Shown: positions 1-64,000 of the stretch, one piece after another
Layout of the letters: each line of letters starts with the position of its first letter
How positions within the stretch are numbered: position 1 is the stretch's first letter
Origin: Acidobacteriota bacterium
GTDB lineage: Bacteria > Acidobacteriota > Vicinamibacteria > Marinacidobacterales > Marinacidobacteraceae
Assembly (NCBI GenBank): GCA_022826825.1
Contig: JAJDUD010000024.1
Location: forward strand, 163,084 to 227,083
DNA length: 64,000 nt
Reading direction: 5' to 3'
The notes under the pieces: generated by a model
The model's database searches: none
The model's input: only the letters and a program-made list of their open reading frames with translations
What the model was told of the DNA's origin: nothing
Program-made: the position numbers and the translations under genes

Positions 1-2
1 GT

Positions 3-749
3 TCCTTCGCGTGGGGAATCGCCCGCTCCGCGGCGCGCGAGGGCGCGGCGCTTGCCCTCAGCTTCCAGAACGAGCGGCTCCGGCGCAACGTGGACAAGCT
101 GGCGGCGCAGATCCCGGGCACCGTGACCCTGCCGCTCGACGTCTCGAGCGAGGAGCAGCTCGAAAGCGCCGCCGAGACCGTCCGCGAGCACTTCGGGGGG
201 CTGGACTTCGTGGTCCACGCCGTCGCCTACGCCCTGCGGGAGGACCTCGAGGGCGACTTCGTCTCCACCTCCCGGGAGGGATTCCGGGTGGCGCACGACA
301 TCTCGGTCTACTCGCTGACCGCGCTCGTCCGTCAGTTCGCGCCGCTCCTCGAGGCGGACGGCGGCGGTGCGGCACTCACGCTGAGCTACCTGGGCGGCGA
401 GCGCGCCGTGCCTCACTACAACGTGATGGGGGTCGCGAAGGCGGCGCTCGAGTCTTCCGTCCGCTACCTGGCCTCCGACCTGGGTCCGCGAGGGGTGCGG
501 GTGAACGCGATTTCGGCCGGTCCGGCGAAGACGCTCGCGGCGTCCGGGGTCTCGGGCATCGGCAAGATGGTGGAGCACTACCGCGAACACGCGCCGCTCC
601 GCGCCGGAACCGATCCGCTGGAGGTGGGGGATGCAGCGGCGTTCCTGCTGTCCGACGCCGCGCGGGGGGTCACCGGGGAGGTGCTCCACGTGGACAGCGG
701 GTTCCACGCGCTGGGCGCGACGATTCCCGGGCTGGCCGCGGCCGGCTGA
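3..749 (+). CDS. fabI: enoyl-[acyl-carrier-protein] reductase FabI (5' end outside window)
   Basis: Frame is open from base 3 (SFAWGIARSAAREGA...) and continuous with track ORF 90..749. SDR-type Y-x6-K (YNVMGVAKAAL) and the HVDSGFH C-terminus are typical of FabI. Confidence 0.85.
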   Translation, partial: SFAWGIARSAAREGAALALSFQNERLRRNVDKLAAQIPGTVTLPLDVSSEEQLESAAETVREHFGGLDFVVHAVAYALREDLEGDFVSTSREGFRVAHDISVYSLTALVRQFAPLLEADGGGAALTLSYLGGERAVPHYNVMGVAKAALESSVRYLASDLGPRGVRVNAISAGPAKTLAASGVSGIGKMVEHYREHAPLRAGTDPLEVGDAAAFLLSDAARGVTGEVLHVDSGFHALGATIPGLAAAG

Positions 750-761
750 GGAGCAGGCGCG

Positions 762-2057
762 ATGTCGGAATCGAACCGGAGCACCGAAGAGCAGGGAGAG
801 CCGCGATTTTCGTCGGGGAACGGCGACGTTCCCGCCGCGGACGCCCTCATCTACGACTGGAACCGGCCGGACCCCGCCCGCGCCTGGTTCCCTCCGAAAC
901 CGGTTCGGCTGAACGACGAGACGCTCCGCGACGGGCTCCAGAGCCCGTCGGTGACCTCCCCGACGCTCGAGAAGAAGGCCGAGGTGCTCCACCTCATGGA
1001 GTCGCTCGGCATCGACTCGGCGGACATCGGACTCCCCGCCGCCGGCCCGCACGTGGAGGAGCAGGTGCTCCACCTCGCCCGGGAAATCGCGGACAACCGG
1101 ATGCGGATCCGCCCGAACTGCGCGGCGCGGACGGTGATCTCGGACATCGAGCCGATCGCGCGGGTGGCCGACGCGGTCGGCATGCCGATCGAGGTGGCCA
1201 TGTTCATCGGGTCGAGCCCGATCCGCCAGTACGCCGAGGACTGGGACCTCGATCTGCTGCTCGGCCACACCGAAAGGGCCGTGAAGTGGGCGGTCGCCCA
1301 CGGCGTGCCGCCGATGTACGTGACCGAGGACACCACGAGGGCGCGCCCCGAGAGCGTCCGCCGGCTCTACACCGTCGCGATCGAGTCGGGCGCCCGGCGG
1401 GTGGTCGTCTGCGACACCGTGGGGCACGCCACCCCCGACGGCGTCACGAGGCTCCTGCAGTTCGTCCGGGAGGTCATCGCCGACACCGGGGAGGAGGTGC
1501 AGCTCGACTGGCACGGGCACCGGGACCGCGGGCTGTCCGTCCCGAACAGCCTGACCGCGATCGAGGCCGGCGCCGACTGCGTCCATGGCACGGCGATCGG
1601 CATCGGGGAACGCTGCGGCAACACCCCCATGGACCAGTTGCTCGTGAACCTGCGGCTGCTCGGCTGGATCGACAACGACCTCACCCACCTCGCGGACTAC
1701 TGCCGCACGGTCTCCGAGGCGACGGGAACGCGGATCCCGGCCGGCTATCCGGTGGTCGGCAAGGACGCGTTCCGGACCGGGACCGGCGTCCACGCCGCCG
1801 CCATCATCAAGGCGATGGCGAAGGGCGACGACTGGCTGGCCGACCGCGTCTATTCCGGGGTCCCGGCCGGGGACTACGGCCTGCACCAGAGGGTGGAAGT
1901 GGGACCGATGAGCGGCCTCTCGAACGTCATCTACTGGCTCGAACAACACGGCCACGAGCCGACCGACGAGCTGAAGCACCGGATCTTCCGCGCCGCCAAG
2001 GAGGCGCGGCGGCTGCTCACCGACGACGAGATCGAGGCGTTGATCACTTCGGGCTGA
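762..2057 (+). CDS. 2-isopropylmalate/homocitrate synthase family protein (HMGL-like TIM barrel), short form without a LeuA regulatory domain
   Basis: Track ORF of 431 aa. LNDETLRDGLQSP substrate/metal motif, HGHRDRGL and GIGERCGN motifs of the DRE-TIM aldolase (LeuA/NifV/CimA) family. Confidence 0.8.
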   Translation: MSESNRSTEEQGEPRFSSGNGDVPAADALIYDWNRPDPARAWFPPKPVRLNDETLRDGLQSPSVTSPTLEKKAEVLHLMESLGIDSADIGLPAAGPHVEEQVLHLAREIADNRMRIRPNCAARTVISDIEPIARVADAVGMPIEVAMFIGSSPIRQYAEDWDLDLLLGHTERAVKWAVAHGVPPMYVTEDTTRARPESVRRLYTVAIESGARRVVVCDTVGHATPDGVTRLLQFVREVIADTGEEVQLDWHGHRDRGLSVPNSLTAIEAGADCVHGTAIGIGERCGNTPMDQLLVNLRLLGWIDNDLTHLADYCRTVSEATGTRIPAGYPVVGKDAFRTGTGVHAAAIIKAMAKGDDWLADRVYSGVPAGDYGLHQRVEVGPMSGLSNVIYWLEQHGHEPTDELKHRIFRAAKEARRLLTDDEIEALITSG

Positions 2058-2179
2058 CCCTGGACGGCCACCCGCCGGCCTGGAACGCCGGCTTCAGCCG
2101 GCACGCGCGGCGCTGCGCGCCGCGTACGTCGCAACGCCACCCATTCCTCACCGCACCTGTGGCGGGCCGCGCAACCGGA

Positions 2180-2435
2180 ACATGTCGCAGTAGCGAATCC
2201 GGCCGGCCAGTCACATGTCGCAGTAGCGGGTCCGGCGGGAGGCACATGTCGCTGGAGTCGGATCGGCTGGCAGGTCACATGTCGCAGTAGGTGGTCCTGG
2301 GGGATGCACATGTCGCTGAGGCGGGGTCTGCGGGCCGGGTACATGTCGCAGTAGGCGGTTCTGGGGGAGACACATGTCGCTGAGGCGGGCTCGGTTGAGG
2401 GTTCACATGTCGCAGTAGCGGGTCCTGTGGGAGGC
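2180..2435. repeat. Tandem array of 8 units (alternating about 33 and 31 bp), each starting ACATGTCGC(AGTAG/TGAGG/TGGAG)
   Basis: Motif starts at 2180, 2213, 2244, 2277, 2308, 2341, 2372 and 2405. Units with CAGTAG alternate with units with CTGAGG/CTGGAG, giving about four 64-bp super-units. It lies in a convergent intergenic gap. Confidence 0.9.
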
Positions 2436-2465
2436 AGAGGCGGAATCCCATGCGACCTGACGGCG

Positions 2466-2722
2466 GAGACGGCTTGGAGCGCCGACCTCCGGTCGGCACC
2501 GCCCGCCGGAGGCGGGCGAACGCGTCCTTGCCGCGCGCGGGGTTGGCACGACGCGGGCTGCCAGCGCCATCTGGTCCCGGGGCGGTACGTGGTTGCGGCC
2601 CTCCGGGCCGCGTGCCGGCCGGAGGCCGGCGTTCCAAGCCGTGTGCGCCATGCGGCGCGACCGTGTTGCGCCGCGTGCGGCCCTGCGGGGCGCGTGCCGG
2701 CCGGAGGCCGGCGGTCCCGGCC
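2466..2722. repeat. MITE/REP-like palindromic element, family A, plus an extra terminal half-copy
   Basis: Left end GAGACGGCTTGGAGCGCCGACCTCCGGTCGGCAC (2466-2499) and inverted right end GTGCCGGCCGGAGGCCGGCGTTCCAAGCC (to 2640). A second right-end-like copy sits at about 2691-2722. Homologous copies occur at 8.8, 17.5 and 62.5 kb. Confidence 0.75.
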
Positions 2723-2728
2723 GGTGCG

Positions 2729-3607
2729 TCAGCGCTGCGCGAGGACGGTGGCCACCCCTTCGTGGATGAGGCGGGCGGCGAGGATGAGGGTGCGGTTGTC
2801 CCGGTCGTCGGGACAGGCTTCCACGACGTCCATCCCCGCGAGCCGGTGGCGGGCGCCGATTTCCTTGACCAGTTGAAGCCCGGCCCGGCCCGACAGCCCG
2901 GCCGGCACGGGGTGGGCCACCGCCGGCGCGAAGGCCGGGTCGAAGCCGTCCATGTCCACCGTCAGGTAGACCGGCGCGCCCGCGGGCAGGTGGGACAGGA
3001 GGGCCCCCCGGTTCTCCGCCTCCCACGCCGGAATCTGGACGACGCGCCCGCCCGCCGACTCCCGGACTCCGCGCTGCACCGCGGTTTCGGTGCGGATCCC
3101 GATCTGGGTGATCGTCGCCACGTGCGGCATCTCGAGGAGACGCGCCGCGACGCACGCGTGGGAGTCCGGGTTGCCCTCGAAGTCGGGGTACATGTCGGGG
3201 TGGGCGTCCCACTGCACCACGTGGAGGGGACCCCGCCCCGCGTAGGCGGCCACCAGGGCTGGCGTGATCGCGTGGTCGCCGCCCAGGATGAAGGGCGTCC
3301 GGCCCCGTGCGAGCTCCGCCGCGACCGCGGCGGTGTAGCGGGCGGCGCTGTCCCGGAAATCGCCCGCCGCCGGGTCGAGGTCGCCGAGGTCCCGGACGCT
3401 GCCGGCGCAGTCCACGCCCGTCTCCGAAACCGCGTTGTAGCAGGCCCCGTCGTAGGCCCGCCGGATGGCGGGCGGCGCTTCGGCGCAGCGGTCCCGGTAG
3501 GTGGACTGGGTGGCGTCAATGACGCCGAGCAGCGAGGCGGGGGCCCGCTCGACGTCCGCACCGGACGCGAGCAGTCCTCCGAAAGGGATTCCGGCGGGTT
3601 CGAGCAC
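2729..3607 (-). CDS. agmatinase/arginase (ureohydrolase) family protein
   Basis: Track ORF of 292 aa. Mn-binding motifs GGDHAIT, DAHPD and DMDGFDP are characteristic of the arginase/agmatinase family. Confidence 0.85.
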   Translation of the reverse strand: MLEPAGIPFGGLLASGADVERAPASLLGVIDATQSTYRDRCAEAPPAIRRAYDGACYNAVSETGVDCAGSVRDLGDLDPAAGDFRDSAARYTAAVAAELARGRTPFILGGDHAITPALVAAYAGRGPLHVVQWDAHPDMYPDFEGNPDSHACVAARLLEMPHVATITQIGIRTETAVQRGVRESAGGRVVQIPAWEAENRGALLSHLPAGAPVYLTVDMDGFDPAFAPAVAHPVPAGLSGRAGLQLVKEIGARHRLAGMDVVEACPDDRDNRTLILAARLIHEGVATVLAQR

Positions 3608-3648
3608 GCCGGTATGTTCGCAGCAGTCCGGCTTAAGCTCCCCGGACG

Positions 3649-5145
3649 ATGCCCGCCCCGCCGCGTCCCGCGGTCTCCGTGATGCTCACCCGCGGGGAGA
3701 CAGTGCTCCTCGTGCGGCGCTCGCCGCGGCTCCGGGCCTTCGCGAACCTGTGGGCCTTCCCCGGCGGGACGGTGTCGGCGGGGGACTCGGCGATCCCCGT
3801 GAACGGCGCCCCGGATGCGGAAACCGCGGCGCGGGTCGCGGCCGGGGTGCGCGAGGTCTTCGAGGAGACCGGGGTGTTCCTCGGAACGGCCGGACGGGCC
3901 GTTGGGCCTGCCGCGACGGATGACCTGCGCCGGCGGCTGCTCGCGGGCGAGATTGGACTCCGGGAGGTCCTCGAAGGGTTCGACGCGGAAGTCGAGGCGC
4001 CGCGCTTCTGCGAGGTCGAGGCGCTGACCACGCCCGAATCGGCGCCGTATCGCTTCGACACGCGCTTTTTCCGGTTGCCGCTGCCCGACGGCGCCGAGCC
4101 GTCGGTCTGGCCGGGCGAGATCGTGGACCAGGCCATGCTCGCCCCGGAGACGGCGCTCGCCCGCTGGCGCCATGGCGCGATGGCGCTCGCTCCGCCCATC
4201 CTCGGACTCCTCGAACGCTGGTCTCCGGACGACGCGGTTTTCCGGGCCCGCAACCGGGACGAGGGGCGGCTGCCGCCGGCGGTCCGCTATTCCCCCGGCA
4301 TCGCGGTCATCCCGTGCCGGACGCGGACCCTGCCGCCGGCGACGCACACGAACGCGGTGCTGGTCGGAACCTCGGACCGCTACCTGGTGGATCCCGCGGC
4401 CGAAACGCCGGCCGAGCGGGCGATGCTGTTCGGAATGGTGGACCGGCTGCTCGGGCCCAGCGACCGCCTGGCCGGGGTCCTCGTCACCCACCACCATCCC
4501 GATCACATCGGCTCGGTGGCCGCGGCCGCGTCGCGCTACGGGGTCCCGGTGGGGGCGCATCCGGAGACGTTCGCCCGGATCCCCCCGGCGCCCGGCGAGG
4601 CGAGGCCGCTCGCCGAGGGGGACTCGCTGGACCTCGGGGAGGCGCCCGACGGGTCGCCGGGCTGGAGGCTCGACGTGCGGTTCGTGCCGGGCCACGCGCC
4701 GGGCCACCTCGCCTTCGTGGAGAGCCGCTACGGGGCGATGGTGGCGGGGGACATGGTGTCCTCGCTCTCCTCCATCCTCATTTCGCCGGAGGACGGGGAC
4801 CTCGGGCACTACATGGAGTCCCTGCGGCGGCTCGCCGCCGAGTGCCGGGGGATCGTCTATCCGGGCCACGGCGTGCCGGTGGTCGCGGGCGCCGACCTGC
4901 TCCGGAGCCAGGTGCGGCACCGGGAAGCCCGGGAAAGGAGCCTGCTGGAAGCTCTCGACACCAAGCCCGCGGCGCTCGCGACGATCGGACTCCGGGTCTA
5001 TCCGACGAGCGAGGTCCCGCGCCGGGGGCCGGTACGCCGGCTGGCGGAGGTCGCGCTGACCTCGGGCCTGCTGAAGCTCGAACGCGAGGGCCGCGCGCGG
5101 CAGCGCGGCGGGAAGTGGTCCGTATCCGGAGGCGCTACCGCCTGA
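3649..5145 (+). CDS. NUDIX hydrolase / MBL-fold metallo-hydrolase fusion protein
   Basis: Track ORF of 498 aa. N-terminal Nudix-box-like GG...REVFEETGV. C-terminal metallo-beta-lactamase motif THHHPDHIG and later PGHAPGH. Confidence 0.75.
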   Translation: MPAPPRPAVSVMLTRGETVLLVRRSPRLRAFANLWAFPGGTVSAGDSAIPVNGAPDAETAARVAAGVREVFEETGVFLGTAGRAVGPAATDDLRRRLLAGEIGLREVLEGFDAEVEAPRFCEVEALTTPESAPYRFDTRFFRLPLPDGAEPSVWPGEIVDQAMLAPETALARWRHGAMALAPPILGLLERWSPDDAVFRARNRDEGRLPPAVRYSPGIAVIPCRTRTLPPATHTNAVLVGTSDRYLVDPAAETPAERAMLFGMVDRLLGPSDRLAGVLVTHHHPDHIGSVAAAASRYGVPVGAHPETFARIPPAPGEARPLAEGDSLDLGEAPDGSPGWRLDVRFVPGHAPGHLAFVESRYGAMVAGDMVSSLSSILISPEDGDLGHYMESLRRLAAECRGIVYPGHGVPVVAGADLLRSQVRHREARERSLLEALDTKPAALATIGLRVYPTSEVPRRGPVRRLAEVALTSGLLKLEREGRARQRGGKWSVSGGATA

Positions 5146-5157
5146 ACGACGGCGCGG

Positions 5158-5592
5158 TCACGCCACCGGCGGGGGAACCATCCAGCGCAGGTTCGGAAAG
5201 CGTCCGAAGCCGCGGTCGAAGCTCACGACCGTGGCGCCGTGGCAGATGGCCAGCGCCGCCAGATGGGCGTCACTGGTCAGGTTCCCGGCCGTTCCTGCTT
5301 CCCCGAGCAGCCCCAGGAGGCACTCGGAGTGGCCATCGGTCTCGCGGACGATGCGCACGCAGGGCTGGGCGAGCCAACTCCTGACTTCGGAAGCAGCCTG
5401 TGGAAACGAGAGGCTTCGGTCCAGGATCCCGCGCTTGGTGCTCAGCCGCAGGAACGCGAGCAGGGTCACCCACGCCAGCCCCACGGCTTCGTCCCCCGAC
5501 AGGGCTGCTTCCCACCACGCATGGGCGGGGCGGTGGTGCACGGCGCTGCGGTTCGCGGCGTAGAGAAGAACGTTCGCATCGACCAGCTTCAC
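5158..5592 (-). CDS. vapC: PIN-domain toxin VapC
   Basis: 144 aa. MKLVDANVLLYA N-terminus (first acidic PIN residue) and later SDAHLAA. There is a 4-nt overlap with the upstream antitoxin gene. Confidence 0.85.
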   Translation of the reverse strand: MKLVDANVLLYAANRSAVHHRPAHAWWEAALSGDEAVGLAWVTLLAFLRLSTKRGILDRSLSFPQAASEVRSWLAQPCVRIVRETDGHSECLLGLLGEAGTAGNLTSDAHLAALAICHGATVVSFDRGFGRFPNLRWMVPPPVA

Positions 5593-5852
5593 CGCCCCTG
5601 CTCCATCTTGCGCAGCATCTCCTCGTCTTCCAGCTCGGCCGCGAGTTGCAGCGCCTTGGTGAGGTCCACCCGGGGAACGCCCATGTCATACGTCTTCTGT
5701 CGATACCGACGCCGGCGGCGCGGTTTCGAGATCTGCGCCAGGCCGGCGCGCAGCACCTCCGTCACGGTGGCGGTGAGGGAGGTCTTCCGGGAGCGACTCA
5801 GCTCCTTCAAGTCGTGGAGGACGTCATCGGCGATGTTCACGGTCGTGCGCAT
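5589..5852 (-). CDS. vapB: VapB-type antitoxin
   Basis: 87 aa. MRTTVNIADDVL... matches the VapB antitoxin N-terminus, and it is translationally coupled to vapC. Confidence 0.8.
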   Translation of the reverse strand: MRTTVNIADDVLHDLKELSRSRKTSLTATVTEVLRAGLAQISKPRRRRRYRQKTYDMGVPRVDLTKALQLAAELEDEEMLRKMEQGR

Positions 5853-5909
5853 GGCAACATCGTAGCATCATTCGAATAGCATCAACACATCGTCCTGCGG
5901 ACGAGAGGA

Positions 5910-7223
5910 TCATTCGCCGGCGCTGCCGGGGACGGTGTTCCCGGCCACCAGGACCCGCTCGATGGACCGGAGGTTCGCGATGTCCTCGAGCGGGCTCTCG
6001 CTCAGCACGAGGAAGTCGGCCCAGTTGCCGGCGGTCAGGGTCCCGACGCCATCGAGGGCGAGACAGGCCGCCGCGTCGCGCGTCGCCGACACCAGGATCT
6101 GCTCGGCGGTGAGTCCGGCCTCGGCCATCTCGCCTGCCTCGATGTGCTCGAAATAGCCCTGGAAGCGGCCCGGCGGCCCGGTGTCGGTGCCGAACGCGAT
6201 CGTGACTCCCGCGTCGGCCACCGCCTTCGTGTTCGCCATCGCGATGGGGTAGTGCTCGCGGTATCCCTGCGCCGAACGGCTGTTCGCCACCCGCTCCATG
6301 CGCTCGGGATCCTTGAGCTGTTCCAGTACCGCGGGATCGGCCTCCTTCAGGAAGAACGGGTCGTCGAAGAACTCCGGCACGTCGGCATAGACGTAGGTGG
6401 AGATCTCCCGCACCAGGGTGGGGACGTAACAGACGTCGTTCTCCTTCATCAGCTCGAGGAATTCCTCGTCCACCGGCTGGTCCCGCACGCTGTGGGCGAT
6501 GAGACCGGAGCCGGCCCGCAGCACTTCCTTGGCGTCGTCGAGATAGAAGATGTGGGTGGTCACCTGCTTGCCGGCCTCCCGCCCGAGCTCCATCACCTTC
6601 TCGATGGTCTCCGAGGAGACCCGCTCGTTCGCGCCGAGGTTGGTGTCCACCCGCATCTTCAGGAAGTCGGCGGGGAGCGCGAGGCTCCGGGCCACCGATT
6701 CCGCGGCTTCTTCGGGGGTGCCGCTCGAAATGACCTCGCCGGCGATCCAGATCCGGGCGCGGTCGAGACTGTCGTCCTGCTCCACGCGCAGTTGGGCTGC
6801 CTCGGCGCCGTCACCGCCCAGCGAGGCGATGCTGGTGACCCCGTAACGGGCGTAGAGGCCGAGCTGGCGGATCAGGTTCTCCCGGGTGTAGTGGCCCGTC
6901 TCGAGACCCATGACGTCGCCGGCGTGGGCGTGCGCGTTGATCAACCCGGGGATGACCGTCTTGCCGGCGAGGTCTTCCACGGCGGCGCCGGGCGGGACAT
7001 CCACTTCGTCGGCCGGTCCCACGGCCGCGATGCGTCCGTGGTCCACGACCATCACCGCGTTCTCGACGGCGGCGCTTCCGGTGCCGTCCCACAGGGTGGC
7101 GCCCGTGAACGCGGTCACCCCGGGCAGCGGCGGGGGTTCGGAAGCGCATGCGGCGAGGACCGCAAGGGCCGCGAGCGCGCCGGGAAACACGAGGAACGGC
7201 TGCCTGAGGGAACGGGTGGACAT
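5910..7223 (-). CDS. secreted/lipoprotein amidohydrolase family protein
   Basis: Track ORF 5910..7292. I prefer the internal ATG at 7223, which gives MSTRS...LAALAVLAACAS (signal/lipobox-like). INAHAH metal-binding motif of the amidohydrolase superfamily. Confidence 0.75.
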   Translation of the reverse strand: MSTRSLRQPFLVFPGALAALAVLAACASEPPPLPGVTAFTGATLWDGTGSAAVENAVMVVDHGRIAAVGPADEVDVPPGAAVEDLAGKTVIPGLINAHAHAGDVMGLETGHYTRENLIRQLGLYARYGVTSIASLGGDGAEAAQLRVEQDDSLDRARIWIAGEVISSGTPEEAAESVARSLALPADFLKMRVDTNLGANERVSSETIEKVMELGREAGKQVTTHIFYLDDAKEVLRAGSGLIAHSVRDQPVDEEFLELMKENDVCYVPTLVREISTYVYADVPEFFDDPFFLKEADPAVLEQLKDPERMERVANSRSAQGYREHYPIAMANTKAVADAGVTIAFGTDTGPPGRFQGYFEHIEAGEMAEAGLTAEQILVSATRDAAACLALDGVGTLTAGNWADFLVLSESPLEDIANLRSIERVLVAGNTVPGSAGE

Positions 7224-7288
7224 GGGTCGGCCTCCGGAACGCCCGAGCATATCCGGGCGGAGTAGGGGCTGCGACGCGCTTTGGCGCC

Positions 7289-7702
7289 TCACGCGCCGAG
7301 CACGTGGGGAGCGACCCGCCCAACGACGAAGCGGGCCGCGGCGCGGGCCTCGTCCGCGTCCTGCACCCGGTAGAACTCCGACGGCACGAGGTCGTCGGCG
7401 CCATCGAAGGCGAGTTCCCGGTCCCGCCGCAGGTCGCGGGAGACGGCGGCCAGGCGGGGGAGGTCAGGGGAAAGCGAGGATGGCAAGCGGTCGCGTTCGG
7501 CCTCGAGGACGCCCGCGACGTCGTGGACCCGCGGGGGGGCCACCCCCGAGGCGCGCAGCAGGCCCTTCAGTGCCAGCTCGACCGCCTCCTGCGATTCGCG
7601 GACGACATCAGCCCAACTCTCCGCGTCGTACAGCGCATCCAGTGCGGTGAGCCGGGCGGTCGCGCGGCGCAGGTGGTCGACGGCGAGGGATCGGTTCCGC
7701 AT
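7289..7702 (-). CDS. HEPN domain protein (toxin partner of the MNT gene)
   Basis: Internal ATG at 7702 (MRNRSLAVDHLRRA...) overlaps the stop of the upstream gene (ATGA). All-helical HEPN-like sequence. The upstream part of the track ORF overlaps the MNT gene in another frame. Confidence 0.7.
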   Translation of the reverse strand: MRNRSLAVDHLRRATARLTALDALYDAESWADVVRESQEAVELALKGLLRASGVAPPRVHDVAGVLEAERDRLPSSLSPDLPRLAAVSRDLRRDRELAFDGADDLVPSEFYRVQDADEARAAARFVVGRVAPHVLGA

Positions 7703-8268
7703 CAGGACACCGCCGCCTCGGTCCAGTAGGGCTGGCCGTGCGCGGTACGGCGGCGCAGCCGGCCGTCCGCAATCGCCCCGCGGACCCGGGCCAGATGGGC
7801 GCCGAGGTCGCCGTCGCGGTCCAAGACGGTCAGCCCGTGCGTCGCGATCTCGGCCCAGAGCCCACTCCATCCGGTGTCCACGGGCAGGTGGACGAAATGG
7901 GGGTCCACCGGACGATGGCTCCAGGTGACGGAGTGCTCGTCCCACTGGCGGTAGAGCGAACGGCGCAGCGGCACCGTGCGATCCACCACGATCACCGCGT
8001 CCACGTCGGACCCGGAGGCGGCGTCACCGCGGACCCAGGACCCGTGCAGCACGACGGCGGCGAGCGCGTCCCCAACCACCGCGGCCGCCCGGGACACGAG
8101 CGCCGCCGCATCGTCGTGGACGACGCTCCCGGTCACGAGCCGCCGCACGCAGTACTCGTTGAGCGACAACCCCGCCGCCCGCGCCGCGGAGCGGAGCGTG
8201 TCGTGCAGGGCGGGCGGCATGCGAAGCAGGAAACGACCCGATCCCGGTACCTCTGGATGTGGTCTCAT
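7702..8268 (-). CDS. nucleotidyltransferase (MNT) domain protein with N-terminal ribbon-helix-helix/HicB-like segment
   Basis: 188 aa. RMPPALHDTLRSAARAAGLSLNEYCVRRL (RHH-like), then LHGSWVRGDAASGSDVDAVIV (GS-x-D-x-D minimal nucleotidyltransferase motif). Confidence 0.75.
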   Translation of the reverse strand: MRPHPEVPGSGRFLLRMPPALHDTLRSAARAAGLSLNEYCVRRLVTGSVVHDDAAALVSRAAAVVGDALAAVVLHGSWVRGDAASGSDVDAVIVVDRTVPLRRSLYRQWDEHSVTWSHRPVDPHFVHLPVDTGWSGLWAEIATHGLTVLDRDGDLGAHLARVRGAIADGRLRRRTAHGQPYWTEAAVS

Positions 8269-8431
8269 GCTTCCTGCCAGGTGATATCAACAGAACAGGA
8301 TCCATGCTATCACCGGCGCTCTGGATTCCGGCGAACGCACTGGGCGGACCCGTTGCTGCCGGAAAGTGACGTGGTCTCGTCGCTCTCACAATGCGGTCCC
8401 GCCGGATGACGGGTACGGCTGGGAACGCCGG

Positions 8432-8965
8432 CCCCCACCGGGAGAAACAACCATGCGCGCGTCCTCCTACGCACCCCGCCGGGCATGAAAACGGTGCAGC
8501 GGCCAGGAGCGCCGGTCTTCAGACCGGCATCGCGGCCGCAGGCCGCGAAACTCCCGGCGCCATCGAGCCACATTGCGGGGACTTGAAACGAAGACGGTGA
8601 AAGCGGAGTAGGCGCGCGCAGTTGTCGTCGCGCCGTTCCCTTTGACGGGGGCGCCATGCGGCGAAAGGAAGCCCAGGAGTTTCGCCCGCTGCGCGGGCGA
8701 TGCCGGTCTGAAGACCGGCGCTCCTAGCGCTGCTCGCCGTCCCCGTCATCGGGCGGGTTGCATTTTCACAGCAACTGGCCTCTGGTCGGCACAGTGGGCC
8801 GGAGGCCGGCGGGCGAGGTGCCGCTATTCGCCTTTGGGCGAGCGAGGTCCGGGAGTGTCCCCTACGCCCGGTTTGCAGCGCGAGAACCATCCTGCAGCTC
8901 GGCGCCGTGCCGTGCGCTGCGCGGTCGCGCAGCACGGTGCCGGCCGGAGGCCGGCGTTCCCAGCC
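8432..8965. repeat. Composite cluster of three MITE/REP-like modules (C, B, A)
   Basis: Module C at 8432-8492 (CCCCCACCGGGAGAAAC...GGGCATGAAAAC). Family B at 8506-8724, with long inverted ends GGAGCGCCGGTCTTCAGACCGGCATCGC / GCGATGCCGGTCTGAAGACCGGCGCTCC. Partial family A at 8777-8965, ending GTGCCGGCCGGAGGCCGGCGTTCCCAGCC. Confidence 0.8.
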
Positions 8966-9048
8966 GGTACGCCGCCGCGCGAAGCGGAGGCTTGTGCGCT
9001 CTCCGCGCTCATACCGGTTCCACCGCGGACTGCTAGCGTTCCGGACCC

Positions 9049-9954
9049 ATGACGACCGCGACCCTGGCGCCGGCGGCGGCCGGCCTCGGGCCCCCCAGCA
9101 TGTGCGGGAAGCTCGTGCGGTCGCTCCTGATCGGCCCGCGCGCCGTGGGCTGGCACCCGGGCGCGCCTTGGCGGGAGCTCGGCTACCTCCATCCCCCTGA
9201 GGAGGAGTTGGCGGCGCGGCAGCACGAGCGGATCCGGTCGGTGCTGCTCGGGTTCGGGGTGGAACTGGTGGAGCCGGACGCGTCCCTTCCGGGGCTGACG
9301 CCCGACGCCGTCTACTGCCACGACGCCTCGTTCCCGTCCCCGAGGGGCATGATCCTCATGCGGATGGGCAAGGAGAGCCGGAGCGGGGAACCCGCGGCGC
9401 ACGCCCGGATCTACGAAGGGCAGGGGATCCCGGTCATCGGCGCCGTCGAACCGCCCGGGCTCGCCGAGGGCGGCGACCTCGTGTGGCTCGACGAGCGCAC
9501 CCTGCTCGCGGGAGAGGGGTACCGCACGAACGCCGCGGGCATCGCCCAACTGGGCGCCATCCTCGCGGAGGACGGGGTGGAGGTCCTCCCCGCGCCCCTG
9601 CCGTTCGGCGAGGGGCCGCACTGCTGCCTCCACCTGATGTCGCTGATCAGCGTGCTCGACCGCCGGACGATGGTGGCCGACCTGCGGTTCCTCGGCGTGC
9701 CCACGGTCGAGATGCTGAAGGAGCGGGGATTCGGCTTCGTCCCCATCGTGGAGGCGGAACGGGGCACGATGGCGGCGAACGTGCTGGCGCTGGGCGGACG
9801 GACGCTCCTCGCCATCGCCGCCAACCGCGGGACGAACGCCCGGCTGCGGGACGCCGGATTCGAGGTGCTGACCTACGAGGGCGGGGAGATCAGCCAGAAC
9901 GGCTCGGGAGGCCCCACCTGCCTGACCCGGCCGCTGGTCCGGGAAACGGCATGA
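9049..9954 (+). CDS. dimethylarginine dimethylaminohydrolase / amidinotransferase superfamily protein
   Basis: 301 aa. Pentein-fold features, including the C-terminal nucleophile context GGPTCLTRPL and the mid-protein HLMSL segment. Confidence 0.7.
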   Translation: MTTATLAPAAAGLGPPSMCGKLVRSLLIGPRAVGWHPGAPWRELGYLHPPEEELAARQHERIRSVLLGFGVELVEPDASLPGLTPDAVYCHDASFPSPRGMILMRMGKESRSGEPAAHARIYEGQGIPVIGAVEPPGLAEGGDLVWLDERTLLAGEGYRTNAAGIAQLGAILAEDGVEVLPAPLPFGEGPHCCLHLMSLISVLDRRTMVADLRFLGVPTVEMLKERGFGFVPIVEAERGTMAANVLALGGRTLLAIAANRGTNARLRDAGFEVLTYEGGEISQNGSGGPTCLTRPLVRETA

Positions 9955-10226
9955 ACCCCAGGATCCGGCGGATCGGCTGGCTCGTCTTCGGGCTCTTCGC
10001 CCTGCTGGTCGTCTTCCTCGTGTACTCCACGCTGACGATGGGCCAGTCGCGCTGCGAAGTCACCATGGAGATGGCGGGCCGCGAGGCCACGGTGACCGCC
10101 CAGGGCGCCACCGAGGCCGACGCGATCCGCGCCGCGATCACCGGGGCGTGCGCCCGGATTGCGGACGGCCGGACGGCGAACATTCTCTGTCTGGATACGC
10201 CGCCCCGCGCGGTCCGCTGCGAGTAG
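9951..10226 (+). CDS. small membrane-anchored hypothetical protein
   Basis: The ATG at 9951 overlaps the stop of the previous gene (ATGA). It encodes MNPRIRRIGWLVFGLFALLVVFLVY (TM helix) followed by a Cys-containing domain. G/C-rich third positions. Confidence 0.55.
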   Translation: MNPRIRRIGWLVFGLFALLVVFLVYSTLTMGQSRCEVTMEMAGREATVTAQGATEADAIRAAITGACARIADGRTANILCLDTPPRAVRCE

Positions 10227-10698
10227 AACGCAGGCTATCGAGGGTTCCGTCCGGACGGACGAGGAACGCGTCGGTCCGCCGCCCCTGGAGGCGCGCGACG
10301 GCGAAGCGGTAGCGGCGCGCCCGCGCCTCCGCGCCGCGGTCGCCGGCCGGGGCCATGACCAGCACCGCCGCCGTTCCGTCGGCGCGCAGCACCACGCTCG
10401 GCACCAGCACCGAGAACGGCTCGCCCTTCCGGTCGCGGAGGGCGATGCGCAGGTTGCTGCGCAGATCCCCCCGGAGCCGGTCGTCGCGCTCCATCCGGGA
10501 ACGGGCGGCGCGGGCGAGGGCGAGCGCTTCGTCCGCGACCCGGCGCCGCGTTTCGGCGGTGGGCGCGAGCCGCGGGTCCAGCAGCCGGAGCGCGGTCTCC
10601 CGATCCGGCATTTTCCGGTCGGGCGACTCCCGCCGGACGGCGCGTTCGAGCAGGCGATGGGCGAGCCGCCGGGTGGCGGCGACCGGCCCGGCGCTCAC
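10138..10698 (-). CDS. hypothetical protein downstream of the nuclease-helicase gene
   Basis: Track ORF 10138..10743. A GTG at 10698 overlaps the helicase stop codon (GTGA), suggesting coupling. No motif recognised. The last roughly 30 codons overlap the convergent gene 9951..10226 and have poorer GC3. Confidence 0.5.
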   Translation of the reverse strand: MSAGPVAATRRLAHRLLERAVRRESPDRKMPDRETALRLLDPRLAPTAETRRRVADEALALARAARSRMERDDRLRGDLRSNLRIALRDRKGEPFSVLVPSVVLRADGTAAVLVMAPAGDRGAEARARRYRFAVARLQGRRTDAFLVRPDGTLDSLRSTRSGPRGAAYPDRECSPSGRPQSGRTPR

Positions 10699-13600
10699 GC
10701 GGGGTCCGGCGACGGCAGCACGGCCAGCCGGTGCCGCTTCCACTCGATCTCGCGGAGTTCACCCGCGGGTTCCCGGGCGGTGGGCGCGATGGTCCTCCAG
10801 AGGTCATCGGGGAGGAACCGCGCGAGGCCCTGCGGCTTGTACGGCGCCCCGCGGGTCGTGAACTTCGTGGTCGCCGCCAGCGTCAGTCCCCGCTTCGCGC
10901 GGGTCATCCCGACATAGAGACAGCGGCGTTCTTCCGCCGCGCTCCGCCCGCCGTCCCGGATTTCCCAGTCGCGGGAGGCGCTGATGAGCGCGATGCTCCA
11001 GCGGCCGTCGTCGCCTTCCTGGACGCGCAGGCCGCCGCCCGCGCCGCGAGGCTTGCCGTTCAGGTCCACGAGGAACACGTGCTCGTACTCGAGGCCCTTG
11101 GCCGCGTGGATGGTCAGCACCTGGACCGCTCCGGCGGCGCGCAGCGGCGCCTGGGTCGCGTCGTGTCCGCCCCCGGCGGCGGCCTCGAGGTGGTGGGCGG
11201 CGGCCTGGAAGGTGGCGAAGCCGTCCCGCTCCACCCGGCGGAGCAGGTTGAGCGCCCGTTCGAGGTTGGCGGCCTGCTGGCGGCCCGCGAACGGGTCGCC
11301 GGCGTCGTCGGCGCGCGCCCGCCGCAGGTAGCCGGTCTCCGCGAGGATCGCCCGGACCGCGAGCGAGGGAGGGAGCCGCCGCGACAGCGCGATCCAGCGC
11401 GATCCCTGCCGTCCCGCCTCCGCCCACGCCGCCGCGTCCTCCGGCGGAAGGTCCGGCGGGGTCCGGCCGACGCCCCGGAGGCGGTCGCTGAAGGGGGTCG
11501 CCGGCGCGCGGTCCGCGTTCCGCAGAGCCGCGAGCGTGCGGGCCGGCAGCGCGAAGAACCGCGACCGGAGCAGCTCCACCGCGCGGAGATCCGAGGACGG
11601 CCGCGCGAGGAAGCGGCAAAGTGCAGTCAGGTCGCGCACCTCGGACGTCTCGAAGAGCCCGGCGTCCCGGACCAGGTAGGTGGGGTGGCCGAGCCGCTCG
11701 ACCGCCTCGCGGTAGACGGGGAGCCGGGTGCTGGCCCGCGAGAGGATCGCGATCTCGTCGAGCGGCGTCCCGGCGGCGGCGAGTTCGGCGATCCGCGCCG
11801 CCACCCGGCGCGCCGCCTCCTCGTGGTCCTCGGCCACCGCCACCGCGAGGGGAGCGCTCGCGGGGACGCCGTCGGGGTCCGCGTTCTCCTGCAAACGGTC
11901 CTTCTCCTCGTAGCCGAACCGCCAGTCCGACGTGGTCTCGTCCGCCGCGGCCATGGCGGCGGCGACGTCGTTCACGAAGGCGCGGAGCGGCGCGGTGGAG
12001 CGGAAGTTCCATTGGAGCGAGATTCCGGGGTCGGGCCGGGCCGCGAACCGGTGGCGCATCCAGGCGGCGGTGCGCTGCACGAGCTCCACGCGGGCGTTCC
12101 GGAACCGGTAGATGGACTGCTTTTGGTCCCCGACCACGAAGAGGGTGGGTTCCCGGAGCCTTCCTCCGGTCACCCGCCGCACCTCTTCGGCGGCGAGTCC
12201 CTCGCCCTCGGTCCAGGGCTTCGCGATGGCCCGGAGCAGGTCCCACTGGGGGTCGCTGGTGTCCTGGAACTCGTCGAGGAGCAGGTGGTGGTAGCGGGCC
12301 TCCAGCCGGAAGCGGCTCTCGGCGAACTCTCCGGTGTTCTTCAGGAGGCGGGTCGCCGCCAGGGTGAGATCGTCGAAGTCCATCACCCCGCGGTCTTCCT
12401 TCAGGGCGTCGTACTCGGTCTCCACCGCGCGGAGCAGCGCCCAGACGGGAGCGAAGGTGCGTCCGTTCAGCGATTCCAGCCAGGCGCCGTTGAACGCGCG
12501 CAGCGCCTCCTTGACCTGCTGGTATTCGGGGAGGACGTCCGCCAGAAGGTCTTTGGCGCCCTTGGGGTAGGTCTTGAGGTCGGGCCGGAACCAGGCGACC
12601 AGGGACTCGCGGTCGAGCGCGTCGGCGGACCCGGGCTGCGCCGCGAGGCGGAGCGCGAGCCGGACGGGGAGGGGGACCGGCCCCCGGGTGCCGGCGAGGA
12701 AGCGGTGGACCCCGTCCGCCAGCGGAAGCAGTCCGTCCCGGAGCGCCGGCCGGGCCGCCGGCGGCCGGCCGGTGAGCCGCTCGGCCTCGCTCGCGAAGGT
12801 GGCGCGCCAGGTCAGCCGGTTGTCGAGGTAGGTCTTCGCGAGCTCGTCGAGCCGGGCCAGACTCTTCCCCAGCAGGGGGAGTTCGGCCAGCGTCCGGCGG
12901 TCGAATCCCGTCGCGCCGGTGAGGACCCGCTCGATCGCCTCCTGCTGCACCACCGGCATCGCCCGTTCGTCGAGCACCTCGACGCCCGGCGCGACCCCCG
13001 CGTCGAGGGGGAACTCGCGGATCAGGCCGAGGTTGAAGGCGTCGAGCGTGGAGACCGCGACGTCGGCGAGGCCGGGGTCTCGCTCGAACTCCGCGCTCTG
13101 GAGCCCCCGGAGGATCCGGTCCTTCATCTCCGCCGCCGCCTTCCGGGTGAAGGTGAGCGCGAGGATGTTCCGGGGCGGGACGCCCGCCCCCACGAGGTTC
13201 CGGTAGCGCTGGGTGAGGACGGTCGTCTTGCCCGTCCCCGCCGAGGCGCGGAGCACCACGTGGCGCCTGGGGTCGGCGGCGGCCTCGCGTTGCGCCTGGT
13301 CCGCGGGGGCATGTTTCGTGGCCGGCGGGCGGGACGGGGACGGGGGCGCGGACGCCGCGGGCGGGCGCGCCGGGACGGGTTCCACCGCGCCTTCCGGGAG
13401 GTCCGGGCGGATGGCGAGCGGCCAGTCGAAGGGCTTGATCGCCTTCGGGTCGGCGGGAACCGGGAACGCGCCGTCGGCGAGGCCGTCCCGGACCGACCGG
13501 ATGCGCTCGTCGAGTTCCTCCGGCCGGTCGGGCACGCCCCACACCCGGTCGCGGAAGAAGGGGACCGCCGCCTCGGCAGGCGCCCCCGCGCCTGCGCCCG

Positions 13601-16244
13601 CCAGGCGGGCGTAGAGCCGCGCCTGCAGGAAGGCGTCGTCCTGACCGGCCGACGACCCGGACTTGTATTCGAGTACCCGCCGGCGGCCGTCCGGCAGGGC
13701 GTCCACCCGGTCCACCACCCCCCGGACCCGCAGCGCGGGGAGGTCGTCCGCCGCCGGTTCCACCGTCCCTTCGAGCGTCTCCTCGATCGCCACCGGCGCG
13801 CCCGGTCCGCGGTCGGCCTCTTCGCGGAGGAACCAGACGAGCGCCGCGGGGTGGGAATCGCCCCCGAAGAGCCAGAACTCTTCGGCCTCCCGGACCTCGG
13901 GAGTGAGCCCCGGATCGTCGAGCGCCCGGTAGCGCTCGCGGAAGAACGCGAGGGCGGCGTCCAGGTTCGCCTCGGAGACCGGGCCGTGTTCCGCGCAGAA
14001 CGCGGGGGCCGCCTCCTGCAGCAGTCGGTGGAGCCGGGCGCCGCGCGCGGTCCGCGAGCCGGTGTCGGTGAGCGGCCGCTCCTCCCGCAGCCGGAGTACC
14101 CGCTCGAGGAAGAACTGCGCCGGGTTCCGGGCGTAGAGGACGAGCGCCGAGGGCGAGAGCGGGCGGGCGGCGAGGTCCACCGCGCCCGGCGCCCGGCGTT
14201 CGAGGCCCCGGGGCAGGGGCGGGGCGCCGCCCCCGGCCTCGTCGGGAACCTCTGCCGGGATGGCTTCGTTCGGGTTCCGCCGGAGCCGCTCCCCGAGCGC
14301 GGTGAAGAGCGGCGAAGCGCCGGCGGGGAACCCGTCCTCGAGTTCCGCCCGGACGAACCCGGCCGACTGCCGGGCGAGGGTCGCGAAGCTGCCGAGCAGG
14401 CGGGCTTCCCGGCGGCGGGCATCGCCGGAGCGCGCGCGGGTGGCGCGTTCGAGAACGCGCGTGGGGAAGAAGACGTTGCCCGGCCGGGGACCGGGCCAGT
14501 CGGCGTCCCCGACCCCGAGCAGGATGAGGCAGTCGTAGTCCCCGAACGGGGCGTCCTCGGCGGCGATCAGGTGGACGCCGGCCCGGCCCGGATGGCGGTT
14601 GGTGGTCTGACGGCGGAGCTGGCGGCGCACCCGGTCGCGAAAGCGCGCCGCATCCCCGACGGGAGTCTGCGGGAGCGCCGGGCCCCCCGCCTGGGCGAGC
14701 GCCCGGAGCGCCGCGTCGTCCGGGGGTTCGGAGAAACGGGCGGCCGCGAACGCGGCGAAGCAGCGGACCGCGTCCCGGAACGGGGTACGCCCGTCCCGGA
14801 TGGGCGCGAGCTCCCGGGCGTAGGCGGCGAGGCGCTCCACCACCACCGCCGTCTGCCGGAGTTCGCGGGCGGCGCGCTCGTCGCGCGCGCGTTCGCCGCT
14901 GCCGGCGGCGTCCCGCGCCGCGGCGAGGCGGTCCTCCGCGAGCCGCCCCACCGTCGCCGCCAGCGCCCCGAGGTCCTCCGGGTCGTGGGTGTTCGCGATC
15001 CCGGCGTCGGCGAGGCTCGCTTCGGCGGTGTCGGCGAGGGGGCCCGGAGCGCGGGGGAGCCGGTCGTCCTCGAAGAAGGGGCTGCGGAGCAGGGCGATGC
15101 CGAGCGAGAGGCGTCCGGGACGCTCGGCGAAGGCGAGGGCGTCGTCGAGCCCGGCCGGCCACGGCTCCTCGGCGAGCGACGGCTGGAGCCGGGTCTGGAA
15201 CGGGATGCCGGCCTCGGTCAGGCGGGCGGCCAGGGCGTCGAGGTAGGCGGCGGGCCGCCGCGCGGCGACGGCGCAGCGCTCGAAGCCGCCGAACGCCAAC
15301 CCGGAGACCCGGTGATGGGTCCGCAGCAGCTCGACCGCCGCCCGCGCCTCTTCGCCCCGGTCGGTCCGGCGGAAGAGAAACGGCTCGCCGGCCGCCGCGT
15401 CCACGCCCGATGGCTGGAAGAGGCGCGGCGGGGCGGTGGCCGGGGTCTCCACGGTCTCCTCCTCGGCGGTCCAGCCGCGGGGAAGCGCCGGGGAGGGGTC
15501 CCCGGTGAGGAGGAGGAAGTGCAGGTTCCCCGGAGGCGCCAGCGCGCCGAAGAGCTGGTGATCGCTGACGCCGCCGGCCTGGCCGCCGACGACCCGGACC
15601 TCGGACCACGGCGCCGCCGGGGGCGCGGCCAGCAGCCGCCGCCGCGCGAGGTCGAGGTCCAGCGTGTCCGAGGCGTCGAGCTGGCCGGCATAGTTCCGGA
15701 GGACCCGTTCCAGCCACGCCGTGAGCCGCAGCAGCCGCGCGGCCCCGTCGTCGAGCCCCTCGGTTTCTCCGAAGGTCCGCGAGGCGCGCGCGATCAGCGC
15801 CTCGAAGGCCGGACGTTCGGGGTCCGCGGCCCGGTCGCGCGCCTGCTCGTCGAGCAGCCGGAGGAGCGGCCCGGAGAGCCGCAGCGGGTTGCCCGAGGGC
15901 GCGCCCTCCGCAGGCGCCGCGTCGAGCAGCGCGTTCTCCATCATCAGCGAGCGCGCGAGCGGGGTGGCGAGCGTTCCCGGCGGGTCGGCGCGCTGCAGGA
16001 GGTCGGCGACGGCGAGGGCCGGGGTGCGGACCGCCGGCAGTTCCACCGCTGCTTTCGGGCCGGCGAGCAGGCGCTGCCGGATCGCGTCCTCGAGCGCGGC
16101 GCGCGCCCCGTCCGTCCCGGTGAGGATCAGGAGACGCCCGGGGTCTCGCCGGGCTTCTTCGGCGACGTGCGCCCGCAGCGCGCGCCAGTCGGGGAACCGG
16201 CGAATCCTGACCCGGGGCGCCGCCGGTTCCGGGGAGGAGTCCAT
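10695..16244 (-). CDS. fused PD-(D/E)XK nuclease (AddB-like) / UvrD-family helicase (AddA-like) protein, about 1849 aa
   Basis: Track ORF 10695..16493. The ATG at 16244 (MDSSPEPAAPRVRIRRF) is the likely start. Nuclease motif VVDRVD...VLEYKSG...QARLY near 13.66-13.74 kb. Walker A ASAGTGKTT near 13.24 kb. Helicase motif VI LYVGMTRAKRGL near the C-terminus. There is no stop or obvious start between the two halves. Confidence 0.75.
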   Translation of the reverse strand: MDSSPEPAAPRVRIRRFPDWRALRAHVAEEARRDPGRLLILTGTDGARAALEDAIRQRLLAGPKAAVELPAVRTPALAVADLLQRADPPGTLATPLARSLMMENALLDAAPAEGAPSGNPLRLSGPLLRLLDEQARDRAADPERPAFEALIARASRTFGETEGLDDGAARLLRLTAWLERVLRNYAGQLDASDTLDLDLARRRLLAAPPAAPWSEVRVVGGQAGGVSDHQLFGALAPPGNLHFLLLTGDPSPALPRGWTAEEETVETPATAPPRLFQPSGVDAAAGEPFLFRRTDRGEEARAAVELLRTHHRVSGLAFGGFERCAVAARRPAAYLDALAARLTEAGIPFQTRLQPSLAEEPWPAGLDDALAFAERPGRLSLGIALLRSPFFEDDRLPRAPGPLADTAEASLADAGIANTHDPEDLGALAATVGRLAEDRLAAARDAAGSGERARDERAARELRQTAVVVERLAAYARELAPIRDGRTPFRDAVRCFAAFAAARFSEPPDDAALRALAQAGGPALPQTPVGDAARFRDRVRRQLRRQTTNRHPGRAGVHLIAAEDAPFGDYDCLILLGVGDADWPGPRPGNVFFPTRVLERATRARSGDARRREARLLGSFATLARQSAGFVRAELEDGFPAGASPLFTALGERLRRNPNEAIPAEVPDEAGGGAPPLPRGLERRAPGAVDLAARPLSPSALVLYARNPAQFFLERVLRLREERPLTDTGSRTARGARLHRLLQEAAPAFCAEHGPVSEANLDAALAFFRERYRALDDPGLTPEVREAEEFWLFGGDSHPAALVWFLREEADRGPGAPVAIEETLEGTVEPAADDLPALRVRGVVDRVDALPDGRRRVLEYKSGSSAGQDDAFLQARLYARLAGAGAGAPAEAAVPFFRDRVWGVPDRPEELDERIRSVRDGLADGAFPVPADPKAIKPFDWPLAIRPDLPEGAVEPVPARPPAASAPPSPSRPPATKHAPADQAQREAAADPRRHVVLRASAGTGKTTVLTQRYRNLVGAGVPPRNILALTFTRKAAAEMKDRILRGLQSAEFERDPGLADVAVSTLDAFNLGLIREFPLDAGVAPGVEVLDERAMPVVQQEAIERVLTGATGFDRRTLAELPLLGKSLARLDELAKTYLDNRLTWRATFASEAERLTGRPPAARPALRDGLLPLADGVHRFLAGTRGPVPLPVRLALRLAAQPGSADALDRESLVAWFRPDLKTYPKGAKDLLADVLPEYQQVKEALRAFNGAWLESLNGRTFAPVWALLRAVETEYDALKEDRGVMDFDDLTLAATRLLKNTGEFAESRFRLEARYHHLLLDEFQDTSDPQWDLLRAIAKPWTEGEGLAAEEVRRVTGGRLREPTLFVVGDQKQSIYRFRNARVELVQRTAAWMRHRFAARPDPGISLQWNFRSTAPLRAFVNDVAAAMAAADETTSDWRFGYEEKDRLQENADPDGVPASAPLAVAVAEDHEEAARRVAARIAELAAAGTPLDEIAILSRASTRLPVYREAVERLGHPTYLVRDAGLFETSEVRDLTALCRFLARPSSDLRAVELLRSRFFALPARTLAALRNADRAPATPFSDRLRGVGRTPPDLPPEDAAAWAEAGRQGSRWIALSRRLPPSLAVRAILAETGYLRRARADDAGDPFAGRQQAANLERALNLLRRVERDGFATFQAAAHHLEAAAGGGHDATQAPLRAAGAVQVLTIHAAKGLEYEHVFLVDLNGKPRGAGGGLRVQEGDDGRWSIALISASRDWEIRDGGRSAAEERRCLYVGMTRAKRGLTLAATTKFTTRGAPYKPQGLARFLPDDLWRTIAPTAREPAGELREIEWKRHRLAVLPSPDPA

Positions 16245-16422
16245 CGAGCCCCGATGATACGAGCGGCGCACGTCATTTCCCGTCGCTGCCGGAGCTCCCC
16301 TCGATGCCGGGGCGTCGCCGCGGAGCTCTCTTCGATACCAGCGGGTGGTGAATTGGGGTGAGCGCCGAGAGTGGATTGGTTCCGCTGCGCTTGACGGCGT
16401 CGAGGTCGTTCCGCGTTCTTGT

Positions 16423-16912
16423 TCAGGCAGGAACGACGCGTGCTTTGGGGGCAGGATCGCTGGTGAGCACCACCATGCCGGTTCGGCCCTCATAGCGCAT
16501 TGAGAACCAGCGGAGGAACGTCCGCCCGATCAGCGCTCGATGCTCCTGTTGGCCGGCCACGAGATGGACCCCCGCGAAACGTCCGGTGACCGTGAATTCA
16601 AGCGCAGGAACGTGAATCTGCGCGAGGTAGCAGGTCCACGGCGCCGCTTCCGTGAGCGCCGGCGACGGTTGCCTGTTCGACGAGCGGCAAGTTCAGTTCT
16701 TCAGCCAGCGACGAATCAATGCAGCTTTCTTGAGCTCCCGTGTCCACGAGGGCGGGAAACAGTCGGTGACCCAATTCGGGCAGGGCCGCCGCCGACGGGG
16801 CGAACCCCCGATCAAACCCGATCTGGACACCAAGCGTGGGACCCCAGATCGTCAGCAAGTCGGATCCGGTGAGCCCGTCGCGAGCTCGAAAGCCGCAGTC
16901 AGCCGTGAGCAC
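16423..16912 (-). pseudogene. retropepsin-like (clan AA) aspartic protease, apparently frameshifted
   Basis: ORF 16598..16912 carries LVDTGAQES (D-T-G active site) and then ends in ...AVDLLPRADSRSCA*. Shifting one base near 16630 gives a convincing continuation, YLAQIHVPALEFTVTGRFAGVHLVAGQQEHRALIGRTFLRWFSMRYEGRTGMVVLTS..., ending at the TGA at 16423-16425. Confidence 0.55.
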
Positions 16913-17174
16913 GGATCGGCTGGTACAGAACGGACGCGGGCAGCCGAATCGGAGGCGCTCCGATCTGGCGGATCAGATATGGCCCTCGACCGAATCTCTG
17001 CATCGCCTCGTGGGCCGCAGACTCAAAGGTTCCGTACACGCCAATCAATCCTTCCGCCCGCACCACGGCCCACCCCATCGGATGATCGGCCTCGAGTCGA
17101 GAGCGCATGGTCTCGTATGCGGCGATCTCCTTTTCGAGGGCGCCGGTGCGAGTGCGCTTCATGGCTGAGGCCAC
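16899..17174 (-). CDS. small hypothetical protein (DUF5678-like by recollection) paired with the aspartic protease
   Basis: 91 aa. ...HPMGWAVVRAEGLIGVYGTFESAAHEAMQRFGRGPYLIRQIG pattern. It overlaps the protease start by 14 nt. Confidence 0.55.
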   Translation of the reverse strand: MASAMKRTRTGALEKEIAAYETMRSRLEADHPMGWAVVRAEGLIGVYGTFESAAHEAMQRFGRGPYLIRQIGAPPIRLPASVLYQPIRAHG

Positions 17175-17407
17175 TCTAGCAGCCGGTGGAAAAAGTCACG
17201 CGGCATTCCCGAACTACGAGGAATGGAAGTCGCCTGGCGCCCACTTCCGTCCCTCGTGTTGAAGGGGTCTCCGCGGTGCTCGCGCACCGCTCCGGAAGCG
17301 ATCGGGACGGTGCATCCCGCCTGAACCGGGCCGCTTTGCGGCCCTCTGCGTTGCGTCTTGGTCGGAATACACCCGGTATTCCTCCCTCACGCGCCTTGTC
17401 AGCCGGA

Positions 17408-17770
17408 CCCCCACCGGGGGAAACGACCATACCCGTGTCCTCCTACGCACCCCGCTTGTGATGAACATTGCCGAAACGGCTTGGAACGCCGACCTCCGGT
17501 CGGCACAGCGGGCCGAAGGCCCGCGGGCGACGCGCCGCTCGTCGTCTCGGGCGACAGAGGTCCGGGAGCGTCCCCTCCGCCCGGTTGCACCGAGAGAGAG
17601 AACCATCCCGCAGGTCGGCGCCGTGCCGTGCGCTGCGCGGTCGCGCAGCGCGTGCCGACCAGAGGTCGGCGTTCCAAGCCGGCGGCGCCCACAAGACGCT
17701 CGGCCGACCCGCCGGACTGCATTTTCACGGCAACTTGCCGGCGCTCCACTGCCGTGCGCGCTTCGGGCGG
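17408..17770. repeat. Composite MITE/REP-like cluster (module C, full family A copy, module D)
   Basis: Module C at 17408-17469. Family A at 17473-17682, with ends GAAACGGCTTGGAACGCCGACCTCCGGTCGGCAC / GTGCCGACCAGAGGTCGGCGTTCCAAGCC. At 17737-17768, CCGGCGCTCCACTGCCGTGCGCGCTTCGGG is the reverse complement of 23323-23354. Confidence 0.8.
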
Positions 17771-17838
17771 ATTGCCTTCTCACCCCAAACGGGCCGCGTG
17801 CGCGTTGGTAGCATCGGGGCGGCGCGGGCGCGGCGTCC

Positions 17839-19131
17839 GTGCGATGGACACGAGACTTGGCGCAGACGGTACGGGCGGCCCCGGAGCGCCTCTTCCCGGA
17901 GGCGGAGGCGCCCGGGCCGCCCGCTCCCGCGGCGTTCGAGGCGGAACTGGCGGCGTTCGACCGGTTCGGGAAACGGACCCGGATCGTTCCCTTTCCCGAC
18001 CGGGGCACCGAGCTTCCGGTGTACGTCAACGAGTTCTGGACCTCGAAACAGCGGGCGGCCCATTCGCTCCACGAGATCTCCTACCGCGCCTGCTTCAAGC
18101 CGCAGTTGCCGCGGTTTTTCATCACCCGGCTGACCCGGCCCGACGAGCTCGTCCACGACCCGTTCATGGGTCGGGGCACCACCCCGCTCGAAGCTGCCCT
18201 GCTCGGCCGCCGCGCGGTCGGTTCCGACCTCAACCCGCTGAGCGTGCGGCTTCTGGCGCCCCGTTTCGACCCGCCGGAACTCGTGGAGGTGGAGAGGCGC
18301 CTGGCATCGTTCGATCTGGAGCGCTCCCGGGTGCTGCCGGAGGATCTGCTGGCCTTCTACCACCCGGCCACCCTCCGGCGGATCGTCAACCTCCGGGAAG
18401 AGCTGCGGCGCCGCCGGACCGGGGGATCGCTGGACGGGGTGGACCGCTGGATCCAGATGGTGGCGACCAACCGGCTCACCGGGCACTCGCCGGGGTTCTT
18501 TTCGGTGTACACGCTCCCCCCCAACCAGGCGGCGTCGGTCCGGTCGCAGCGCCGGATCAACGAGCGCCGGAACCAGGCGCCGCCGGAGCGGGACGTCCGG
18601 GCGCTCATCCTCCGGAAGACCCGCTCGCTGCTGGCCCGTCTGGGACCCGGCGACCGGGCGCGGCTCTCGGGCGCCGGCGCCCGGTTGCTCACCGCCTCCG
18701 CCGACCGGACTCCGGCGATCGCCGGCGGGAGCGTGCGGCTCGTCGTGACTTCGCCGCCCTTTCTCGACGTGGTGAACTACCGGGCCGACAACTGGCTGCG
18801 GTGCTGGTTCAACGGGGTGGATGGGGATAAGGTGGCGCTGTGGCACTGGACGCGCGCGGCCGACTGGCAGGAGGCCATGACGCGGGTCTTTCGGGAGTTG
18901 CACCGGGTCCTGGTTCCCTCCGGGCTCGTGGCGTTCGAGGTGGGAGAAGTGCGGAGCGGACGCCTGCTGCTGGAGACCCTCGTCGTGCCGGCGGCCCGGG
19001 ACGCGGGCCTCGAGCCGCGCCTCGTGCTGGTGAACGACCAGCGGTTCACCAAGACCTCCAACTGCTGGGGCGTGGACAACCGGCGGAAGGGCACCAACAC
19101 GAACCGCGTCGTGCTGCTGCAGAAGTCCTGA
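17839..19131 (+). CDS. site-specific DNA methyltransferase (N4-C/N6-A type), no cognate nuclease seen
   Basis: 430 aa. AdoMet motif I DPFMGRGTT at about residue 105 and catalytic motif IV TSPPF at about residue 305. SPPF is the variant commoner in N4-cytosine enzymes. Confidence 0.8.
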   Translation: MRWTRDLAQTVRAAPERLFPEAEAPGPPAPAAFEAELAAFDRFGKRTRIVPFPDRGTELPVYVNEFWTSKQRAAHSLHEISYRACFKPQLPRFFITRLTRPDELVHDPFMGRGTTPLEAALLGRRAVGSDLNPLSVRLLAPRFDPPELVEVERRLASFDLERSRVLPEDLLAFYHPATLRRIVNLREELRRRRTGGSLDGVDRWIQMVATNRLTGHSPGFFSVYTLPPNQAASVRSQRRINERRNQAPPERDVRALILRKTRSLLARLGPGDRARLSGAGARLLTASADRTPAIAGGSVRLVVTSPPFLDVVNYRADNWLRCWFNGVDGDKVALWHWTRAADWQEAMTRVFRELHRVLVPSGLVAFEVGEVRSGRLLLETLVVPAARDAGLEPRLVLVNDQRFTKTSNCWGVDNRRKGTNTNRVVLLQKS

Positions 19132-19147
19132 GGGGACGGGGCGGCGC

Positions 19148-22051
19148 ATGAGAGGCGCCTCGCTGGTTCGGAACTGCCTGACCGGTCTCGTGCTCCTGGC
19201 CCCGTCCGCCGGGAGCGCGGAGGAACCCCGGGAGACGGCGCGGCGGGTCCTGGCCGGACTGGACCTCGAGGCGAAGGTGGGTCAGGTGCTGATGCCGCGG
19301 GCCCCGGCGGAGTTCACGAACGCGGCCGATCCCGAGCGCCGCGAGCTGCTCGCGATGGCCGCGGCAGGCCGGTTGGGCGGGGTGGTCGTGTTCGCGGGGA
19401 GTCCCGAGGGAACCCGCGAGATCACCACGGCGCTCCAGGAGGCGGCGCCGCTCCCGGTGCTGGTGGCCGCCGACTACGAGTGGGGCACTCCCATGCGCAC
19501 GGCGCGCGGCACCCGGTTCCCCTCGGCCATGCAGGCGGCGGCGGCGCCCGACCCCGCCGCCCTCGAGCGGCAGGGCAGGATCGTGGCCCGGGAGGCGCGG
19601 GCGGTGGGGGTCCACCTGGTGCTGGCGCCCGTTCTGGATGTCCTGCAGAGCGCCGCGAGCGCGGTGATCGGGACGCGTTCGTTCGGCGCTGATCCGGATC
19701 TCGCGGCCGAGCTCGGGGTCGCGTTCCTGCGCGGCGTCGAGGCCGGAGGGGCGCTGTCCACCGCCAAGCACTTTCCCGGACACGGCGGCACCGGGACGGA
19801 TTCCCATCACGGGCTCGCCCTCGTGCCCGCCGGCCGGGAGCACCTGGAGGCGGTGGATCTCGCTCCGTTCCGGGCGGCGGTGGAAGCGGGGGTCTCGGCG
19901 GTCATGCCCGGGCATCTGGCGGTGCCGGCGCTCGACGGCCGCGACGACCGGCCCGCCGTTCTCTCGCCGGAGATCCTCGACGGCGTGCTCCGGTCGGAGA
20001 TGGGCTTCGCCGGACTCGTGGTGAGTGACGCCCTCGAGATGGAGGGGGCGCGCGCCGGGCGCTTCGACGGCGAGGTCGCGGCGCTGGCGCTCGGGGCGGG
20101 GGTGGACGTGATCCTCGTGCCCCGGGACCCGGTGGTGGCGCACGGGGCGCTCGTCCGCGCGGTGCGCGCGGGCCGGCTCGAGGAGGCACGCCTCGACGAG
20201 GCGGTCCTCAGGATTCTGGAAGCGAAGGCGCGCCTCGGCCTCTTCGACGACCGCGCTCCCCCGGAGCCGCTCGCGGAGGCGTTCGGCGATCCGGCCGCCC
20301 GCGACTTCGCGGAGTCGCTCTTCGCCCGCGGGTTGACCCTGGTGCGCGACCCGGAGGGACTCGTCCCCTGGTCCACGCGCATCACCGGCGGCGCCTCGGG
20401 CCGGTCCGCCGGGACCCCCGCCTTTCTCCTCGTCGAGATCCATCAGGAAGGTCCCTACGAGCCGGACCGCCGTTTCTTCCGGGGCGCGCTCCGCCGGCGC
20501 GGGGCGCTGGCCGCGAGGATTCCCACGACGTACCACGGGGCGCTGCCCTTGGGGCGGTTCGCGCGGGAGGCGGCGCGGGCCGACGCGGTGGTGATCGCCG
20601 ATTTCCGGAGAAACGGCCTCGCGATGCCCGAGGAGTTGCTGAACGCGGTCACCCCCTTCGCGGAGAAGTTGCTCGCCGTTTCCTTCGGCAATCCGCACGG
20701 GGTCCGGAATGCGCCCCCGGAGGCGGCGATCCTGCTCGCCTGGGACGGGGCCCGGCGGAACCAGGAGGCGGCAGCGGCGGCGCTCTTCGGGGAGAGCGCC
20801 CTCGAAGGGCGCCTGCCGGTCCCGCTCGAGGGGCAGCCCGCCGGAGCGGGCATTTCCAGGCAGGCGGAGCGGCAAGGGCTCCGCCCCGTCGAACCCGGGG
20901 AGGTCGGCATGAGTCCCGAAGGCGTCGAGAACATCCGCGCGGTGATCGAGGATGCGATCGCGAACCGCGTGACGCCGGGAGCGAGCGCGCTCGTGGTGCA
21001 CCGGGGCAGGGTGCTGCTCCAGGAGGGCTTCGGCCGGCTGACCTACGACGAGGACGCGCCCGCGGTGACCCCGGAGACGATCTACGACCTCGCGTCGCTG
21101 ACCAAGGTGGTCGGCACCACGACGCTCGTGATGATGCTCGTGGAAGAGGGCGCCCTCGACATCTCGCTGCCGGTGAGCGCCTACCTCCCGGAGTTCCTCG
21201 ACCGGGCGCCGTCGGAGGAGGAGCGCCGCCGGCGGGCCGGCGTGACGGTCACCGACCTGCTCGCCCACAGCTCCGGGCTCCCGGCGTGGATCCAGTTCTA
21301 CCTCGAGTTCGATCCCGAAGCGCGGGGCCTGCCGCTCGCTGACGCGCGCCGGATGGTCTTCGACCGGATCCTGGGGGCGGCGTCCGACTACGAACCGCGG
21401 ACGGACACCGTGTATTCGGACAACGGCATCCTGCTGCTCGGGGAGATCATCGAGCGGGTCTCCGGCAAGCCGCTCGACGTCCTCGCCGAGGAGCGAATCT
21501 TCGAACCGCTGGGCATGACCACCACCCGGTACCGTCCGCCGCCGGAATGGCTCGACCGCATCGCGCCGACCGAGGACAACCCGTGGCGCGGCCGGGTGGT
21601 CCGGGGGCAGGTGCACGACGAGAACACCGTCGTCCTGGGTGAAGTGGCGGCCCACGCGGGTCTCTTCAGCACCACCGGCGATCTCGGGGTCTTCCTCCAG
21701 ATGCTCCTGAACGGGGGATCCATGAACGGCGTGCGCCTGCTCCGCGCCGGCACGATCGCCCGGTTCACGAAACGCGCGGGGCTCGTCCCGGGCAGCAGCC
21801 GGGCGCTCGGCTGGGACACGCCGTCCCGCACGTCGTCCGGCGGCCCCTCGTCCGCGGGCGACCGTTTCTCCGCCTCGTCCTTCGGGCACACGGGGTTCAC
21901 CGGCACCTCGATCTGGGTGGATCCGGAACGCGAGCTCTTCGCGGTGCTGCTCACGAACCGGGTCTATCCGACGCGGGAGAATGACGGGATCTTCCGGCTC
22001 CGGCCGGCGTTTCACGACGCGGTGACGGAGGCGCTGGCCGACGGTCGCTGA
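19148..22051 (+). CDS. glycoside hydrolase family 3 (NagZ-like beta-N-acetylhexosaminidase) fused to a beta-lactamase-fold serine hydrolase
   Basis: 967 aa with a signal-like N-terminus. GH3 motif AKHFPGHGGT. C-terminal half has S-x-x-K (ASLTK), Y-x-N (YSDNG) and HTGFTG motifs. Confidence 0.8.
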   Translation: MRGASLVRNCLTGLVLLAPSAGSAEEPRETARRVLAGLDLEAKVGQVLMPRAPAEFTNAADPERRELLAMAAAGRLGGVVVFAGSPEGTREITTALQEAAPLPVLVAADYEWGTPMRTARGTRFPSAMQAAAAPDPAALERQGRIVAREARAVGVHLVLAPVLDVLQSAASAVIGTRSFGADPDLAAELGVAFLRGVEAGGALSTAKHFPGHGGTGTDSHHGLALVPAGREHLEAVDLAPFRAAVEAGVSAVMPGHLAVPALDGRDDRPAVLSPEILDGVLRSEMGFAGLVVSDALEMEGARAGRFDGEVAALALGAGVDVILVPRDPVVAHGALVRAVRAGRLEEARLDEAVLRILEAKARLGLFDDRAPPEPLAEAFGDPAARDFAESLFARGLTLVRDPEGLVPWSTRITGGASGRSAGTPAFLLVEIHQEGPYEPDRRFFRGALRRRGALAARIPTTYHGALPLGRFAREAARADAVVIADFRRNGLAMPEELLNAVTPFAEKLLAVSFGNPHGVRNAPPEAAILLAWDGARRNQEAAAAALFGESALEGRLPVPLEGQPAGAGISRQAERQGLRPVEPGEVGMSPEGVENIRAVIEDAIANRVTPGASALVVHRGRVLLQEGFGRLTYDEDAPAVTPETIYDLASLTKVVGTTTLVMMLVEEGALDISLPVSAYLPEFLDRAPSEEERRRRAGVTVTDLLAHSSGLPAWIQFYLEFDPEARGLPLADARRMVFDRILGAASDYEPRTDTVYSDNGILLLGEIIERVSGKPLDVLAEERIFEPLGMTTTRYRPPPEWLDRIAPTEDNPWRGRVVRGQVHDENTVVLGEVAAHAGLFSTTGDLGVFLQMLLNGGSMNGVRLLRAGTIARFTKRAGLVPGSSRALGWDTPSRTSSGGPSSAGDRFSASSFGHTGFTGTSIWVDPERELFAVLLTNRVYPTRENDGIFRLRPAFHDAVTEALADGR

Positions 22052-22143
22052 CCGCCGGCAGTTCCCATACACTCACTCGACACGGCAACGCGAGCCGGCC
22101 CCGCCCCTCCCATCCGGCGGGGGACGGCTCCGGGGAGGGAGAC

Positions 22144-23289
22144 ATGGAGATGAAGACGCTGACGAACCTGGTGGTATGCGTCGGGCTGGCGGTCGCCGCC
22201 GGCTGCGGGCCGCCGGGAGACACGACGAGCGGGACGATGGACTCCGACCCGCAAGGCGGGGGCGCCGCGACGCCCGTGGCGGATCCGACCTGGCCCCGGC
22301 TTCCCGACGACTGGCTGATCGGGGAAGTCGGCGGGATCGCGGTGGACCTCGACGACAACATCTGGCTCGTCCATCGCCCGCGCAGCCTGAACGCCGACGA
22401 GACCGGACTCATGCAGGACCCGCCGGTCTCCGCGTGTTGCAACGCGGCGCCGCCGGTGCTCAAGTTCGACACCGACGGGAACCTGCTCGACAGTTGGGGC
22501 GACGCGAACGGCTACCAGGGCGAGGGCTACGAGTGGCCCGAGACCGAGCACGGGATCTTCGTGGACCACCTGGGCTACGTGTGGTTCGCGGGCAACGGCC
22601 CGGACGACCACCAGGTGCTGAAGTTCAGCGGCGACGGCACGTTCGTGATGCAGATCGGGCAGGCGGGCCGCACCGAGGGCAGCAACAGCACCGAGTTCCT
22701 CGGACAGCCCGCGGACCTCGAAGTGGATCCGGAGACCAACGAGCTCTACATCGCCGACGGGTACCTGAACAAGCGGATCATCGTCTTCGACGCCGAGACC
22801 GGCGAATACCTCCGCCACTGGGGCGCCTACGGCAACGAGCCCTCGGACGAGGACACCGGCGCGTTCGAGCCCGGAATCGAGCCGATCCAGCAGTTCCGGA
22901 CCCCGGTGCACGCGGTGCGGATCGCGAACGACGGGATGGTGTACGTGGCCGACCGGGTGAACAACCGGATCCAGGTGTTCCAAAAGGACGGGACCTACGT
23001 GGACGAGATGCTCGTCGAGGGCAACACGCTCGGGGCCGGCTCCACCTGGGACCTCGAGCTGTCGCCGGACGACGGGCAGTCGGACCTCTACAACGCGGAC
23101 GGAACGAACCAGCGGATCCACATCATCGATCGGGCCGCGCTGGAGGTCGAGAGCTACTTCGGACGCCGCGGGCGCTATTCCGGACAGTTCCACTGGGTCC
23201 ACAACGTCGTGGTGGACTCCATGGGCAACTTCTACACCGCCGAGGTGAACACCGGCCGCCGGGCGCAGAAGTTCGCGGTGGGCCGGTAG
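22144..23289 (+). CDS. NHL-repeat beta-propeller lipoprotein, peptidyl-alpha-hydroxyglycine alpha-amidating lyase-like (paralog 1)
   Basis: 381 aa. Lipobox LAVAAGC. LYIADGYLNKRIIVFDAETGEYLRHWG and YVADRVNNRIQVF NHL-type blades. Confidence 0.75.
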   Translation: MEMKTLTNLVVCVGLAVAAGCGPPGDTTSGTMDSDPQGGGAATPVADPTWPRLPDDWLIGEVGGIAVDLDDNIWLVHRPRSLNADETGLMQDPPVSACCNAAPPVLKFDTDGNLLDSWGDANGYQGEGYEWPETEHGIFVDHLGYVWFAGNGPDDHQVLKFSGDGTFVMQIGQAGRTEGSNSTEFLGQPADLEVDPETNELYIADGYLNKRIIVFDAETGEYLRHWGAYGNEPSDEDTGAFEPGIEPIQQFRTPVHAVRIANDGMVYVADRVNNRIQVFQKDGTYVDEMLVEGNTLGAGSTWDLELSPDDGQSDLYNADGTNQRIHIIDRAALEVESYFGRRGRYSGQFHWVHNVVVDSMGNFYTAEVNTGRRAQKFAVGR

Positions 23290-23299
23290 CGCCGTCCTC

Positions 23300-23656
23300 C
23301 AGGCCGGCGCCACCACAACGCTCGCCCGAAGCGCGCACGGCAGTGGAGCGCCGGTCTCTGACCGGCATCGCCCGCGTAGCGGGCGAAACTCCCGGGCTTT
23401 CTTTCGCCGCATGGCGCCCCCGTCAAAGGGAATGGCGCGACGACAAAGGCGCGCGCGTACTCCGCTTTCGCCGTCTTCGTTTCGAGTCCCCGCAATGTGG
23501 CGCGATGGCGCCGGGAGTTTCGCGGCCTGCGGCCGCGATGCCGGTCTGAAGACCGGCGCTCCTGGTCTGAAGACCGGCGCTCCTGTTGCCTCGGCGTTTT
23601 CATGCCTGGCGGGGTACGCAGGAGGACGTGCGCATGGGCGTTTCTCCCGGTGGGGG
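23300..23656. repeat. Composite MITE/REP-like cluster (module D, family B copy in opposite orientation to the 8.5 kb copy, module C reverse)
   Basis: Family B at 23345-23584, with a duplicated right end (TGGTCTGAAGACCGGCGCTCC twice). Its interior is the reverse complement of 8506-8724. Module C (reverse complement) at 23596-23656. Confidence 0.8.
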
Positions 23657-23837
23657 CCTCCGGCCGGCAGCGCGGCCGCGGGCCGCGAAACAGGCGGCGC
23701 ACCCGGCCTGACGGGTCGCGCTTCCGGGCGCCGTGCGGTTTTGCCGCGGGCGGAGGTTCCCGTACACTCATTCGGTTCGGCGCCGCACCGGCGCCGGGAA
23801 CCGATCCTTGTCGGGGTTGCGACTCCGGGAGAAAGCA

Positions 23838-24998
23838 ATGAAGACCGAGAATCCGACTCTCCTGCTGATGGTTCTGGGGATGGCGTTCGCCGTCGGCTGT
23901 CAGGCCCCGGGCGAACGGACCAGCGGGGCGCCGCTCGCGGACCCGCACCTCGAGCACGCCGAGGCGCCCGAGGTGGATCCCCACTGGCCCATGCTTCCCG
24001 AGGACTGGCTGATGGGCGAGGTCGCCGGAATCGCGGTGGACATGAACGACCACATCTGGCTGGTCCAGCGTCCCCGGAGCCTGAATGCCGACGAAGCCGG
24101 CCTGGTGCAGGATCCGCCGCTCTCCGCGTGCTGCATTCCGGCGCCCCCAGTGCTCAAGTTCGACGCCGAGGGGAACCTGCTCGACAGTTGGGGAGACCAG
24201 AACGGGTATCCGGGTGAGGGCTACGAGTGGCCCGCGAGCGAGCACGGCATCTTCGTGGACCACCTGGGCTACGTATGGATCGCCGGCAACGGACCCGACG
24301 ACCACCAGGTCCTCAAGTTCAGCGGCGACGGCACCTTCGTGATGCAGATCGGACAGGCGGGCCGCACCGAGGGAAGCAACAACACGGAGTTCCTCGGCCG
24401 TCCCGCGGACATGGAAGTGGACCCCGAGACCAACGAGCTCTATATCGCCGACGGGTATCTCAACAAGCGGATCATCGTCTTCAACGCCGAGACCGGCGAG
24501 TACCTGCGCCACTGGGGCGCCTACGGAAACGAACCGTCCGACGAGGACACGGGTCCGTTCGTTCCCGGCTCGGAGCCCATCCAGCACTTCCGGACGCCCG
24601 TCCACGCGGTGCGGATCGCGAGGGACGGGATGGTGTACGTGGCCGACCGGGTGAACAACCGGATCCAGGTGTTCGAAAAGGACGGGACCTACGTGAGCGA
24701 GATGATCGTCGAGGGCAACAGCCTCGGCAACGGCTCGACCTGGGACCTCGAACTCTCGCCGGACGAAGGTCAGGTGGACCTCTACAACGCCGACGGCCAG
24801 AACCAGCGGATCCACATCATCAACCGGGCCGCCATGGAGGTCGAGACCTATTTCGGCCGCCGCGGACGCAACGCGGGCCAGTTCCACTGGGTCCACAACG
24901 TCGTCGTGGACTCCATGGGCAACTTCTACACGGCGGAGGTGAACCAGGGACGCCGGGCGCAGAAGTTCGTCGTGGACCACACGGGTCACCTCCACTGA
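23838..24998 (+). CDS. NHL-repeat beta-propeller lipoprotein, amidating-lyase-like (paralog 2)
   Basis: The ATG at 23838 inside track ORF 23733..24998 gives MKTENPTLLLMVLGMAFAVGC (lipobox). It is colinear with and highly similar to 22144..23289. Confidence 0.75.
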   Translation: MKTENPTLLLMVLGMAFAVGCQAPGERTSGAPLADPHLEHAEAPEVDPHWPMLPEDWLMGEVAGIAVDMNDHIWLVQRPRSLNADEAGLVQDPPLSACCIPAPPVLKFDAEGNLLDSWGDQNGYPGEGYEWPASEHGIFVDHLGYVWIAGNGPDDHQVLKFSGDGTFVMQIGQAGRTEGSNNTEFLGRPADMEVDPETNELYIADGYLNKRIIVFNAETGEYLRHWGAYGNEPSDEDTGPFVPGSEPIQHFRTPVHAVRIARDGMVYVADRVNNRIQVFEKDGTYVSEMIVEGNSLGNGSTWDLELSPDEGQVDLYNADGQNQRIHIINRAAMEVETYFGRRGRNAGQFHWVHNVVVDSMGNFYTAEVNQGRRAQKFVVDHTGHLH

Positions 24999-25113
24999 TC
25001 CCGGACGCGCACCCCAGTCACTGACCACGAAACCGGATTCCGGGAATCCCGGCGCCTCGCGCGGGCGCCGGGCTCCCGCCGGGCGCGGAGTCGGGCGAGG
25101 GGCTGATCGAAGC

Positions 25114-26457
25114 ATGCCGAAGCGCACCCGCGGCGTGGCCGCCCTCCTGGCTCTCTCCTTCCTCGCGGTGACCGCGGCGCCCCGTCCGGCGGCGCCGCAC
25201 GACATCCCCGACGAGATCCGGATTCCCGTGTTCGTGCGGGAGACCGACGGGGAACTGCACCTGGTCGCCCGGGTGCCGCTGCTCCTGCTGCTCTCGCTGA
25301 ACGTCCCCAAGTGGGGCGCCGGCTATCTCGACTTCGAGCGCGCGGAGCCGGTGCTCCGCCGGGCGGGGGAGGTCTTCGCTTCGGAAGCGCCGCTCTTCCA
25401 CCCGGACGGCACGCCGCTGCCGGCCACGCTCGAAGCCTTCCGGGTCGCGTTGCCGTGGGACCGCTCCTTCACCGGCTTCGACGCGGCGCGGGACAAGGTG
25501 CTCGCGGACCCCTTGCCGGCCGACACCCAGGTCTTCTGGAACCAGGGCTTCCTCGACTTCTATCTGACCTATCCGGCCCCTGCCGAGGGGAGCGTCGCGA
25601 TCGAATGCAACGTCGCGCCGGGCTTCGGTGACCGCGTGGCGCTGGACGTCCTCTACGAGCGCCGGGGCGAGGGCGGCGAGGAGTGGAAGAGCAACCTCTA
25701 CCACATCAGCATCCGGGAGGGCCGGGTGGCGCTCGACCCGTCACCCTTCCAGGCGTTCTTCGTGTTCGGGCGTTCGGGCGTCGAGCACATCCTCACCGGT
25801 TGGGACCACCTCCTGTTCCTGATCTGTCTCATTGCTCCCTTCGGGCAGCTCTCCCGGATCAAGCACCTGCTGATCATGGTGACGGGATTCACGGTGGCCC
25901 ACTCCGTGACCCTGGTGAGCGCGGCGCTCGGCCACGCGCCCGAGGCGCTGTGGTTCGTTCCCCTCGTCGAGGGCGTGGTGGCGCTCTCGATCCTCTACAC
26001 CGCCATCGAGAACCTCATTTCGGCGAGCGTCGTCCGCCGCGCCGTCCTGGCCTTCGTCTTCGGGCTCTTCCACGGCTTCGGTTTCGCGTTCGCCCTCGGT
26101 GAGTCGCTCGCCTTCGCCGGCGACCACCTGCCGCTCGCGCTGTTCTCCTTCAACCTGGGGGTGGAGGCGGGGCAGGCCGCGGTGGTGCTTGCCGCGATCC
26201 CGGTCCTGCAGCTCCTCTCGGGCACCGACCGGTCCCGGTTCGCGGTGAGCGCGGTGCTCTCGGTGGTCGGGGGCCACGCGGCGTGGCACCTGCTCGCGTC
26301 CCGCTTCTCCGAACTCTCCCGCGCCTGGGCGCTCTCCGGCGGAGCGCCGCCCTCGTGGTCGTGGCTGCTGTGGCCCCTCGCGCTCGCCGGGGCCGCCGGT
26401 TGGGTGGTGTTGATGATGAGGCGACGCCGGGCGGCGGAGACCCGGCGCTCCGCCTGA
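25114..26457 (+). CDS. HupE/UreJ family membrane protein with N-terminal periplasmic domain
   Basis: 447 aa. Signal peptide, then HILTGWDHLLF, FTVAHSVTL, LFHGFGFA and FNLGVEAGQ motifs typical of HupE/UreJ. Confidence 0.7.
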   Translation: MPKRTRGVAALLALSFLAVTAAPRPAAPHDIPDEIRIPVFVRETDGELHLVARVPLLLLLSLNVPKWGAGYLDFERAEPVLRRAGEVFASEAPLFHPDGTPLPATLEAFRVALPWDRSFTGFDAARDKVLADPLPADTQVFWNQGFLDFYLTYPAPAEGSVAIECNVAPGFGDRVALDVLYERRGEGGEEWKSNLYHISIREGRVALDPSPFQAFFVFGRSGVEHILTGWDHLLFLICLIAPFGQLSRIKHLLIMVTGFTVAHSVTLVSAALGHAPEALWFVPLVEGVVALSILYTAIENLISASVVRRAVLAFVFGLFHGFGFAFALGESLAFAGDHLPLALFSFNLGVEAGQAAVVLAAIPVLQLLSGTDRSRFAVSAVLSVVGGHAAWHLLASRFSELSRAWALSGGAPPSWSWLLWPLALAGAAGWVVLMMRRRRAAETRRSA

Positions 26458-26599
26458 ACCCGGCGTTCCCGGCGGGCGGCGCCGGCACGGCTGCCGGCCG
26501 AGCGGCGCGGCCGCATGTCGCGGCAGCCGGGCCCGCGGGGAAGCGGCGGGAATCGAATGCCGCGGCGGTTTCCCTACACGCTGCTAGGATGCGGCGCCG

Positions 26600-27682
26600 A
26601 TGAGTCCGCCGCCCGTTTCCGCCCCGACCACTCCCATCGCGATCGAGCGGGTCGCGGAGTCCCGGCTTCCGGAGGTGGACCTCGCGAACGTCGCCTTCGG
26701 CCGGGTCTACAGCGACCACATGCTGTCCGCACGCTGCTGCGACGGGGTCTGGGAGGACCCGCGGATCGTTCCGTTCGGCGACCTCGCGCTGCACCCCGCG
26801 ACCGCGGTCCTGCATTACGCCCAGGCGATCTTCGAAGGGATGAAGGCGCACCTCACCGACGAGGGAGTCCCGGTGCTCTTCCGGCCCGAGCGGAACTGGC
26901 GGCGGATGAACCGGTCGGCGCGGCGGATGGTGATGGCGGAGATTCCGGAGGAGATCTTCCTGGGTGGAATCCGCGAACTCGTCCGGCTGGACCGGGACTG
27001 GATCCCCCCCAACCAGTTCGGCTCGCTCTACATCCGCCCCTTCCTGTTCGCCGCCGATCCCTACATCGGGGTGAGTCCCTCCCGCGAGTACCGCTTCTAC
27101 GTCATGACCGCCCCGGTCGGGGCCTACTACGAGGGCTCGGTGAACCTCTACGTGACCCGGAAGTGGATCCGGGCCGCGGAAGGGGGCATCGGTGAGGCGA
27201 AGGCGGCGGGGAACTATTCGGCCAGCTACTACGGGATGAAGGAAGCCCGGGAGCACGGCTGCGACAACGTCCTGTGGCTCGACTCGAAGGAACACCGGTT
27301 CATCGAGGAGTGCGGCACGATGAACATGATGTTCGTCATCGGCGACCGGGTGGTGACCCCGCCGCTCGGCGGGACGATCCTGCCGGGCGTGACCCGCGAC
27401 AGCGCGATCCACCTGCTCCGCGACCAGATGGGGACGGGAGTGGACGAGCGGCCGGTCTCCATCGAAGAAGTGGCCGAAGCGTCGGCGGCCGGGAACCTCC
27501 GCGAGTGCTTCGGGGTGGGGACCGCCGCGGTGGTGACCCCGGTGGCGCGGCTCACCGGGGGCGGCGTCGAGATCCGCCTGCCGGAGGCGACGCCGGTTCA
27601 GGACGAACTGCGCGAGCGGCTGACCGGCATCCGTCTGGGGCGGAGTCCTGATCCCTACGGCTGGGTCGACCGGCTCCTCTGA
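26600..27682 (+). CDS. ilvE: branched-chain amino acid aminotransferase
   Basis: 360 aa. Fold-type IV PLP enzyme features (YIRPF, EAKAAGNY, GTILPGVTR). Confidence 0.85.
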   Translation: MSPPPVSAPTTPIAIERVAESRLPEVDLANVAFGRVYSDHMLSARCCDGVWEDPRIVPFGDLALHPATAVLHYAQAIFEGMKAHLTDEGVPVLFRPERNWRRMNRSARRMVMAEIPEEIFLGGIRELVRLDRDWIPPNQFGSLYIRPFLFAADPYIGVSPSREYRFYVMTAPVGAYYEGSVNLYVTRKWIRAAEGGIGEAKAAGNYSASYYGMKEAREHGCDNVLWLDSKEHRFIEECGTMNMMFVIGDRVVTPPLGGTILPGVTRDSAIHLLRDQMGTGVDERPVSIEEVAEASAAGNLRECFGVGTAAVVTPVARLTGGGVEIRLPEATPVQDELRERLTGIRLGRSPDPYGWVDRLL

Positions 27683-27695
27683 CCGTCCGAAGAGT

Positions 27696-28955
27696 TTGAG
27701 CGGCGCCCCCCGCGCCCGGGCGCTCCTGCTGGGGTGCGCCGTGCTCTGGTCCTGCGGCCCGGCGGGGGACGACCCGCTCCCGTCGAAGGTGCTTCCCGGC
27801 CTCGATCGGCTCGTCGCCGAGGGTCCGGGAGACCTCCTCGGGCAGCGGGTCGGACTCGTCACGAACCACACGGGCCGCACCATCGACGGACGATCGGCGG
27901 CGGCCGCCCTGATCGAGGCCGGGGTGGACGTCGCGATGCTCTTCGGTCCGGAGCACGGGGTTTCCGGGTCGGCCGCCGCCGGGGCGGAGGTCGCGTCGGG
28001 CCGGGACCCGGAGACCGGGCTGCCGGTGGTCAGCCTCTACGGGGAGCGGCGCCGTCCCGACGAGGCGTCGCTCGCCGGCCTGGACGCGCTCGTCTTCGAC
28101 ATCCAGGACATCGGGGTCCGCTACTACACCTACATCTCCACGCTGCGGAACGCGCTCGTGGCCGCCCACCGGGCGGGAATCGGGTTCTGGGTGCTCGACC
28201 GTCCCAACCCGAACGGCGGCGACCGGGTGGAGGGACCGATGCTCGACCCGGAGTTCCGGTCCTTCGTGGGCACGGACCGGCTCCCGCTCCTCCACGGGAT
28301 GACGGTCGGGGAACTGGCGCGGCTGTTCGCGGCGCGCGAGGGGGCGGCGGTCCGGGTGGTCCCCGTGCAGGGTCTCACCCGCAGCACCCGGTGGGAGGAG
28401 ACAGGGCTCCCGTGGCGCCCGCCGTCGCCCAACATCCCGACGCTCGAGAGCGCCCGCGTGTATCCGGGGTTCGGCCTGTTCGAGGGCGTGATGCTCTCGG
28501 AGGGCCGCGGCACCGAGACCCCCTTCGAGGTGGTGGGGGCGCCGTGGGTGGACGCCGCCGCCTGGATCGGGGAGCTCGGGGGCGCCGCCGCGCTTCCCGG
28601 TGTTCGCTTCGCGGAGACGCGTTTCACCCCGAGAGCGGTCCCGGCCGCGCCGAATCCGCGTTTCGCCGGCCGGGCGAGCCGCGGACTGCGAGTCGAAATC
28701 ACCGACCTGGCGGCCTTCCGGCCGGTGCGCAGCGGTCTGGCGGCGATCGAGGCGGTCCGCCGCACGCATCCCGGCGACTTCGGCTGGCGCCCGAGCGGAG
28801 AGCGCTACTGGCTGGACCTGCTGCTCGGGACCGACCGCATTCGCCGGGGAATCGAGGCCGGGGTCGCGGTGGACGCGCTGATGGCGTCCGAAGATCCCGC
28901 GGTCACCGAATTCCTCGAGGAACGCGGCCGTCACCTCCTGTATCCGGACCGATGA
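27696..28955 (+). CDS. DUF1343 family protein (NamZ-like exo-beta-N-acetylmuramidase family)
   Basis: 419 aa with a TTG start per the track. VGLVTNHTG, FGPEHG, SLYGE, FDIQDIGVRYYTY, LDRPNP and HGMTVGELA match the DUF1343 signature. Confidence 0.8.
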   Translation: MSGAPRARALLLGCAVLWSCGPAGDDPLPSKVLPGLDRLVAEGPGDLLGQRVGLVTNHTGRTIDGRSAAAALIEAGVDVAMLFGPEHGVSGSAAAGAEVASGRDPETGLPVVSLYGERRRPDEASLAGLDALVFDIQDIGVRYYTYISTLRNALVAAHRAGIGFWVLDRPNPNGGDRVEGPMLDPEFRSFVGTDRLPLLHGMTVGELARLFAAREGAAVRVVPVQGLTRSTRWEETGLPWRPPSPNIPTLESARVYPGFGLFEGVMLSEGRGTETPFEVVGAPWVDAAAWIGELGGAAALPGVRFAETRFTPRAVPAAPNPRFAGRASRGLRVEITDLAAFRPVRSGLAAIEAVRRTHPGDFGWRPSGERYWLDLLLGTDRIRRGIEAGVAVDALMASEDPAVTEFLEERGRHLLYPDR

Positions 28956-29938
28956 ACGGCGGCGAACCCCGGGAACTCCCCGCACCGGCGGGGGCGCTGC
29001 CGGAAGCCGGGGAACGCCCCGCGGCAGCGGCGGCCCCGGGACCCCGGCGGTTCCTGCTCCCGGCGGCGCTCTTCGTCGCCACCCTCGCCACCACCCTCTG
29101 GGTGGGCGGCGCGCTCGGGATCGCCGCCGAGGCGCCGGAGCTCTTCCGGGCGCCCGGGGAGGCGCGTTCCGGCCTCGAGTGGACGCTCCTCTGGATCCGC
29201 TACGGCATCCCGTATTCGTTCTCGCTGCTCTTCATCCTCCTGTGCCACGAGTTCGGGCACTACCTCACGGCGCGCTACTACCGGGTGGACGCCAGCCTCC
29301 CCTACTTCCTGCCCATGCCGTTCACGATCGTGGGGACGCTCGGCGCCTTCATCCGCATCCGGTCGCCGTTCCCGAACCGCCGGGCCCTCCTCGACGTGGG
29401 GCTCGCCGGGCCCATCGCCGGGTTCGTGGTCTGCCTGCCGCTTCTGGCGGCGGGGGTTGCCTCCTCGCGTCCCGGCCCGTTGGCGCCGGGGGGCCTCCAG
29501 TTCGGGGAGCCGATGCTCTTCCAGTGGTTCGCGTCGGCCTTCGGTCCCGCGGTTCCCGACGGGCAGGTCCTCTACCTGAGCCCGATGGGACTTGCCGCCT
29601 GGTTCGGCCTGCTCGTCACCGCGATCAATCTGCTGCCGATGGGCCAGCTCGACGGCGGGCACGCGCTCTACGCGGTGCTCCGGGGGCGCGCCGCGCGGTT
29701 CTCCAGGACGGTCCACCTGCTCATGTTCCCGCTGGCCGTGTGGTCGCCGACCTGGCTCGTGTGGGGCCTGCTCTGCCTGCTGCTCGGCGCCCGGCGCCCC
29801 CACCCGCCGACCCTCGACGACGCCGCGCCGCTCGGGCGGAGCCGTCACCTGCTGGCAGGCGCCGGGCTCGCCACGTTCGTCCTCTGCTTCACCCCCGAAC
29901 CGGTGGTGATGGACTGGAGCATGCTCTTCGGTTCCTGA
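28952..29938 (+). CDS. site-2 protease (peptidase M50) family membrane protein
   Basis: The ATG at 28952 overlaps the previous stop (ATGA), in frame with the tail of track ORF 27734..29938. HEFGHY zinc motif and NLLPMGQLDGGH. Confidence 0.8.
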   Translation: MNGGEPRELPAPAGALPEAGERPAAAAAPGPRRFLLPAALFVATLATTLWVGGALGIAAEAPELFRAPGEARSGLEWTLLWIRYGIPYSFSLLFILLCHEFGHYLTARYYRVDASLPYFLPMPFTIVGTLGAFIRIRSPFPNRRALLDVGLAGPIAGFVVCLPLLAAGVASSRPGPLAPGGLQFGEPMLFQWFASAFGPAVPDGQVLYLSPMGLAAWFGLLVTAINLLPMGQLDGGHALYAVLRGRAARFSRTVHLLMFPLAVWSPTWLVWGLLCLLLGARRPHPPTLDDAAPLGRSRHLLAGAGLATFVLCFTPEPVVMDWSMLFGS

Positions 29939-30031
29939 CGGAGGGAGGCCGCCGGGGGCGCGCGCGGACTCCTCCCGGAAGGCCCGGAAGAGCCCGGCTC
30001 CCGCGGCCCGGGGCGGGTGGCGGCGTCCGCG

Positions 30032-30060
30032 TTGACACGGACCCGCGCGGGGTCTACCGT
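30032..30060 (+). promoter_or_regulatory. candidate sigma70-type promoter upstream of leuA
   Basis: TTGACA (30032-30037), 17-nt spacer, TACCGT (30055-30060), about 100 nt upstream of the leuA ATG. Sequence-only prediction. Confidence 0.3.
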
Positions 30061-30159
30061 TGGCGAAGCGGCATCCCGGCGGCCTCCTGCGGCTGGCCGG
30101 GCTTCTTTCTTCCAACGCCCGAACGGCCGCGGTTCCGGCCCTCCACGGGGAGTACCCCC

Positions 30160-31365
<1,206 letters not shown>

Positions 31366-31455
31366 GTTTTCGCCTTGACAGGCTGTCGGAGAATCCAGGC
31401 GGCATCGCACAGGGGCCTCCCCGACAATGTCGCCGTCGGATAGGCTCCGCGCCCC

Positions 31456-31992
31456 TTGCCCCCGAAAAAGCGCTCCGGCCCCCGCGGCTCGCTCGAGAAA
31501 CGGCCGCTGAAGGTCCTGTCGCGACTCGCCCAACTGGACGATCCCGGGGAGCTGCCGGCGCTGCTGGGACCCCTGGTCGCCAGGCGGCATTCCTTCGCGG
31601 CCTACCGGAAGGCCGCCCGTGAACTCGTTGCCGAACGGGCCGAGGCGCGCGCCCGGCGGCTCGGCGAGCCGACGCTCTCGGACGCCGAGCGGCAGGCGCT
31701 CGGGAGGGCGGGAAGCCGGCTGCTGGGGCTCGCGGACGGGGGCTCGCCGCTGGCGGGCTTTTCGGACGAGGCGCTCGAGGGCGTCCGGAGCGAACGCGAT
31801 CCGGCCCGGCTCGCGGAGCGGCTCGGCGAACTCGACCCCGAAGGGGAGTGGGACGAGGTCCCCCGCATGGGACTGCTGAACGGCCTGGTGCTGGTGGCGG
31901 TTTCCTCCGAGGCGGAACGCCGCTGGCGGCTCAAGGACGCCGCGAACCGGGCGCGCACCCGGCGCGCCCGGGGAAATGGAGAAGGGAGGTGA
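31456..31992 (+). CDS. hypothetical protein inserted between leuA and leuC
   Basis: 178 aa with a TTG start per the track and strong G/C third-position bias. No recognisable motif. Confidence 0.5.
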
Positions 31993-31994
31993 GC

Positions 31995-33395
31995 GTGAAG
32001 AAACCGCGGACGCTCTTCGACAAGATCTGGGACGCCCACGAGGCCGTCCCGGCGGGCCCGGACCATCCGGCGGTCATCTACGTGGACACCCACCTGATCC
32101 ACGAGGTGACCTCGCCGCAGGCCTTCGCCCTGCTCCGGGAACGGGGGCTGCGGGTCCGGCGCCCTGATCGGACGTGGGCGACGGTGGACCACTCGATTCC
32201 GACGCGTTTCGTGGAGGGCCGGCCCGCGTTCCTGAATCGGGCCACCCGGAACCAGGTGGAGACCCTGGAGCGGAACTGCGAGGAGCATGGCATCCTGCTC
32301 TTCCGGATGGGCGATCCCGGGCAGGGCATCGTCCACGTCATCGGCCCGGAACTCGGCCTCACCCAACCCGGCCGGGTCATCGTCTGCGGGGACAGCCACA
32401 CGAGCACCCACGGCGCCTTCGGCGCCTGGGCGTTCGGGATCGGGACGACGGAGGTCGCCCAGGTACTCGCCACGCAGTGCCTGCTGCAGGAGCGCCCCCA
32501 CACGCTCGGCATCGAGATCTCGGGACGACTCGGCGCGGGGGTCACGGCCAAGGACCTGATTCTCGGGGTGATCCGGAGGTTCGGCGTCGCGGCGGGCCGG
32601 GGGCACGTGATCGAGTACCGGGGCGGAGCGGTCCGGGCGCTCGACATGGAAGCGCGGATGACGCTTTGCAACATGTCCATCGAGGCCGGAGCGCGCGCCG
32701 GCCTGATCGCTCCCGACGAGACCACCTTCGAATACCTGGAGGGCAGGGAACAGGTCCCGTCCGGGGACGCCTTCGCCGGCCTCGTCGCCCGCTGGAGCCG
32801 GTTGCCCACCGACGAGGGCGCCGCGTTCGACCGGTCGCTGTCGTTCGATGCCGGCTCCCTCGAGCCCATGGTCACCTGGGGGACGAACCCGGGAATGTCC
32901 TGCGGGGTCTCGGAAGCGGTCCCCGCGCCGGCCGATGCCGAAGAGCGGGCGGCGCTCGACTACATGGGGATCGAGGCGGGGCGGCCGCTCCTGGGCCGGC
33001 CGGCCGACGTGGTCTTCATCGGGAGCTGCACCAACGCCCGGATCTCCGACCTGCGGGCGGCGGCGCGGGTGCTGGCGGGCCGCCGCACGAATCCCGCCAC
33101 GCAACTGCTGGTGGTCCCGGGTTCGGCGAAGGTGCGCCGCCAGGCGGAGGCCGAGGGACTGGACGAGGTGTTCCGCGCCGCCGGGGCCGAATGGCGGGCG
33201 CCCGGCTGCTCGATGTGCATCGCCATGAACGGGGACCGGCTGTCGCCCCGGGAGCTCGCGGTCTCGACTTCGAACCGCAACTTCGAGGGCAGGCAGGGGC
33301 CCGGGGGCCGGACGGTGCTGGCCTCGCCGGTGACCGCCGCCGCCTCGGCGCTCGCCGGGGCGGTGGCCGATCCCCGGCCCTTCCTCCAGGACTGA
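31995..33395 (+). CDS. leuC: 3-isopropylmalate dehydratase large subunit
   Basis: GTG at 31995 preceded by [24 protein letters not shown]... N-terminus and Fe-S Cys motifs ([13 protein letters not shown]). Confidence 0.9.
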
Positions 33396-33406
33396 AGGAG
33401 AACTCC

Positions 33407-34000
33407 ATGGACCCCGTGGTTCGCATCGCCTCCCGCACGGTCGTCCTGCCCGCCGACAACGTGGACACCGACCAGATCATTCCGGCGCGGTTTCTGACCG
33501 GCACCCGCCGCGACGGGCTGGGGGCCTCGCTGTTCGCCGACTGGCGCCGCGACGGCGCCGGGGAGTTGCGCCCCGATTTTCCGCTCAACCGGCCGGAGGC
33601 GGAAGGATCCCGCATCCTGGTCGCCGGGGCCAACTTCGGCTGCGGCTCGTCGCGTGAGCACGCCCCCTGGGCGCTCACCGACTACGGCTTCGCCGCCGTC
33701 GTGAGTCCCTCGATCGCGGACATCTTCAAGGGGAACGCGGTCCGGAACGGCCTCGTCCCGGTGGAGATCGAGCCGTCCGCCCACCGGCAACTCGTCTCCC
33801 GTCCGGGAGCCGAGATCGTGATCGACGTGCAGGCCGGGAGCGTGTCGCTCCCGGACGGGGGTTCGGCCCGCTTCGAACTGGCTCCCTTTGCGCGCCGGTG
33901 CCTGCTCACCGGGCGAGGCCCGCTGGACTTCCTGCTGGAGCGGGAGGCGGCGATTCTCCGCTACGAGCAGGGGAAGGACGACGACGCCGCAGCGCCGTGA
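33407..34000 (+). CDS. leuD: 3-isopropylmalate dehydratase small subunit
   Basis: ATG at 33407 preceded by GAAGGAG. DNVDTDQIIPARFL and GANFGCGSSREHA motifs. Confidence 0.9.
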   Translation: MDPVVRIASRTVVLPADNVDTDQIIPARFLTGTRRDGLGASLFADWRRDGAGELRPDFPLNRPEAEGSRILVAGANFGCGSSREHAPWALTDYGFAAVVSPSIADIFKGNAVRNGLVPVEIEPSAHRQLVSRPGAEIVIDVQAGSVSLPDGGSARFELAPFARRCLLTGRGPLDFLLEREAAILRYEQGKDDDAAAP

Positions 34001-34596
34001 GCGAGCCGCGGCGCTGCGGGTGGGCCGAGGGGACCTTCCCCGACTACGTCCGCTATCACGACGAGGAATGGGGCGTTCCGGTTCGCGACGACCACCGGCA
34101 GTTCGAGTTTCTGGTGCTGGAATCCGCCCAGGCGGGACTCAGTTGGGCCACGATCCTGAAGCGGCGCGAGGGGTATCGAAAGGCGTTCGCCGGCTTCGAC
34201 CCGGAGAGGGTTTCCCGTTTCCGGAAACCGCGGATCGAACGGCTGCTCGCCAACCCGGCCATCATCCGCAACCGGGGGAAGGTGGAGGCCGCGGTCAACA
34301 ACGCGCGGCGTTTCCTCGAAGTCCAACGGGAGTTCGGGAGCTTCAGCGACTACATCTGGAGCTTCGTGGGCGGGGCGCCGCTGGTGAACCGGTGGCGGCG
34401 CGAGGACGAAGTCCCCGCGACCTCGGAGCAGTCGGCGGCGCTGGCCCGCGATTTGAAGGCCCGTGGTTTCCGCTTCGTGGGCGACACGATCCTCTACGCT
34501 CACATGCAGGCGACCGGCCTCGTGAACGACCACCTGGTGTCCTGCTTTCGGCACCGGGAGGTGGGCACGGGTAAAGCGTCCGGCCCGGACCGGTGA
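33997..34596 (+). CDS. tag: DNA-3-methyladenine glycosylase I
   Basis: GTG at 33997 overlaps the leuD stop (GTGA). CGWA...YHDEEWGVP and LESAQAGLSW are typical of Tag. Confidence 0.85.
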   Translation: MSEPRRCGWAEGTFPDYVRYHDEEWGVPVRDDHRQFEFLVLESAQAGLSWATILKRREGYRKAFAGFDPERVSRFRKPRIERLLANPAIIRNRGKVEAAVNNARRFLEVQREFGSFSDYIWSFVGGAPLVNRWRREDEVPATSEQSAALARDLKARGFRFVGDTILYAHMQATGLVNDHLVSCFRHREVGTGKASGPDR

Positions 34597-35819
34597 GTCC
34601 GACGCGGATGACCCCGGCGCGGCGGTTCCGGGGAGGCGGGTGGGCGGCGTCCCTGCTGCTGCTGGGTCTCGCATGCGGTGGAGGGGAGAACAGCCAGACT
34701 CCGGTGACCCCGGGAACGCCCCGGATTTCCCCGAAGGAACTGAGGGGCCTCGAGGTCACCCTGGCGCGGAGCGACCTCCGGGTCGGCCAGGTGACCGGCC
34801 CGGCGCTCGCGTACGGCCGCTACGACGACGGCACGACGGGCATCGTGGAAGGCGCCTGGACCTCCTCGGATCCCTCCGTCGTGGAGGTGGGAGAGGACGG
34901 AACGTTGACCGGCGTCGCGGTGGGCCGCGCCACCGTCTCGGCCTCGTTCGAGGGATTCGGCGACGCGCTGGACCTGGACGTGCTGCCGCCCAATCCACGG
35001 CACGACCGGGACCAGCCGGACGACTTGACCGGTCCCCAGGTCCATGTCGTCTACGCGCTCCCGAGCGACGTGGAGGACGGGAACCTGGATCGCTACGGGG
35101 ACATCGAACGGTCGCTCGAGGCCATCCAGCACTGGTTGGAGGCCGAGACCGGGCGCCGGCTCCGGCTCGACACCGCCGGGGGCAGGCTCGACGTGACGTT
35201 CCTGCGCCTGCCCTTCACGGCCGGGGAGGGAGAGGAGCGGGGCGCCTCGCTGGCCGAGGACCTCGAAGGCGCGATCCGGGACGGAGTGGGCACTTCTCCC
35301 GAGAAGGTCTACGCGGCGTACTACGCCGGACGTTCCGGGGACGACTGCGGCGCCGCGAGTGCGGAGGGCCGCGTCGCCGTCGCCTTCGTGCACCCGGAGG
35401 GATGCAGCCCGCGGGCCGTGGGAGGCGATCGGGAAACCCCCTCGACCTACGAGGCGGTGATGGTGCACGAACTGCTGCACGTCTTCGGGGCCGTGCCGGA
35501 GTGCGCTCCCGACCGGTTGGAAACGGGTGCGCACGTGGGGACAAGTGTCGAGGACCTCATGTATGCCGGCCCCGAGTGGAGCGGACACGACGAAGTGGTC
35601 ATCGACGCGGGGCGCGACGACTACTTCGGACATGGGCGGGCCGACTGTCCCGACGTTTCGACCAGCGGGTTCTGGGAACCGGCCGCCGGGGTTGGGCCCC
35701 GCCCACCGGGGGCGAGGCCTCTCCATCCGGTCATCCCGTCCGCCGACTGGCCGGTTCGCTGCGCTCTCCGGCCGCGTCCGGCCGAGGCGGTGGCGTCCGA
35801 CCCTCCTCCGCCCAAATAG
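34593..35819 (+). CDS. lipoprotein with bacterial Ig-like (Big_2) domain and putative HExxH metallopeptidase domain
   Basis: 408 aa. Lipobox LLGLACGG. A Big_2-like segment (WTSSDPSVVEVGEDGTLTGVAVGRATV). A HELLH motif later in the protein. Confidence 0.6.
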   Translation: MSPTRMTPARRFRGGGWAASLLLLGLACGGGENSQTPVTPGTPRISPKELRGLEVTLARSDLRVGQVTGPALAYGRYDDGTTGIVEGAWTSSDPSVVEVGEDGTLTGVAVGRATVSASFEGFGDALDLDVLPPNPRHDRDQPDDLTGPQVHVVYALPSDVEDGNLDRYGDIERSLEAIQHWLEAETGRRLRLDTAGGRLDVTFLRLPFTAGEGEERGASLAEDLEGAIRDGVGTSPEKVYAAYYAGRSGDDCGAASAEGRVAVAFVHPEGCSPRAVGGDRETPSTYEAVMVHELLHVFGAVPECAPDRLETGAHVGTSVEDLMYAGPEWSGHDEVVIDAGRDDYFGHGRADCPDVSTSGFWEPAAGVGPRPPGARPLHPVIPSADWPVRCALRPRPAEAVASDPPPPK

Positions 35820-35918
35820 CGACGTCAGGGGCGCCGCCGCCAGCCCCGTTTCTGCACCTTCGCTTCGACTTTTCCACATTCGGGCCCGCGGCGGGAATTT
35901 TTCGGTGCGTTTTTCGTC

Positions 35919-37058
35919 TTGGGAAGTGTGCGCCGTTTTTTCAACTGGAGACGTCCCGTCCGCGCGGTTGGGGTTGATTTCGGGTATTCCGGGGTCAAGG
36001 CGGTGGCCCTCTCCGCGGACGGCGGGGAGTTGACGCTGCTGGGGGCGGGGTCCGAGCCGCTCCCGCCGGGGGCCCTGTGGGATGGCGCGGTGCGTGACGC
36101 CGACGCGGTCAGCGCTGCCCTCGGCCGCCTGCTCAGCCGGCTCGGGGTGCGGTGCCGTCTGCTGGCGCTCGCCATCGGCGGCGGCTCGGTCTTCGTCAAG
36201 CGGTTCTCCCTGCCGCCCGAAGCGGTGGCGCCCGGGACGGCGCCGGGCGATCTGCGCGAGGCGGTCGCGCGGGAAGCGGCCCGCCACGTCCCGTTTCATC
36301 TCGAATCCCTCGAGTTCGACTACGAGGCGCGCGCCGCCGACCCGGAGGCGGCGGGGAGCGACCCGGAGGGGCGCGGGCCTCCGGCCATCGTGTTCGGGGC
36401 CGCCCCGCGAGAGATGGTGCTGGAACACTGCCGGGCCGCCGCGGCCGCCGGAAGGGAGGTGACCCGGGTCGAACTCGAGCCGTACGCGCTCCATGCGGCC
36501 GTGGCGCTGGCGGACCGCTTCGCGGGAGCGGACCGGGATCCCGGCGCGCTGGCGATCGTCGAGATCGGGGCCTCGCGTGCCGGAATCCATGTCTTCGGCG
36601 ATCCGCCCCCGGCCGACACCCCCGCGGGAGCGGGCGCGCCGGCCGATCTGCTCGCGAGCCTTCCGGTGCCCGGAGCGGGGGTGCTGGCGATGGACGGGCC
36701 GGCGTCGCCGGGGGAATCCGGAGTCGGGCCGGCACCTCCCGGCGGCGGCCGGCAGCCCCGGCCGCCGGGGATCCCGGCCCGCGAGATGTTCCAGGACCGG
36801 ATCGTGGCGGTGGCGCGGGAGGCTTTCCGGGAGGCCGGGTTGCGCCGGGGAACGCGGGTCCTGCTGAGCGGTGGCGGAGCCGGTTCACCGGCGGTTCGCG
36901 GGGGTCTCAGGGACCTTGCTTCCGGAGACCCGGTGGCGCTCGACCCGCTGGAAGGGCTCGCTCCGTCGGAGTTCGGGCCGGCGTATTCGGTGGCCGCCGG
37001 GCTCGCCTACCAGCAGATCGTCGCCCGGCTCGGGCCGGGGACCGGAGGGCGCTCGTGA
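35919..37058 (+). CDS. pilM: type IV pilus assembly protein PilM
   Basis: 379 aa. Actin-like ATPase fold N-terminus VGVDFGYSGVKAVAL. First gene of a pilMNOPQ-ordered operon. Confidence 0.8.
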   Translation: MGSVRRFFNWRRPVRAVGVDFGYSGVKAVALSADGGELTLLGAGSEPLPPGALWDGAVRDADAVSAALGRLLSRLGVRCRLLALAIGGGSVFVKRFSLPPEAVAPGTAPGDLREAVAREAARHVPFHLESLEFDYEARAADPEAAGSDPEGRGPPAIVFGAAPREMVLEHCRAAAAAGREVTRVELEPYALHAAVALADRFAGADRDPGALAIVEIGASRAGIHVFGDPPPADTPAGAGAPADLLASLPVPGAGVLAMDGPASPGESGVGPAPPGGGRQPRPPGIPAREMFQDRIVAVAREAFREAGLRRGTRVLLSGGGAGSPAVRGGLRDLASGDPVALDPLEGLAPSEFGPAYSVAAGLAYQQIVARLGPGTGGRS

Positions 37059-37675
37059 ATCTTCTGCCAGGAGACGCTCCGCGATCCCGGAAGCGGGCCG
37101 GGCCCGCCGGGTTCCCGGGACGGTTGCGGATGGTGGGGAGCGTGCTGCTGGCCGGCCTCGCGCTGGTTGTCATCGGACTCGACGTCCGGTCCCTGACCAC
37201 GCGGCTCGAGAGCGCTCGCACCGAGCGGGACCGCCTGCGGGTCCTGGCCACCGAGCGTCGAGTCCTGGAGGAGCGGCTCGATCGGGACCGCGGCCTCCTT
37301 CGACGGCTGCGGATCGAGGAAGCCCGCCTTGCCCGCTGGGACGAGGAGCGGTTCCTGCTCCCGGAACTGCTCCGGACGCTGTCGGCCGCGATACCGGACG
37401 CCGTCGTGCTGGAGGCGGTCCGCCGCGACGGTTCCGACCTCCGGGTGACCGGACGGGCCGCTTCCGCAGCCGCGGTCGCCCGGACCCTGGAGGCCCTCCT
37501 GGAAACGGAGCGGATGGGCGGGCTGGAACTGCTCTGGGTTGAGCGGGCCGGCGAGGCGGGGGACTCCGTGGAACAGCGCTTCGCGTTCGCCGGATCGCTT
37601 CGCTACGCGTCCCGGGAACCGGAGCCCTTCGGGCGGGTCGAAGTGCTGTCCCGGACCGAAGGGGGGGCCCGTTGA
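37055..37675 (+). CDS. pilN: type IV pilus assembly protein PilN
   Basis: GTG at 37055 overlaps the pilM stop (GTGA). VNLLP N-terminus, a single TM helix and a coiled coil, in the PilN position. Confidence 0.7.
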   Translation: MNLLPGDAPRSRKRAGPAGFPGRLRMVGSVLLAGLALVVIGLDVRSLTTRLESARTERDRLRVLATERRVLEERLDRDRGLLRRLRIEEARLARWDEERFLLPELLRTLSAAIPDAVVLEAVRRDGSDLRVTGRAASAAAVARTLEALLETERMGGLELLWVERAGEAGDSVEQRFAFAGSLRYASREPEPFGRVEVLSRTEGGAR

Positions 37676-38280
37676 GGCGCTCCGCGTCCCGGTGGGCGGG
37701 AGCCGGGTCGTTCCTCGCCGCGGCCGCCGTCGCCTACGCCGTCTTTCGATGGGGCGTGCGGCCGGAGATGGCCGCCGAGGCCCGGCGAGTCGAGGAGGAG
37801 GTCGCGCGGCTGCACGCGCAGGCGAATGCGGGTCGCGCCACGCCTTCCGGCGGGGACGCCGCGGAGGCTGCGCAACTCGCCGGCGAACGGACCCGGGTCG
37901 AAGAGCGCGTTCTGGCCCTCCGGGGGATTCTGGCCACCGCGGGCGAATCGGACGCGGTCCTGCAGTCGCTGGGCGCGACCGCCGCCGCGGCGGGAATCCG
38001 GTTCCTGCGCTTCGCACCCGAGCCCGGCTACCGACTGGACGGATACCTGGCCAGCGCCGTTTCGGTCGTTGCCGAGGGGGCCTTCGTCGATTTCCTTCGC
38101 TTCTTCGAACGGGTGTCGCTCTCGCCGCACCTGGTCCTGATGGAAGAGGTCGCTCTCGAACGGGCGCCCGGCGATCTCCTCCGGTGCCGTTTCGTCGCGG
38201 TCACCGTCCGCGCCGTCGAGGACTCCGGCCTCGAGGCGTCCGATCCCGAAGAGCGAGCGGATGGGAGATTCCAGGAGTGA
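37672..38280 (+). CDS. pilO: type IV pilus assembly protein PilO
   Basis: 202 aa. The start overlaps the pilN stop. TM helix plus coiled coil. Assigned by position and architecture. Confidence 0.65.
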   Translation: MRRSASRWAGAGSFLAAAAVAYAVFRWGVRPEMAAEARRVEEEVARLHAQANAGRATPSGGDAAEAAQLAGERTRVEERVLALRGILATAGESDAVLQSLGATAAAAGIRFLRFAPEPGYRLDGYLASAVSVVAEGAFVDFLRFFERVSLSPHLVLMEEVALERAPGDLLRCRFVAVTVRAVEDSGLEASDPEERADGRFQE

Positions 38281-38729
38281 TGCGCGCGACCTCGTGGAGA
38301 ACGGCAGCCCTCCTGGCGGTCGGGTTCCTCGGCCTCGGGCGGGCGGAGGCGGCGACCGGCCGGTCCTTCCCCCCGGTCCGGCGGGGGGAGCAGCAGCCGG
38401 TGCGTGATCCGTTCCGGGGGCCGGGGGCGGGGGCGACCGCGCCGCGGCCGCCGGGGCTCGCCGGGGTCCGGGTGACGGAAGCCGTGATTCGGGGAATCGT
38501 TCGCTACGGGGTCCCGGCGGGCGCCGGGCTGCGGTCCGATGCTCCCGGCTGGGCGATTCTCGAGTCCCCTTCCGGAGAGGGATTCGTCGCGGCTCCGGGC
38601 GATCGGCTGCTGGACGGGGTCCTGGGGAGGATCGAAGCGGGCGGCGTCGTTTTCTGGCTGGGGGGGGATCCGGACCGCCCCGTCCATCGGCCGCTCGCGC
38701 GGCCCGGAGAACCCGAGGAGAAGCAATGA
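38280..38729 (+). CDS. pilP: PilP-like pilus assembly protein
   Basis: The ATG at 38280 overlaps the pilO stop. Signal peptide MRATSWRTAALLAVGFLGLGRAEA. Small beta-rich domain upstream of pilQ. Confidence 0.55.
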   Translation: MRATSWRTAALLAVGFLGLGRAEAATGRSFPPVRRGEQQPVRDPFRGPGAGATAPRPPGLAGVRVTEAVIRGIVRYGVPAGAGLRSDAPGWAILESPSGEGFVAAPGDRLLDGVLGRIEAGGVVFWLGGDPDRPVHRPLARPGEPEEKQ

Positions 38730-40444
38730 AAAACGTCAGGAACCTGGCACGGTCAAGAGTGGTCTGCGGCGGCGCCTTGCTGCTACTGGCGGTGTCCCCG
38801 GTCCCCGGGGCGACCCTGCTCCGGCTGATCACGGAGGGGAAGCTGCGTGCCCCGGCGGCCGCGGCGCTCTCGGACCGCTTCGAGGTGCTGATGCCCGGAG
38901 TGGATCTCTCGGCGGTCGCGGGATCGTGGGGGGTGGGGACCCCCGAAGTCCTCGAGGTGCGCGTCTCCCCGAAGGAGACGGAGGGCATCACCGTCGTCGC
39001 CGCCCCCGGGGTCGCGTGCACTCCCTCGCTGTTCGATGCGGGTCTCGAGATCGCCTGCCGGGCGCCGCCGGAGCCAGCCGTGGAGGCGGCGGGGCCGGCT
39101 GCCGCTGTCTCCGGCGAGGCGGCCGAACCCCGGGTCAGCCTTGATTTTCGGGACGCGGACCTCCGGGACGTGCTCCGCGTCCTGAGCGAGGTGAGCGGGC
39201 TCGATTTCGTGCTCCAGCCCGGGGTCGCCGGCCGGGTCTCGCTGCGGCTGAACGAGATTGCCTGGGAACGGGCATTGGGAATCGTCCTCCGGTCCCAGGG
39301 ACTCGGGCATGTCCTCGAGGACGGCGTGCTGCGGGTCGGGGCGGCGGACGAGCTGGCGGGCGAAGTGGAAGCGCGGCGGCGGCAGCAGGAGGCGCGGGAG
39401 CTCGCCGGCGAACTGATGACGTTCAGCCGCAACCTGGCCTACGTGCGTCCCGAGGAGGTCAGGGAGGTGCTCGAAGGCCGCCTGAGCGCGAGGGGTTCCC
39501 TCATCGCCGACCAGCGGACGGGAACCGTCCTGGTCGCGGACGTGGAAAGCCGCATCCAGGAGATCGAGGCGGTGCTGGACCTGCTCGACGTTCCGGTGCC
39601 GGGCGTGGAGATCGAGGCGCGTATCGTGCTGGCGACGCGAACGCTGAGCCGCCGGCTCGGCATCCAGTGGGGCGGGGGACTGGTGCGCGAACACACCGGG
39701 AAGAAGCTGCCGCAGTCCGTACGCATCGGTGCCGACGCCATCGGGGGCGCCACCTCGTCGTTTTCCACGGGAGCGCCCGCCGGCGGCGTGTCGGCCGCTC
39801 CCAACCAGGATGGCGAGCGCCGGGGCTACGGCGTCAATCTCCCCATCAGCGGATCTCCCACCGGGGCGCTCGGGATCGCGCTGGGCGCCCTGAACGGCGC
39901 CGCCCATCTCGACCTGGCGCTGAGCGCCGCCGAACGCAACGGCGAGGTGCGGATCCTGTCGGCTCCCCGCATCGTCGCCCAAAACGCCCGGCCGGCGACG
40001 ATCAAGCAGGGGGTGACCTTCCCGGTTCAGGTGGTGGCCAACAACACCGTCACGGTGCAGTTCCGGGACGCGGTGCTCGAACTCACGGTGACGCCGCAGG
40101 TCAGCCCCGAAGGGACGATCCTGCTCGACCTGACCGTCAGCAACGATGCCCTGGACTTCGGTCAGGCGGTGGGAGGGATTCCGAGCATCCTGACCCAGCA
40201 GGCCACCACCCGGGTGCGGGTGGACGACGGGGCCACGACGGTGCTGGGAGGCGTCTTCGCCACCCAGCAGTCGGAGGAGCGGGGCCGGGTTCCGGGTCTG
40301 CACCGGATTCCGCTCCTCGGACACCTGTTCCGGTCACGGGAGCGGAACCACCGCGACGAGGAACTGCTCATCTTCCTGACCCCGCGAATCCGCGCCGCCG
40401 GGGGGTCCCGAACCGTGGACGGCGCGGGGCGTTCTCCCCCCTGA
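38726..40444 (+). CDS. pilQ: type IV pilus secretin PilQ
   Basis: 572 aa. The secretin C-terminal domain ends ...VPGLHRIPLLGHLFRS...ELLIFLTPRI. N-terminal signal peptide. Confidence 0.85.
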   Translation: MKNVRNLARSRVVCGGALLLLAVSPVPGATLLRLITEGKLRAPAAAALSDRFEVLMPGVDLSAVAGSWGVGTPEVLEVRVSPKETEGITVVAAPGVACTPSLFDAGLEIACRAPPEPAVEAAGPAAAVSGEAAEPRVSLDFRDADLRDVLRVLSEVSGLDFVLQPGVAGRVSLRLNEIAWERALGIVLRSQGLGHVLEDGVLRVGAADELAGEVEARRRQQEARELAGELMTFSRNLAYVRPEEVREVLEGRLSARGSLIADQRTGTVLVADVESRIQEIEAVLDLLDVPVPGVEIEARIVLATRTLSRRLGIQWGGGLVREHTGKKLPQSVRIGADAIGGATSSFSTGAPAGGVSAAPNQDGERRGYGVNLPISGSPTGALGIALGALNGAAHLDLALSAAERNGEVRILSAPRIVAQNARPATIKQGVTFPVQVVANNTVTVQFRDAVLELTVTPQVSPEGTILLDLTVSNDALDFGQAVGGIPSILTQQATTRVRVDDGATTVLGGVFATQQSEERGRVPGLHRIPLLGHLFRSRERNHRDEELLIFLTPRIRAAGGSRTVDGAGRSPP

Positions 40445-40537
40445 TCGGACCGGCTGCGGGGCGCCTGTGCCGTCTCCTCGGGCGCGGGCCGTTGTGGTAC
40501 CGTTCCGCGCGTTGCGGGCCGAGCCCCGCTGCCGTTC

Positions 40538-40993
40538 GTGCCCGCATCCTCGTCCAAAGAGCCCACTCTCGCCGACCTGCTCGAGGCCCTGGACCAACTC
40601 GCCGGAACGGAGTTCCACGAGGTCGATCTCCGCGTCGGAGGGGCTCGTCTGCGGGTCGCCCGGGGGCCGGCGGCAACGGTCGCCGCCGCCCTTCCGGCGG
40701 CGGCCCCCGCGGCCCCGGCGGATGATGGAGCAGTGGACGCGGCGGCGTCCGGACTGGAAACCGTGACCGCGCCGATGGTGGGGACGTTCTACCGCCGGCC
40801 GCGGCCGGAGGCGGAGCCGTTCGTCAGCGTGGGGGATCGTGTCCGCAAGGGGCAGGTCCTCTGCATCATCGAGGCGATGAAGCTGATGAACAACATCGAG
40901 GCCGAGCACAGCGGGGAGATTGTGGAGATCGTCCCCGAGGACGGCTCCGCGGTGCAGTTCGGAGACCGGCTCTTCGCGATCCGGCCGGCCTGA
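40538..40993 (+). CDS. accB: acetyl-CoA carboxylase biotin carboxyl carrier protein
   Basis: 151 aa with the biotinyl-lysine motif EAMKLMN. Confidence 0.85.
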   Translation: MPASSSKEPTLADLLEALDQLAGTEFHEVDLRVGGARLRVARGPAATVAAALPAAAPAAPADDGAVDAAASGLETVTAPMVGTFYRRPRPEAEPFVSVGDRVRKGQVLCIIEAMKLMNNIEAEHSGEIVEIVPEDGSAVQFGDRLFAIRPA

Positions 40994-41026
40994 ACCCGCG
41001 CCGCGTGACGCTGTTCACAGCCTGAC

Positions 41027-42361
41027 GTGTTCAACAAGGTCCTGATCGCCAACCGCGGCGAAATCGCGGTGCGGATCATCGCGGCCTGCCGGGACCTCGG
41101 ACTGCCGACCGTGATCGCCTATTCCGATGCGGATCGGGACGCCCTGCCGGTACGGCTCGCCGACGAGCGCGTCTGCATCGGGCCGGCCGCCCCTCGGGAG
41201 AGCTACCTCGACGTCCCGCGCATCCTGACCGCGGCGGAGATCTCCGGCGCCGACGCCATCCATCCCGGCTACGGATTCCTCGCGGAGAGCCACGCGCTCG
41301 CCGAGGTCTGCGAGGCCTGCCGCGTCACGTTCATCGGCCCGCCCCCGGAGAGCATTCGGAGCATGGGGGACAAGGCGCTCGCGCGACGCATCATGCGGGG
41401 GGCCGGGGTGCCGATCCTTCCGGGGACCGAATCCGGAGTGTCCGGCGTGGAGGAAGCTACCCGGATCGCGGGTGAGGTCGGGTATCCGGTCCTGTTGAAG
41501 GCTTCTTTCGGTGGCGGCGGACGCGGCATGCGTATCGTCGGTGAAGAGTCGGAGCTGGCGCCGGCGCTGGCGTCCGCGGCGACGGAGGCCGAGGCGGCCT
41601 TCGGGGACGCCGAGGTTTACATCGAGCGGTATCTGCCCAGCGTGCGCCACGTCGAGGTCCAGGTCTTCGCGGACGCGCACGGCAGCACGGTCCACCTCGG
41701 CGAGCGGGACTGTTCGGTGCAGCGCCGGCACCAGAAGCTCGTCGAGGAGGCGCCGGGGCCCGGCCTGAGCGAAGCGACGCGGGCGAAGCTGGGAGAGGCC
41801 GCGGTGAAGGCCGCCGAGGCGGTGGGGTACCGCAACGCCGGAACGGTCGAGTTCCTGATGGACCCCGATGGCAACTTCTTCTTCAGCGAGATGAACGTGC
41901 GCATCCAGGTGGAGCACCCGGTAACGGAAATGGTGACCGGACTGGACCTCGTGCGCGAACAGATCCGCGTGGCCGCCGGGGAACCGCTCTCGTTTTCGCA
42001 GGAGTCCGTCGAAATCTCGGGCGCCGCGATCGAGTGCCGGATCAATGCCGAGGACCCGGAGCGGTTCGTCCCGAGCCCGGGAACCATCACGGCCTTCCAC
42101 AGCCCGGGCGGACCCGGAGTGCGGGTGGATACGGCAGCGCACGCCGGCGCGGTCATCCCTCCCTACTACGACTCCCTGGTGGCCAAGCTCATCGTGCACG
42201 GCGAGGACCGGGCGCATGCGGTGGCGCGGATGCGCCGGGCGCTCGCCGAAATGGAGGTGGAGGGAATCCACACCACGCTCCCTCTCCACCGCCGCATCAT
42301 GGAGAGCGAGGAGTTTCTCGCTGGTGGCTTCGACACCGGGTTCATCGGGCGTCTCGGCTGA
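41027..42361 (+). CDS. accC: acetyl-CoA carboxylase biotin carboxylase subunit
   Basis: 444 aa. MFNKVLIANRGEIAVRI N-terminus and an ATP-grasp GGGGRGMR motif. Confidence 0.9.
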   Translation: MFNKVLIANRGEIAVRIIAACRDLGLPTVIAYSDADRDALPVRLADERVCIGPAAPRESYLDVPRILTAAEISGADAIHPGYGFLAESHALAEVCEACRVTFIGPPPESIRSMGDKALARRIMRGAGVPILPGTESGVSGVEEATRIAGEVGYPVLLKASFGGGGRGMRIVGEESELAPALASAATEAEAAFGDAEVYIERYLPSVRHVEVQVFADAHGSTVHLGERDCSVQRRHQKLVEEAPGPGLSEATRAKLGEAAVKAAEAVGYRNAGTVEFLMDPDGNFFFSEMNVRIQVEHPVTEMVTGLDLVREQIRVAAGEPLSFSQESVEISGAAIECRINAEDPERFVPSPGTITAFHSPGGPGVRVDTAAHAGAVIPPYYDSLVAKLIVHGEDRAHAVARMRRALAEMEVEGIHTTLPLHRRIMESEEFLAGGFDTGFIGRLG

Positions 42362-42368
42362 TCGGCAC

Positions 42369-43085
42369 TTGCTTGGCCGGACGGCCGCGTCCTGGTGCTC
42401 CCGGGCTTTCTTCGCCGCCAGCCCCGTCTATCCGATTCTGGACGCGAGCTTCTTCGGCGAGCGGGATCCCGGGCCGGTGCTGCGCGCGCTCGGGGCCGCC
42501 GGAATCCGGATCGTCCAGCTTCGGGGGAAGGGACTTCCCGCCGGCGCCTTCGTGTCCTGGGCGTCCGCGGGCGTCCGTGGCGCCGCGGGAAGCGGCGTCC
42601 GAGTCCTGGTGAATGACCGCGCCGACGTCGCGCTGCTGGCCGGCGCCGACGGGGTCCATCTCGGACAGGACGACGTTTCGGCGCGAACGGCCCGCCGCCT
42701 GCTCGGAGATCGCGCGGTGATCGGCCTCTCGACCCACACCCGGGCGGAGGTGGAACTCGCGAGGCGCGAACCTGCCGACTATCTTGCCGTGGGACCCGTG
42801 TTCGATACCGCGACCAAAGCCGACGCCGCTCCGGTGGTTTCCCTGACCGGAGTCCGGGAGGCGCGCGAGCGCTGGCGGGGACCACTGATCGCGATCGGCG
42901 GAATGAACCGCGCGCGGATCCGTTCGGTGCTCGCTGCCGGGGCCGATGCGGCCGCGGTGATCTCGGCGGTGTCCGGCGCCTCGTCCGGCGAGATCGCGCA
43001 CCGGGCGCGGGCATTGCTGGCTGCGGCGGGGTCCCGGCCGGAGGCAGGCTCAGACGGCAGCAGCCAAGACACAAGGAGAGATTGA
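42369..43085 (+). CDS. thiE: thiamine-phosphate synthase
   Basis: Tail of track ORF 42045..43085. YPILD, VQLRGK, GVHLGQDD and AIGGM motifs. The start is uncertain (TTG at 42369 is the first candidate after the accC stop). Confidence 0.7.
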   Translation: MLGRTAASWCSRAFFAASPVYPILDASFFGERDPGPVLRALGAAGIRIVQLRGKGLPAGAFVSWASAGVRGAAGSGVRVLVNDRADVALLAGADGVHLGQDDVSARTARRLLGDRAVIGLSTHTRAEVELARREPADYLAVGPVFDTATKADAAPVVSLTGVREARERWRGPLIAIGGMNRARIRSVLAAGADAAAVISAVSGASSGEIAHRARALLAAAGSRPEAGSDGSSQDTRRD

Positions 43086-44011
43086 TGGCCGGAAAGATCC
43101 TGGACGGGAAGAAGATCGGCGCCGCGATTCGCGCGGACGCCGGCGAGGCGGCTCGCGAATTCGGGCGTTCGGGGCGTCCGCCCGGACTGGCGGTCGTCCT
43201 CGTGGGCGAGGACCCGGCCTCCACGATCTACGTGCGGGGCAAGATCAAGGCGTCGCGGGAGGCGGGGATCGCCTCCGAGACGCATCGCCTCCCCGCCACC
43301 ACGACGGCTCCCGAACTGGCCGGTCTGCTGGAGCGGCTGAACCACGACGAGGCGGTGGATGCGATCCTGCTGCAGCTCCCGCTTCCGGACGGGCTCGAAG
43401 CGTCGGAATTCCTGGCCCGGATTCGCCCGGACAAGGACGTGGACGGTTTCCATCCCGAGAACGTGGGCCGTTTGATGGCGGGCCTTCCCGGCCCGCGCCC
43501 CTGCACCCCGGCGGGAATCATGGAGATGTTTCGGCGCGAGGGAATCGAAGTGAAGGGCTCCCGCGCGGTGGTCGTAGGGAGAAGCGACATCGTGGGCAAG
43601 CCGCTCGCGCTGCTGCTCCTCCATCAGCACGCGACGGTCACGGTTTGCCACTCGCGGACCCGCGACCTGCCCGCGGTGTGCCGCGAGGCCGACATCCTCT
43701 GCACCGCGATCGGCCGGCCGGCCATGGTGGGAGCGGACGCCATCCGCGAGGGCGCGGTCGTCGTGGACGTGGGGATGAATCGCGCCGGGACCGAAGAGCA
43801 GGTTCGCGAGTACTTCGGAGACAACGAGAAGCGGTTGGCCCGGTTCCGCAGGAACGGCTACACGCTGGTCGGCGACGTCCATCCGGTGGCGATGCGGGAA
43901 CGGTCGTCGGCGTACACCCCGGTGCCGGGCGGCGTCGGGCCGCTCACCATCGCGATGCTGCTTGCGAACACGGTCGTGCTCGCGGTGGCGCGCCGGGCCC
44001 AGGGCGCCTGA
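43085..44011 (+). CDS. folD: bifunctional methylenetetrahydrofolate dehydrogenase/cyclohydrolase
   Basis: MAGKILDGKKIG...PGLAVVLVGEDPAS.IYV and VVVGRSDIVGKP motifs. The track starts one codon earlier at TTG 43082. Confidence 0.85.
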   Translation: MAGKILDGKKIGAAIRADAGEAAREFGRSGRPPGLAVVLVGEDPASTIYVRGKIKASREAGIASETHRLPATTTAPELAGLLERLNHDEAVDAILLQLPLPDGLEASEFLARIRPDKDVDGFHPENVGRLMAGLPGPRPCTPAGIMEMFRREGIEVKGSRAVVVGRSDIVGKPLALLLLHQHATVTVCHSRTRDLPAVCREADILCTAIGRPAMVGADAIREGAVVVDVGMNRAGTEEQVREYFGDNEKRLARFRRNGYTLVGDVHPVAMRERSSAYTPVPGGVGPLTIAMLLANTVVLAVARRAQGA

Positions 44012-44075
44012 CGTGTTTGTGAAGAAACTCCGACGGTGGGGATTCGCGGAGCGAAGCGCCGCGCGGGAGGGGTTT

Positions 44076-44096
44076 GGGGAGGGGTTTCCCCTCCCC
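44076..44096 (+). terminator. stem-loop downstream of folD
   Basis: GGGGAGGGG-TTT-CCCCTCCCC is a perfect 9-bp stem. It has no clear U-tract, so the terminator function is tentative. Confidence 0.35.
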
Positions 44097-44236
44097 ATGA
44101 AGATCGATGGCGGGGGCCGCAACGCGGTCCCCGGCATCACGCCGTGGGGGAAGGGCCCCGCACGCGAAACGTCTGGCGGAATGAGGACGTGCGTTCTTCC
44201 GGGATCGTTGCGGGGCGCTACCCCCACGGCCTAACG

Positions 44237-44842
44237 ATGCTCCGGATCGGGCTCACCGGCGGGATCGCCTCGGGAAAGACCACGGTCCGGCGGGTGTTCG
44301 AGCGCGCCGGGATCCCCATGCTCGACGCCGATGCCCTGACCCACGAGTTCTTCGCCCCGGGCGGGGAACTCGTGGAGGAGGTCGCCGGCCACTTCGGGAG
44401 CGAGGTGCTCGACCGGGACGGGGGAATCGACCGGAAGAGCCTGGGGGCGCGCGTCTTCGCGGACCCGGCGGAGCGCGAATGGCTGAACGGGGTCGTGCAT
44501 CCGCGGATCTGGCGGCGGATCGGGACGTTCCTGGACCAGTGCGAAGCCGAGGGGCGGGGGGTCGCCGGAGTCGAAGCCGCGCTCATGGTGGAGACCGGAA
44601 GCGCCGCCAACTACGACCGGCTGGTGGTCGTGGTGTGCCGTCCGGAACAGCAGTTCGAGCGCCTTGCCGCGCGATCCGGCATGAGCCCGGAGGAAGCGCG
44701 CCTGCGCCTCGCGGCCCAGATGGATCCGCTGGAGAAGGCCCGGCGCGCCGACGACCTGGTCGATGCATCGGGAACGCTGGAAGCGACGGAGGCGGCGGCC
44801 GTCGCGGTGGCCCGGGCGCTCCTCGCCCGCGCCGCCTCCTAG
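44237..44842 (+). CDS. coaE: dephospho-CoA kinase
   Basis: The internal ATG at 44237 gives MLRIGLTGGIASGKTT (P-loop). Confidence 0.85.
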   Translation: MLRIGLTGGIASGKTTVRRVFERAGIPMLDADALTHEFFAPGGELVEEVAGHFGSEVLDRDGGIDRKSLGARVFADPAEREWLNGVVHPRIWRRIGTFLDQCEAEGRGVAGVEAALMVETGSAANYDRLVVVVCRPEQQFERLAARSGMSPEEARLRLAAQMDPLEKARRADDLVDASGTLEATEAAAVAVARALLARAAS

Positions 44843-45441
44843 CCCCAGAAGCGAAACAACGCGGCGTCGAGCAACCCGCGCGCGTCCAGGATCTTCTCGA
44901 TGATCTGGCGGACGGCGCCCCGTCCTCCGGGAGCGTCGGCGACGAAGTGGACGCATTCGAGGACGGCGGGATGGGCGTCGGCGGGAGCGGCGGCGAAGCC
45001 GGCCTTGCGAAGCGCCGGCAGGTCCTGCACGTCGTCACCCACGAAGGCGACCTGCTCGGGCAGCAGCCCGAAGCTGGCGCAGGCTTCCTCGAACGCGGGA
45101 CCCTTGTCGAAGCAGTCTTCGCGGAGATAGTCGAGCGACAGTTCCGCGGCGCGCCCCCGCACGGCTCCGGAGCGCCGGCCGGTCACGAAACCCAGGCGCA
45201 GGCCGCTCTTCTTCGCCATGACGAGGCCCAGACCGTCCCGGGAATGGAATCGCTTTCGCTCGGGAATTCCGGCGCCTTCGTCACCCGGCTCGAAGGTGCC
45301 GTCGGTCAGGACACCGTCCACGTCCAGCAGGATGGCCTCGATGGCGGCGGCCCGCCGGGAGACCGGATCGTTCCCGCGTCCCGCGGCCTGCGGGTCCTCG
45401 CCCCGAGGTGCGGCGGAACCGCCGGAGTCCTCGCTGGACAC
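44839..45441 (-). CDS. kdsC: HAD-IIIA phosphatase, KdsC-like (3-deoxy-D-manno-octulosonate 8-phosphate phosphatase)
   Basis: Tail of track ORF 44839..45963. LLDVDGVLTDG, FVGDDVQDLP and GGRGAVRQ motifs. GTG at 45441 is the first plausible start after the pyrG stop. Confidence 0.7.
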   Translation of the reverse strand: MSSEDSGGSAAPRGEDPQAAGRGNDPVSRRAAAIEAILLDVDGVLTDGTFEPGDEGAGIPERKRFHSRDGLGLVMAKKSGLRLGFVTGRRSGAVRGRAAELSLDYLREDCFDKGPAFEEACASFGLLPEQVAFVGDDVQDLPALRKAGFAAAPADAHPAVLECVHFVADAPGGRGAVRQIIEKILDARGLLDAALFRFWG

Positions 45442-45467
45442 GGGGTACCGGCAGTCCCGGCGCCGGA

Positions 45468-47132
45468 TCAGCCGGCGGGAACGGCTTCCGCCGACGCCGG
45501 CAGCGGGGCCGGAGGGCGCTGCTCCCGTTTCTCCAGGGCAGCTCCGATGAAGTCGCTGAAGAGGGGATGCGGGCGGAGCGGGTTCGACTGGAACTCCGGA
45601 TGGAACTGAACGGCCAGGAACCAGGGATGGTCGGGAATCTCGGCGATTTCGTAGAACCCGTCCTCGGTGAAGCCGGAGAACTTCATTCCCCGCGACTCCA
45701 CGAGTTCGGTGTAGCCCCGCTCGAACTCGTAGCGGTGCCGGTGCCGCTCGCTGATCCTGGTTCTGCCGTAGGTGCGGGCGGCGAGCGAACCCTCCCGGAG
45801 AATGCAGGTCACCGCGCCCACCCGCATGGTGCCGCCCATCGGCTCCACGCCTTCGAGGTTGCGCAGCAACTGGAAGACCTGGTGTTCCGCATCCGGGTTG
45901 AGTTCCTGGGTGCTCGCCCCGGCGAGTCCGCATTCGGAGCGCGCGAACTCGACCACCGCCCACTGGAATCCGTAGCAGATTCCGAAGAACGGCACGCGAT
46001 CGACGCGCGCCCTTCCGGCGGCCTGCGCCATCCCCTCGGTTCCGCGCGATCCGAAGCCGCCGGGCACCAGGATGCCGTCGCAGTCGTCGAGCTGGGAGAG
46101 ATCACCGTCCTGGAGGCTCTCGGCCTCTACCCAGCGGATCTCGACGCGCGCGTCGTGGAGAACCCCGCCGTGCACGAGGGCCTCGGCGAGGCTCTTGTAG
46201 GAGTCCTCGAGTTCGACGTATTTGCCGACCACGCCGATCCGGACATCCCGGGAACCGGTCCGCAGCCGCCGGACCAGGTCCTTCCAGTCGGTCAGGTCCC
46301 GTTCCCGGGACGGAAGCTGGAAGTGCTCGAGGATCCGGCTGTCCACGCCCTCGGCCGCGAGGTTCAGGGGGACCTCATACACGGACCGCGCGTCCACCGC
46401 GGTGAAGACGGCGCCCGAAGCCACCGAGGTGTGGAGCCCGATCTTGGCCTTGACCTCGGCGGGCAGGCCCTCCTTGGCCCGGCACAGCAGCACGTCGGGC
46501 TGAATTCCGATCGCCCGCAGTTCCCGCACGCTGTGCTGGGTGGGCTTGGTCTTGTATTCGCCGGCGGTGGCGATCATCGGGACGAGCGTCAGGTGCAGGA
46601 AACAGACGCGCGCCGGTCCCGCGTCCAGCCGGAACTGCCGCGCCGCCTCGAGAAAGGGCTGGCCCTCGATGTCACCGACCGTCCCGCCGATCTCGACGAT
46701 CACCACGTCGGCATCGCCGGCGACCGCGATCAGGCGGCGCTTGATCTCGTCGGTCACGTGGGGAATGACCTGGACGGTCGCGCCCAGGTATCCGCCCTGG
46801 CGTTCCCGCTCGATCACGGTTTCGTAGATCTGGCCGCTGGTGACGTTCGAGAGGGCGGAGAACGCGTTGCCGGTGAAGCGCTCGTAGTGCCCCACGTCGA
46901 GGTCCGTCTCGGCGCCGTCGTGGGTCACGAAGACCTCGCCGTGCTGGTACGGGCTCATGGTGCCCGGGTCCACGTTCAGGTACGGGTCGAATTTGAGGAA
47001 CGTGACCGAGTAGCCCTGCGACTTCAGCAGGCGTCCGATGGAGGCGGACGCGATGCCCTTCCCGAGCGAAGAGATCACCCCGCCCGTGACGAACAGGAAG
47101 CGCGTCTTGGCGGGGAGAGAGGGGAGGCTCAA
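45468..47132 (-). CDS. pyrG: CTP synthase
   Basis: 554 aa. FVTGGVISSLGKGI, YLNVDPGTMSP and a glutamine amidotransferase C-terminal domain. Confidence 0.95.
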   Translation of the reverse strand: MSLPSLPAKTRFLFVTGGVISSLGKGIASASIGRLLKSQGYSVTFLKFDPYLNVDPGTMSPYQHGEVFVTHDGAETDLDVGHYERFTGNAFSALSNVTSGQIYETVIERERQGGYLGATVQVIPHVTDEIKRRLIAVAGDADVVIVEIGGTVGDIEGQPFLEAARQFRLDAGPARVCFLHLTLVPMIATAGEYKTKPTQHSVRELRAIGIQPDVLLCRAKEGLPAEVKAKIGLHTSVASGAVFTAVDARSVYEVPLNLAAEGVDSRILEHFQLPSRERDLTDWKDLVRRLRTGSRDVRIGVVGKYVELEDSYKSLAEALVHGGVLHDARVEIRWVEAESLQDGDLSQLDDCDGILVPGGFGSRGTEGMAQAAGRARVDRVPFFGICYGFQWAVVEFARSECGLAGASTQELNPDAEHQVFQLLRNLEGVEPMGGTMRVGAVTCILREGSLAARTYGRTRISERHRHRYEFERGYTELVESRGMKFSGFTEDGFYEIAEIPDHPWFLAVQFHPEFQSNPLRPHPLFSDFIGAALEKREQRPPAPLPASAEAVPAG

Positions 47133-47244
47133 GAGACTGCCTTCCGGTCCCGGATGCCCGCCATGCGGGACGCGAGTTTACCAGAGCCGCCCCTTGCGGG
47201 CCCGCGCCGAGCCGGCGTCCTTCCGGCCCTCCGTCGGGGCGGGG

Positions 47245-48636
47245 TCAGCAGCCGAGCCCCTGGGACATCTGGGCGTAGCTGGTGAGGGGGACCGCGCACA
47301 TCCTGCTCCAGTCCGCCTTGTCGATGACGGGCCGGCGCAGCAACTCCAGCATCTCGTCGAACTTGCGGAGGGCGGCGCACCCCACCGCCTCGGGGTCCGC
47401 CGCCTGACGGTGTTTCGGCCAGGCCTGGTCACGAGCGTAGCGCCAGAACCTGCTGTCGTACCGGGAGCCGCAGGAATAGTGCCAGCCGACGAACAGGCCG
47501 TAGCGCAACATGTTGTCCACGAGAAACCGGTTGATCACCGGCGCGTCGCCCTCGAGATGCTCGGCCGGACGGTTCAGGCGTGTCTCGAGGACCATCCCGA
47601 TCTGGAACTGGGCGGACACGATCGCGGTGGCTTCGAGCGGCTCCATGAAGGCCGCCCGGTTGCCGATCCGGGCCACCGCGCCATCGTAGATCCGGCGGTG
47701 GACGAAGTTGGGAAACGGGATGACGGCGCGCGGCTCGAATTCCGTCACGCCGTCGGCCTCCAGGAACGCGTCGAAGTCCGTTTGGACTTCGTCCAGGCTG
47801 GAAACGTCGCGGTTGAAGATGTACCCACAGGAGGTGTGCGCTACGAGTGGGATGACGAAGATCCAGCCGTGGGGACGCGCCACCGCCCGGGTATAGGTGT
47901 GCTGCAGAACCGGACCGTCCGGTCCGTCCCCGATGATCGCGGGACAGCGCCGGATCACGGCGGTGTCGGTGGGGATGAACGGAATGTGGATGTGCCGGGC
48001 GGGATCGATTTCGCGGGGAAACCCGCGCGCATCGAAGACGAGGTCATAGCGCTCGGGGGCCCGGTCCTCGAAGGCCACTTCGGCGCCACCGTCCACCCGC
48101 TTGATCCCGGTCACGTTCGCGTCCACGTGGTGCGCACGCGTGCTTTCGTGCAGCAGGTCCGCCATCCGGTCGGCGGACAGGTGGTAGGCGTAGGAAACCT
48201 GCTGCGGCGTGAAGTAGTGGGTGAAGTCCCGATGGCGCCGTCCCCAACCCTCGAAAGCCACGCCGTACTTGCGGGTTCCCTTCAAGCGCTGTTGAACGGT
48301 CTCATGGGGCAGCTCCGTCAGTTGCTGCAGATGCTCGACCAGGCTCGGCCAGCTGCCTTCCCCGACCCCGATGACCGGAATGCGCGAGTCGTAGATGTGA
48401 TGCAGCTCGCGGTCGCCGCCGGGGGGAAGGCGCGTAACACTGGCCGCCGCCAGCGACCCCGCGGTTCCTCGCCCGACAACGGCGATCTTCCGGAGAGATT
48501 CGCTGCCCGTTCGGATCACCCTCGATGACTTCCACGGGGTTCGGTCGATGGTCCCCTGGGCGCGATGTCCGGATGTGCTGCGTGCGCCATTGCCGGGACG
48601 CGACACTAGCACCATCGCCTTGCGGGTCACGGACAT
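47245..48636 (-). CDS. flavin-dependent (tryptophan-type) halogenase family protein
   Basis: Track ORF of 463 aa (start uncertain). FAD motif VVGRGTAG. IGVGEGSWPSL (compare IGVGEATIPSL of Trp halogenases). RKYGVAFEGW lysine context. GWIFVIPL (variant of the WxWxIP motif). Confidence 0.7.
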   Translation of the reverse strand: MSVTRKAMVLVSRPGNGARSTSGHRAQGTIDRTPWKSSRVIRTGSESLRKIAVVGRGTAGSLAAASVTRLPPGGDRELHHIYDSRIPVIGVGEGSWPSLVEHLQQLTELPHETVQQRLKGTRKYGVAFEGWGRRHRDFTHYFTPQQVSYAYHLSADRMADLLHESTRAHHVDANVTGIKRVDGGAEVAFEDRAPERYDLVFDARGFPREIDPARHIHIPFIPTDTAVIRRCPAIIGDGPDGPVLQHTYTRAVARPHGWIFVIPLVAHTSCGYIFNRDVSSLDEVQTDFDAFLEADGVTEFEPRAVIPFPNFVHRRIYDGAVARIGNRAAFMEPLEATAIVSAQFQIGMVLETRLNRPAEHLEGDAPVINRFLVDNMLRYGLFVGWHYSCGSRYDSRFWRYARDQAWPKHRQAADPEAVGCAALRKFDEMLELLRRPVIDKADWSRMCAVPLTSYAQMSQGLGC

Positions 48637-48662
48637 GACCGGAGGACCGGCCGCCCCGTTCG

Positions 48663-48691
48663 TTGACGTTGGTACAGCGTCGTGTTACCCT
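48663..48691 (+). promoter_or_regulatory. candidate promoter of the RiPP precursor gene
   Basis: TTGACG (48663-48668), 17-nt spacer, TACCCT (48686-48691), about 60 nt upstream of the precursor ATG. An AAGGAGG ribosome-binding site sits at 48737-48743. Confidence 0.35.
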
Positions 48692-48750
48692 CGACACGGG
48701 AGTTGGCGTGGGCGTCGTTCGCCGGCGCGAGCAACCAAGGAGGAAACACC

Positions 48751-49002
48751 ATGAGAAACGGCGACGAGATGTTGCAGCAGATTGTCGAGAAGTCCGCCCT
48801 CGATGCGGACTTCCGGCGGCAGCTTCTGGCAGATCCGAAGAGCACCATTAGTGCGGAACTGGGGATCACGATTCCCGATTCCATGACCGTCAAGGTCCAC
48901 GAGAGCGACATGCAGACCGTGCATCTCGCGCTGCCCCCGGATCCGAACATCACCGAGGAGCAACTCGAAGCGATCTCGGCCGGCCTCTGCTGCTGCTGGT
49001 AG
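48751..49002 (+). CDS. NHLP (nitrile-hydratase-like leader peptide) family RiPP precursor, predicted core LCCCW
   Basis: ATG at 48751 with a strong RBS, 83 aa. IVEKSALDADFRRQLLADPKSTISAELGITIPDSMTVKVHESDMQTVHLALPP matches the NHLP leader. EEQLEAISAG matches the usual ...EELEAVAGG junction. It is followed by only LCCCW and a stop. Confidence 0.85.
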   Translation: MRNGDEMLQQIVEKSALDADFRRQLLADPKSTISAELGITIPDSMTVKVHESDMQTVHLALPPDPNITEEQLEAISAGLCCCW

Positions 49003-49042
49003 GTCCAACAACCGGTTCGTAGCCGGTCCCGACGGCAGTCGA

Positions 49043-49066
49043 CGGATACGGAGAGTTCCGTATCCG
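49043..49066. terminator. perfect 10-bp hairpin between the convergent precursor gene and the modification operon
   Basis: CGGATACGGA-GAGT-TCCGTATCCG followed by GGTTTCG. It lies between stop codons at 49002 (+) and 49189 (-). Confidence 0.5.
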
Positions 49067-49188
49067 GGTTTCGACGCCGGCTGAGCTGACCCCCCGGCCT
49101 CGCTCGGGGACGGGGAAGTCTGTGCTTGCCGCCGTCTCGCGGGGCGTCTCGAACTCAGGCGCGAGGTTGAGAGTGCCCGGACACCCGG

Positions 49189-50304
49189 CTAGGAGATCGC
49201 GCCGGAGAGCACCATGAACACGTAGGCCTTGGCCGCGCGAAGCTGGTTGCCGGACAGGACCAGCTTGACGTGGTGGATTCCACGTAGCAGGACATAGCGC
49301 CCGGACTTCGCAAAGAGCGTGGTCGGCCTCGAGACCCAGTCGGCAAGCGCGTCGAGCTTTTCCGGGAACACGAGCTCCTCGTGACCGAGGGCTTTGAGGA
49401 ACGGTTGCCAATCGGTGAGGCCGTCGAGCCAGTAGCGTGAGCCCTTCGTGTACCGCTGTTTGACGATGAGCGTCAGTCCGAGTGTGGGGCCGACGCCGTC
49501 TTCCAGTACGTCGATGTTCACGCCGCTTCTGACGATGTGCGCGCGCTCCTGGAAGCGGGAGATCACGGAGTGGACGGCCGGGAGTTCCCCCGGCCAACCC
49601 GTGTTCGCGAGATACGAACCTGCTTCCCGCTCCGACTGGAAACCCATGACCGCCAGGCGAATGGCGCGGGAGCGGGACGGGAACACACCGAACGAATCCA
49701 TGCGCGTATCTTCCGGTTGCGCCAGGTAGGCCCGTTCGACGTTGTCCCGCTCGGCGGGGGTCAATGCCCAGCCCACGCTGGAAGCGAGCGCGTCAACCAC
49801 CAGACGGACGTCCTTCGCCTGACCTCCGGCGCCGATGATCGGACGTTCCCCGGGCCGCAGGAAGATGCCGGGAAGTGAGTCCCCATCGTCCCGCCCAAGT
49901 CCGATGTCGAATTCCAGCATCAGTTTGCGGCCGACGATCTCGCGCAGCGGCGAGTTCTCGGCCTCCATCCGGCGGAACAGCCGCGCAATCACCCTCGCCG
50001 TCTCGTCTCCCTTCCCGCTCCGGACGCGCTCGGCGAAGAACGCCGCGGTCCGCGTCCCGCTCGCCAGGGAGACGCCCAGGTCCGCCCTTGGCGTCGCTTC
50101 ATGCAGCGGCAGTTCGAAGCCGAAGGGCAGGGCGCCCATCGTGATCGGGAGTTCGCCGGCGCGCTCGAGGATGAGCTCCCACTCCGGGTCGCCGATCAGA
50201 ACCGGCGAGACCCGGTTCCGGAAGTGGCGCAGCAGATCGCTCAGGGCGCCGCCTTCCACGGCGAGACGGTCCTCGGTGAGAGTGACTGCCTCGTCAAGTT
50301 CCAC
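49189..50304 (-). CDS. hypothetical protein, last gene of the RiPP operon (no motif recognised)
   Basis: 371 aa. GTG start with GGAGG 7 nt upstream, 10 nt after the cyclodehydratase stop. Alternating beta/alpha-looking segments ending ...HHVKLVLSGNQLRAAKAYVFMV. Confidence 0.7.
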   Translation of the reverse strand: MELDEAVTLTEDRLAVEGGALSDLLRHFRNRVSPVLIGDPEWELILERAGELPITMGALPFGFELPLHEATPRADLGVSLASGTRTAAFFAERVRSGKGDETARVIARLFRRMEAENSPLREIVGRKLMLEFDIGLGRDDGDSLPGIFLRPGERPIIGAGGQAKDVRLVVDALASSVGWALTPAERDNVERAYLAQPEDTRMDSFGVFPSRSRAIRLAVMGFQSEREAGSYLANTGWPGELPAVHSVISRFQERAHIVRSGVNIDVLEDGVGPTLGLTLIVKQRYTKGSRYWLDGLTDWQPFLKALGHEELVFPEKLDALADWVSRPTTLFAKSGRYVLLRGIHHVKLVLSGNQLRAAKAYVFMVLSGAIS

Positions 50305-50314
50305 CTCAGCCTCC

Positions 50315-52633
50315 TCACGCGATCACCGGTGCGGGGTTCAGGTCCGCTTCGGCAAGGGGATGTTCCAGGCGCCCCATGCGGACCGGCACGTCGTAAAGGC
50401 GCCCGGGAGCGAACCTTGCCCAGAAATGGCGCATGCCGGGCACGATGACCCGCACCACCGGCATCCCGATGTCGGGCCGGGTCTGGTCCAGCACCAGGAA
50501 CTCCATGCCCCTGGTTTCGACGAGCGAGCGGGCGTTCTCCACATCTTCCCGGGTGTCGGTCGTTTCGGACACCGGATACCGGGAGGCCTTCGAGGGAGGC
50601 TGGCCGGCGGCCGGCGTGAGCCAGGGACAATCGGCCAGCCGGCCCGTCTTCCACCACCGAAGCGCCAGCGGATCGTCAATCGTGGGCCCGCCGCCGCGCT
50701 TCCCCGGGTCCGGCAGCCAGGTAAGGCACTGGTTCAGTTCACAGAGCGCCCGGAGCGCCGCGATCCGCGGGTCGTCGTGGGCGCCGGCGCCGTAGATGAT
50801 GTCCTCGGTCGGCGCGGACGGCCGGCGCGAGAGCGCGACGAAGGTGGGAACGCCGATATCCGAGGTGACGTCGAGCATCCACAGCTCTCGCTCGCGGCCG
50901 GCGTAGTAGTCCGGGGCCGATGCCAGGTACGCGTCGTCGAAGCTCGACAGATCGACTGCGGGCGCGCGCAGCCGGTTGTACCACCAGATGGCGAACCCGT
51001 CGCGTTCCGCGAGTTCATAGAAACCCTGGAGGATCGCTTCCTCCAGCGTGTTCCCCGCGGCGCAGCCGTTGGAATCGGCGATCAGGTCCTGGGGCCCGCG
51101 CGCCTCGGCCGGCCTCGAATAGAGCATCGACGTCGGCAGATAGCGGTGCCGGCGCTGCGTCAGCGACCACACGGGGGTCCAGTCGATTGGCGCGTCGGGG
51201 TCGAGACGCGGGGGTACCACGTTGTAGGGATGGCCCTGCGCGTTGACGGCATCCGCATTGTCGAGCTGGCTGTCGCTGAACAGTTGCACGTCGTTGGGAT
51301 GGATCGCCTCGTCCTCCGCGGTGAACTCGCGGAACCGGCGCCGGACGCGGATTTCGTCACCCGAGCCGGCGCCCGAAACACGCTCGATCGCTTCGCACAG
51401 CGCGCTGACCCGGGATTGCTCCGCAGTGCTGCCCTTGCCGGCGCTCTTGCTGCGCAGGCTGCGCCGGAGCGAACTCAGGCTCCGGTAGCTCAGGGCAGGG
51501 TTGCTCCCGGCCCAATAGACGTGCAGCCAGGAGTCGCTCTCGTCCGTGGTACGCGTCAGCCAGGTCACCACTCCGCTCACCGGGCTCACCAGGTGGCGGT
51601 ACTTCGCCAGGGTGACCTCCGGCGGCACCGAGCGCGCGCCGCCGCTGTTGCGATGGGTTTTGGGGCTCGGTTGCAGAGCGAGTGGAACCGGCGGCCGGTC
51701 CGGGCGATAGAGCGCCGCGTCGCCGCAGGCCCGGCACTGCGGCCGGCGGCTTACCGGGTGCCGCGAGCTTCGAAAGGAACCGATGTCCATGGCGATCGCG
51801 TGGTCGTGGATCGGAGCCGCGTCAGACAGCACGATCCACTTGACCACCTCGGCCGCGATCAGCCCGCAGAGCGCTTCCAGCACGGCGGGCTGGGCGGCGA
51901 ACGGCCTGAAGGCAGCCTTCTCCCCCGCGGCGCTGCGCAGGAAACGGTGGACTTCCCGATGGCTGCCCAGCCGGTGCGCGAGACAGGCCCAGCAGGGTCC
52001 CCGGCGGTCCGCCCGAAAGACCGGGCCGAACAGCGGCTCCATGCCGCGGGGCCGCACCACGGTCCACGGCGCCCCCGCTTCGAGCCGGCGACCATTCGCC
52101 TCGCCAAGGCGCGCTTCGAGATAGTCGTCGCAGACCAGGACGGTGAGGTCCGGGTCCCGAGGCCCGACCGCCGCGCCGTTCGCTTCCAGATGCCGGGCGA
52201 ACCGGCCGTCGTCCCCTTCCACGGCGATGCGCGATTCCGCGAGCCGCTGCTCGACCCAGCGTGGCGAGGCGCCCAGCGACGACCAGTAGGCCGCCCGGCG
52301 CCGGTCCAGCGCGTGATCGGCGGAGACGACGTAGCCCCTCGCGGACAGCGAAGCCACGGCGGTGAGCACCTCTGCCGCGGAATGGGTCCCCTCGAGGGCC
52401 GTGACAATCTCGTCGGACGGATGGCGGCCGTCGAGCAGTGGCAGCAGCGTGCGATACAGCTCGCCGTGCAGGAGGGTGTTGAAGGACTCGGAGACCAGCA
52501 GGGTCTGCCGTTCGCCGAGGTCCCGGAACTCCAGGTGCGGGGCCAGCGCCGGAAGCCCGACGAGGCCCTGGTCGGCGGGAGTGGTGCGGGTCAGGATTCC
52601 CTGCCGGGAAACGCCGCCGGTCTGCGCTGGCAT
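50315..52633 (-). CDS. fused TOMM-type cyclodehydratase (E1-like/docking domain + YcaO domain)
   Basis: The ATG at 52633 (MPAQTGG...) lies within track ORF 50315..52783. N-terminal half has the GPCWACLAHRL and PQCRACG Cys pairs of the cyclo_dehyd_2 domain. C-terminal half is YcaO/SagD-like (SAGKGSTAEQSRVSALCEAIER..., ADSNGCAAGNTLEEAILQGFYELAERD, VVRVIVPGM). Confidence 0.85.
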   Translation of the reverse strand: MPAQTGGVSRQGILTRTTPADQGLVGLPALAPHLEFRDLGERQTLLVSESFNTLLHGELYRTLLPLLDGRHPSDEIVTALEGTHSAAEVLTAVASLSARGYVVSADHALDRRRAAYWSSLGASPRWVEQRLAESRIAVEGDDGRFARHLEANGAAVGPRDPDLTVLVCDDYLEARLGEANGRRLEAGAPWTVVRPRGMEPLFGPVFRADRRGPCWACLAHRLGSHREVHRFLRSAAGEKAAFRPFAAQPAVLEALCGLIAAEVVKWIVLSDAAPIHDHAIAMDIGSFRSSRHPVSRRPQCRACGDAALYRPDRPPVPLALQPSPKTHRNSGGARSVPPEVTLAKYRHLVSPVSGVVTWLTRTTDESDSWLHVYWAGSNPALSYRSLSSLRRSLRSKSAGKGSTAEQSRVSALCEAIERVSGAGSGDEIRVRRRFREFTAEDEAIHPNDVQLFSDSQLDNADAVNAQGHPYNVVPPRLDPDAPIDWTPVWSLTQRRHRYLPTSMLYSRPAEARGPQDLIADSNGCAAGNTLEEAILQGFYELAERDGFAIWWYNRLRAPAVDLSSFDDAYLASAPDYYAGRERELWMLDVTSDIGVPTFVALSRRPSAPTEDIIYGAGAHDDPRIAALRALCELNQCLTWLPDPGKRGGGPTIDDPLALRWWKTGRLADCPWLTPAAGQPPSKASRYPVSETTDTREDVENARSLVETRGMEFLVLDQTRPDIGMPVVRVIVPGMRHFWARFAPGRLYDVPVRMGRLEHPLAEADLNPAPVIA

Positions 52634-52665
52634 TCGGCTTTTCCGCGCTGGATCAGCCGGCCCCC

Positions 52666-53985
52666 TCAGGCGCGCGAACGGGAACCAACCTGCAAGACCT
52701 CGACGAGCCGCTCCAGCGCTTCGATGCAGAACGCGGACGTGACGGCTTCGGAGCCGTGCCCGATCTGCCCCACCGTGCCCCACTTCAGGGTCTGGTCACC
52801 GAACGCGAGAAGCTCCGGCCAACTGCCGTCCTCCTGCTGGGAACCCAGCAGTCCTTCCGCCTGGCGCTTCGCGTCGATGCCGTCGAGGCGTCCGATGTTG
52901 TGGAGCGCCGACACCGCCTGGGCGGTCCGCAGCACGTTGCCGAATCCGCCCCGGCCGTCCCCGAGTTCCAGGATGCGATCCGCGAGCACCGGCCGCAGTC
53001 GATCCAGGGCCGGCCGCGCCCGGAGCAGCGCGCGTGACACCGCATAGTAGATCGAGACCTTGTCGGGGTACCACTTGGACGAGCCCTCGACGCCTCCTTC
53101 GGCGATGAGCGCCTCCAGCCAGCGCTGGGCATCCCGGGTTTGTGGGTGGTCGCCAAGATAGGCGATGACGTTCGCATTGACGACGGGGTCGGCTTCGATG
53201 CGAAACGTCGACACCACGCTCGGCTCGTCCTCCGCGAGCACCCAGGTCATGAAACGGCCTTCCTCGTCGCGATTCGCCAGCATGGACGGCACGTTCCTCC
53301 CCAGCAGGATCCAGGGGTGGGTTCCGATGACCATGGAGCACAGCGCCGTGCTGTCGAGGTCCTGGGGGAGATGGCGGTAGTACCGCCAGAGTCCGGGATG
53401 TTCGATGGTGTCGGCCAGGTAGGCCCGGGTGGCGGCGCAGATGGCCCGCGCCCGCGGTTCAGCGCAACATTCGAGGGCGAGCACGCAAAAGGCCGAAACG
53501 AAGGGCGGTCTTTCGAAATGCCGTGGAACGTCCGGATTGCCGACGTTGAACCGGATGCAGTGCCAGGCTCCGTTTTCGTCGATCGTGGATTCCAGGAAAT
53601 CGAGACCCCGGCGGATGCCCGCCCGACCCGCGTCGGCGAGTGCCTCGGGGGTGGCCGCGTCCTTTCCGGCCCTCGCCCGTCCGGGGGCGGGTGGGCGGAG
53701 CGGCGGGGCGGGGTCGTGGAGCGTCTTCTTGAGAAACTCCAGTGACCCGGCGCCCGTCCGGGCCGCGCTGCGCTCGGCCGCGCTGAGTCTGGGGGGCGGC
53801 GGCAACACCACGTGCGTTGTGGCGTAGCTCTCTTCGTGTACGTGGATCGCGTGATCATCGGGGAGCCTCACGCCGAATTCCGCTTCGACCGTTTCCTTTG
53901 GCGCCCGAAGCAGGCGTTCGCGAAAGTCGCGGTCCCGGGAGGCTCTCGACACGAGGACATCGGCGGCCTCCAGCGGTTTCTTCAT
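52666..53985 (-). CDS. NHLP-leader-like domain fused to a squalene-cyclase/prenyltransferase-repeat (alpha/alpha toroid) domain
   Basis: ATG at 53985 (RBS GAGGG), 439 aa. Residues 1-65 align without gaps to the precursor leader (DFR.RLL..PK.T..AE.G...PD....VHE....H..LPP.P). The rest carries QW-type repeats (LDFLESTIDENGAWH, RDEEGRFMTW, GDGRGGFG, LLGSQQEDGSWPE). Confidence 0.8.
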   Translation of the reverse strand: MKKPLEAADVLVSRASRDRDFRERLLRAPKETVEAEFGVRLPDDHAIHVHEESYATTHVVLPPPPRLSAAERSAARTGAGSLEFLKKTLHDPAPPLRPPAPGRARAGKDAATPEALADAGRAGIRRGLDFLESTIDENGAWHCIRFNVGNPDVPRHFERPPFVSAFCVLALECCAEPRARAICAATRAYLADTIEHPGLWRYYRHLPQDLDSTALCSMVIGTHPWILLGRNVPSMLANRDEEGRFMTWVLAEDEPSVVSTFRIEADPVVNANVIAYLGDHPQTRDAQRWLEALIAEGGVEGSSKWYPDKVSIYYAVSRALLRARPALDRLRPVLADRILELGDGRGGFGNVLRTAQAVSALHNIGRLDGIDAKRQAEGLLGSQQEDGSWPELLAFGDQTLKWGTVGQIGHGSEAVTSAFCIEALERLVEVLQVGSRSRA

Positions 53986-54038
53986 GGACGGCCCTCGTTC
54001 GGGTGGGGTTTCATCAACTGCACCGGGGCGCCTTCGGA

Positions 54039-56984
54039 TCAGGCGATCTGCCTCTTGACCAGTTCGCGGAATACCCCGTCCACCTCCATGAGTTCCCTGA
54101 AGGAGCCGCACTGGACCACTCTTCCGGCCCGCAGGACATAGATGCGGTCGGCCTGTTCCAGCGTGGACAGGCGGTGGGCGATGACGAGCCGCGTGGAGGT
54201 CAGGGCCGCGAGGTTCCGCATGACCATGGCCTGGCTTTCGTTGTCCAGCCAGTTGGTCGCTTCGTCGAACAGCATGATCCGCGGGCTGCCGATCACCGAA
54301 CGGGCGATCGTGACGCGCTGGCTCTCGCCGCCGGAAAGGACCGCCCCGGTGGTGCCCACCATGGTCATCAGGCCCATCGGCATGGCCTTGATTTCGTCTT
54401 CGACCCTGGCGGCGCGGAGCGCCTTCCAAACCTCCTCGCTCGTCACCTGATCGTGGTGGCTGACCACGTTGTCCCACAGATCCTGGGGATGCAGACGAAC
54501 GGACTGGGGGACGGCGCCGATGCGCCGGCGGACCTGCTTCAGGTTCAGGTGCCGCAGGTCACGTCCGTCGTAGTACACCGCGCCGGCGGTCGGCCGGTGG
54601 ACCCCCAGCGCAAGCTGGAACAGGGTGCTCTTGCCGGCGCCCGACGCGCCGGCGATCGCGATGAACTCACCGGGGCGGGCGTGAATCGTGACGTCGTCGA
54701 GAATCAGGGGTCCGTCGTCGTCATAGCGGAAGGAAATGCGGTCGAACAGGATGTCGCCGCCCAGGTGTTCCACCGGCTCGCCCTCGACATCGGTCTCGGG
54801 GACGGCGGCGAGCAGCGGACGCATCTGCTCGAACGCCGGCAGCGTGGCGGCAATGGCGCCGACGGAATCCCCGAGCCGCGCCACCGAGGCCTGGAACGTG
54901 AGAAAGACCGTGTAGACCACCAGGAAATCGCCGACCGGCACGTTGCGGTCCCCCGTCGTCACCACCGCGAAGAGCAGCGCTCCGGCGGCCAACAGGGGGA
55001 GTGCGGCGCCGAACGCGCGGGAGTGTCCTTCGAGCGCGCCGAGGTCGAGTTCCGCGCGTTTCTGCTCCCGATAGTCCCGCGCCCACATCGCGAAGGCCGA
55101 TCCTTCCGCGCTCTCGATGCGCAGCTTGGCGATGCCCCCCACGATCTGAAACAGCCGGGCCGCTACGCGCCGGGCGGCGCTGATCATCCGCCCATGGGGT
55201 GCGGTCTGGCGCCACCCGAGGACCAGCGTGATCAGCAGCGACGCCAGGCTGAAGACGAGCGCGATGGTCCCCAGGCGGGCGTCGTAGAAGAAGACCAGGC
55301 CCAGGACCGGAAGCAGGAAAATGCAGGACAGCAGGCTGTCCGCGACCGCTCCCTGCAAGCCGTCGCGCAGATTCTGGAACGTCATTCCCGACATGGCCAG
55401 ATCGCTGGACGGAAGGGGGCGCAAAACGCTCGGGGGCAGGCGCATGAGGCGGTCCCAGAAGGCGGCCTCGACCCGGGAAGCTCCCCGGCCCTCGAGCCGC
55501 ATCATCGCCGAGCTCTGGAACAGGTGCAGCAGGGCGCCGAGCAGGCCGAACCCCGCCACCGTCGCGGCCACGGCATAGAGCGCTCCCGCGTTTCCGCCTG
55601 CCGCCACGTGATTCGCGACGAATCCAAGCGCGAGCGCCGGAACCAGTTTGATCAGTCCGCCCGGCAGCCCGGCCGCCGTTAGCCGCGCCAGGTCCCCGGC
55701 CGATCCGTGGAGGGCGATCCTGAAGAGGTCCGCCGGCTGCACGCGCCGGGATGGCAGTGGCCGATAGAAGACCCAGGCTTCCTCTCCCAGGGCCCCGGCG
55801 CGGTCCGCGCCCAGCCGGACGCTGCGCTTGCTCGCCGGATCGATCTCCCGGTAACGCCCGAACGTTCCCGGCAGGAGCGCCACGGGCCGGCCGTCCTCGG
55901 CGCGGAACGCCAGCATCGCGTTGCTGTCGCCGCGCCACCAGTCGCCCTCGGCCTTGAACCGCACGCGGCGGGCCCGCACCCCCGACGCGTCGAGGATGTC
56001 CACGAGGCCGACCGGGGCATCGGCCGACACTCCCGAACGCACGGGAATCCTGAAGTCGATTCCCTCGTGGCGGCCGATGATTTCGAGCGCCTCCGCCAGC
56101 GCCGTGACTTCGGCACTCGCATCCCGGTCCAGCGGCAGGTCATAGATGTTGAAGAGCCGCTGCCGCGCCGTCTTTTCGGCCGCGCGCCGGCTCGTGGTCT
56201 GGGCGCGTTCGAGATTCGCCTCGTCGACGGTCGCCAGCCGCCGGTTATGGCGTTCCAGGGCGAAAGCAGTCCGGTGGAAGGAAGCGAGCCCGGAAAGCAG
56301 GGCGCCCCGCTGCGCCAGCGTTTCGGTCGATTCGCCGGAAAGGGTGGCCTCGCCGAACACGGTCAGCCAACTGGTCCGCGTCAGGGGCACCGGGACTGCG
56401 GATGCGCCGCCGCTCTCCGCCCGCTCCGCCGGATCGGCGATGCCCATGTAGAGGGTCGCTCCCCGCGGGGGTTCGGATACCCACACCACCGAGCGGCGCA
56501 CCGACAGCGTACCGGGCGTCAGGGTTTGCGTCAGGCCCGGTTCCGCAAGCGCGGTCGCCCGCGGCAGGCGGCTCGCAAAACGCGAGAGGGTGTCCGTGAC
56601 GGCGGACAGCCAGGCGTCTGTCTGTTCCGCCAGCTCCGCCGGATGGACCTCCGACAACAACGACGCCGGGAGGCGCCTCAGAAGGGTGCCGGGCGAGCCC
56701 TTGGCGATCACGCTGAGCCGGGTGTCGTCGTCACCCCCGCCCTCGTCGGGCGGGACGCCCGGCAACAGGCAGCCGGACTCGCGCCGAAGCAGGTGCTGCG
56801 GCGCCGCGCGCTCGACGCCGCCCTGGAATTCCACCAGGAACAGGTTGACCGCACCCCGATCGATGAACCAGACACTGTCCGCGTCGTCCAGCTGCACCGG
56901 CAGGTTGCCGGTGCAGGGCACGGGCGCACCGCAGCGGGCGGCGAGTGCCGCCATGGACGTGGTTCTCGGTCCCGCGTCGTTCAT
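54039..56984 (-). CDS. NHLM-type bacteriocin export ABC transporter, permease/ATPase subunit without an active peptidase domain (ABC2)
   Basis: 981 aa. Long N-terminal extension of about 470 aa, then a six-TM exporter domain. Walker A GASGAGKST, signature LSGGESQR, Walker B IMLFDEAT. The stop/start overlaps the upstream gene (ATGA). Confidence 0.8.
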   Translation of the reverse strand: MNDAGPRTTSMAALAARCGAPVPCTGNLPVQLDDADSVWFIDRGAVNLFLVEFQGGVERAAPQHLLRRESGCLLPGVPPDEGGGDDDTRLSVIAKGSPGTLLRRLPASLLSEVHPAELAEQTDAWLSAVTDTLSRFASRLPRATALAEPGLTQTLTPGTLSVRRSVVWVSEPPRGATLYMGIADPAERAESGGASAVPVPLTRTSWLTVFGEATLSGESTETLAQRGALLSGLASFHRTAFALERHNRRLATVDEANLERAQTTSRRAAEKTARQRLFNIYDLPLDRDASAEVTALAEALEIIGRHEGIDFRIPVRSGVSADAPVGLVDILDASGVRARRVRFKAEGDWWRGDSNAMLAFRAEDGRPVALLPGTFGRYREIDPASKRSVRLGADRAGALGEEAWVFYRPLPSRRVQPADLFRIALHGSAGDLARLTAAGLPGGLIKLVPALALGFVANHVAAGGNAGALYAVAATVAGFGLLGALLHLFQSSAMMRLEGRGASRVEAAFWDRLMRLPPSVLRPLPSSDLAMSGMTFQNLRDGLQGAVADSLLSCIFLLPVLGLVFFYDARLGTIALVFSLASLLITLVLGWRQTAPHGRMISAARRVAARLFQIVGGIAKLRIESAEGSAFAMWARDYREQKRAELDLGALEGHSRAFGAALPLLAAGALLFAVVTTGDRNVPVGDFLVVYTVFLTFQASVARLGDSVGAIAATLPAFEQMRPLLAAVPETDVEGEPVEHLGGDILFDRISFRYDDDGPLILDDVTIHARPGEFIAIAGASGAGKSTLFQLALGVHRPTAGAVYYDGRDLRHLNLKQVRRRIGAVPQSVRLHPQDLWDNVVSHHDQVTSEEVWKALRAARVEDEIKAMPMGLMTMVGTTGAVLSGGESQRVTIARSVIGSPRIMLFDEATNWLDNESQAMVMRNLAALTSTRLVIAHRLSTLEQADRIYVLRAGRVVQCGSFRELMEVDGVFRELVKRQIA

Positions 56985-59194
56985 CGGCCTGACTTGACCA
57001 GCCTGTAATACGTGCCGTCCCGGTCGGCGATCAGATCGTCGTGCGTGCCGCGCTGCACCTGGGCGCCCTTGTCGAGCACGATGATCTCGTCGCAGTCCCG
57101 CACCGTACTCAGCCGGTGCGCCACGATCAGGCAGGTGACGCCGCGGCGCCGCAGGGCATCGTCGACGGTTTCCTCGGTGGCGGCGTCGAGCGCACTGGTC
57201 GCCTCGTCCAGAACGAGCACCGTCGGGTTCCCCACCAGGGCCCGCGCGATCTCCAGGCGCTGCCGCTGGCCGCCGCTGAAGTTCACGCCGCCTTCCTCGA
57301 CGAGAGTCGCGTATCCGTGCGGCCGGAGCAGGATCTCGTCATGGATCGCGGCGTCTCGGGTCGCGGCGCTGATGACTTCATCGGGAACGGCCGGGTTCCA
57401 CAAGGTGATGTTGTCGCGGAGGGTCGCGGAAAAGAGAATGGCGTCCTGATCCACCATGGAAATCGAGCGTCGCAGCACTTCGGCGGGAATCTCGTCGCGC
57501 GCGCGGCCATCGAAGCGGATCTGGCCCGACCAGGGCTGACAGATTCCGGAAACGAGACGCGCCAGAGTCGACTTGCCGGACCCGCTCGGCCCCACCACGG
57601 CAACCCGCTGCCCCGGCTCGATCGCCAGGTTGAAGTCCTTGATCAGGGGTTGCCGGCTCTTGTTGTAGCCGAAGGTGACGTTGCGCAATTCAAGCCTGCC
57701 GGCGAGCTGCAGCCGGCCGTCCAAGGTGGCGATGGACTCCGATTCGGGACTCCGGCGGGTGAAGGCGGGGTCCTTCGCCGTCTTCGAGACGTCTTCCAGT
57801 CGCTGCAGATCGGTCTCCAGCGCGTGGCGTTTCTCGGCGAACTCGAGGAAACGCCCGACCGGCGTCAGGAACATCTCGGCCAGGATGAAGAACCCGACGA
57901 GGGACCCCAGGGTCATTTCGCCGGCGATGACCAGGCTCCCGCCGACGCCCAGGATCGCCGCGGCGCGCAGGGCGCCGATCAGGCCCGGAAACGCCGTGTT
58001 GAGGGCCCCGAGTTCGGAGTACTGCTGGCGCGCGCGCAGTTCGCGCGCCTGCTGCCCGCTCCAGCGCGAGAAGAACCGGTCGTCCGCGCCGGTCATGCGC
58101 AGGTTGTCCGCGCTACTCAACATCTGCATGCCGACGCCGATCAGCAATCCCTGTTCGCGCCTCATCGCCTGGCTTCGGACGGTCCGCAGCGCGCCCAGGA
58201 AGTGGACTCCCGTCGCGTGCAGGAGGGCCAGCAACGCCACGACCAGGGTGAGCGTCACGTCGTACGCCAGCATGGCGATGACGAGCACCGCGCTCATCGC
58301 CATGTCGATGACGAGCACCAGGAACTGCTCCGTCAGGTTCTTGGCGATTCTGTCGATGGACGAGACCCGGTCCGTCAGATCGCCTACCAGGCGGTGCTCG
58401 AAGAATGCCACCGGCAAACGCAGCAGCCGCGACAGGCCGCGGTTGAAGCCGCTGACCGAAATCCGTACCGCCAGCCGCTTCAGGAACCGGTGCTTCAGCA
58501 GCGACAGGACGTACACCAGGACGCCGCCGCCCAGCAGCGCCGCCACCAGTCCGCCCCAGGGCCCGTGGTTGGCCACCAGGTCGTCCACGAACACCCCGAC
58601 CGACGCGGGGACCACCAGGGCAATCAGCGTCAGCATGAGCGCGCAGGCCATCACTCCGGTGAGCACGCTCCACGATCCGGCAAGCAGGCCCCGCAACTGC
58701 TCGAACAGACCAGGCCGTTCGCCACCGGGACGGAAGCCGGGGCCGCGCTGGAATCGCAGCGCGATCCCACTGAAACTCTTGCTGAACTCCTCGGCGGAGA
58801 GTCTGCGCCGCCCCGTGGCCGGGTCATTCAGATAGAAACTGCGGCCATCGAACCCTTCGAGGACCAGGAAGTGGCTGAACTGCCAGAACAGGATCAGGGG
58901 TAAAGGCAGCTTCGGGAGCTGGTCCGCGCGAACGCTGAGTCCGCCCACTTCGAGCCCGTAGTGCCGGGCGGCGCGCGCGATGCTGGCGGCGCTGCTTCCG
59001 TCCCGGCTCACCTCGCATTTCTCCCGCAGTTGGGTGAGCGGCACCCAGCGGCCGAAGTAACCCAGTACGCTCCCGAGGCAGGCGGCCCCGCATTCCGATG
59101 CGTGCATCTGCAGCACAACGGGGGTGGTTACCCGTCGTTTCGGGAAGCCCGGCGCCGCCTTGGCGCCGTCGCCCCGCGAAGGGCCGCTCCGCAT
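56981..59194 (-). CDS. NHLM-type bacteriocin export ABC transporter with N-terminal C39 peptidase domain (ABC1)
   Basis: 737 aa. C39 catalytic context QMHASECGAACLG and later FSHFLVLEG...YLNDP. Walker A GPSGSGKST, signature FSGGQRQR. Confidence 0.85.
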   Translation of the reverse strand: MRSGPSRGDGAKAAPGFPKRRVTTPVVLQMHASECGAACLGSVLGYFGRWVPLTQLREKCEVSRDGSSAASIARAARHYGLEVGGLSVRADQLPKLPLPLILFWQFSHFLVLEGFDGRSFYLNDPATGRRRLSAEEFSKSFSGIALRFQRGPGFRPGGERPGLFEQLRGLLAGSWSVLTGVMACALMLTLIALVVPASVGVFVDDLVANHGPWGGLVAALLGGGVLVYVLSLLKHRFLKRLAVRISVSGFNRGLSRLLRLPVAFFEHRLVGDLTDRVSSIDRIAKNLTEQFLVLVIDMAMSAVLVIAMLAYDVTLTLVVALLALLHATGVHFLGALRTVRSQAMRREQGLLIGVGMQMLSSADNLRMTGADDRFFSRWSGQQARELRARQQYSELGALNTAFPGLIGALRAAAILGVGGSLVIAGEMTLGSLVGFFILAEMFLTPVGRFLEFAEKRHALETDLQRLEDVSKTAKDPAFTRRSPESESIATLDGRLQLAGRLELRNVTFGYNKSRQPLIKDFNLAIEPGQRVAVVGPSGSGKSTLARLVSGICQPWSGQIRFDGRARDEIPAEVLRRSISMVDQDAILFSATLRDNITLWNPAVPDEVISAATRDAAIHDEILLRPHGYATLVEEGGVNFSGGQRQRLEIARALVGNPTVLVLDEATSALDAATEETVDDALRRRGVTCLIVAHRLSTVRDCDEIIVLDKGAQVQRGTHDDLIADRDGTYYRLVKSGR

Positions 59195-59195
59195 G

Positions 59196-59732
59196 CTAGG
59201 CGGGCCTCATTCGCAATAGGGCGAGGGGCGCCTGCCTGCCGAGTTCGATGACGAGCCGGCATTCCTGACCCGCCCGGGGAGCAAGGGCGAGGTTCTCGTC
59301 GATCGCGATGCGGACGCGGTACGCGGACACGGGCGCGACGCCCGCGAGCGCCGCCAGTCCGCCGGGCAGCGGGACGGCGGAAATGGTGGTGACCTCTCCG
59401 GCGAGCGTCTCTGCTTCGCCGTCGGCGACGGTCAGTTCGACTCGCGCCGGCATTCCGGCCTTGATGTGCGGCGCGATGCCGGGTGCGATCCGGACGAGGG
59501 CCTCGAGGGACCGATTCCCACCGGGCTCGACCACGACCCCGTCCACGGCAAGGCTGCGCGACACGGCGCCGAGGAAGAGCCAGCCGGTGAGACCCAGCAA
59601 GAGCAGAGCGATGGCGCCGACGAGCAGCCGTTCCCGCGGCGTGGAGACAGTCAGCAGCCGGTCGAGTTGCTCACGCTCTTCCTTTGCTTCGGCGACGGTG
59701 TCGTGAAAGGAGCCAAAGGGGTCGTTGAACAC
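59196..59732 (-). CDS. HlyD-family/NHLM secretion adaptor-like protein, unusually short
   Basis: 178 aa. GTG start with AGGAGG upstream. Single TM helix (LLVGAIALLLLGLTGWLFLGAV), then a beta-barrel-like segment (GMPARVELTVADGEAETLAGEVTTIS). No long coiled-coil hairpin. Confidence 0.65.
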   Translation of the reverse strand: MFNDPFGSFHDTVAEAKEEREQLDRLLTVSTPRERLLVGAIALLLLGLTGWLFLGAVSRSLAVDGVVVEPGGNRSLEALVRIAPGIAPHIKAGMPARVELTVADGEAETLAGEVTTISAVPLPGGLAALAGVAPVSAYRVRIAIDENLALAPRAGQECRLVIELGRQAPLALLRMRPA

Positions 59733-60112
59733 GACTTTGCGGTGCCTCCTCCGACAGCTCAGGTAGGGACAGGAAGCGGCGGGGACAGCGGCCCGCCTGG
59801 ATCAGCCCGGGGACGCCGGAGCGCGCGTCCGAAGCTGGCGCGACAGACCTCCAGACCACCGACCATGGCCTGGTACAGGTGCCTGCGGCCGCGGTTCGAG
59901 CGTTGGACCACGCCCGATTCTCGGTCCCTCATCATCACGGAAGCGTACCAGCCGGCCCCCGCCCTTCCGCCGACCGAACGGGGTCGGCCCCGTTGCGGCT
60001 CCCCTCGGGTCGAGCGGCGGAAGCAAGCAACCTCCGGACCAACGGCGGTCGCTTTTTGCGCCCGAAACAACTTTGACCCGGATTGGGCGGAAATCTCGTC
60101 TGACTCTTTGGG

Positions 60113-61237
60113 ATGCCCGAAGGACCGCCTGTTTCGTCCCCGGCCACGCCGGATCCCCGGGAGGAACTCGTGCGGCTCCTGAGGGAGCTGGTCGGCCGCG
60201 GGGGAAGCGACCTGCACCTGAGCCCGGGCACCGCGCCCCGGCTGCGGATCGACGGCCGGCTCACCCAGCCGGAGGGCGAACCGCTGCCCGCGGAAGTCGT
60301 GGAGTCGATGGTGTCCGCCGGCATTCCGGATCGCCAGCGGACACTGCTCGAGCAGGGCGGGGAGGCGGACCATGCGTTCACCCTCACCGGAGTCGCCCGC
60401 TTCCGCAGCAGTCTGTTTCGGTGTCGGGGGGCGCTCGCGGCGGTCTACCGGGTGGTGCCGGGAGAAGTGCCGTCACTCGATGCGCTCGGCCTGCCGGGGA
60501 GCGCGGCGGCCCTGGCCGGACTGGCCTCCGGACTCGTCCTCACCGCCGGTCCGGTCGGCTCCGGCAAATCCACCACGATGGCGGCCATCCTGGACCGGAT
60601 CAACCGCACCCGCGCGGTGCACATCGTTACCATCGAGGACCCGGTAGAGGTCATCCATCGGAATCGGCGGGCCCTCGTCACCCAGCGGCAGGTCGGTCGC
60701 GACACCGCTTCCTTTCACGACGCGCTTCGTTCGGTGCTGCGTTCCGACCCGGATGTGGTGATGATCGGCGAGATTCGGGACCGGGACACCGTCGATGCCG
60801 CGCTCCGGGTCAGCGAAACCGGACATTTGGCGCTGGCCACCATCCACGCCCGTTCGGCCCTCCACGCGCTGACCCGGGTCGTGGAGATGTTCCCGGCCTC
60901 CCAGCATCGTCAGGCCCGGATTCGGCTCTCGGTGTCGCTGGAGGCGATCTATTGCCAGCGCCTCGTGCCCCGGGCCGACGGAAGGGGACGCGTCGTGGCG
61001 GTGGAGCAGCTCGCCCCGACTCCTGCCGCGCGGAACCTGATCCGCGAAGACAAGTTGCACCAGCTCTTCGCCGTCATGGACGCCGGCGCCGGGCGGGGCG
61101 CCTCGGTATCGCTCAACGAAGCGCTGATCTCGCTGTGGCGTCGGGGAATCATCACCCGCAGCGACGCGCTCGCGGCGTCGAACGATCCGGTAGCCCTGGG
61201 GGCGGCACTCGGTTCCGCCACGAACGGCCGGGCCTGA
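60113..61237 (+). CDS. pilT: type IV pilus retraction ATPase PilT family
   Basis: 374 aa. SDLHLSPG...RIDG, Walker A GPVGSGKSTT, TIEDPVE and MIGEIRD motifs. Confidence 0.85.
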   Translation: MPEGPPVSSPATPDPREELVRLLRELVGRGGSDLHLSPGTAPRLRIDGRLTQPEGEPLPAEVVESMVSAGIPDRQRTLLEQGGEADHAFTLTGVARFRSSLFRCRGALAAVYRVVPGEVPSLDALGLPGSAAALAGLASGLVLTAGPVGSGKSTTMAAILDRINRTRAVHIVTIEDPVEVIHRNRRALVTQRQVGRDTASFHDALRSVLRSDPDVVMIGEIRDRDTVDAALRVSETGHLALATIHARSALHALTRVVEMFPASQHRQARIRLSVSLEAIYCQRLVPRADGRGRVVAVEQLAPTPAARNLIREDKLHQLFAVMDAGAGRGASVSLNEALISLWRRGIITRSDALAASNDPVALGAALGSATNGRA

Positions 61238-61258
61238 TCTCCGGGATCGGCGGCGAGC

Positions 61259-62377
61259 GTGAGGAACCCGCTCTCCGGGCCGGAAGGCCGTCGGGACGAG
61301 GGGGGCGGTGAGCGCCGCCCGCTCCACCGGCTCCTTCCGAGCCCCGTCAGCCGGCGGAAGGTGGCCCTCCTGGTGCGCCAGTTGGGCGTCATGGTGGGAG
61401 CGGGACTGCCGCTCGCGGAAGGCCTCGCGGTGCTTTGCCACCAGGAAGAAAGCCCCCGGCTGCGAACCACCGTGGAACGCGTTGCCAGGGACGTCGAGTC
61501 GGGGAGTTCGCTGGCGGCGGCCATGAACCGTCACCCGCAGACGTTCAGCCGGCTGGCGGTGGCCATGACTTCCATCGGCGAAGCCGGCGGGCGGCTCGAC
61601 CAGAGTCTTCTGCGCCTCGCCACCGAACTCGAAAAGGCGGCGGCGCTGACCGCGCAGGTGCGCGGCGCCTTTGCCTATCCGCTGGTGATCGGCGCCGTCG
61701 GAGTGCTGGTGGTATCGGTGATCCTGTGGCGCGTCGTCCCGGTGTTCAGCGAACTCTACGAGGGGCTCGATGCCGAGCTGCCCCTCCTGACGCGGGTGGT
61801 GGTGGATGCGTCCCGCTCGTTTGGAGGATGGGCCCTGGCGGGGCTGGGCGTCCTGGCCGGCTCCACCGTGGGGATCGTGCGCCTCCGGCGAAGCGAGGCC
61901 GGGGGAGCGTTTTGCGACCGCCTCGTGCTCCGGTTGCCCGTCTTCGGCGGCCTGTGGCGGAAGGCCGGCATCTCCCGTTTCTGCAGGACGCTCGCCGTCC
62001 TCACCGAAGCCGGAGTGCCGGTGCTGGAAGGACTCGAGATCGCCCGCCGCGTGGTGGGGAACCGGCACCTGGAGGCGGTCATGGCGGAGGTTCGCCCGCG
62101 GGTGGAAGCGGGTGCGTCGCTCGCCGGCCCGCTGCGCCAGACGGGACTCTTCCCGTCGATGGTGGTGCAGATGGTCGGGGTGGGGGAGCGCACCGGCGAA
62201 CTCGATGTCTCCCTCGAGAAGGTGGCCGACTTCTACGAGGACGAGGTGAAGCGGACGACCGCGACGATTCTGCCGCTCCTCGAGCCGCTGTTGATCCTCG
62301 TCCTGGGTCTGGTCATCGGCGCCATCGTGATCGCCATGTACCTGCCGATCTGGACCCTGGTTGGCCGATTGGCCTAG
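61259..62377 (+). CDS. pilC: type IV pilus/T2SS platform protein PilC (GspF family)
   Basis: 372 aa. Two GspF repeats (LVRQLGVMVGAGLPLAEGL ; FCRTLAVLTEAGVPVLEGL). Short N-terminus and uncertain start. Confidence 0.8.
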   Translation: MRNPLSGPEGRRDEGGGERRPLHRLLPSPVSRRKVALLVRQLGVMVGAGLPLAEGLAVLCHQEESPRLRTTVERVARDVESGSSLAAAMNRHPQTFSRLAVAMTSIGEAGGRLDQSLLRLATELEKAAALTAQVRGAFAYPLVIGAVGVLVVSVILWRVVPVFSELYEGLDAELPLLTRVVVDASRSFGGWALAGLGVLAGSTVGIVRLRRSEAGGAFCDRLVLRLPVFGGLWRKAGISRFCRTLAVLTEAGVPVLEGLEIARRVVGNRHLEAVMAEVRPRVEAGASLAGPLRQTGLFPSMVVQMVGVGERTGELDVSLEKVADFYEDEVKRTTATILPLLEPLLILVLGLVIGAIVIAMYLPIWTLVGRLA

Positions 62378-62437
62378 GTAGCCGGCAATGAAACGCACGC
62401 GGCATTCCCCACCCTCCCGCACAACCTGCGCGTCACG

Positions 62438-62645
62438 GAAACGGCCTGGAACGCCGACCTCCGGCCGGCACCGCGGGCCGAAGGTCCGCGGACGACGTGC
62501 CGGTGTCCGCCTCGGGGGACGCGGATCCGGGTACGTCCCGTGTGTTGGGTTGCACCGAGCGAGAGGACCATCCCGCGCGTCGGCGCGCTGCCGTGCGCGG
62601 TGCGGAGCATCGCGCGTGCCGACCGGAGGTCGGCGTTCCAGGCAG
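62438..62645. repeat. MITE/REP-like element, family A, full copy
   Basis: GAAACGGCCTGGAACGCCGACCTCCGGCCGGCAC ... GTGCCGACCGGAGGTCGGCGTTCCAGGC. The interior is homologous to 17473-17682. Confidence 0.8.
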
Positions 62646-62720
62646 GCGCCGCCCCCGTGGCGCCCGGCCGCCCGTCTCCACGGGCCCGTTCCCCACCCCG
62701 TCCAAGGAGGACGTATCCTT

Positions 62721-63377
62721 ATGAATCACAGCGACTCCATCCGCCCGGTCCCGGATTCCCCCATGAAATCGCCACCGAGCCGCCCCACGGCCCAGGGGGC
62801 CGGTAGTCCCCGGGGCCGCGCTCCCCGGCGTCCCCCGTCGGCCGCCGCCGGCTTTACCCTGATCGAACTGCTGATCGTGATCGCGATCATCGGCGTGATC
62901 GCGGGGATCGCCATCCCCCAGTTGTTGCGCGCGCGGCTGTCCGCCAACGAGGCCCAGGCGATCGGCGACTCCCGGGCGGTGATCGCCGCGCAGCAGACCT
63001 ACGCGGCCTCCAACTGCGGGTTCTTCGCCGACCTGACGAACCTCTGCCGCAACGGCGCCGATTGCGGCGGCGCGATCGGGATTCCCAACTACCCGGCGAC
63101 CGCTCCCGAGTTCATCGGCGCCGACCTCGGCCGGACGAGTCCCTACGTGAAGTCGGGATACAACCGCACGCTCACTCCGAACGGGACCCCGACCTCGGTG
63201 CCGGCGCACTGCGATCCCGACAGCCTGCTCGACTACTGCTACCACGCGGAGCCGGCGGACGTGGGACGCACGGGCGTGCGGTCCTTCTCGGCGACCAGCG
63301 CGGGAGCGATCTACAACAACCCCGCCGGAACGGCGATCGCCTGCCCGGTGCCCGCGGCGACCGCTTTTCTCGAATAG
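62721..63377 (+). CDS. type IV pilin with an unusually long Pro/Arg-rich prepeptide
   Basis: ATG at 62721 with AAGGAGG 11 nt upstream. G|FTLIELLIVIAIIGVIAGIAIPQLL class III signal at residues 44-45. Six Cys in the globular part. Confidence 0.8.
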   Translation: MNHSDSIRPVPDSPMKSPPSRPTAQGAGSPRGRAPRRPPSAAAGFTLIELLIVIAIIGVIAGIAIPQLLRARLSANEAQAIGDSRAVIAAQQTYAASNCGFFADLTNLCRNGADCGGAIGIPNYPATAPEFIGADLGRTSPYVKSGYNRTLTPNGTPTSVPAHCDPDSLLDYCYHAEPADVGRTGVRSFSATSAGAIYNNPAGTAIACPVPAATAFLE

Positions 63378-63395
63378 CAGACAGGCCGAGCCCGC

Positions 63396-64000
63396 TTGGA
63401 AATCCGCGCCCGTAAGCTGAGCGGTTCCTATCCGGCGCCCGGACGTTTCGGGCTGGCGTTGCGCCGCCGGACCGTGGTTCGGGAGGTCAGCTTCGAGGTC
63501 GCTCCGGGTGAGGTGGTCGCGCTCGCCGGCAGGAACGGCTCCGGGAAGTCCACCACGTTGCGGCTGCTGGCGGGACTCCTGCCCGCAGATCGCGGCGAGG
63601 CCCTGCTGGGCGAGGTGCCGGCCGTCCGCAGCGAAGCGCGCCGCCGGCTGGGATACGTGGCGGAAGAAGACGAGTTTCCGGCGGGTCTGAGGGTGCGGGA
63701 CGTCCTGCGCTACGCCGCGGCGCTCGCCGGAGTCCGCGGCCGGGCGGCCCGCCGCGAGGCCGAGCGCACGGCGGCCGCGGTCGGCCTGACGGAGTGGCTG
63801 GCCCTCCCCGCCGCCCGCGCGTCGCGGGGCGTCCGGCGACGGGTGTCGCTGGCGCAGGCGCTGCTCGGCGAACCCCGGGCGCTCGTCCTCGACGAACCGC
63901 TCACGGGACTCGACCCCGAAGCCCGGGTCCGGTCCCTCGCGGCCATCCGCACCGCGGCCCGGGACGGAGCCGCCGTCATCCTGAGCCTCCACGAGGCCGC
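63396..64000 (+). CDS. ABC transporter ATP-binding protein (3' end outside window)
   Basis: Open frame from TTG 63396 to the window end, not in the track because there is no stop. Walker [19 protein letters not shown] Walker B. Confidence 0.75.

What the first reader, a model, noticed from the sequence alone, without database searches (positions are those of the whole stretch)
47245..59732. NHLP-leader RiPP gene cluster with a non-canonical enzyme set
Seen in sequence:
- Nine adjacent genes lie between pyrG/kdsC and pilT.
- The minus-strand operon runs hlyD-like, ABC1 (C39), ABC2, leader-fused toroid protein, fused E1-like/YcaO cyclodehydratase, then a 371-aa orphan. Gaps are tiny or overlapping.
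- A convergent plus-strand NHLP precursor follows, and then a halogenase-like flavoprotein.

Established knowledge:
- NHLP precursors, TOMM cyclodehydratases and the ABC1/ABC2/HlyD export trio are a known RiPP chassis.
- As I recall the families: TIGR03793, TIGR03882 plus TIGR03604, and TIGR03796/03797/03794.

Inference:
- The tailoring complement fits no RiPP class I know. It has no SagB-type dehydrogenase, no LanM/LanB and no radical SAM enzyme.
- Instead it has a Trp-halogenase-like enzyme, an unclassifiable protein and a terpene-cyclase/prenyltransferase-fold protein carrying its own leader.
- This may therefore encode an undescribed small azoline-containing peptide family.
Basis: partly seen in the sequence, partly recalled or inferred. 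Interest (0 to 1): 0.9.

Follow-up and report, generated by a model that had tools for sequence, protein, structure and literature searches.

The report
Known sponge-symbiont srp peptide gene cluster
This is a copy of the already described "srp" gene cluster of marine-sponge bacteria, which makes a tiny brominated, thiazoline-containing peptide; its two uncharacterised genes look like a prenyltransferase and a terpene cyclase, so the still-unknown final product may carry a cyclised lipid.

Summary
The genes are real and at the stated coordinates. There are eight, not nine: a short HlyD-like gene, ABC1 with a C39 peptidase, ABC2, a leader-fused toroid protein, a fused E1-like/YcaO, a 371-aa orphan, a plus-strand NHLP precursor and a flavin halogenase.

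The cluster is not an undescribed RiPP class. It belongs to the published srp family (sponge-derived RiPP proteusins; Nguyen et al., JACS 2021).
- The precursor is 86% identical to published SrpE and has the identical core LCCCW.
- The halogenase is 79% identical to the characterised Trp-6-brominase SrpI, including Lys84.
- At least 337 related loci occur in species-representative genomes. The 80 inspected are MAGs from at least six phyla, many with sponge-style isolate names. LCCCW is invariant in every intact precursor of this type recovered.

What I add concerns the two genes of unknown function.
- The orphan has no sequence-family match but is predicted to fold as an ABBA prenyltransferase barrel.
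- The toroid is a class II terpene-cyclase-like domain with an invariant DLDST acid motif. It is fused to a copy of the precursor's own leader.
- The same two genes sit side by side in a distant NHLP cluster that has no YcaO.

The mature srp product is therefore probably prenylated and cyclised as well. Fused prenyltransferase-cyclase maturases on RiPPs have been known since 2024.

The parts
47245..48519 (-). Flavin-dependent peptidyl Trp halogenase, ortholog of the brominase SrpI. 424 aa from a GTG start at 48519; the open frame runs on to an ATG at 48636.
   Evidence: Pfam Trp_halogenase at 146 bits. 79% identity over 427 columns to the published SrpI sequence, with the alignment starting at residue 40 of the long ORF. 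The catalytic Lys84 context KGTRKYG, Tyr102/Tyr110 and the GxGxxG motif are conserved. Solved Trp halogenases match at E 6e-23 and weaker.
48751..49002 (+). SrpE-type NHLP (proteusin) precursor, 83 aa: a 78-aa leader ending AISAG, then the core LCCCW. It is the only plus-strand gene and is preceded by AAGGAGG.
   Evidence: TIGR03793 at 69 bits, above the 50.9 cut-off. 86% identity to published SrpE with an identical core. The ribosome-binding site is read directly from the sequence. LCCCW is invariant in every intact precursor of this type recovered from related loci.
49189..50304 (-). 371-aa 'orphan': a predicted ABBA (PT-barrel) prenyltransferase-like protein, 10 nt downstream of the YcaO gene.
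   Evidence: No Pfam, NCBIfam or PDB sequence match. AlphaFold2 model with pLDDT 87.7 and pTM 0.87, showing five alpha-alpha-beta-beta repeats. All 50 Foldseek PDB hits with E<=0.001 are ABBA aromatic prenyltransferases, with E from 8e-6 and TM 0.37-0.49. The family has 544 representatives at 50% clustering. It is present in all 80 related genome loci by construction of the scan.
50315..52633 (-). Fused leader-binding (winged-helix/E1-like) plus YcaO cyclodehydratase, the SrpC counterpart, 772 aa.
   Evidence: TIGR03882 at 132.8 bits, TIGR03604 at 261 bits, Pfam YcaO at 318.6 bits and PF21084 winged helix. The 772-aa gene call comes from an identical public contig.
52666..53985 (-). 439-aa fusion of an NHLP leader-like domain (residues 1-78, nt 53752-53985), a Pro-rich linker and a class II terpene-cyclase-like alpha/alpha toroid (residues ~106-439).
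   Evidence: TIGR03793 at 47.4 bits. The N-terminus aligns colinearly with the whole precursor leader at 36% identity, E 1e-19. Foldseek's best hits are class II cyclases: drimenol synthase, MstE, small SHC-like 8pak/8paj and SHC, with E from 3e-7 and TM up to 0.62. A profile of the toroid domain hits 8paj_A at E 1.8e-4 and the SHC QW-repeat region at E 0.007.
53347..53361 (-). DLDST motif (residues 209-213 of the toroid protein), the candidate general-acid motif of a class II cyclase.
   Evidence: Translation confirmed. D209, L210, D211 and S212 are invariant in 28 homologs. The motif aligns to PADADST of the class II cyclase 8paj. A 43%-identical relative has DLDDT, the canonical DxDD. DxDTT is the acid motif of the top structural hit AsDMS, where D333N is inactive (PMC9128629).
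54039..56984 (-). ABC2: permease/ATPase without a peptidase domain. It has a ~290-aa N-terminal extension of unknown type.
   Evidence: Best hit TIGR03797 at 665.8 bits (cut-off 709.4), covering residues 295-980. ABC_membrane and ABC_tran domains are present. The N-terminal 285 aa have no NCBIfam match.
56981..59194 (-). ABC1: C39 peptidase-containing ABC exporter (PCAT), the predicted leader-cleaving exporter.
   Evidence: Best hit TIGR03796 at 838.3 bits (cut-off 853.3). Peptidase_C39 at 115.7 bits. The ...ASECGAACL... cysteine motif is seen in the translation.
59196..59732 (-). Short (178 aa) HlyD-like membrane protein, conserved with the cluster.
   Evidence: Only the N-terminal ~55 residues match TIGR03794 (23.4 bits against a cut-off of 156.2). 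A full-length copy is conserved at 54-87% identity in 45 of 80 related loci, so it is not a local truncation.

Best explanation
The locus is a member of the srp (sponge-derived RiPP proteusin) gene-cluster family, carried here by an Acidobacteriota (Vicinamibacteria-like) bacterium.

Steps shown biochemically for close orthologs in the literature:
1. The 83-aa NHLP precursor is bound through its leader.
2. The fused E1-like/YcaO enzyme uses ATP to cyclodehydrate the three Cys of the core LCCCW to thiazolines.
3. The flavin-dependent halogenase brominates C6 of the C-terminal Trp in a leader-dependent way.

Steps inferred here from fold and gene context:
4. The 371-aa protein is a highly divergent ABBA-type prenyltransferase. 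It attaches an isoprenoid to the core, most plausibly to the Trp indole.
5. The toroid protein is a class II terpene cyclase. Asp211 of its DLDST motif protonates the appended prenyl chain and cyclises it.
6. The cyclase's N-terminal copy of the NHLP leader probably docks it onto leader-binding partners such as the YcaO enzyme.

Step inferred from family membership:
7. The C39 domain of ABC1 cuts after AISAG, and ABC1, ABC2 and the short HlyD-like protein export the product.

My confidence that this is an srp cluster is about 0.95. My confidence in the prenylation and cyclisation steps is about 0.5-0.55.
For: Identity as srp:
- Identical core LCCCW and 86% identity to published SrpE.
- 79% identity to published SrpI, with Lys84 conserved.
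- The literature describes SrpC thiazoline formation and SrpI bromination (PMC10858898; PMC10286304).
- The YcaO family models are passed.

Distribution:
- 337 related loci in species-representative genomes. The best 80 share 72-82% orphan identity and come from Acidobacteriota, Alpha- and Gammaproteobacteria, Gemmatimonadota, Binatia, Opitutales and Rhodothermales MAGs, many with sponge-style isolate names.
- Gene order is conserved.

Host:
- The adjacent PyrG is 96% identical to that of Vicinamibacteria/Acidobacteria MAGs carrying the cluster at the same place.

Prenyltransferase reading of the orphan:
- A confident model with five alpha-alpha-beta-beta repeats.
- The top 50 PDB fold matches are exclusively ABBA prenyltransferases.
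- Conserved K/R/H/Y residues alternate on the predicted strands: RGIHHxK and AKAYxF.
- Distant family members always sit in NHLP plus C39-ABC clusters, not always with a YcaO. Their cores are rich in Trp/Tyr, often C-terminal, for example SDNDFDPW and YSWEDFKSGKGVLDW.

Cyclase reading of the toroid:
- Fold matches to class II cyclases.
- A profile hit to 8paj that aligns DLDST with DADST.
- A relative carrying DLDDT.

Coupling of the two genes:
- The toroid is full-length in 68 of 80 loci, whereas the halogenase is in 27 of 80.
- In L131/L132, a distant YcaO-free NHLP cluster, a toroid homolog (HMM E 1.7e-67) lies directly upstream of the orphan homolog, abutting its start.

Precedent:
- NctPC is an ABBA prenyltransferase fused to an MstE-like cyclase. 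It geranylgeranylates and then cyclises on a RiPP Trp (review PMC13290415).
- MppC is a leader-dependent ABBA prenyltransferase, encoded next to a terpene synthase and an SrpI-like brominase (PMC12715784; PMC11791876).
Against: - The orphan has no sequence-level link to any prenyltransferase.
- Its fold matches have only moderate TM scores (0.37-0.49) and high rmsd.
- Sister clusters keep YcaO followed by the orphan but lack the toroid. Several of their cores have no aromatic residue (RCCC, LCCCG, LCCCT, LSCCL), so Trp cannot be the universal acceptor.
- The toroid model is only moderately confident (pLDDT 70.8; one of five models folded).
- The motif is DLDST, not the canonical DxDD.
- No prenyl-diphosphate synthase is encoded in the cluster.
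- No prenylated srp product is reported in any paper I could read.
- The published work obtained thiazolines and bromination without these two proteins.
- I could not read the original srp paper or the 2024 paper on polycyclic isoprenoid RiPPs, so I do not know what they say about these genes.
Confidence: 0.9

Rival explanations
1. The cluster makes only the brominated tris-thiazoline pentapeptide. The orphan and the toroid are not prenyl-handling enzymes but accessory proteins, for example a scaffold or chaperone that makes the poorly active YcaO efficient, or self-protection proteins.
For: SrpC alone is reported as poorly active, giving partially modified mixtures (PMC10286304). The orphan lies directly downstream of the YcaO gene in 53 of 80 loci. 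It stays next to YcaO in sister clusters whose cores lack aromatic residues. It has no sequence similarity to prenyltransferases.
Against: Distant orphan homologs occur in NHLP clusters with no YcaO at all (L131, L134). The PT-barrel fold is, to my knowledge, known only from prenyltransferases, and all 50 top fold hits are such enzymes. The toroid keeps an invariant acid motif, which a passive scaffold would not need.
Confidence: 0.3
2. The leader on the toroid protein is a secretion and cleavage signal. The C39-ABC exporter would cut after ...RTG and export the cyclase, which would then act outside the cytoplasm or be a cargo protein itself.
For: The N-terminal 78 residues align with the full precursor leader and end in a small-residue-Gly site at the same position as AISAG. 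The residues after that site (AASLEFLRKT) are conserved.
Against: The second Leu of the L(X)4L motif, which the literature implicates in recognition by SrpI and by C39-type proteases (PMC10858898), is an invariant Arg in the toroid proteins. Position -2 is Thr rather than Gly, Ala or Ser. A folded 360-aa toroid is an unlikely PCAT cargo (my own knowledge). The toroid homolog in L131 has no leader domain and is still paired with the orphan homolog.
Confidence: 0.1
3. The toroid is a zinc-dependent, protein-prenyltransferase-beta-like or LanC-like enzyme that acts on a Cys thiol of the CCCW (CaaX-like) C-terminus.
For: The fold is an alpha/alpha toroid. Rab geranylgeranyltransferase beta subunits appear among weaker matches: Foldseek E 0.007-0.04 and profile E 0.056. 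The core ends in Cys-x-x-x.
Against: Class II cyclases score four to five orders of magnitude better. No LanC structure appears among the 50 matches listed. No Asp/Cys/His zinc triad was evident by eye in the alignment; I did not search for one systematically. All three Cys are consumed as thiazolines in the published pathway.
Confidence: 0.04
4. One reading: a new, undescribed RiPP class.
For: No RiPP class-defining enzyme other than YcaO is present. Two genes have no family annotation.
Against: The same precursor core and orthologous enzymes are already published as srp. Other groups have noted the widespread occurrence (bioRxiv 10.1101/2023.06.09.544420; PMC9426513; PMC11832590).
Confidence: 0.02

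Closest known systems
srp biosynthetic gene cluster (sponge-derived RiPP proteusins; SrpE/SrpC/SrpI; Nguyen et al., JACS 2021, doi 10.1021/jacs.1c03474)
   Same: An NHLP precursor with the identical core LCCCW and AISAG boundary (86% identity). An SrpI-type brominase (79% identity, Lys84 kept). A fused YcaO cyclodehydratase and C39-ABC export genes. The same distribution across bacterial phyla, in MAGs many of which have sponge-style names.
   Different: Nothing essential; this is another copy, in an Acidobacteriota host. The leader motif here is NITEEQL, the majority form among the loci I recovered, where the published SrpE has NLTEEQL. I could not compare the published SrpC sequence or gene map because the original paper is not held.
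NctPC/ChrPC-type prenyltransferase-terpene cyclase maturases of RiPPs (Hubrich et al., Chem 2024, as summarised in PMC13290415)
   Same: An ABBA-fold prenyltransferase of low similarity to cyanobactin enzymes, combined with an MstE-like monodomain class II cyclase, acting on a Trp of a long-leader RiPP.
   Different: Here the two activities are separate genes rather than one fused protein. The cyclase is instead fused to an NHLP leader-like domain. The core is a 5-residue thiazoline peptide. Activity is only predicted.
mpp cluster of Moorena producens (MppE/MppM/MppC/MppD/MppI)
   Same: A long structured leader, a leader-dependent ABBA prenyltransferase acting on Trp, a terpene synthase gene and an SrpI-like Trp brominase in one RiPP cluster.
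   Different: mpp has a Nif11 leader and a LanM-made lanthionine ring instead of YcaO thiazolines. MppC is recognisable as an ABBA enzyme, whereas the srp orphan matches no Pfam or NCBIfam model.
MstE and AsDMS/SsDMS (class II terpene cyclases with a DxDTT-type acid motif)
   Same: They are the best structural matches of the toroid domain. The acid motif sits at the equivalent place. MstE cyclises a prenyl chain already attached to an aromatic ring.
   Different: Only 15-18% identity. The motif is DLDST. The N-terminal NHLP domain is unique to the srp protein. The presumed substrate is a peptide.
TOMM/linear azol(in)e peptide systems (SagBCD type)
   Same: E1-like plus YcaO cyclodehydration of Cys in a leader-bearing precursor.
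   Different: No SagB-type FMN dehydrogenase is present, so azolines rather than azoles are expected. The leader is NHLP-type, the core is very short and the tailoring set differs.

Membership tests
srp BGC family | SrpE-type NHLP precursor with core LCCCW after an AISAG boundary | tested here: met
   86% identity to the published SrpE with an identical core.
srp BGC family | SrpI-type leader-dependent peptidyl Trp-6-brominase with catalytic Lys84 | tested here: met
   79% identity to the published SrpI. The KGTRKYG context and Tyr102/Tyr110 are conserved. Bromide specificity itself was not testable.
srp BGC family | SrpC-type YcaO that converts the three Cys to thiazolines | tested here: inconclusive
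   A fused E1-like/YcaO passes TIGR03882 and TIGR03604 and lies in the cluster. No published SrpC sequence was available for comparison, and activity is not testable here.
srp BGC family | Occurrence in marine-sponge microbiomes across bacterial phyla | tested here: inconclusive
   The closest relatives are MAGs whose isolate names look like sponge-project labels (SB06xx_bin, Spongia_Bin9, RHO1-3_bin) from at least six phyla. The identical contig is in metagenome assemblies ERZ23495329 and ERZ23491282. Their sponge origin is my reading of the labels, not a checked fact.
NHLP/proteusin precursor (TIGR03793) | Score above the curated cut-off of the leader model | tested here: met
   69 bits against 50.9.
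Azoline-forming TOMM cyclodehydratase | YcaO domain (TIGR03604/PF02624) plus leader-binding E1-like domain (TIGR03882) | tested here: met
   261 bits against 219.25; 132.8 bits against 36.9; Pfam YcaO at 318.6 bits.
TOMM (thiazole/oxazole) systems | SagB-type FMN dehydrogenase for azole formation | tested here: not met
   No nitroreductase/SagB-type match in any of the eight proteins.
NHLP bacteriocin export trio (TIGR03796/03797/03794 equivalogs) | Scores above the curated equivalog cut-offs | tested here: not met
   These are the best hits, but all fall below the cut-offs: 838.3 against 853.3, 665.8 against 709.4 and 23.4 against 156.2. The HlyD-like protein has only 178 aa. The genes are the same kind of exporter but not strict equivalogs.
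Flavin-dependent Trp halogenases (PF04820) | Pfam model above its gathering score, GxGxxG motif and catalytic Lys | tested here: met
   146.4 bits against 21. 30 solved halogenases match at E<=1e-3. Motifs are seen in the alignment.
ABBA aromatic prenyltransferases | PT-barrel fold: ten antiparallel strands in five alpha-alpha-beta-beta repeats | tested here: met
   AlphaFold2 model with pLDDT 87.7 and five alpha-alpha-beta-beta units. The top 50 Foldseek PDB hits are all ABBA prenyltransferases. This rests on a predicted structure only.
ABBA aromatic prenyltransferases | Match to a sequence model of a known prenyltransferase family | tested here: not met
   No Pfam or NCBIfam hit for the window protein or for ten distant relatives. 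No PDB sequence hit even with a 35-sequence profile.
ABBA aromatic prenyltransferases | Prenyl-diphosphate-dependent alkylation of an acceptor | not testable with these tools
   Needs an enzyme assay or co-expression with mass spectrometry.
Class II terpene cyclases | alpha/alpha-toroid (beta-domain-type) fold | tested here: met
   Foldseek hits to AsDMS, MstE, 8pak/8paj, SsDMS and SHC, with E from 3e-7 to 6e-4 and TM up to 0.62. The model is of moderate confidence, pLDDT 70.8.
Class II terpene cyclases | DxDD-type general-acid motif (variants such as DxDTT) | tested here: met
   The invariant DLDST aligns to DADST of cyclase 8paj. A 43%-identical relative has DLDDT. The role of the motif is documented in PMC9128629.
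Class II terpene cyclases | Pfam/NCBIfam squalene-cyclase models above their cut-offs | tested here: not met
   SQHop_cyclase_C scores 17.8 against 26.1, and TIGR01787 scores 16 against 322.7.

The most novel reading that the evidence does not exclude
The most widely shared RiPP cluster of sponge microbiomes may encode a peptide-terpenoid hybrid rather than just a brominated tris-thiazoline pentapeptide. On this reading:
- Its conserved 371-aa protein founds a large family of ABBA prenyltransferases dedicated to NHLP peptides. The family has 544 clusters at 50% identity and is invisible to Pfam.
- Its cyclase is a natural leader-fused maturase: a class II terpene cyclase carrying a copy of the substrate's own NHLP leader as a docking domain.

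In the literature I could read these genes are only called 'genes of unknown function'.
Probability: 0.35. Interest if true: 0.65.

Novelty: already known. Interest (0 to 1): 0.35.

Why it matters
As a cluster it is ordinary: one more copy of a published and very common sponge-symbiont RiPP locus.

Its value lies in the final product, which the authors who study it still call cryptic.
- The two conserved genes that nobody has assigned are more constant in the family than the halogenase that led to its discovery. The toroid is full-length in 68 of 80 loci and the halogenase in 27 of 80.
- If they are a prenyltransferase and a terpene cyclase, the true product and its ecological role become directly testable by co-expression with a prenyl donor.
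- A large hidden family of peptide prenyltransferases, and a naturally leader-fused cyclase, would become available as biocatalysts.

Tried and rejected
- Sequence searches of the orphan found no link to a characterised family. I tried Pfam, NCBIfam, PDB by single sequence and PDB by a 35-sequence profile.
- A single-sequence PDB search of the toroid domain found nothing useful. Only a profile of the isolated domain reached the cyclases.
- A profile of the full-length toroid was dominated by nitrile hydratase hits to the leader domain.
- Two family alignments were too diverse for the locus scanner.
- The promoter and terminator scan was uninformative: 0 promoters, and terminators at chance level.
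- Four papers could not be read: the original srp paper (PMC8780398), the mpr paper (PMC9746716), Hubrich et al. 2024 (PMC11484575) and the MstE paper (PMC7613056). A sponge peptide review had no srp text.
- I considered and rejected LanC-like and protein-prenyltransferase-beta readings of the toroid, because the fold matches are much weaker and no zinc triad was evident.
- I considered the orphan as an obligate YcaO partner. I rejected this because distant members occur in clusters without a YcaO.
Full report
**1. Observation**

The region 47245-59732 contains eight genes.

Seven lie on the minus strand:
- a 178-aa HlyD-like protein (59196-59732)
- ABC1 with a C39 peptidase domain (56981-59194)
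- ABC2 (54039-56984)
- a 439-aa protein with an NHLP-like N-terminus and a toroid domain (52666-53985)
- a 772-aa fused E1-like/YcaO protein (50315-52633)
- a 371-aa protein with no family match (49189-50304)
- a Trp-halogenase-like flavoprotein (47245-48519, or to 48636 if the upstream ATG is used)

The eighth gene is the 83-aa precursor at 48751-49002 on the plus strand. It follows an AAGGAGG ribosome-binding site.

- Above their cut-offs: TIGR03793 (69 bits), TIGR03882 (132.8), TIGR03604 (261), Pfam YcaO (318.6), Peptidase_C39 (115.7) and Trp_halogenase (146.4).
- Below NCBI's equivalog cut-offs, though best hits: the three exporter models (838 against 853, 666 against 709, 23 against 156).

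The HlyD-like gene is a conserved short form, not a full membrane-fusion protein. Gene spacing is tight. The flanks are pyrG and a PilT-like ATPase.

**2. What it is**

The core of the precursor, LCCCW, is the core of SrpE, the substrate of the published srp (sponge-derived RiPP proteusin) cluster.
[quoted passage not shown] It also states that SrpI brominates the C-terminal Trp in a leader-dependent way.
- PMC10286304 says the same and prints the SrpE leader and SrpI sequences.

Direct comparison with those sequences:
- Precursor: 71 of 83 residues identical (86%) to SrpE, with an identical AISAG|LCCCW end.
- Halogenase: 339 of 427 identical (79%) to SrpI. The alignment starts at a GTG 39 codons into the long ORF. 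The catalytic Lys84 context and the self-brominated Tyr102/Tyr110 are kept.

The cluster type has been in print since 2021 and has been noted by several other groups.

**3. Distribution and host**

The 371-aa protein has about 950 close cluster representatives at 73-91% identity. They are named from Acidobacteria, Alpha- and Gammaproteobacteria MAGs. The toroid protein has about 1,080, also from Gemmatimonadota, Deltaproteobacteria and Nitrospinae. Several are annotated 'nitrile hydratase subunit alpha'.

A scan of one genome per species found 337 loci. The best 80 (72-82% identity) are MAGs from at least six phyla, many with sponge-style isolate names.

Across these 80 loci the order is: short HlyD, ABC1, ABC2, toroid, YcaO, orphan, then the precursor on the opposite strand. 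Some loci have an extra gene between the toroid and the YcaO gene. Full-length copies within the flanks:

| Gene | Loci (of 80) |
|---|---|
| Toroid | 68 |
| YcaO | 64 |
| ABC2 | 64 |
| Precursor | 56 |
| Halogenase | 27 |

The core LCCCW is invariant in every intact precursor of this type that I recovered.

The PyrG next to the cluster is 96% identical to that of Vicinamibacteria/Acidobacteria MAGs, which carry the cluster at the same chromosomal place. The host is therefore an Acidobacteriota bacterium. The identical contig occurs in two public metagenome assemblies.

**4. The two unassigned genes**

*The orphan.*
- It has no Pfam, NCBIfam or PDB sequence match, even with a 35-sequence profile or for distant relatives.
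- It belongs to a family of 544 representatives at 50% clustering.
- AlphaFold2 on 31 homologs gives a confident model (pLDDT 87.7, pTM 0.87) made of five alpha-alpha-beta-beta repeats.
- All 50 Foldseek matches to the PDB with E<=0.001 are ABBA aromatic prenyltransferases: EpzP, FamD1, AmbP1/3, NphB, CloQ, 6-DMATS, PriB, TleC, LimF, CymD and DMATS1. E starts at 8e-6 and TM is 0.37-0.49.
- Conserved basic and aromatic residues alternate on the last strands (RGIHHxK, AKAYxF). There is also a conserved FGFE and LEYD. From memory, this resembles the diphosphate-binding residues of such barrels.

*The toroid.*
- Its model is less confident (pLDDT 70.8).
- Its best PDB matches are class II terpene cyclases: drimenol synthase AsDMS, MstE, the small cyclases 8pak/8paj, SsDMS and SHC. 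E starts at 3e-7 and TM reaches 0.62.
- A profile of the isolated domain hits 8paj_A at E 1.8e-4. That alignment places the invariant DLDST (window 53347-53361) on DADST of the cyclase. The profile also hits the QW-repeat region of SHC at E 0.007.
- DxDTT is the acid motif of AsDMS, where mutating the middle Asp abolishes cyclisation (PMC9128629).

**5. Independent support from gene context**

Distant members of the orphan family (about 27% identity) always lie in NHLP-precursor plus C39-ABC clusters, but not always with a YcaO. Their precursor cores are short and rich in Trp/Tyr, often at the C-terminus: SDNDFDPW, YSWEDFKSGKGVLDW, CGDCGLGNY, YNWEALAD and WAPTNDSY.

In one such YcaO-free cluster (L131/L132), the gene directly upstream of the orphan homolog, abutting its start, is a leaderless homolog of the toroid domain.
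- It scores E 1.7e-67 against the toroid-domain HMM and is 43% identical.
- Its motif is the canonical DLDDT.

The toroid-orphan pair therefore recurs outside the srp family, together with a C-terminal Trp. That is what a prenyltransferase-cyclase pair predicts.

There is precedent.
- NctPC is an ABBA prenyltransferase fused to an MstE-like cyclase. It geranylgeranylates a RiPP Trp and then cyclises the chain (review PMC13290415; the original Hubrich et al. 2024 paper is not held).
- The mpp cluster combines a leader-dependent ABBA prenyltransferase, a terpene synthase and an SrpI-like brominase.

**6. Caveats**

Sister clusters in metagenomes keep YcaO followed by the orphan, with the orphan at 40-52% identity, but have no toroid within 8 kb. 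Their cores include RCCC, RCCCCW, LCCCGI, LCCCG, LCCCT and LSCCL. Several of these lack any aromatic residue. The acceptor of the orphan therefore cannot always be Trp, and a role tied to the thiazoline peptide itself remains possible.

No prenyl-diphosphate synthase is encoded in the window cluster. The published reconstitutions obtained thiazolines and bromination without these proteins.

I put the prenylation/cyclisation model at about 0.5-0.55.

**7. The leader on the cyclase**

Residues 1-78 of the toroid protein align colinearly with the whole precursor leader (36% identity, E 1e-19). They end in RTG where the precursor has SAG.

The second Leu of the L(X)4L motif is an invariant Arg in the toroid proteins. 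The literature shows this motif to be what SrpI binds, and implicates it in recognition by C39-type proteases. The structured N-terminal part of the leader is conserved. Work on a related YcaO and on a LanM shows that those enzymes bind the structured part of NHLPs (PMC12455567; PMC12537861).

I therefore infer that this domain docks the cyclase onto leader-binding partners rather than serving as a cleavage or export signal. This is inference only.

**8. Comparison and novelty**

Membership of the srp family is met on the two features I could test by sequence, the precursor and the halogenase. It is consistent on the rest.

The cluster is already known. The final product is still described as cryptic, and the other genes as 'several genes of unknown function'. 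The reading of these genes as a Pfam-invisible ABBA prenyltransferase, plus a class II cyclase fused to a leader copy, may be new. I could not check the two papers most likely to contain it.

**9. Verdict**

- Observation: largely confirmed.
- Interpretation as a new class: not supported.
- Interest: modest (0.35). It rests on a testable prediction about the true product of a very widespread symbiont cluster.

Noticed in passing
L084-L107, L123, L124, L129 (metagenome loci; e.g. L092 5574-9092): A sister family of NHLP clusters keeps the YcaO-then-orphan pair (orphan 40-52% identical) but has other tiny Cys-rich cores: RCCC, RCCCCW, LCCCGI, LCCCGF, LCCCG, LCCCT, LCCCL, LSCCL, FCCCI. No toroid lies within 8 kb. 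Some loci (L087, L088, L089, L093) carry two orphan paralogs.
   Followed up: partly
L028 5244-7640 (+); L092 3038-5485 (+): Many srp variants and the sister clusters carry an extra ~800-aa gene upstream of the YcaO gene; in L028 it lies between the toroid and the YcaO gene. It is a membrane fatty-acid-desaturase domain fused to a GlnE-like nucleotidyltransferase region. It is absent from the window. Its role is unknown; I speculate it could oxidise azolines.
   Followed up: partly
L131 8592-11122 (same genes in L132): A distant NHLP cluster without a YcaO. It has a precursor with core SDNDFDPW, then a leaderless toroid homolog with a DLDDT motif abutting the start of an orphan homolog, plus a JmjC/cupin gene and C39-ABC exporters.
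   Followed up: yes
window 59196-59732 (-): The HlyD-like gene encodes only 178 aa: a membrane anchor plus a short beta region, without the usual long coiled coil. This short form is conserved at 54-87% identity in 45 related loci, so it is a family trait and not a truncation.
   Followed up: partly
window 56100-56984 (-), N-terminal ~290 aa of ABC2: ABC2 has a long N-terminal extension upstream of the TIGR03797-matching part. The extension has no NCBIfam match.
   Followed up: partly
window 52666-53985 (-) and homologs P0144, P0193, P0229: Public annotation names several of these cyclase-like proteins 'nitrile hydratase subunit alpha', because of the 78-aa leader-like domain. This looks like a systematic misannotation.
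   Followed up: no
window 45468-47132 (pyrG) versus 47245-59732; L004-L006, L014, L036: Among related Acidobacteriota MAGs, PyrG is 96% identical but the cluster proteins only 72-95%. Across phyla, cluster proteins other than the short HlyD-like one remain at or above about 60% identical. This pattern fits horizontal spread of a strongly constrained cluster. GC also dips to 0.64-0.66 around 48-49.5 kb, against about 0.70 in the flanks.
   Followed up: partly
L033, L039, L049, L050, L062, L064, L069, L076 (Gemmatimonadota/Longimicrobiales loci): In these loci no separate LCCCW precursor was found next to the orphan, and only a fragment of the halogenase appears at the far edge of the locus. The cluster seems to be rearranged in this lineage.
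   Followed up: no
L028 16296-17717 (-); L092 9194-12513: Variant and sister clusters add other tailoring genes. L028 has a cytochrome P450 and a LolA-like protein. L092 has a SAM methyltransferase, a FAD-binding oxidase and an MMPL transporter.
   Followed up: no

Follow-up and report, generated by a model that had tools for sequence, protein, structure and literature searches.

An SrpE orthologue with an LCCCW core in a Vicinamibacteria-type sponge symbiont, and a possible prenyltransferase-cyclase pair among its neighbours

Background

The srp ("sponge-derived RiPP proteusin") clusters were reportedly described by Nguyen et al. in J Am Chem Soc in 2021 (143:10221). Their precursor SrpE carries the core LCCCW, the three cysteines of which are turned into thiazolines by the YcaO enzyme SrpC before SrpI, a flavin halogenase, brominates the Trp at the C-terminus of the still leader-bound peptide (PMC10858898, PMC10286304). 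Bromination by SrpI depends on the leader and is specific for C6 of the indole, and in the SrpE motif LTEEQL the exchanges L67A and L72A lower SrpI activity (PMC10858898 supplement). When the reaction is run in E. coli SrpC modifies SrpE only partly (PMC10286304), and that all three thiazolines form in vivo is an assumption. For leader removal the follow-up studies relied on LahT150, a heterologous peptidase, and on a chimera that contains GG. The srp precursor gene is described as 252 bp long, its core as LCCCW, and the consensus of its motif in sponge metatranscriptomes as ITEEQL. In sponge microbiomes srp clusters rank with the RiPP loci that are most abundant and most strongly transcribed. 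The SrpI-type brominase is already in use as a biocatalyst for peptide cross-coupling, the srp natural product itself is called cryptic, and several conserved genes of the clusters have been left as 'unknown'.

The MprE/MprC/MprD system of Methylovulum psychrotolerans, reportedly described by Nguyen et al. in ACS Chem Biol in 2022, resembles the locus analysed here in its NHLP leader, its L(X)4L motif and a YcaO enzyme that installs azol(in)es. It differs in its GG junction, in cores that are longer and vary, in a dehydrogenase, MprD, that leads to azoles, and in lacking a halogenase. MprC and MprD fully process an LCCCW core that is grafted on the Mpr leader; with the leader of SrpE, MprC does not work. 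Two further systems act on Trp. PalX of Paenibacillus alvei is an NHLP precursor whose conserved C-terminal Trp is prenylated by PalQ, and the mpp cluster (MppE/MppC/MppI), of the Nif11 lanthipeptide type, has both an SrpI-like brominase and a Trp prenyltransferase with a beta-barrel that depends on the leader; neither of them has a YcaO protein or an LCCCW core. Finally, NctPC and ChrPC are prenyltransferase-cyclase maturases (Hubrich et al., Chem 2024, summarised in PMC13290415). In that summary NctPC is an ABBA prenyltransferase with low similarity to cyanobactin prenyltransferases joined to an MstE-like class II cyclase, and acts on a RiPP Trp.

Results and discussion

An orthologue of SrpE and its relatives

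The precursor gene occupies positions 48751-49002 of the forward strand of the window, as we call the whole analysed stretch of 64,000 nucleotides. It starts with the ATG at 48751, spans 252 bp and encodes 83 aa, the last five of which, specified by CTC TGC TGC TGC TGG and followed by a TAG stop at 49000-49002, are Leu-Cys-Cys-Cys-Trp; the C-terminus reads ...EEQLEAISAG-LCCCW-stop. The encoded protein is an orthologue of SrpE, the NHLP-leader (proteusin) precursor of the srp clusters, and is as such already known. It is identical with published SrpE in 70 of 83 positions, when the SrpE leader given in the supplement of PMC10858898 is joined to its reported LCCCW core, and the boundary between AISAG and the core is the same in both proteins. 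The window moreover shares with the published system the 83-aa length and 252-bp gene of an NHLP precursor, the (I/L)TEEQL motif, an adjacent SrpC-type fused YcaO, an SrpI-type halogenase with Lys84, NHLP-type ABC exporters and its presence in MAGs from sponge microbiomes across many phyla. There are 13 substitutions in the leader relative to SrpE, and the L(X)4L motif of the window begins with Ile in place of Leu, the Ile variant being the metatranscriptome consensus. The Acidobacteria cluster of the window also lacks the desaturase/GlnE-like gene that most other loci have. All of these differences are within normal orthologue variation.

A database search returned 698 homologues of the precursor, and the 120 listed among them are 83-94% identical with it and end in GLCCCW without exception (120/120). 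Similarly, each of the 80 genomic loci that were fetched encodes an 83-aa protein with the terminus SAGLCCCW-stop, so that the stop codon is no sequencing error and the terminus no unconserved one. Across these loci hardly any variation is seen in the last 34 residues. The preliminary description of the locus had proposed a core of only five residues, and this proposal is supported by the sequence, by the end of the NHLP family model TIGR03793 at Gly78 and by the termini of all 200 inspected precursors (120 listed homologues and 80 loci). What did not hold was its remark on atypical A/T-ending codons: the GC3 of the precursor gene is 0.82 as compared to 0.83-0.90 in the neighbouring genes, and A/T-ending codons make up 15 of 83 (p = 0.18 at the pooled rate).

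Relatives of the precursor are carried by 305 species genomes. The 80 fetched genomes are all MAGs, come from at least six phyla, and many of them bear names from sponge studies; in their loci the srp-type cluster is conserved across phyla. Both SB0661_bin_8, an Acidobacteria MAG, and Vicinamibacteria MAGs are syntenic with the window at 92-97% amino acid identity, and the host genome is of the Vicinamibacteria (Acidobacteriota) sponge-symbiont type.

The region 3' of the precursor gene contains a strong hairpin (Table 1), with calculated energies of -30.3 kcal/mol over 55 nt and -57 kcal/mol over 120 nt (ViennaRNA). For the 100 nt downstream of the precursor the median z across the 80 loci is about -2 when mononucleotide shuffles serve as the reference. 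The hairpin is a possible terminator or transcript stabiliser; it has no T-tract itself, and a consensus scan around the precursor found no T-tract terminator. A sigma-70 promoter scan of the same region gave nothing either; for this phylum both scans are uninformative. When the window was searched in six frames for further CCCW or NHLP ORFs, only the NHLP domain of the fusion protein discussed below was found.

Table 1. Positions of the precursor elements and neighbouring cluster genes in the window
Feature	Position	Strand	Basis
SrpI-type flavin-dependent tryptophan halogenase (by family and motifs)	47245..48519	-	PF04820 Trp_halogenase, 1.5e-42
Shine-Dalgarno-like AAGGAGG, 7 nt 5' of the precursor ATG	48737..48743	+	sequence read
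NHLP (nitrile-hydratase-like) leader, SrpE-type, residues 1-78	48751..48984	+	TIGR03793, SrpE identity, 8tb1
ITEEQL, I/L(X)4L recognition motif, residues 67-72	48949..48966	+	invariant in 80 loci
Core Leu-Cys-Cys-Cys-Trp	48985..48999	+	sequence, NHLP model end, homologues, literature
Strong hairpin in the gap where the precursor gene and the 371-aa gene converge	49033..49079	+	ViennaRNA
371-aa conserved protein, predicted ABBA (PT-barrel) aromatic prenyltransferase fold	49189..50304	-	AF2, Foldseek
SrpC-type cyclodehydratase: winged-helix/RRE, E1-like leader-binding and YcaO parts	50315..52633	-	772 aa from ATG 52633
439-aa fusion: NHLP domain (aa 1-78), Pro-rich linker, predicted class II terpene-cyclase-like (alpha/alpha)6 toroid	52666..53985	-	AF2, Foldseek
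Subunit 2 of the NHLP-type export ABC transporter, lacking a peptidase domain	54039..56984	-	TIGR03797, 8e-200, aa 295-980
NHLP-type export ABC transporter subunit 1, N-terminal C39 domain	56981..59194	-	TIGR03796, 4.7e-252; PF03412, 1.8e-33
Short HlyD-like membrane-fusion/secretion protein, 178 aa	59196..59732	-	weak TIGR03794 (2.5e-5), PF13437

Predicted cyclodehydration, bromination and export

The window holds a complete srp cluster. Besides the precursor it encodes a halogenase, a fused YcaO protein, an HlyD-like protein and two ABC exporter proteins of the NHLP type. The cyclodehydratase is matched by PF02624 (6.6e-95), by TIGR03604 (261 as compared to a cutoff of 219) and by TIGR03882 (1.3e-38), and an independent gene call (L081) gives the same 772-aa protein. 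In the first step of maturation the 78-residue NHLP leader would dock the peptide on this fused RRE/E1-like/YcaO protein, which would then cyclodehydrate Cys80-82 to three contiguous thiazolines, a reaction that has been demonstrated for SrpE with SrpC and for the LCCCW core with MprC/D. Pfam and NCBIfam searches of the cluster genes from 47245 to 59732 revealed no SagB-type FMN dehydrogenase of the kind that converts azolines to azoles. With a cluster of this composition thiazolines rather than thiazoles would be expected as the outcome of the second step, in agreement with what has been published.

The third step would fall to the halogenase. Its ORF, which is divergent from the precursor, reaches up to an ATG at 48636, yet the GTG at 48519 is the more likely start: with it the catalytic Lys becomes Lys84, as in the published SrpI numbering (PMC10858898). 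The protein has the GxGxxG and GWIFVIP motifs, and its best match in the PDB is MibH (5uao, 6e-23); by its family, its motifs and Lys84 it is of the SrpI type. It would bind the I/L(X)4L motif of the leader and brominate the Trp at C6, as shown for SrpI. A halogenase lies near the precursor in 44 of the 80 loci; about 45% of the loci have none within 10 kb, and modifications may therefore vary between loci. The product chemistry put forward in the preliminary description agrees with what the literature states, and in part shows by experiment, for SrpE, namely in the core, the double-glycine-type junction (with AG for GG), the up to three thiazolines and the Trp, but it had overlooked this halogenase on the minus strand (47245 to 48519 or 48636). 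Its likening of the product to metal chelators and DNA binders is speculative. The LCCCW finding is a rediscovery of a published system, for which the core, the thiazolines and the bromination of the Trp had already been described. For the brominated, tri-thiazoline, non-prenylated pentapeptide we calculate an [M+H]+ of 651.088 (79Br); a C15 or C20 prenyl group would raise this to 855.275 or 923.338.

In the fourth step the C39-bearing ABC subunit, with its partner subunit and the HlyD-like protein, would cut after Ala77-Gly78 and export the pentapeptide. The translation of subunit 1 contains ASECGAACL with its Cys, and subunit 1 is presumed to be the leader peptidase; family membership and the position of the junction motif point to cleavage after Gly78 and to export. 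Both ABC subunits score slightly under the equivalog cutoffs (838 as compared to 853 for TIGR03796 and 666 as compared to 709 for TIGR03797), and subunit 2 carries an N-terminal extension of about 290 aa outside its TIGR03797 match. The HlyD-like protein is short, and its length of 178 aa is kept in 22 loci.

Two genes with predicted prenyltransferase and cyclase folds

The remaining two genes of the cluster lie on either side of the YcaO gene. For the 371-aa protein, searches of Pfam, NCBIfam and PDB sequences with the single sequence as well as with profiles of close and of distant relatives were empty, and no sequence-level link to the named prenyltransferase families was found. The assignment of a function therefore rests on fold prediction. 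The AF2 model (pLDDT 85.9, pTM 0.86) has 82 Foldseek matches at E<=1e-3, the best with an E of 5e-6, at moderate TM-scores of 0.4-0.55; the 50 matches listed are all prenyltransferases of the DMATS/NphB/CloQ/AmbP type. The family comprises 745 representatives when clustered at 50% identity and has no Pfam model.

The toroid of the fusion protein is modelled less well (pTM 0.69 and pLDDT 68 for the whole protein, with many low-confidence stretches). In Foldseek it matches 8pak, MstE (6sbe) and drimenyl-PP/drimenol synthases with E-values of 2e-7 to 1e-5 and moderate TM-scores. Its QW motif aligns to SHC. The acid motif, placed by alignment to DVDDT in a homologue that stands alone, is D209-L-D211-S-T (DLDST) and not the canonical DxDD. 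Compared with solved cyclases, the single sequence of the toroid found only a chance match to a P450, and its profile only the SHC QW repeat and a non-catalytic PDLDTT. The NHLP part of the fusion protein is 36% identical with the precursor leader (E 9e-18), scores under the TIGR03793 cutoff at 47.4 bits, and has neither a cleavage motif nor an I/L(X)4L motif. That the fusion protein is a second substrate of the C39 exporter is unlikely, as it lacks this motif and the -4/-7/-12 register, though its Gly78 is invariant.

How, then, could these two proteins take part in maturation? In a fifth step the 371-aa protein would prenylate the terminal Trp, and the NHLP-fused cyclase-like protein would cyclise the attached isoprenoid, in analogy to the fused enzyme NctPC. 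Judged by predicted fold and gene context, the 371-aa protein probably has the first of these activities, and the same kind of evidence suggests that the cyclase-like protein probably has the second. The two proteins have the same two predicted folds as NctPC, and are likened to it by its description and by models rather than by sequence. Different from NctPC, they are encoded by two separate genes with the YcaO gene between them, and the cyclase-like protein has an N-terminal NHLP domain and DLDST in place of DxDD. Of the other Trp prenyltransferases, PalQ has a trans-IDS-like fold, unlike the ABBA fold predicted for the 371-aa protein. As the predicted folds of the two genes and their NHLP/Trp context resemble NctPC, a cyclised isoprenoid on the product is possible. 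Carried to its full extent, this reading would make the mature srp product a peptide-terpenoid hybrid and the two genes a split prenyltransferase-cyclase of the NctPC type that travels with srpE across phyla, its cyclase being unique in its fusion to an NHLP leader-like domain of its own; in this form we regard it as tentative and rather unlikely.

A serious contender, although in our estimate somewhat short of an even chance, is that the product is of the published type only, a tri-thiazoline 6-bromo-Trp pentapeptide that carries no isoprenoid. The barrel and the toroid would then have non-catalytic or unrelated roles, as leader-binding scaffold or chaperone, in immunity or regulation, or in the synthesis of a separate small terpenoid. 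The lack of a sequence match between the 371-aa protein and any prenyltransferase family, the moderate Foldseek TM-scores of both proteins and the non-canonical acid motif of the toroid would all fit such a product, and the NHLP domain fused to the toroid could be a mere docking or decoy module. Moreover, bromination and cyclodehydration were reconstituted without either of the two proteins (PMC10858898, PMC10286304). Against this reading, the 371-aa gene adjoins the precursor in 73 of 80 loci and is its most constant neighbour, and distant relatives of the 371-aa protein, too, are found in NHLP loci (4/4), some of them without any YcaO. The short NHLP cores beside these relatives have a Trp at the C-terminus in five of seven cases, with one penultimate and one internal Trp in the other two. 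In addition, the residues conserved throughout the 371-aa family lie nearly all on the barrel strands, and the toroid and the 371-aa family are adjacent in other genomes and in one case naturally fused (a Rosetta-stone protein, found on a truncated contig). Finally, NctPC, as summarised in PMC13290415, provides a precedent for exactly such an enzyme pair on a RiPP Trp.

If the peptide-terpenoid reading applies, the 371-aa family would represent a broad unnamed class that tailors NHLP-RiPPs at or near the C-terminal Trp. Prenylation or cyclisation is not stated for srp clusters in the follow-up literature, although a prior description is possible, and the view of two neighbouring srp genes as a lipid-attaching and a lipid-cyclising enzyme pair is possibly new.

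The junction between leader and core

The NHLP leader model TIGR03793 matches the precursor with 69.0 bits (cutoff 50.9), aligning residues 6-78 to model positions 4-77 of 77. As the model ends exactly at Gly78, LCCCW alone remains past it. The best PDB match of the leader is 8tb1, the solved NHLP chimera of the Mpr system, and in this alignment Ala77-Gly78 of the precursor sits opposite the Gly-Gly of the 8tb1 leader. Double-glycine leaders have hydrophobic residues at positions -4, -7 and -12 from the junction, and in the precursor these positions are held by Ile74, Leu72 and Ile67. Further upstream, NITEEQL at residues 66-72 is the predicted binding site of SrpI.

It seems improbable to us that the leader is instead cut upstream of Gly78, so that part of the invariant ...PPDPNITEEQLEAISAG is kept and the product is longer than five residues. 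The near-invariance of the precursor does span its last 34 residues and not merely the last five, as is also seen in the metatranscriptome literature, but the conservation of ITEEQL is explained by the published role of this motif in SrpI binding. Likewise, the Ala-Gly junction differs from the textbook GG/GA/GS, yet both the family model and 8tb1 end the leader at Gly78 and the hydrophobic residues fit the double-glycine register. The NHLP precursor PalX is cut by cell lysate at a non-GG site, and native cleavage is not documented in the srp follow-up literature. The present cluster, however, has a dedicated C39-ABC exporter, and the authors of the srp system take LCCCW as the core (PMC10858898, PMC10286304).

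That the ORF is a degenerate fragment of nitrile hydratase alpha, to which its best Pfam match (NHase_alpha, 1.1e-8) might point, or a chance ORF, is ruled out by family scores and conservation, as the equivalog model gives 30 bits against a cutoff of 250 while the NHLP model is above its cutoff, as the gene has a ribosome binding site, a constant length and terminus across hundreds of genomes and, next to it, all the genes expected for maturation and export, and as transcript levels of the srp precursor are reported to be high in sponge metatranscriptomes.

Conclusions

Taken together, we are highly confident that the locus as a whole is best explained as an srpE orthologue in a Vicinamibacteria-type sponge symbiont, with a maturation as described for SrpE and a probable further step, by predicted folds and gene context, in which an isoprenoid would be attached and cyclised. 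The value of the present analysis lies mainly in the correct annotation of a complete srp cluster in a symbiont of this type. If the prenyltransferase and cyclase reading were true, the mass and structure predicted for metabolomics would change, it would be explained why the srp compound has escaped detection, and a large unnamed enzyme family would join the RiPP toolbox.

The LCCCW precursor and its family

The preliminary description had predicted from the sequence a full-length leader followed by a core of only five residues, LCCCW, which would carry up to three thiazolines. Direct reading of the core gives CTC TGC TGC TGC TGG and then TAG, and these codons close an ORF of 83 codons which is preceded by AAGGAGG seven bases before its ATG and is translated as MRNGDEMLQQIVEKSALDADFRRQLLADPKSTISAELGITIPDSMTVKVHESDMQTVHLALPPDPNITEEQLEAISAG-LCCCW. 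The NCBIfam model of NHLP leader peptides, TIGR03793, matches the precursor with 69.0 bits (cutoff 50.9), and since the alignment of profile positions 4-77 of 77 with residues 6-78 reaches the last profile positions at residue 78, the leader model comes to its end precisely at Gly78. Ala77-Gly78 moreover aligns opposite the Gly-Gly of the solved NHLP chimera 8tb1, and on these grounds both the sequence and the leader/core boundary had been described correctly.

The interpretation, too, was essentially right, but the family is a known one and the halogenase of the cluster had gone unmentioned. Precursors of this type have already been described, and the LCCCW core is the defining feature of the published and experimentally studied srp (sponge-derived RiPP proteusin) family (Nguyen et al., JACS 2021, as cited in later papers). 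When compared with a reference for the published precursor SrpE, whose leader was taken from a construct in the PMC10858898 supplement and whose LCCCW core is the one reported there, the window precursor is identical at 70 of 83 positions and has the same boundary between AISAG and the core. According to a sponge metatranscriptome preprint, the srp precursor gene is 252 bp long and highly transcribed and encodes an LCCCW core, with ITEEQL as consensus; the window gene likewise has 252 bp and ITEEQL.

A search of a 5.8-billion-protein collection returned 698 precursor homologues, and among the 120 matches listed identity is 83-94%, the length is 83 residues in 117 and the terminus is GLCCCW in every one. 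In a genome scan with one genome per species, relatives of the precursor were present in 305 genomes, and all 80 loci that were fetched encode 83 residues ending in SAGLCCCW-stop, with residues 50-83 almost invariant. The terminus is thus conserved and the stop codon is no sequencing error, and with both of these objections ruled out the original observation holds. What did not stand is the suggestion that the A/T-ending codons are atypical: GC3 is 0.82 in the precursor as compared to 0.825 to 0.895 in neighbouring genes and 0.83 in the other two small-family genes, and A/T-ending codons number 15 of 83 (p = 0.18 at the pooled rate). Compared with the rest of the cluster the gene shows no sign of foreign codon usage, and its lower overall G+C (0.60) results from a leader rich in Asp, Glu, Lys, Ile and Thr.

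Three stem-loops directly follow the precursor stop (-57 kcal/mol over 120 nt), one of them with a 10-bp perfect stem, and the 100 nt downstream of the precursor have an unusual degree of structure in about half of the 80 loci. This region may be linked to the reported very high transcript level.

Gene cluster and genomic setting

The genes of the cluster were defined by GC3-based gene calling and family scans, and the gene lengths were the same in a second, independent call made on a contig from ENA that has an identical 371-aa protein.

Features of the window and of related loci
Feature	Position	Strand	Remarks
Very long ORF	10695-16493	-	1932 aa, high GC3; a 1876-aa ORF lies on the opposite strand
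Type IV pilus / type II secretion genes	38726-40444	+	flank the cluster
Flavin-dependent Trp halogenase	47245-48636	-	divergent from precursor
Precursor	48751-49002	+
LCCCW core	48985-48999	+
Stem-loops	49003-49122	+	10-bp perfect stem around 49040-49071
371-aa protein	49189-50304	-	no family
Winged-helix / leader-binding / YcaO fusion	50315-52633	-	772 aa; TIGR03604 261 bits, cutoff 219
NHLP domain-toroid fusion	52666-53985	-	439 aa
NHLP-type ABC exporter	54039-56984	-
NHLP-type ABC exporter	56981-59194	-	C39 peptidase domain
Short HlyD-like protein	59196-59732	-
Type IV pilus / type II secretion genes	60113-63377	+	flank the cluster
797-aa gene of another srp locus	L009:13840-16230	-
NHLP precursor loci beside distant 371-aa homologues	L083:5464-7092		
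	L084:924-2562		
	L085:853-7092		
	L088:6001-8022		
P0478	L089:1-1350		toroid part and 371-aa-family domain

The best solved relative of the halogenase is the lanthipeptide chlorinase MibH, and with translation from GTG 48519 the catalytic lysine would be residue 84, as in the published numbering of the srp halogenase SrpI. The ORF opens at ATG 48636, with its first 39 codons not conserved in other loci; the GTG start would place GxGxxG near the N-terminus and widen the divergent intergenic region to 231 bp, versus 114 bp from the ATG. Gene calls and family scans revealed no azoline dehydrogenase in the cluster, which fits the published product with thiazoline, not thiazole. Residues 1-294 of the second ABC transporter subunit (54039-56984) form an N-terminal extension, about 290 residues in length, to which neither TIGR03797 nor any Pfam family extends.

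FolD, CoaE and CTP synthase encoded in the flanks share 92-97% identity with their counterparts in Vicinamibacteria/Acidobacteria MAGs, including SB0661_bin_8, which have the srp cluster at the same place. The insertion point adjoins CTP synthase and is common to related Acidobacteria MAGs; biotin carboxylase and carrier are also among the flanking housekeeping genes. A secretin lies upstream of the cluster, and a PilT-like ATPase, a PilC-like platform protein and a prepilin-like ORF lie downstream. Identity of the biosynthetic proteins is 65-90% in a comparison that spans Acidobacteriota, Alpha- and Gammaproteobacteria, Binatia, Chloroflexota and Gemmatimonadota, a spread that matches the published picture of srp clusters in many sponge symbionts. 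In most srp loci the YcaO and NHLP-toroid genes are separated by an additional 797-aa gene; in most loci from outside the Acidobacteria the equivalent gap measures about 2.4 kb. In the product, an N-terminal di-iron membrane domain that resembles fatty-acid desaturases and AlkB (PF00487, 8e-26) is combined with a GlnE-like nucleotidyltransferase region. The gene is absent from the window and from its closest relatives among the Acidobacteria.

A predicted prenyltransferase and a predicted terpene cyclase

The most constant neighbour of the precursor (73 of 80 loci) is the 371-aa gene, whose product has no match in Pfam, NCBIfam or PDB sequences, profiles included. When 1.84 billion representatives of clusters formed at the 50%-identity level were searched with a profile, this unnamed family gave 745 matches at E <= 1e-3. 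The AlphaFold2 model built with 27 homologues is confident (pLDDT 85.9, pTM 0.86) and consists of five beta-beta-alpha-alpha repeats. Foldseek found 82 PDB matches at E <= 1e-3, and all 50 of those listed are ABBA/PT-barrel aromatic prenyltransferases (TM 0.4-0.55), including 6-DMATS, DMATS1, PriB, IptA, CymD, TleC, NphB, CloQ, EpzP, AmbP1/3 and FamD1. Residues conserved in the wider family (Glu64, Asp75, Glu131, Tyr132, Asp133, Arg211, Arg216, His345, Lys347, Lys359 and Tyr361) sit on or immediately beside the predicted strands, a placement that would fit a barrel binding diphosphate and indole.

In the 439-aa protein an NHLP domain, 36% identical to the precursor leader (E 9e-18), is followed by a proline-rich linker and a toroid. 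The domain lacks the ITEEQL...AG segment, and the cleavage and I/L(X)4L motifs are absent. An enzyme with its own leader-like domain is unusual, and the domain might bring the putative cyclase to those partners that bind the precursor. The toroid model (pTM 0.69) resembles in Foldseek single-domain class II terpene cyclases, namely Cystobacter 'SHC' (8pak, 2e-7), MstE (6sbe, 3e-6) and drimenyl-diphosphate and drimenol synthases. Its QW motif aligns with that of squalene-hopene cyclase and its DLDST is invariant.

Four members of the 371-aa family with 25-30% identity were looked up; each sits in an NHLP-RiPP locus that shares the export system of the window, and two of the four loci have no YcaO. 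Following the GG site, five of the seven cores in these loci end in Trp (FTSVGGPIW, FTTGNNPLW, YSFNEPW, LPDMSW and FYYDW), in GNQVFCSGWL Trp is penultimate, and in the remaining, longer core it is internal; the five are short and Trp-ending like LCCCW, and the cysteines are not shared. In L085, which has three precursors and YcaO, a 334-aa stand-alone toroid homologue (40% identity to the window toroid, E 7e-71) immediately precedes the 371-aa-family member, and its canonical D-V-D-D-T aligns with D209-L-D211-S-T of the window protein. L083 has in addition a WelO5-type Fe/2OG halogenase-like gene and a deaminase, and L088 has PhyH and FAD_binding_4 genes. In the database protein P0478, a single example on a 5'-truncated contig, one reading frame contains both a 371-aa-family domain and the C-terminal part of a toroid, which has the QW motif; judged by its sequence, the protein is a natural fusion of the cyclase-prenyltransferase type. 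It is followed by a HAD hydrolase gene.

Proposed pathway

For the srp family it has been reported that SrpI depends on the leader and brominates indole C6, that the excised core is no substrate of SrpI, and that the YcaO enzyme SrpC modifies SrpE only partly in E. coli (PMC10286304). According to a 2026 review (PMC13290415, on Hubrich et al., Chem 2024), NctPC, which has prenyltransferase (P) and cyclase (C) domains, first geranylgeranylates a Trp in a ribosomal peptide, after which it cyclises the isoprenoid. PalQ targets the C-terminal Trp of an NHLP precursor for prenylation, and MppC is a leader-dependent beta-barrel prenyltransferase whose cluster also has an SrpI-like brominase. Because of these precedents, together with the predicted folds and the gene context, we suggest that a split P + C pair is most likely present in the srp cluster. 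A search of the literature beyond the primary srp and NctPC papers found no paper that connects prenyltransferases or terpene cyclases with srp, proteusin or LCCCW clusters.

The YcaO enzyme, guided by the leader, would cyclodehydrate the three cysteines to thiazolines and the halogenase, leader-dependent via the L(X)4L motif, would brominate the terminal Trp at C6, both as shown in the literature for the family. Judging from fold and context, the 371-aa protein may prenylate this Trp and the toroid may cyclise the isoprenoid. The C39 domain, by its family membership, would cut after Ala77-Gly78 ahead of export; at -4, -7 and -12 the precursor has hydrophobic residues, in keeping with the double-glycine register. 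What remains of interest is the fold-based assignment of two conserved unknown genes, and the putative prenyltransferase/cyclase pair is a testable prediction about the still-cryptic srp natural product.

What the first reader, a model, noticed from the sequence alone, without database searches (positions are those of the whole stretch)
52666..53985. A second NHLP leader copy is fused to a 370-aa squalene-cyclase/prenyltransferase-repeat protein
Seen:
- Residues 1-65 of this protein align to the precursor leader with no gaps. By hand count 26 of 65 positions are identical.
- D20-F21, P29-K30, V49-H50-E51 and L61-P62-P63 sit at the same residue numbers in both proteins.
- It also has an Ala-Gly (ARTGAG, residues 79-80) two residues away from where the precursor has its AG junction (residues 77-78).
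- After a Pro/Ala-rich linker come QW-like repeats typical of alpha/alpha toroid terpene cyclases and prenyltransferase beta subunits.

Inference, with three non-exclusive readings:
- (a) A natural in-cis leader that constitutively docks or activates the enzyme on the cyclodehydratase leader-binding domain.
- (b) A leader that targets the whole toroid protein to the C39 exporter for cleavage and secretion.
- (c) A decoy that regulates precursor processing.

I am not aware of a described natural fusion of a RiPP leader to a toroid-fold enzyme.
Basis: partly seen in the sequence, partly recalled or inferred. Interest (0 to 1): 0.88.

Follow-up and report, generated by a model that had tools for sequence, protein, structure and literature searches.

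The report
Leader-like domain fused to terpene cyclase
A gene in a known sponge-symbiont peptide-antibiotic cluster joins a copy of the precursor peptide's folded leader to a terpene cyclase, and with a neighbouring prenyltransferase it predicts that the cluster's still-unknown product carries a cyclised lipid.

Summary
Residues 1-65 match the precursor leader without gaps at 26 positions, and the start codon and fusion are conserved in the 120 best of 1075 homologues.

The window carries the published 'srp' proteusin cluster of sponge microbiomes: an LCCCW precursor, a YcaO cyclodehydratase, a Trp brominase and NHLP-type exporters.

The C-terminal toroid is a single-domain class II terpene cyclase. 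It resembles drimenol synthase, MstE and squalene-hopene cyclase, and its acid motif DLDSTA is intact.

The neighbouring 371-aa gene has no family match but has the ABBA aromatic-prenyltransferase fold. In other bacteria the same two domains are fused, or sit next to NHLP precursors whose cores contain Trp. This matches the NctPC-type maturases cited from Hubrich et al. 2024.

The cyclase therefore most likely cyclises an isoprenoid that the prenyltransferase puts on the core Trp.

The fused leader copy keeps the fold core. It has lost, family-wide, the L(X)4L motif, the cleavage context and the helix-1 face read by YcaO enzymes. The Ala-Gly at residues 79-80 is not conserved.

This argues against the export-signal reading and against docking or decoy action at the cyclodehydratase. 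A docking role toward the prenyltransferase or the cyclase itself is my favoured inference, but it is untested.

Verdict: a new variant of a known kind.

The parts
52666..53985 (-). Fusion gene (439 aa): NHLP-fold domain, conserved linker and class II terpene cyclase. It is probably SrpA of the published srp cluster; that name mapping is my inference.
   Evidence: ORF and start codon. The 120 best of 1075 homologues cover 97-100% of the query at 73-97% identity. AlphaFold2 model with pLDDT 87.6.
53752..53985 (-). Residues 1-78: NHLP-fold domain. It has three helices (4-17, 19-27, 29-37), two strands (48-51, 57-60) and a helix at 69-76. It is a paralogue of the precursor leader, lacks L(X)4L, and ends at the invariant Gly78.
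   Evidence: TIGR03793 E = 1.3e-12. PDB 8TB1 hit. BLASTP E = 1e-17 against the precursor. Position-by-position comparison of the two families.
53650..53751 (-). Residues 79-112: linker. The first half (A-x-SLEFLRKTLHDPAPP) is as conserved as the domains. The second half is Pro/Ala/Arg-rich and variable.
   Evidence: Mean pairwise identity is 77% for residues 68-92 and 52% for residues 93-112. pLDDT is low across the linker except for the residue 91-100 block.
52666..53649 (-). Residues 113-439: single-domain class II terpene cyclase (alpha/alpha toroid).
   Evidence: Foldseek: drimenol synthase 9m7f E = 3.5e-12; MstE 6sbc E = 2.8e-9 with TM 0.68 normalised to the target; single-domain cyclases 8paj/8pak; squalene-hopene cyclase; oxidosqualene cyclase. 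Family profile against PDB sequences: squalene-hopene cyclase 3e-27, drimenol synthase 7e-26.
53344..53361 (-). Residues 209-214, DLDSTA: the general-acid motif of class II cyclases. The wider family consensus is DLDDTA.
   Evidence: The profile aligns this motif with PDVDDTA of squalene-hopene cyclase and DDLDTTS of drimenol synthase. D209 and D211 are conserved in at least 90% of 50 diverse family members.
52819..52839 (-). Residues 383-389, QQEDGSW: a QW motif.
   Evidence: Q383, G387 and W389 are conserved across the wider family. This stretch aligns with the QW repeats of squalene-hopene cyclase.
49189..50304 (-). Partner gene (371 aa) with no Pfam or NCBIfam match and an ABBA aromatic-prenyltransferase fold. 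It is probably SrpD; that name mapping is my inference.
   Evidence: No family hit. Model with five alpha-alpha-beta-beta repeats, pLDDT 86.5. All of the top 50 Foldseek hits are ABBA prenyltransferases. It is homologous to the N-terminal half of prenyltransferase-cyclase fusion proteins, E = 4e-8.
48751..49002 (+). Precursor SrpE (83 aa): NHLP leader, ITEEQL motif, AG cleavage site, core LCCCW.
   Evidence: TIGR03793 69 bits. Matches the published description (252-bp gene, LCCCW core, ITEEQL).
50315..52633 (-). YcaO cyclodehydratase with a leader-binding domain (SrpC). The likely start is Met51 of the longer ORF that runs up to 52783.
   Evidence: PF02624 6.6e-95, TIGR03882 and TIGR03604. Homologues are 772-774 aa.
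47245..48636 (-). Flavin-dependent Trp halogenase (SrpI-type brominase).
   Evidence: PF04820 1.5e-42. Published role.
54039..59732 (-). Export genes: a 178-aa protein that resembles only the N-terminus of the secretion protein (59196-59732), a C39-peptidase ABC transporter (56981-59194) and a second ABC subunit (54039-56984).
   Evidence: TIGR03796 838 bits, TIGR03797 666 bits, TIGR03794 weak. Same order in other loci.

Best explanation
The gene encodes a tailoring enzyme of the known srp proteusin pathway.

1. Its C-terminal domain is a single-domain class II terpene cyclase.
2. The adjacent 371-aa ABBA-fold prenyltransferase most likely attaches a polyprenyl group to the C-terminal Trp of the LCCCW core while the leader is still attached.
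3. The cyclase then protonates the distal double bond through Asp211 and cyclises the chain.
4. This would happen alongside thiazoline formation by SrpC and 6-bromination by SrpI, and before cleavage and export.

The N-terminal domain is a duplicated precursor leader. It has kept only the folded three-helix nucleus. It has lost the motifs that make a leader a substrate for the cyclodehydratase, the brominase and the C39 peptidase.

I infer that it is a protein-protein docking module. It would tether the cyclase to the maturation machinery, most plausibly to the prenyltransferase or to the cyclase domain's own surface. In that role it would stand in for the covalent prenyltransferase-cyclase fusion seen in related systems.

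Shown: the folds, motifs, homologies, synteny and conservation.
Inferred: the substrate, the order of steps and the role of the leader-like domain.

The confidence of 0.5 is for the whole statement. The cyclase-plus-prenyltransferase part alone I would put near 0.75, and the docking role of the leader-like domain near 0.4.
For: The cyclase domain:
- Best structural matches are drimenol synthase, MstE, single-domain cyclases and squalene-hopene cyclase.
- A family profile matches squalene-hopene cyclase at 3e-27 and drimenol synthase at 7e-26. The DLD(D/S)TA motif aligns on the catalytic DVDDTA and DLDTTS motifs.
- D209 and D211 are nearly invariant among 50 diverse members.

The partner gene:
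- The neighbour models as five alpha-alpha-beta-beta repeats. All of its top 50 Foldseek hits are ABBA prenyltransferases.
- Proteins P0260 and P0243 carry a homologue of the 371-aa protein fused N-terminally to the cyclase (E = 4e-8 and 6e-5).
- Other cyclase relatives are fused to a UbiA prenyltransferase or to a region with a weak Trp_DMAT match.

Genomic context elsewhere:
- In Nostoc (L031) and in L030 an NHLP precursor is followed by the prenyltransferase homologue and then the cyclase. L031 also carries NHLP-type exporters.
- L014 pairs the cyclase with an NHLP precursor.
- L020 pairs the prenyltransferase and cyclase with an SrpC-like YcaO.
- All four precursor cores compared contain one Trp.

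Published precedent:
- NctPC (ABBA domain plus MstE-like cyclase domain) geranylgeranylates a Trp and then cyclises the chain. This comes from the review PMC13290415 citing Hubrich et al. 2024.

The leader-like domain:
- It is under selection. Mean pairwise identity is 72%, against 81% for the cyclase domain, in 121 members.
- Fold-core residues are invariant in both families. The helix-1 face and L(X)4L positions differ consistently.
- Folded leader nuclei are known to be gripped by inserted hydrophobic side chains of a LanM enzyme and of an ABBA prenyltransferase (PMC12537861 and PMC12715784).
Against: - No product of the srp cluster is known, and no biochemical data exist for either gene in the papers I could read.
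- The last Asp of DxDD is Ser in the srp clade. Drimenol synthase has Thr at that position, so this need not abolish activity.
- In L020, L030 and L031 the cyclase is neither fused to the prenyltransferase nor carries a leader-like domain. A tether is therefore not a general requirement.
- The partner of the leader-like domain is not identified by any test here. No complex model or contact map could be computed.
- The helix-1 rule comes from one other NHLP/YcaO pair (MprE7/MprC) and may not transfer to SrpC.
Confidence: 0.5

Rival explanations
1. The in-cis leader copy docks the cyclase on the cyclodehydratase leader-binding domain, or competes there as a decoy. SrpC is presumably a dimer with two leader-binding sites. 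One could hold the precursor and the other the cyclase's leader-like domain. That would build a multi-enzyme complex or throttle processing.
For: - SrpC has a TOMM leader-binding domain (TIGR03882) and a winged-helix domain.
- The fusion gene lies directly upstream of the YcaO gene.
- The folded nucleus of the leader is retained and conserved.
- YcaO enzymes of this type bind the leader on one monomer and act on the core in the other (PMC12455567).
Against: - For MprE7/MprC both the helix-1 face and the L(X)4L motif are required.
- In the fusion family the equivalent helix-1 positions are D, D, L/F/S, S, G. In SrpE they are E, Q, Q, E, A.
- L72 is Arg in 119 of 121 members, and I75 is Ala in 121 of 121.
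- In many srp loci an extra 795-aa gene separates the fusion from the YcaO gene.
Confidence: 0.15
2. The leader copy acts within the same polypeptide. It occupies a leader-binding site on the cyclase domain and holds the enzyme in an active or closed state. The cyclase could then act on a substrate whose own leader is engaged elsewhere or already removed. This would be a natural counterpart of engineered leader-enzyme fusions.
For: - The linker segment SLEFLRKTLHDPAPP is as conserved as the domains (77%).
- The residue 91-100 block of the linker is modelled with higher confidence than the rest of the linker. This is compatible with packing against the toroid.
- The fusion is restricted to one clade and is universal within it.
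Against: - No contact map or complex prediction was available.
- Stand-alone cyclases of the family work with NHLP precursors without such a domain.
- Leader-dependence of this cyclase type is unknown.
Confidence: 0.2
3. The leader is a secretion signal. The C39-peptidase ABC transporter would recognise it, cleave after Gly78 or Gly80, and export the toroid protein.
For: - Gly78 is invariant and aligns with the precursor's cleavage-site Gly.
- 13 of 121 members have Ala-Gly at residues 77-78.
- Position -12 is hydrophobic.
- The gene is translationally coupled to the exporter genes.
Against: - Positions -4 and -7 are Ala and Arg rather than the Ile and Leu of the precursor.
- Gly80 is present in only 2 of 121 members.
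- From established knowledge of these exporters, a folded 40-kDa enzyme is far outside their known peptide cargo.
- The enzyme needs cytoplasmic prenyl diphosphates and a leader-bearing substrate.
Confidence: 0.03
4. The toroid is not catalytic. It would be an isoprenoid- or product-binding immunity or carrier protein, and the leader copy would be an evolutionary remnant.
For: - The third Asp of the acid motif is Ser in the srp clade.
- Alpha/alpha toroids also serve as binding domains. Complement thioester domains appear among weak Foldseek hits.
Against: - The catalytic-position Asp residues, QW motif and other family-wide residues are conserved.
- Drimenol synthase is active with DLDTT.
- The N-terminal domain is 72% conserved across phyla, which does not fit a remnant.
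Confidence: 0.08

Closest known systems
srp (sponge-derived RiPP proteusin) gene cluster, Nguyen et al., J Am Chem Soc 2021
   Same: - Same precursor: 83 aa, NHLP leader, ITEEQL motif, LCCCW core.
- Same SrpC-type YcaO, SrpI-type brominase and NHLP-type exporters.
- Same 8-gene order in MAGs labelled Acidobacteriota, and the same genes in loci from Gemmatimonadota, Nitrospinae and Deltaproteobacteria.
   Different: - Nothing differs at cluster level; the window carries a member of this cluster.
- The papers I could read describe the remaining genes only as being of unknown function.
- The 2021 paper itself was not available, so I cannot say how it annotated this gene.
- This copy lacks the ~795-aa desaturase-like gene found in many other copies.
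NctPC / ChrPC prenyltransferase-cyclase maturases (Hubrich et al., Chem 2024; product 'steromaze')
   Same: - An MstE-like class II cyclase works with a prenyltransferase on a Trp of a ribosomal precursor.
- Here the prenyltransferase has the ABBA fold, as in NctPC.
- Homologues of both window proteins sit next to an NHLP precursor in a Nostoc genome.
   Different: - In NctPC the two domains are one polypeptide.
- Here they are separate genes, and the cyclase is instead fused to a leader-like domain.
- The srp pathway adds thiazolines and bromination.
- The Trp is C-terminal in a 5-residue core.
- The primary paper was not available, so I do not know whether it mentions the srp variant.
MstE and drimenol / drimenyl-diphosphate synthases (class II terpene cyclases)
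   Same: Alpha/alpha toroid fold, acid motif of the DxD(D/T/S)T type, QW motifs and single-domain size like MstE.
   Different: - 16-21% sequence identity.
- The known enzymes act on small-molecule prenyl substrates.
- None carries a peptide-leader domain.
NHLP leader peptides (TIGR03793; MprE7 structure 8TB1)
   Same: Same fold core, with F21, R22, L25, L26, P29, E36, G38, V49-H50-E51, H58 and L61-P62-P63 invariant in both families.
   Different: - No L(X)4L motif.
- No conserved double-glycine-type site.
- No short core.
- The domain is followed by a 360-aa enzyme.
- The score is below the model's cut-off.
Engineered leader-enzyme fusions (leader fused to LctM or LynD; from my own knowledge, not checked here)
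   Same: A leader is covalently attached to a tailoring enzyme of the same pathway.
   Different: - Those are laboratory constructs that keep the binding motif so the enzyme is constitutively activated.
- Here the fusion is natural, and the known binding motif has been lost.

Membership tests
NHLP leader peptide RiPP precursor (TIGR03793) | Score at or above the curated cut-off of the family model | tested here: not met
   47.4 bits against a cut-off of 50.9, although E = 1.3e-12. The true precursor scores 69 bits.
NHLP leader peptide RiPP precursor (TIGR03793) | Folded nucleus: three-helix bundle plus two strands | tested here: met
   AlphaFold2 secondary structure. Sequence hit to the NMR structure 8TB1. 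Core residues shared with SrpE.
NHLP leader peptide RiPP precursor (TIGR03793) | L(X)4L motif in the C-terminal part of the leader | tested here: not met
   Positions 67, 72 and 75 are L/F, R and A in the fusion family. In SrpE they are I, L and I.
NHLP leader peptide RiPP precursor (TIGR03793) | Double-glycine-type cleavage site followed by a short core peptide | tested here: not met
   Gly78 is invariant, but position -2 is Thr in 101 of 121 members, -4 is Ala and -7 is Arg. A 360-aa enzyme follows.
Class II terpene cyclase (squalene-hopene cyclase / MstE / drimenol synthase type) | Alpha/alpha toroid fold | tested here: met
   Foldseek E = 3.5e-12 to 2.8e-9 against class II cyclases. TM 0.68 against single-domain members, normalised to the target.
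Class II terpene cyclase (squalene-hopene cyclase / MstE / drimenol synthase type) | General-acid Asp motif (DxDD or a variant) at the homologous position | tested here: met
   DLDSTA (residues 209-214). The family consensus DLDDTA aligns on DVDDTA of squalene-hopene cyclase and DLDTTS of drimenol synthase.
Class II terpene cyclase (squalene-hopene cyclase / MstE / drimenol synthase type) | QW repeat motifs | tested here: met
   Q383-x-x-D-G-S-W389 is conserved across the family and aligns with the QW repeats of squalene-hopene cyclase.
Class II terpene cyclase (squalene-hopene cyclase / MstE / drimenol synthase type) | Protonation-initiated cyclisation of a polyprenyl chain | not testable with these tools
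   Needs an enzyme assay.
Protein prenyltransferase beta subunit | Closest fold and sequence relatives are prenyltransferase beta subunits, with an alpha-subunit partner gene | tested here: not met
   Beta subunits appear only at Foldseek E = 3.5e-4 to 1e-3, far behind the cyclases. No PF00432 hit. No alpha-subunit gene in the cluster.
LanC-type lanthionine cyclase | LanC fold match, and Ser/Thr plus Cys in the core peptide | tested here: not met
   No LanC among the top 50 structural hits or the profile hits. The core LCCCW has no Ser or Thr.
srp proteusin gene cluster | LCCCW-type NHLP precursor with a YcaO, a Trp halogenase and NHLP-type exporters | tested here: met
Prenyltransferase-cyclase RiPP maturase system (NctPC type) | ABBA-fold prenyltransferase plus MstE-like cyclase encoded with an NHLP precursor whose core contains Trp | tested here: met
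   Literature description.
Prenyltransferase-cyclase RiPP maturase system (NctPC type) | Both domains in one polypeptide | tested here: not met
   They are separate genes here (49189-50304 and 52666-53985). True fusions exist elsewhere, for example P0260 and P0243.
Prenyltransferase-cyclase RiPP maturase system (NctPC type) | Cyclised polyprenyl group on Trp in the product | not testable with these tools
   The srp product is unknown. This needs heterologous expression with mass spectrometry and NMR.

The most novel reading that the evidence does not exclude
Nature has turned a folded RiPP leader into a permanent adaptor domain of a tailoring enzyme. The leader copy on the cyclase would assemble the srp maturation complex by using the same leader-nucleus recognition that the pathway's enzymes use for the substrate. 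The ubiquitous but cryptic srp peptide of sponge microbiomes would then be a brominated, thiazoline-containing pentapeptide bearing a polycyclic terpene on Trp.
Probability: 0.3. Interest if true: 0.8.

Novelty: new variant of a known kind. Interest (0 to 1): 0.6.

Why it matters
The srp cluster is described as being among the most widespread and most highly transcribed biosynthetic clusters in sponge microbiomes. It is often present in dozens of copies per metagenome and across many phyla. Its final product and ecological role are nevertheless unknown.

Recognising that two of its genes of unknown function are a prenyltransferase and a terpene cyclase gives a concrete, testable structure class for the product.

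The leader-like domain is also a natural experiment in how large folded leaders mediate protein-protein recognition. If it proves to be a docking module, it offers a portable handle for assembling RiPP enzymes in engineered pathways.

Tried and rejected
Papers I could not read:
- The two key primary papers were not in the library: Nguyen et al. 2021 (PMC8780398) and Hubrich et al. 2024 (PMC11484575). The related Nguyen et al. 2022 paper (PMC9746716) was not held either.
- I could therefore not check how they annotate this gene.
- Seven srp-related or sponge-BGC papers and supplements that I could read mention no squalene, prenyl or fusion feature for srp.
- Full-text searches for NHLP plus terpene cyclase returned nothing.

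Searches that led nowhere:
- The single-sequence PDB search found nothing for the toroid. Only the family profile did.
- BLASTP of the 371-aa protein against P0175 was negative. Against P0218 it was marginal, E = 0.09.
- Three context look-ups landed on short contigs and gave little.
- A scan for further precursor-like small ORFs near cyclase genes in five loci gave mostly spurious ORFs.

Explanations considered and rejected:
- Gene-calling or assembly artefact. The architecture recurs in the 120 best homologues, which come from many independent assemblies, beside a separate genuine precursor gene.
- A downstream start codon. The N-terminus is conserved from Met1.
- Prenyltransferase beta subunit or LanC identity.

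Not attempted:
- Complex modelling and inspection of inter-domain contacts. The tools return no coordinates or contact maps.
Full report
**1. The observation**

The ORF at 52666-53985 on the minus strand encodes 439 residues. Its ATG is the first in-frame start after the stop codon of the upstream ABC-transporter gene, and a GAGGG precedes it.

The DF, PK, VHE and LPP matches sit at the stated residue numbers. None of 100,000 shuffles exceeded 15 identities.

- BLASTP of the two proteins gives E = 1e-17 over residues 1-78.
- The NCBIfam model for NHLP leaders matches residues 9-67 at E = 1.3e-12. The score of 47.4 bits is just under the 50.9-bit cut-off.

The fusion is not an artefact. The search returned 1075 homologues, and the best 120 are 427-466 residues long, cover 97-100% of the query and are 73-97% identical. 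They share the MKKP N-terminus. In other loci the gene abuts or overlaps the stop of the upstream gene.

**2. The surroundings**

The cluster contains these genes:
- a halogenase;
- the precursor, ending AG|LCCCW;
- a 371-residue protein with no family match;
- a YcaO cyclodehydratase with a leader-binding domain;
- the fusion;
- two NHLP-type ABC exporter subunits, one with a C39 peptidase;
- a small 178-residue protein.

This is the published 'srp' cluster of sponge microbiomes. In that cluster the 252-bp precursor gene encodes an LCCCW core, SrpC makes three thiazolines and SrpI brominates the terminal Trp at position 6.

The same genes recur in metagenome-assembled genomes labelled Acidobacteriota, Gemmatimonadota, Nitrospinae and Deltaproteobacteria. 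That fits the reported spread across phyla.

The accessible papers call the remaining genes 'of unknown function'. The original 2021 paper was not available.

**3. The C-terminal domain**

An AlphaFold2 model built on 50 diverse homologues (pLDDT 87.6) shows an alpha/alpha toroid from residue 113 onward.

Foldseek places it with class II terpene cyclases:
- drimenol synthase, E = 3.5e-12;
- the single-domain cyclase MstE, E = 2.8e-9, TM 0.68 normalised to the target;
- two single-domain cyclases from myxobacteria;
- drimenyl-diphosphate synthase, squalene-hopene cyclase and oxidosqualene cyclase.

Prenyltransferase beta subunits and complement thioester domains appear only near E = 1e-3.

A profile of the family matches squalene-hopene cyclase at 3e-27 and drimenol synthase at 7e-26. 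It aligns the family motif DLDDTA on the catalytic DVDDTA of squalene-hopene cyclase and on DDLDTTS of drimenol synthase.

In the srp clade the motif is DLDSTA (residues 209-214). D209 and D211 are nearly invariant across the wider family, as is a QW motif at residues 383-389.

It can be sharpened to 'class II terpene cyclase with an intact acid motif'.

**4. The partner gene**

The 371-residue neighbour models as five alpha-alpha-beta-beta repeats (pLDDT 86.5). All of its top 50 structural matches are ABBA aromatic prenyltransferases, many of them indole prenyltransferases.

A search of 1.8 billion representative proteins showed three things:
- The cyclase domain mostly occurs alone, as proteins of 300-340 residues at 28-47% identity.
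- The leader-like domain is present only in relatives at 50% identity or more.
- Some relatives carry other N-terminal domains.

Two of those relatives, P0260 and P0243, carry a full-length homologue of the window's 371-residue protein (E = 4e-8 and 6e-5). Others carry a UbiA prenyltransferase or a region with a weak Trp_DMAT match. One, P0200, has an N-terminal half that, from its sequence alone, looks like a terpene or isoprenyl-diphosphate synthase; I did not test this. Such fusions mark the two window proteins as functional partners.

**5. Relatives in genomes**

A scan of species-representative genomes, followed by a search with the window's proteins, found the following:
- A Nostoc locus (L031) with an NHLP precursor, the prenyltransferase homologue, the cyclase and NHLP-type exporters in a row.
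- A second locus (L030) with precursor, prenyltransferase and cyclase.
- A third (L014) with cyclase and NHLP precursor.
- A Rhizobium-labelled locus (L020) with prenyltransferase, cyclase and a YcaO very close to SrpC.

The cores after the double-glycine site are GITWSSASNSCSC, GGAKKDWGVSVNF and AWLNGACVGYQA. Like LCCCW, each contains a single Trp.

This matches what a 2026 review reports from Hubrich et al. 2024. NctPC, an ABBA-fold domain fused to an MstE-like cyclase domain, geranylgeranylates a Trp and then cyclises the chain. ChrPC does the same with a different prenyltransferase fold.

The kind of chemistry is therefore known. Its presence in srp, and the leader-cyclase fusion, are not mentioned in any paper I could read.

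**6. The leader-like domain**

It is not a remnant. In 121 family members its mean pairwise identity is 72%, against 81% for the cyclase. The first part of the linker (SLEFLRKTLHDPAPP) reaches 77%.

I compared 8 SrpE sequences with the 121 fusions.

| Feature | Positions | SrpE | Fusion family |
|---|---|---|---|
| Fold core | F21, R22, L25, L26, P29, E36, G38, V49-H50-E51, H58, L61-P62-P63, G78 | invariant or nearly so | invariant or nearly so |
| Helix-1 face | 6, 9, 10, 13, 16 | E, Q, Q, E, A | D, D, L/F/S, S, G |
| L(X)4L and neighbour | 67, 72, 75 | I, L, I | L/F, R, A |

- The helix-1 positions correspond to MprE7 Q7, S10, Q11, A14 and W17, which contact the YcaO leader-binding domain.
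- Both the helix-1 face and the L(X)4L motif are needed for an NHLP to engage its YcaO.
- The L(X)4L motif alone is what SrpI reads.
- The C39 peptidase is described as reading the same L(X)4L motif. That the -4 and -7 positions are its key determinants is my own knowledge.

These data argue against export or cleavage of the enzyme. They weaken docking or decoy action at the cyclodehydratase or brominase.

What remains is the folded nucleus. Other work shows that a LanM enzyme and an ABBA prenyltransferase grip such nuclei by inserting hydrophobic side chains.

I therefore favour a docking role toward the prenyltransferase, or an intramolecular contact with the cyclase. This step is inference. 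No complex model or contact map could be computed.

The cyclases in L020, L030 and L031 manage without such a domain, so it is a clade-specific solution and not a general need.

**7. Verdict**

The gene is a member of a known cluster and of a recently described enzyme kind, with an undescribed architectural twist.

The practical value is a testable prediction: the cryptic srp product carries a cyclised isoprenoid on its brominated Trp. The leader-derived domain may also prove to be a natural protein-protein adaptor.

Noticed in passing
window 49189-50304 (-): This 371-aa gene has no Pfam or NCBIfam match, yet it models confidently as an ABBA aromatic prenyltransferase. It is 73-91% identical in the 119 other homologues listed, out of 950 found, some from MAGs labelled as different phyla.
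   Followed up: yes
L064 2088-4484; L065 1519-3915; L066 5118-7505; L063 14071-16164; L001 1-1588; gap in L042 8714-11231: Many srp clusters carry an extra 697-822 aa gene with a fatty-acid-desaturase domain. It often lies between the fusion and the YcaO gene. tblastn finds no copy anywhere in this 64-kb window. It may be a further tailoring step, such as oxidation of the azolines or of the terpene.
   Followed up: partly
window 50315-52783 (-): The YcaO ORF as listed overlaps the end of the fusion gene by 118 bases. Homologues are 772-774 aa, so the real start is probably Met51 at 52633, which leaves a 32-base gap.
   Followed up: partly
window 59196-59732 (-): This 178-aa protein resembles only the first ~55 residues of the 421-residue NHLP secretion (HlyD-like) protein. 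It is conserved at 183-184 aa in other srp loci, so it is a short form and not a broken gene.
   Followed up: partly
L006 4403-4765 (+): A 120-aa ORF lies directly upstream of a true prenyltransferase-cyclase fusion (P0260). It ends in ...SHSGW, with a C-terminal Trp like the srp core. It has no NHLP similarity and may be a different type of precursor.
   Followed up: no
L020 7770-12372: A locus labelled Rhizobium sp. has the prenyltransferase, a cyclase without the leader-like domain, and a YcaO very close to SrpC (E = 1e-170). This architecture is intermediate between the Nostoc type and srp. I did not find its precursor.
   Followed up: partly
proteins P0247, P0178, P0187/P0223, P0200 (one search hits): The same cyclase domain is fused elsewhere to a UbiA prenyltransferase plus TPR repeats, to a sulfotransferase and to DUF2332. 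P0200 has an N-terminal half that from its sequence looks like a terpene or isoprenyl-diphosphate synthase; I did not test this.
   Followed up: partly
homologues P0001-P0120 and P0271-P0390: Both the fusion and the prenyltransferase are 73-97% identical in genomes labelled Acidobacteriota, Gemmatimonadota, Nitrospinae, Delta-, Alpha- and Gammaproteobacteria. This implies recent horizontal spread of the whole cassette.
   Followed up: partly
L017 8978-9211 (-): A 77-aa Cys/Gly-rich ORF ending ...CTSGWGF lies just downstream of a stand-alone cyclase and an ABC transporter. It may be a precursor of another peptide class.
   Followed up: no
window 10695-16493 (-); 38726-40444 (+); 60113-63377 (+): The flanking genes are ordinary chromosomal ones: a 1932-aa helicase-nuclease fusion of the UvrD/PD-(D/E)XK type, a secretin, and type IV pilus genes (ATPase, platform protein, pilin). 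The cluster sits between the CTP synthase gene and the pilus genes.
   Followed up: partly
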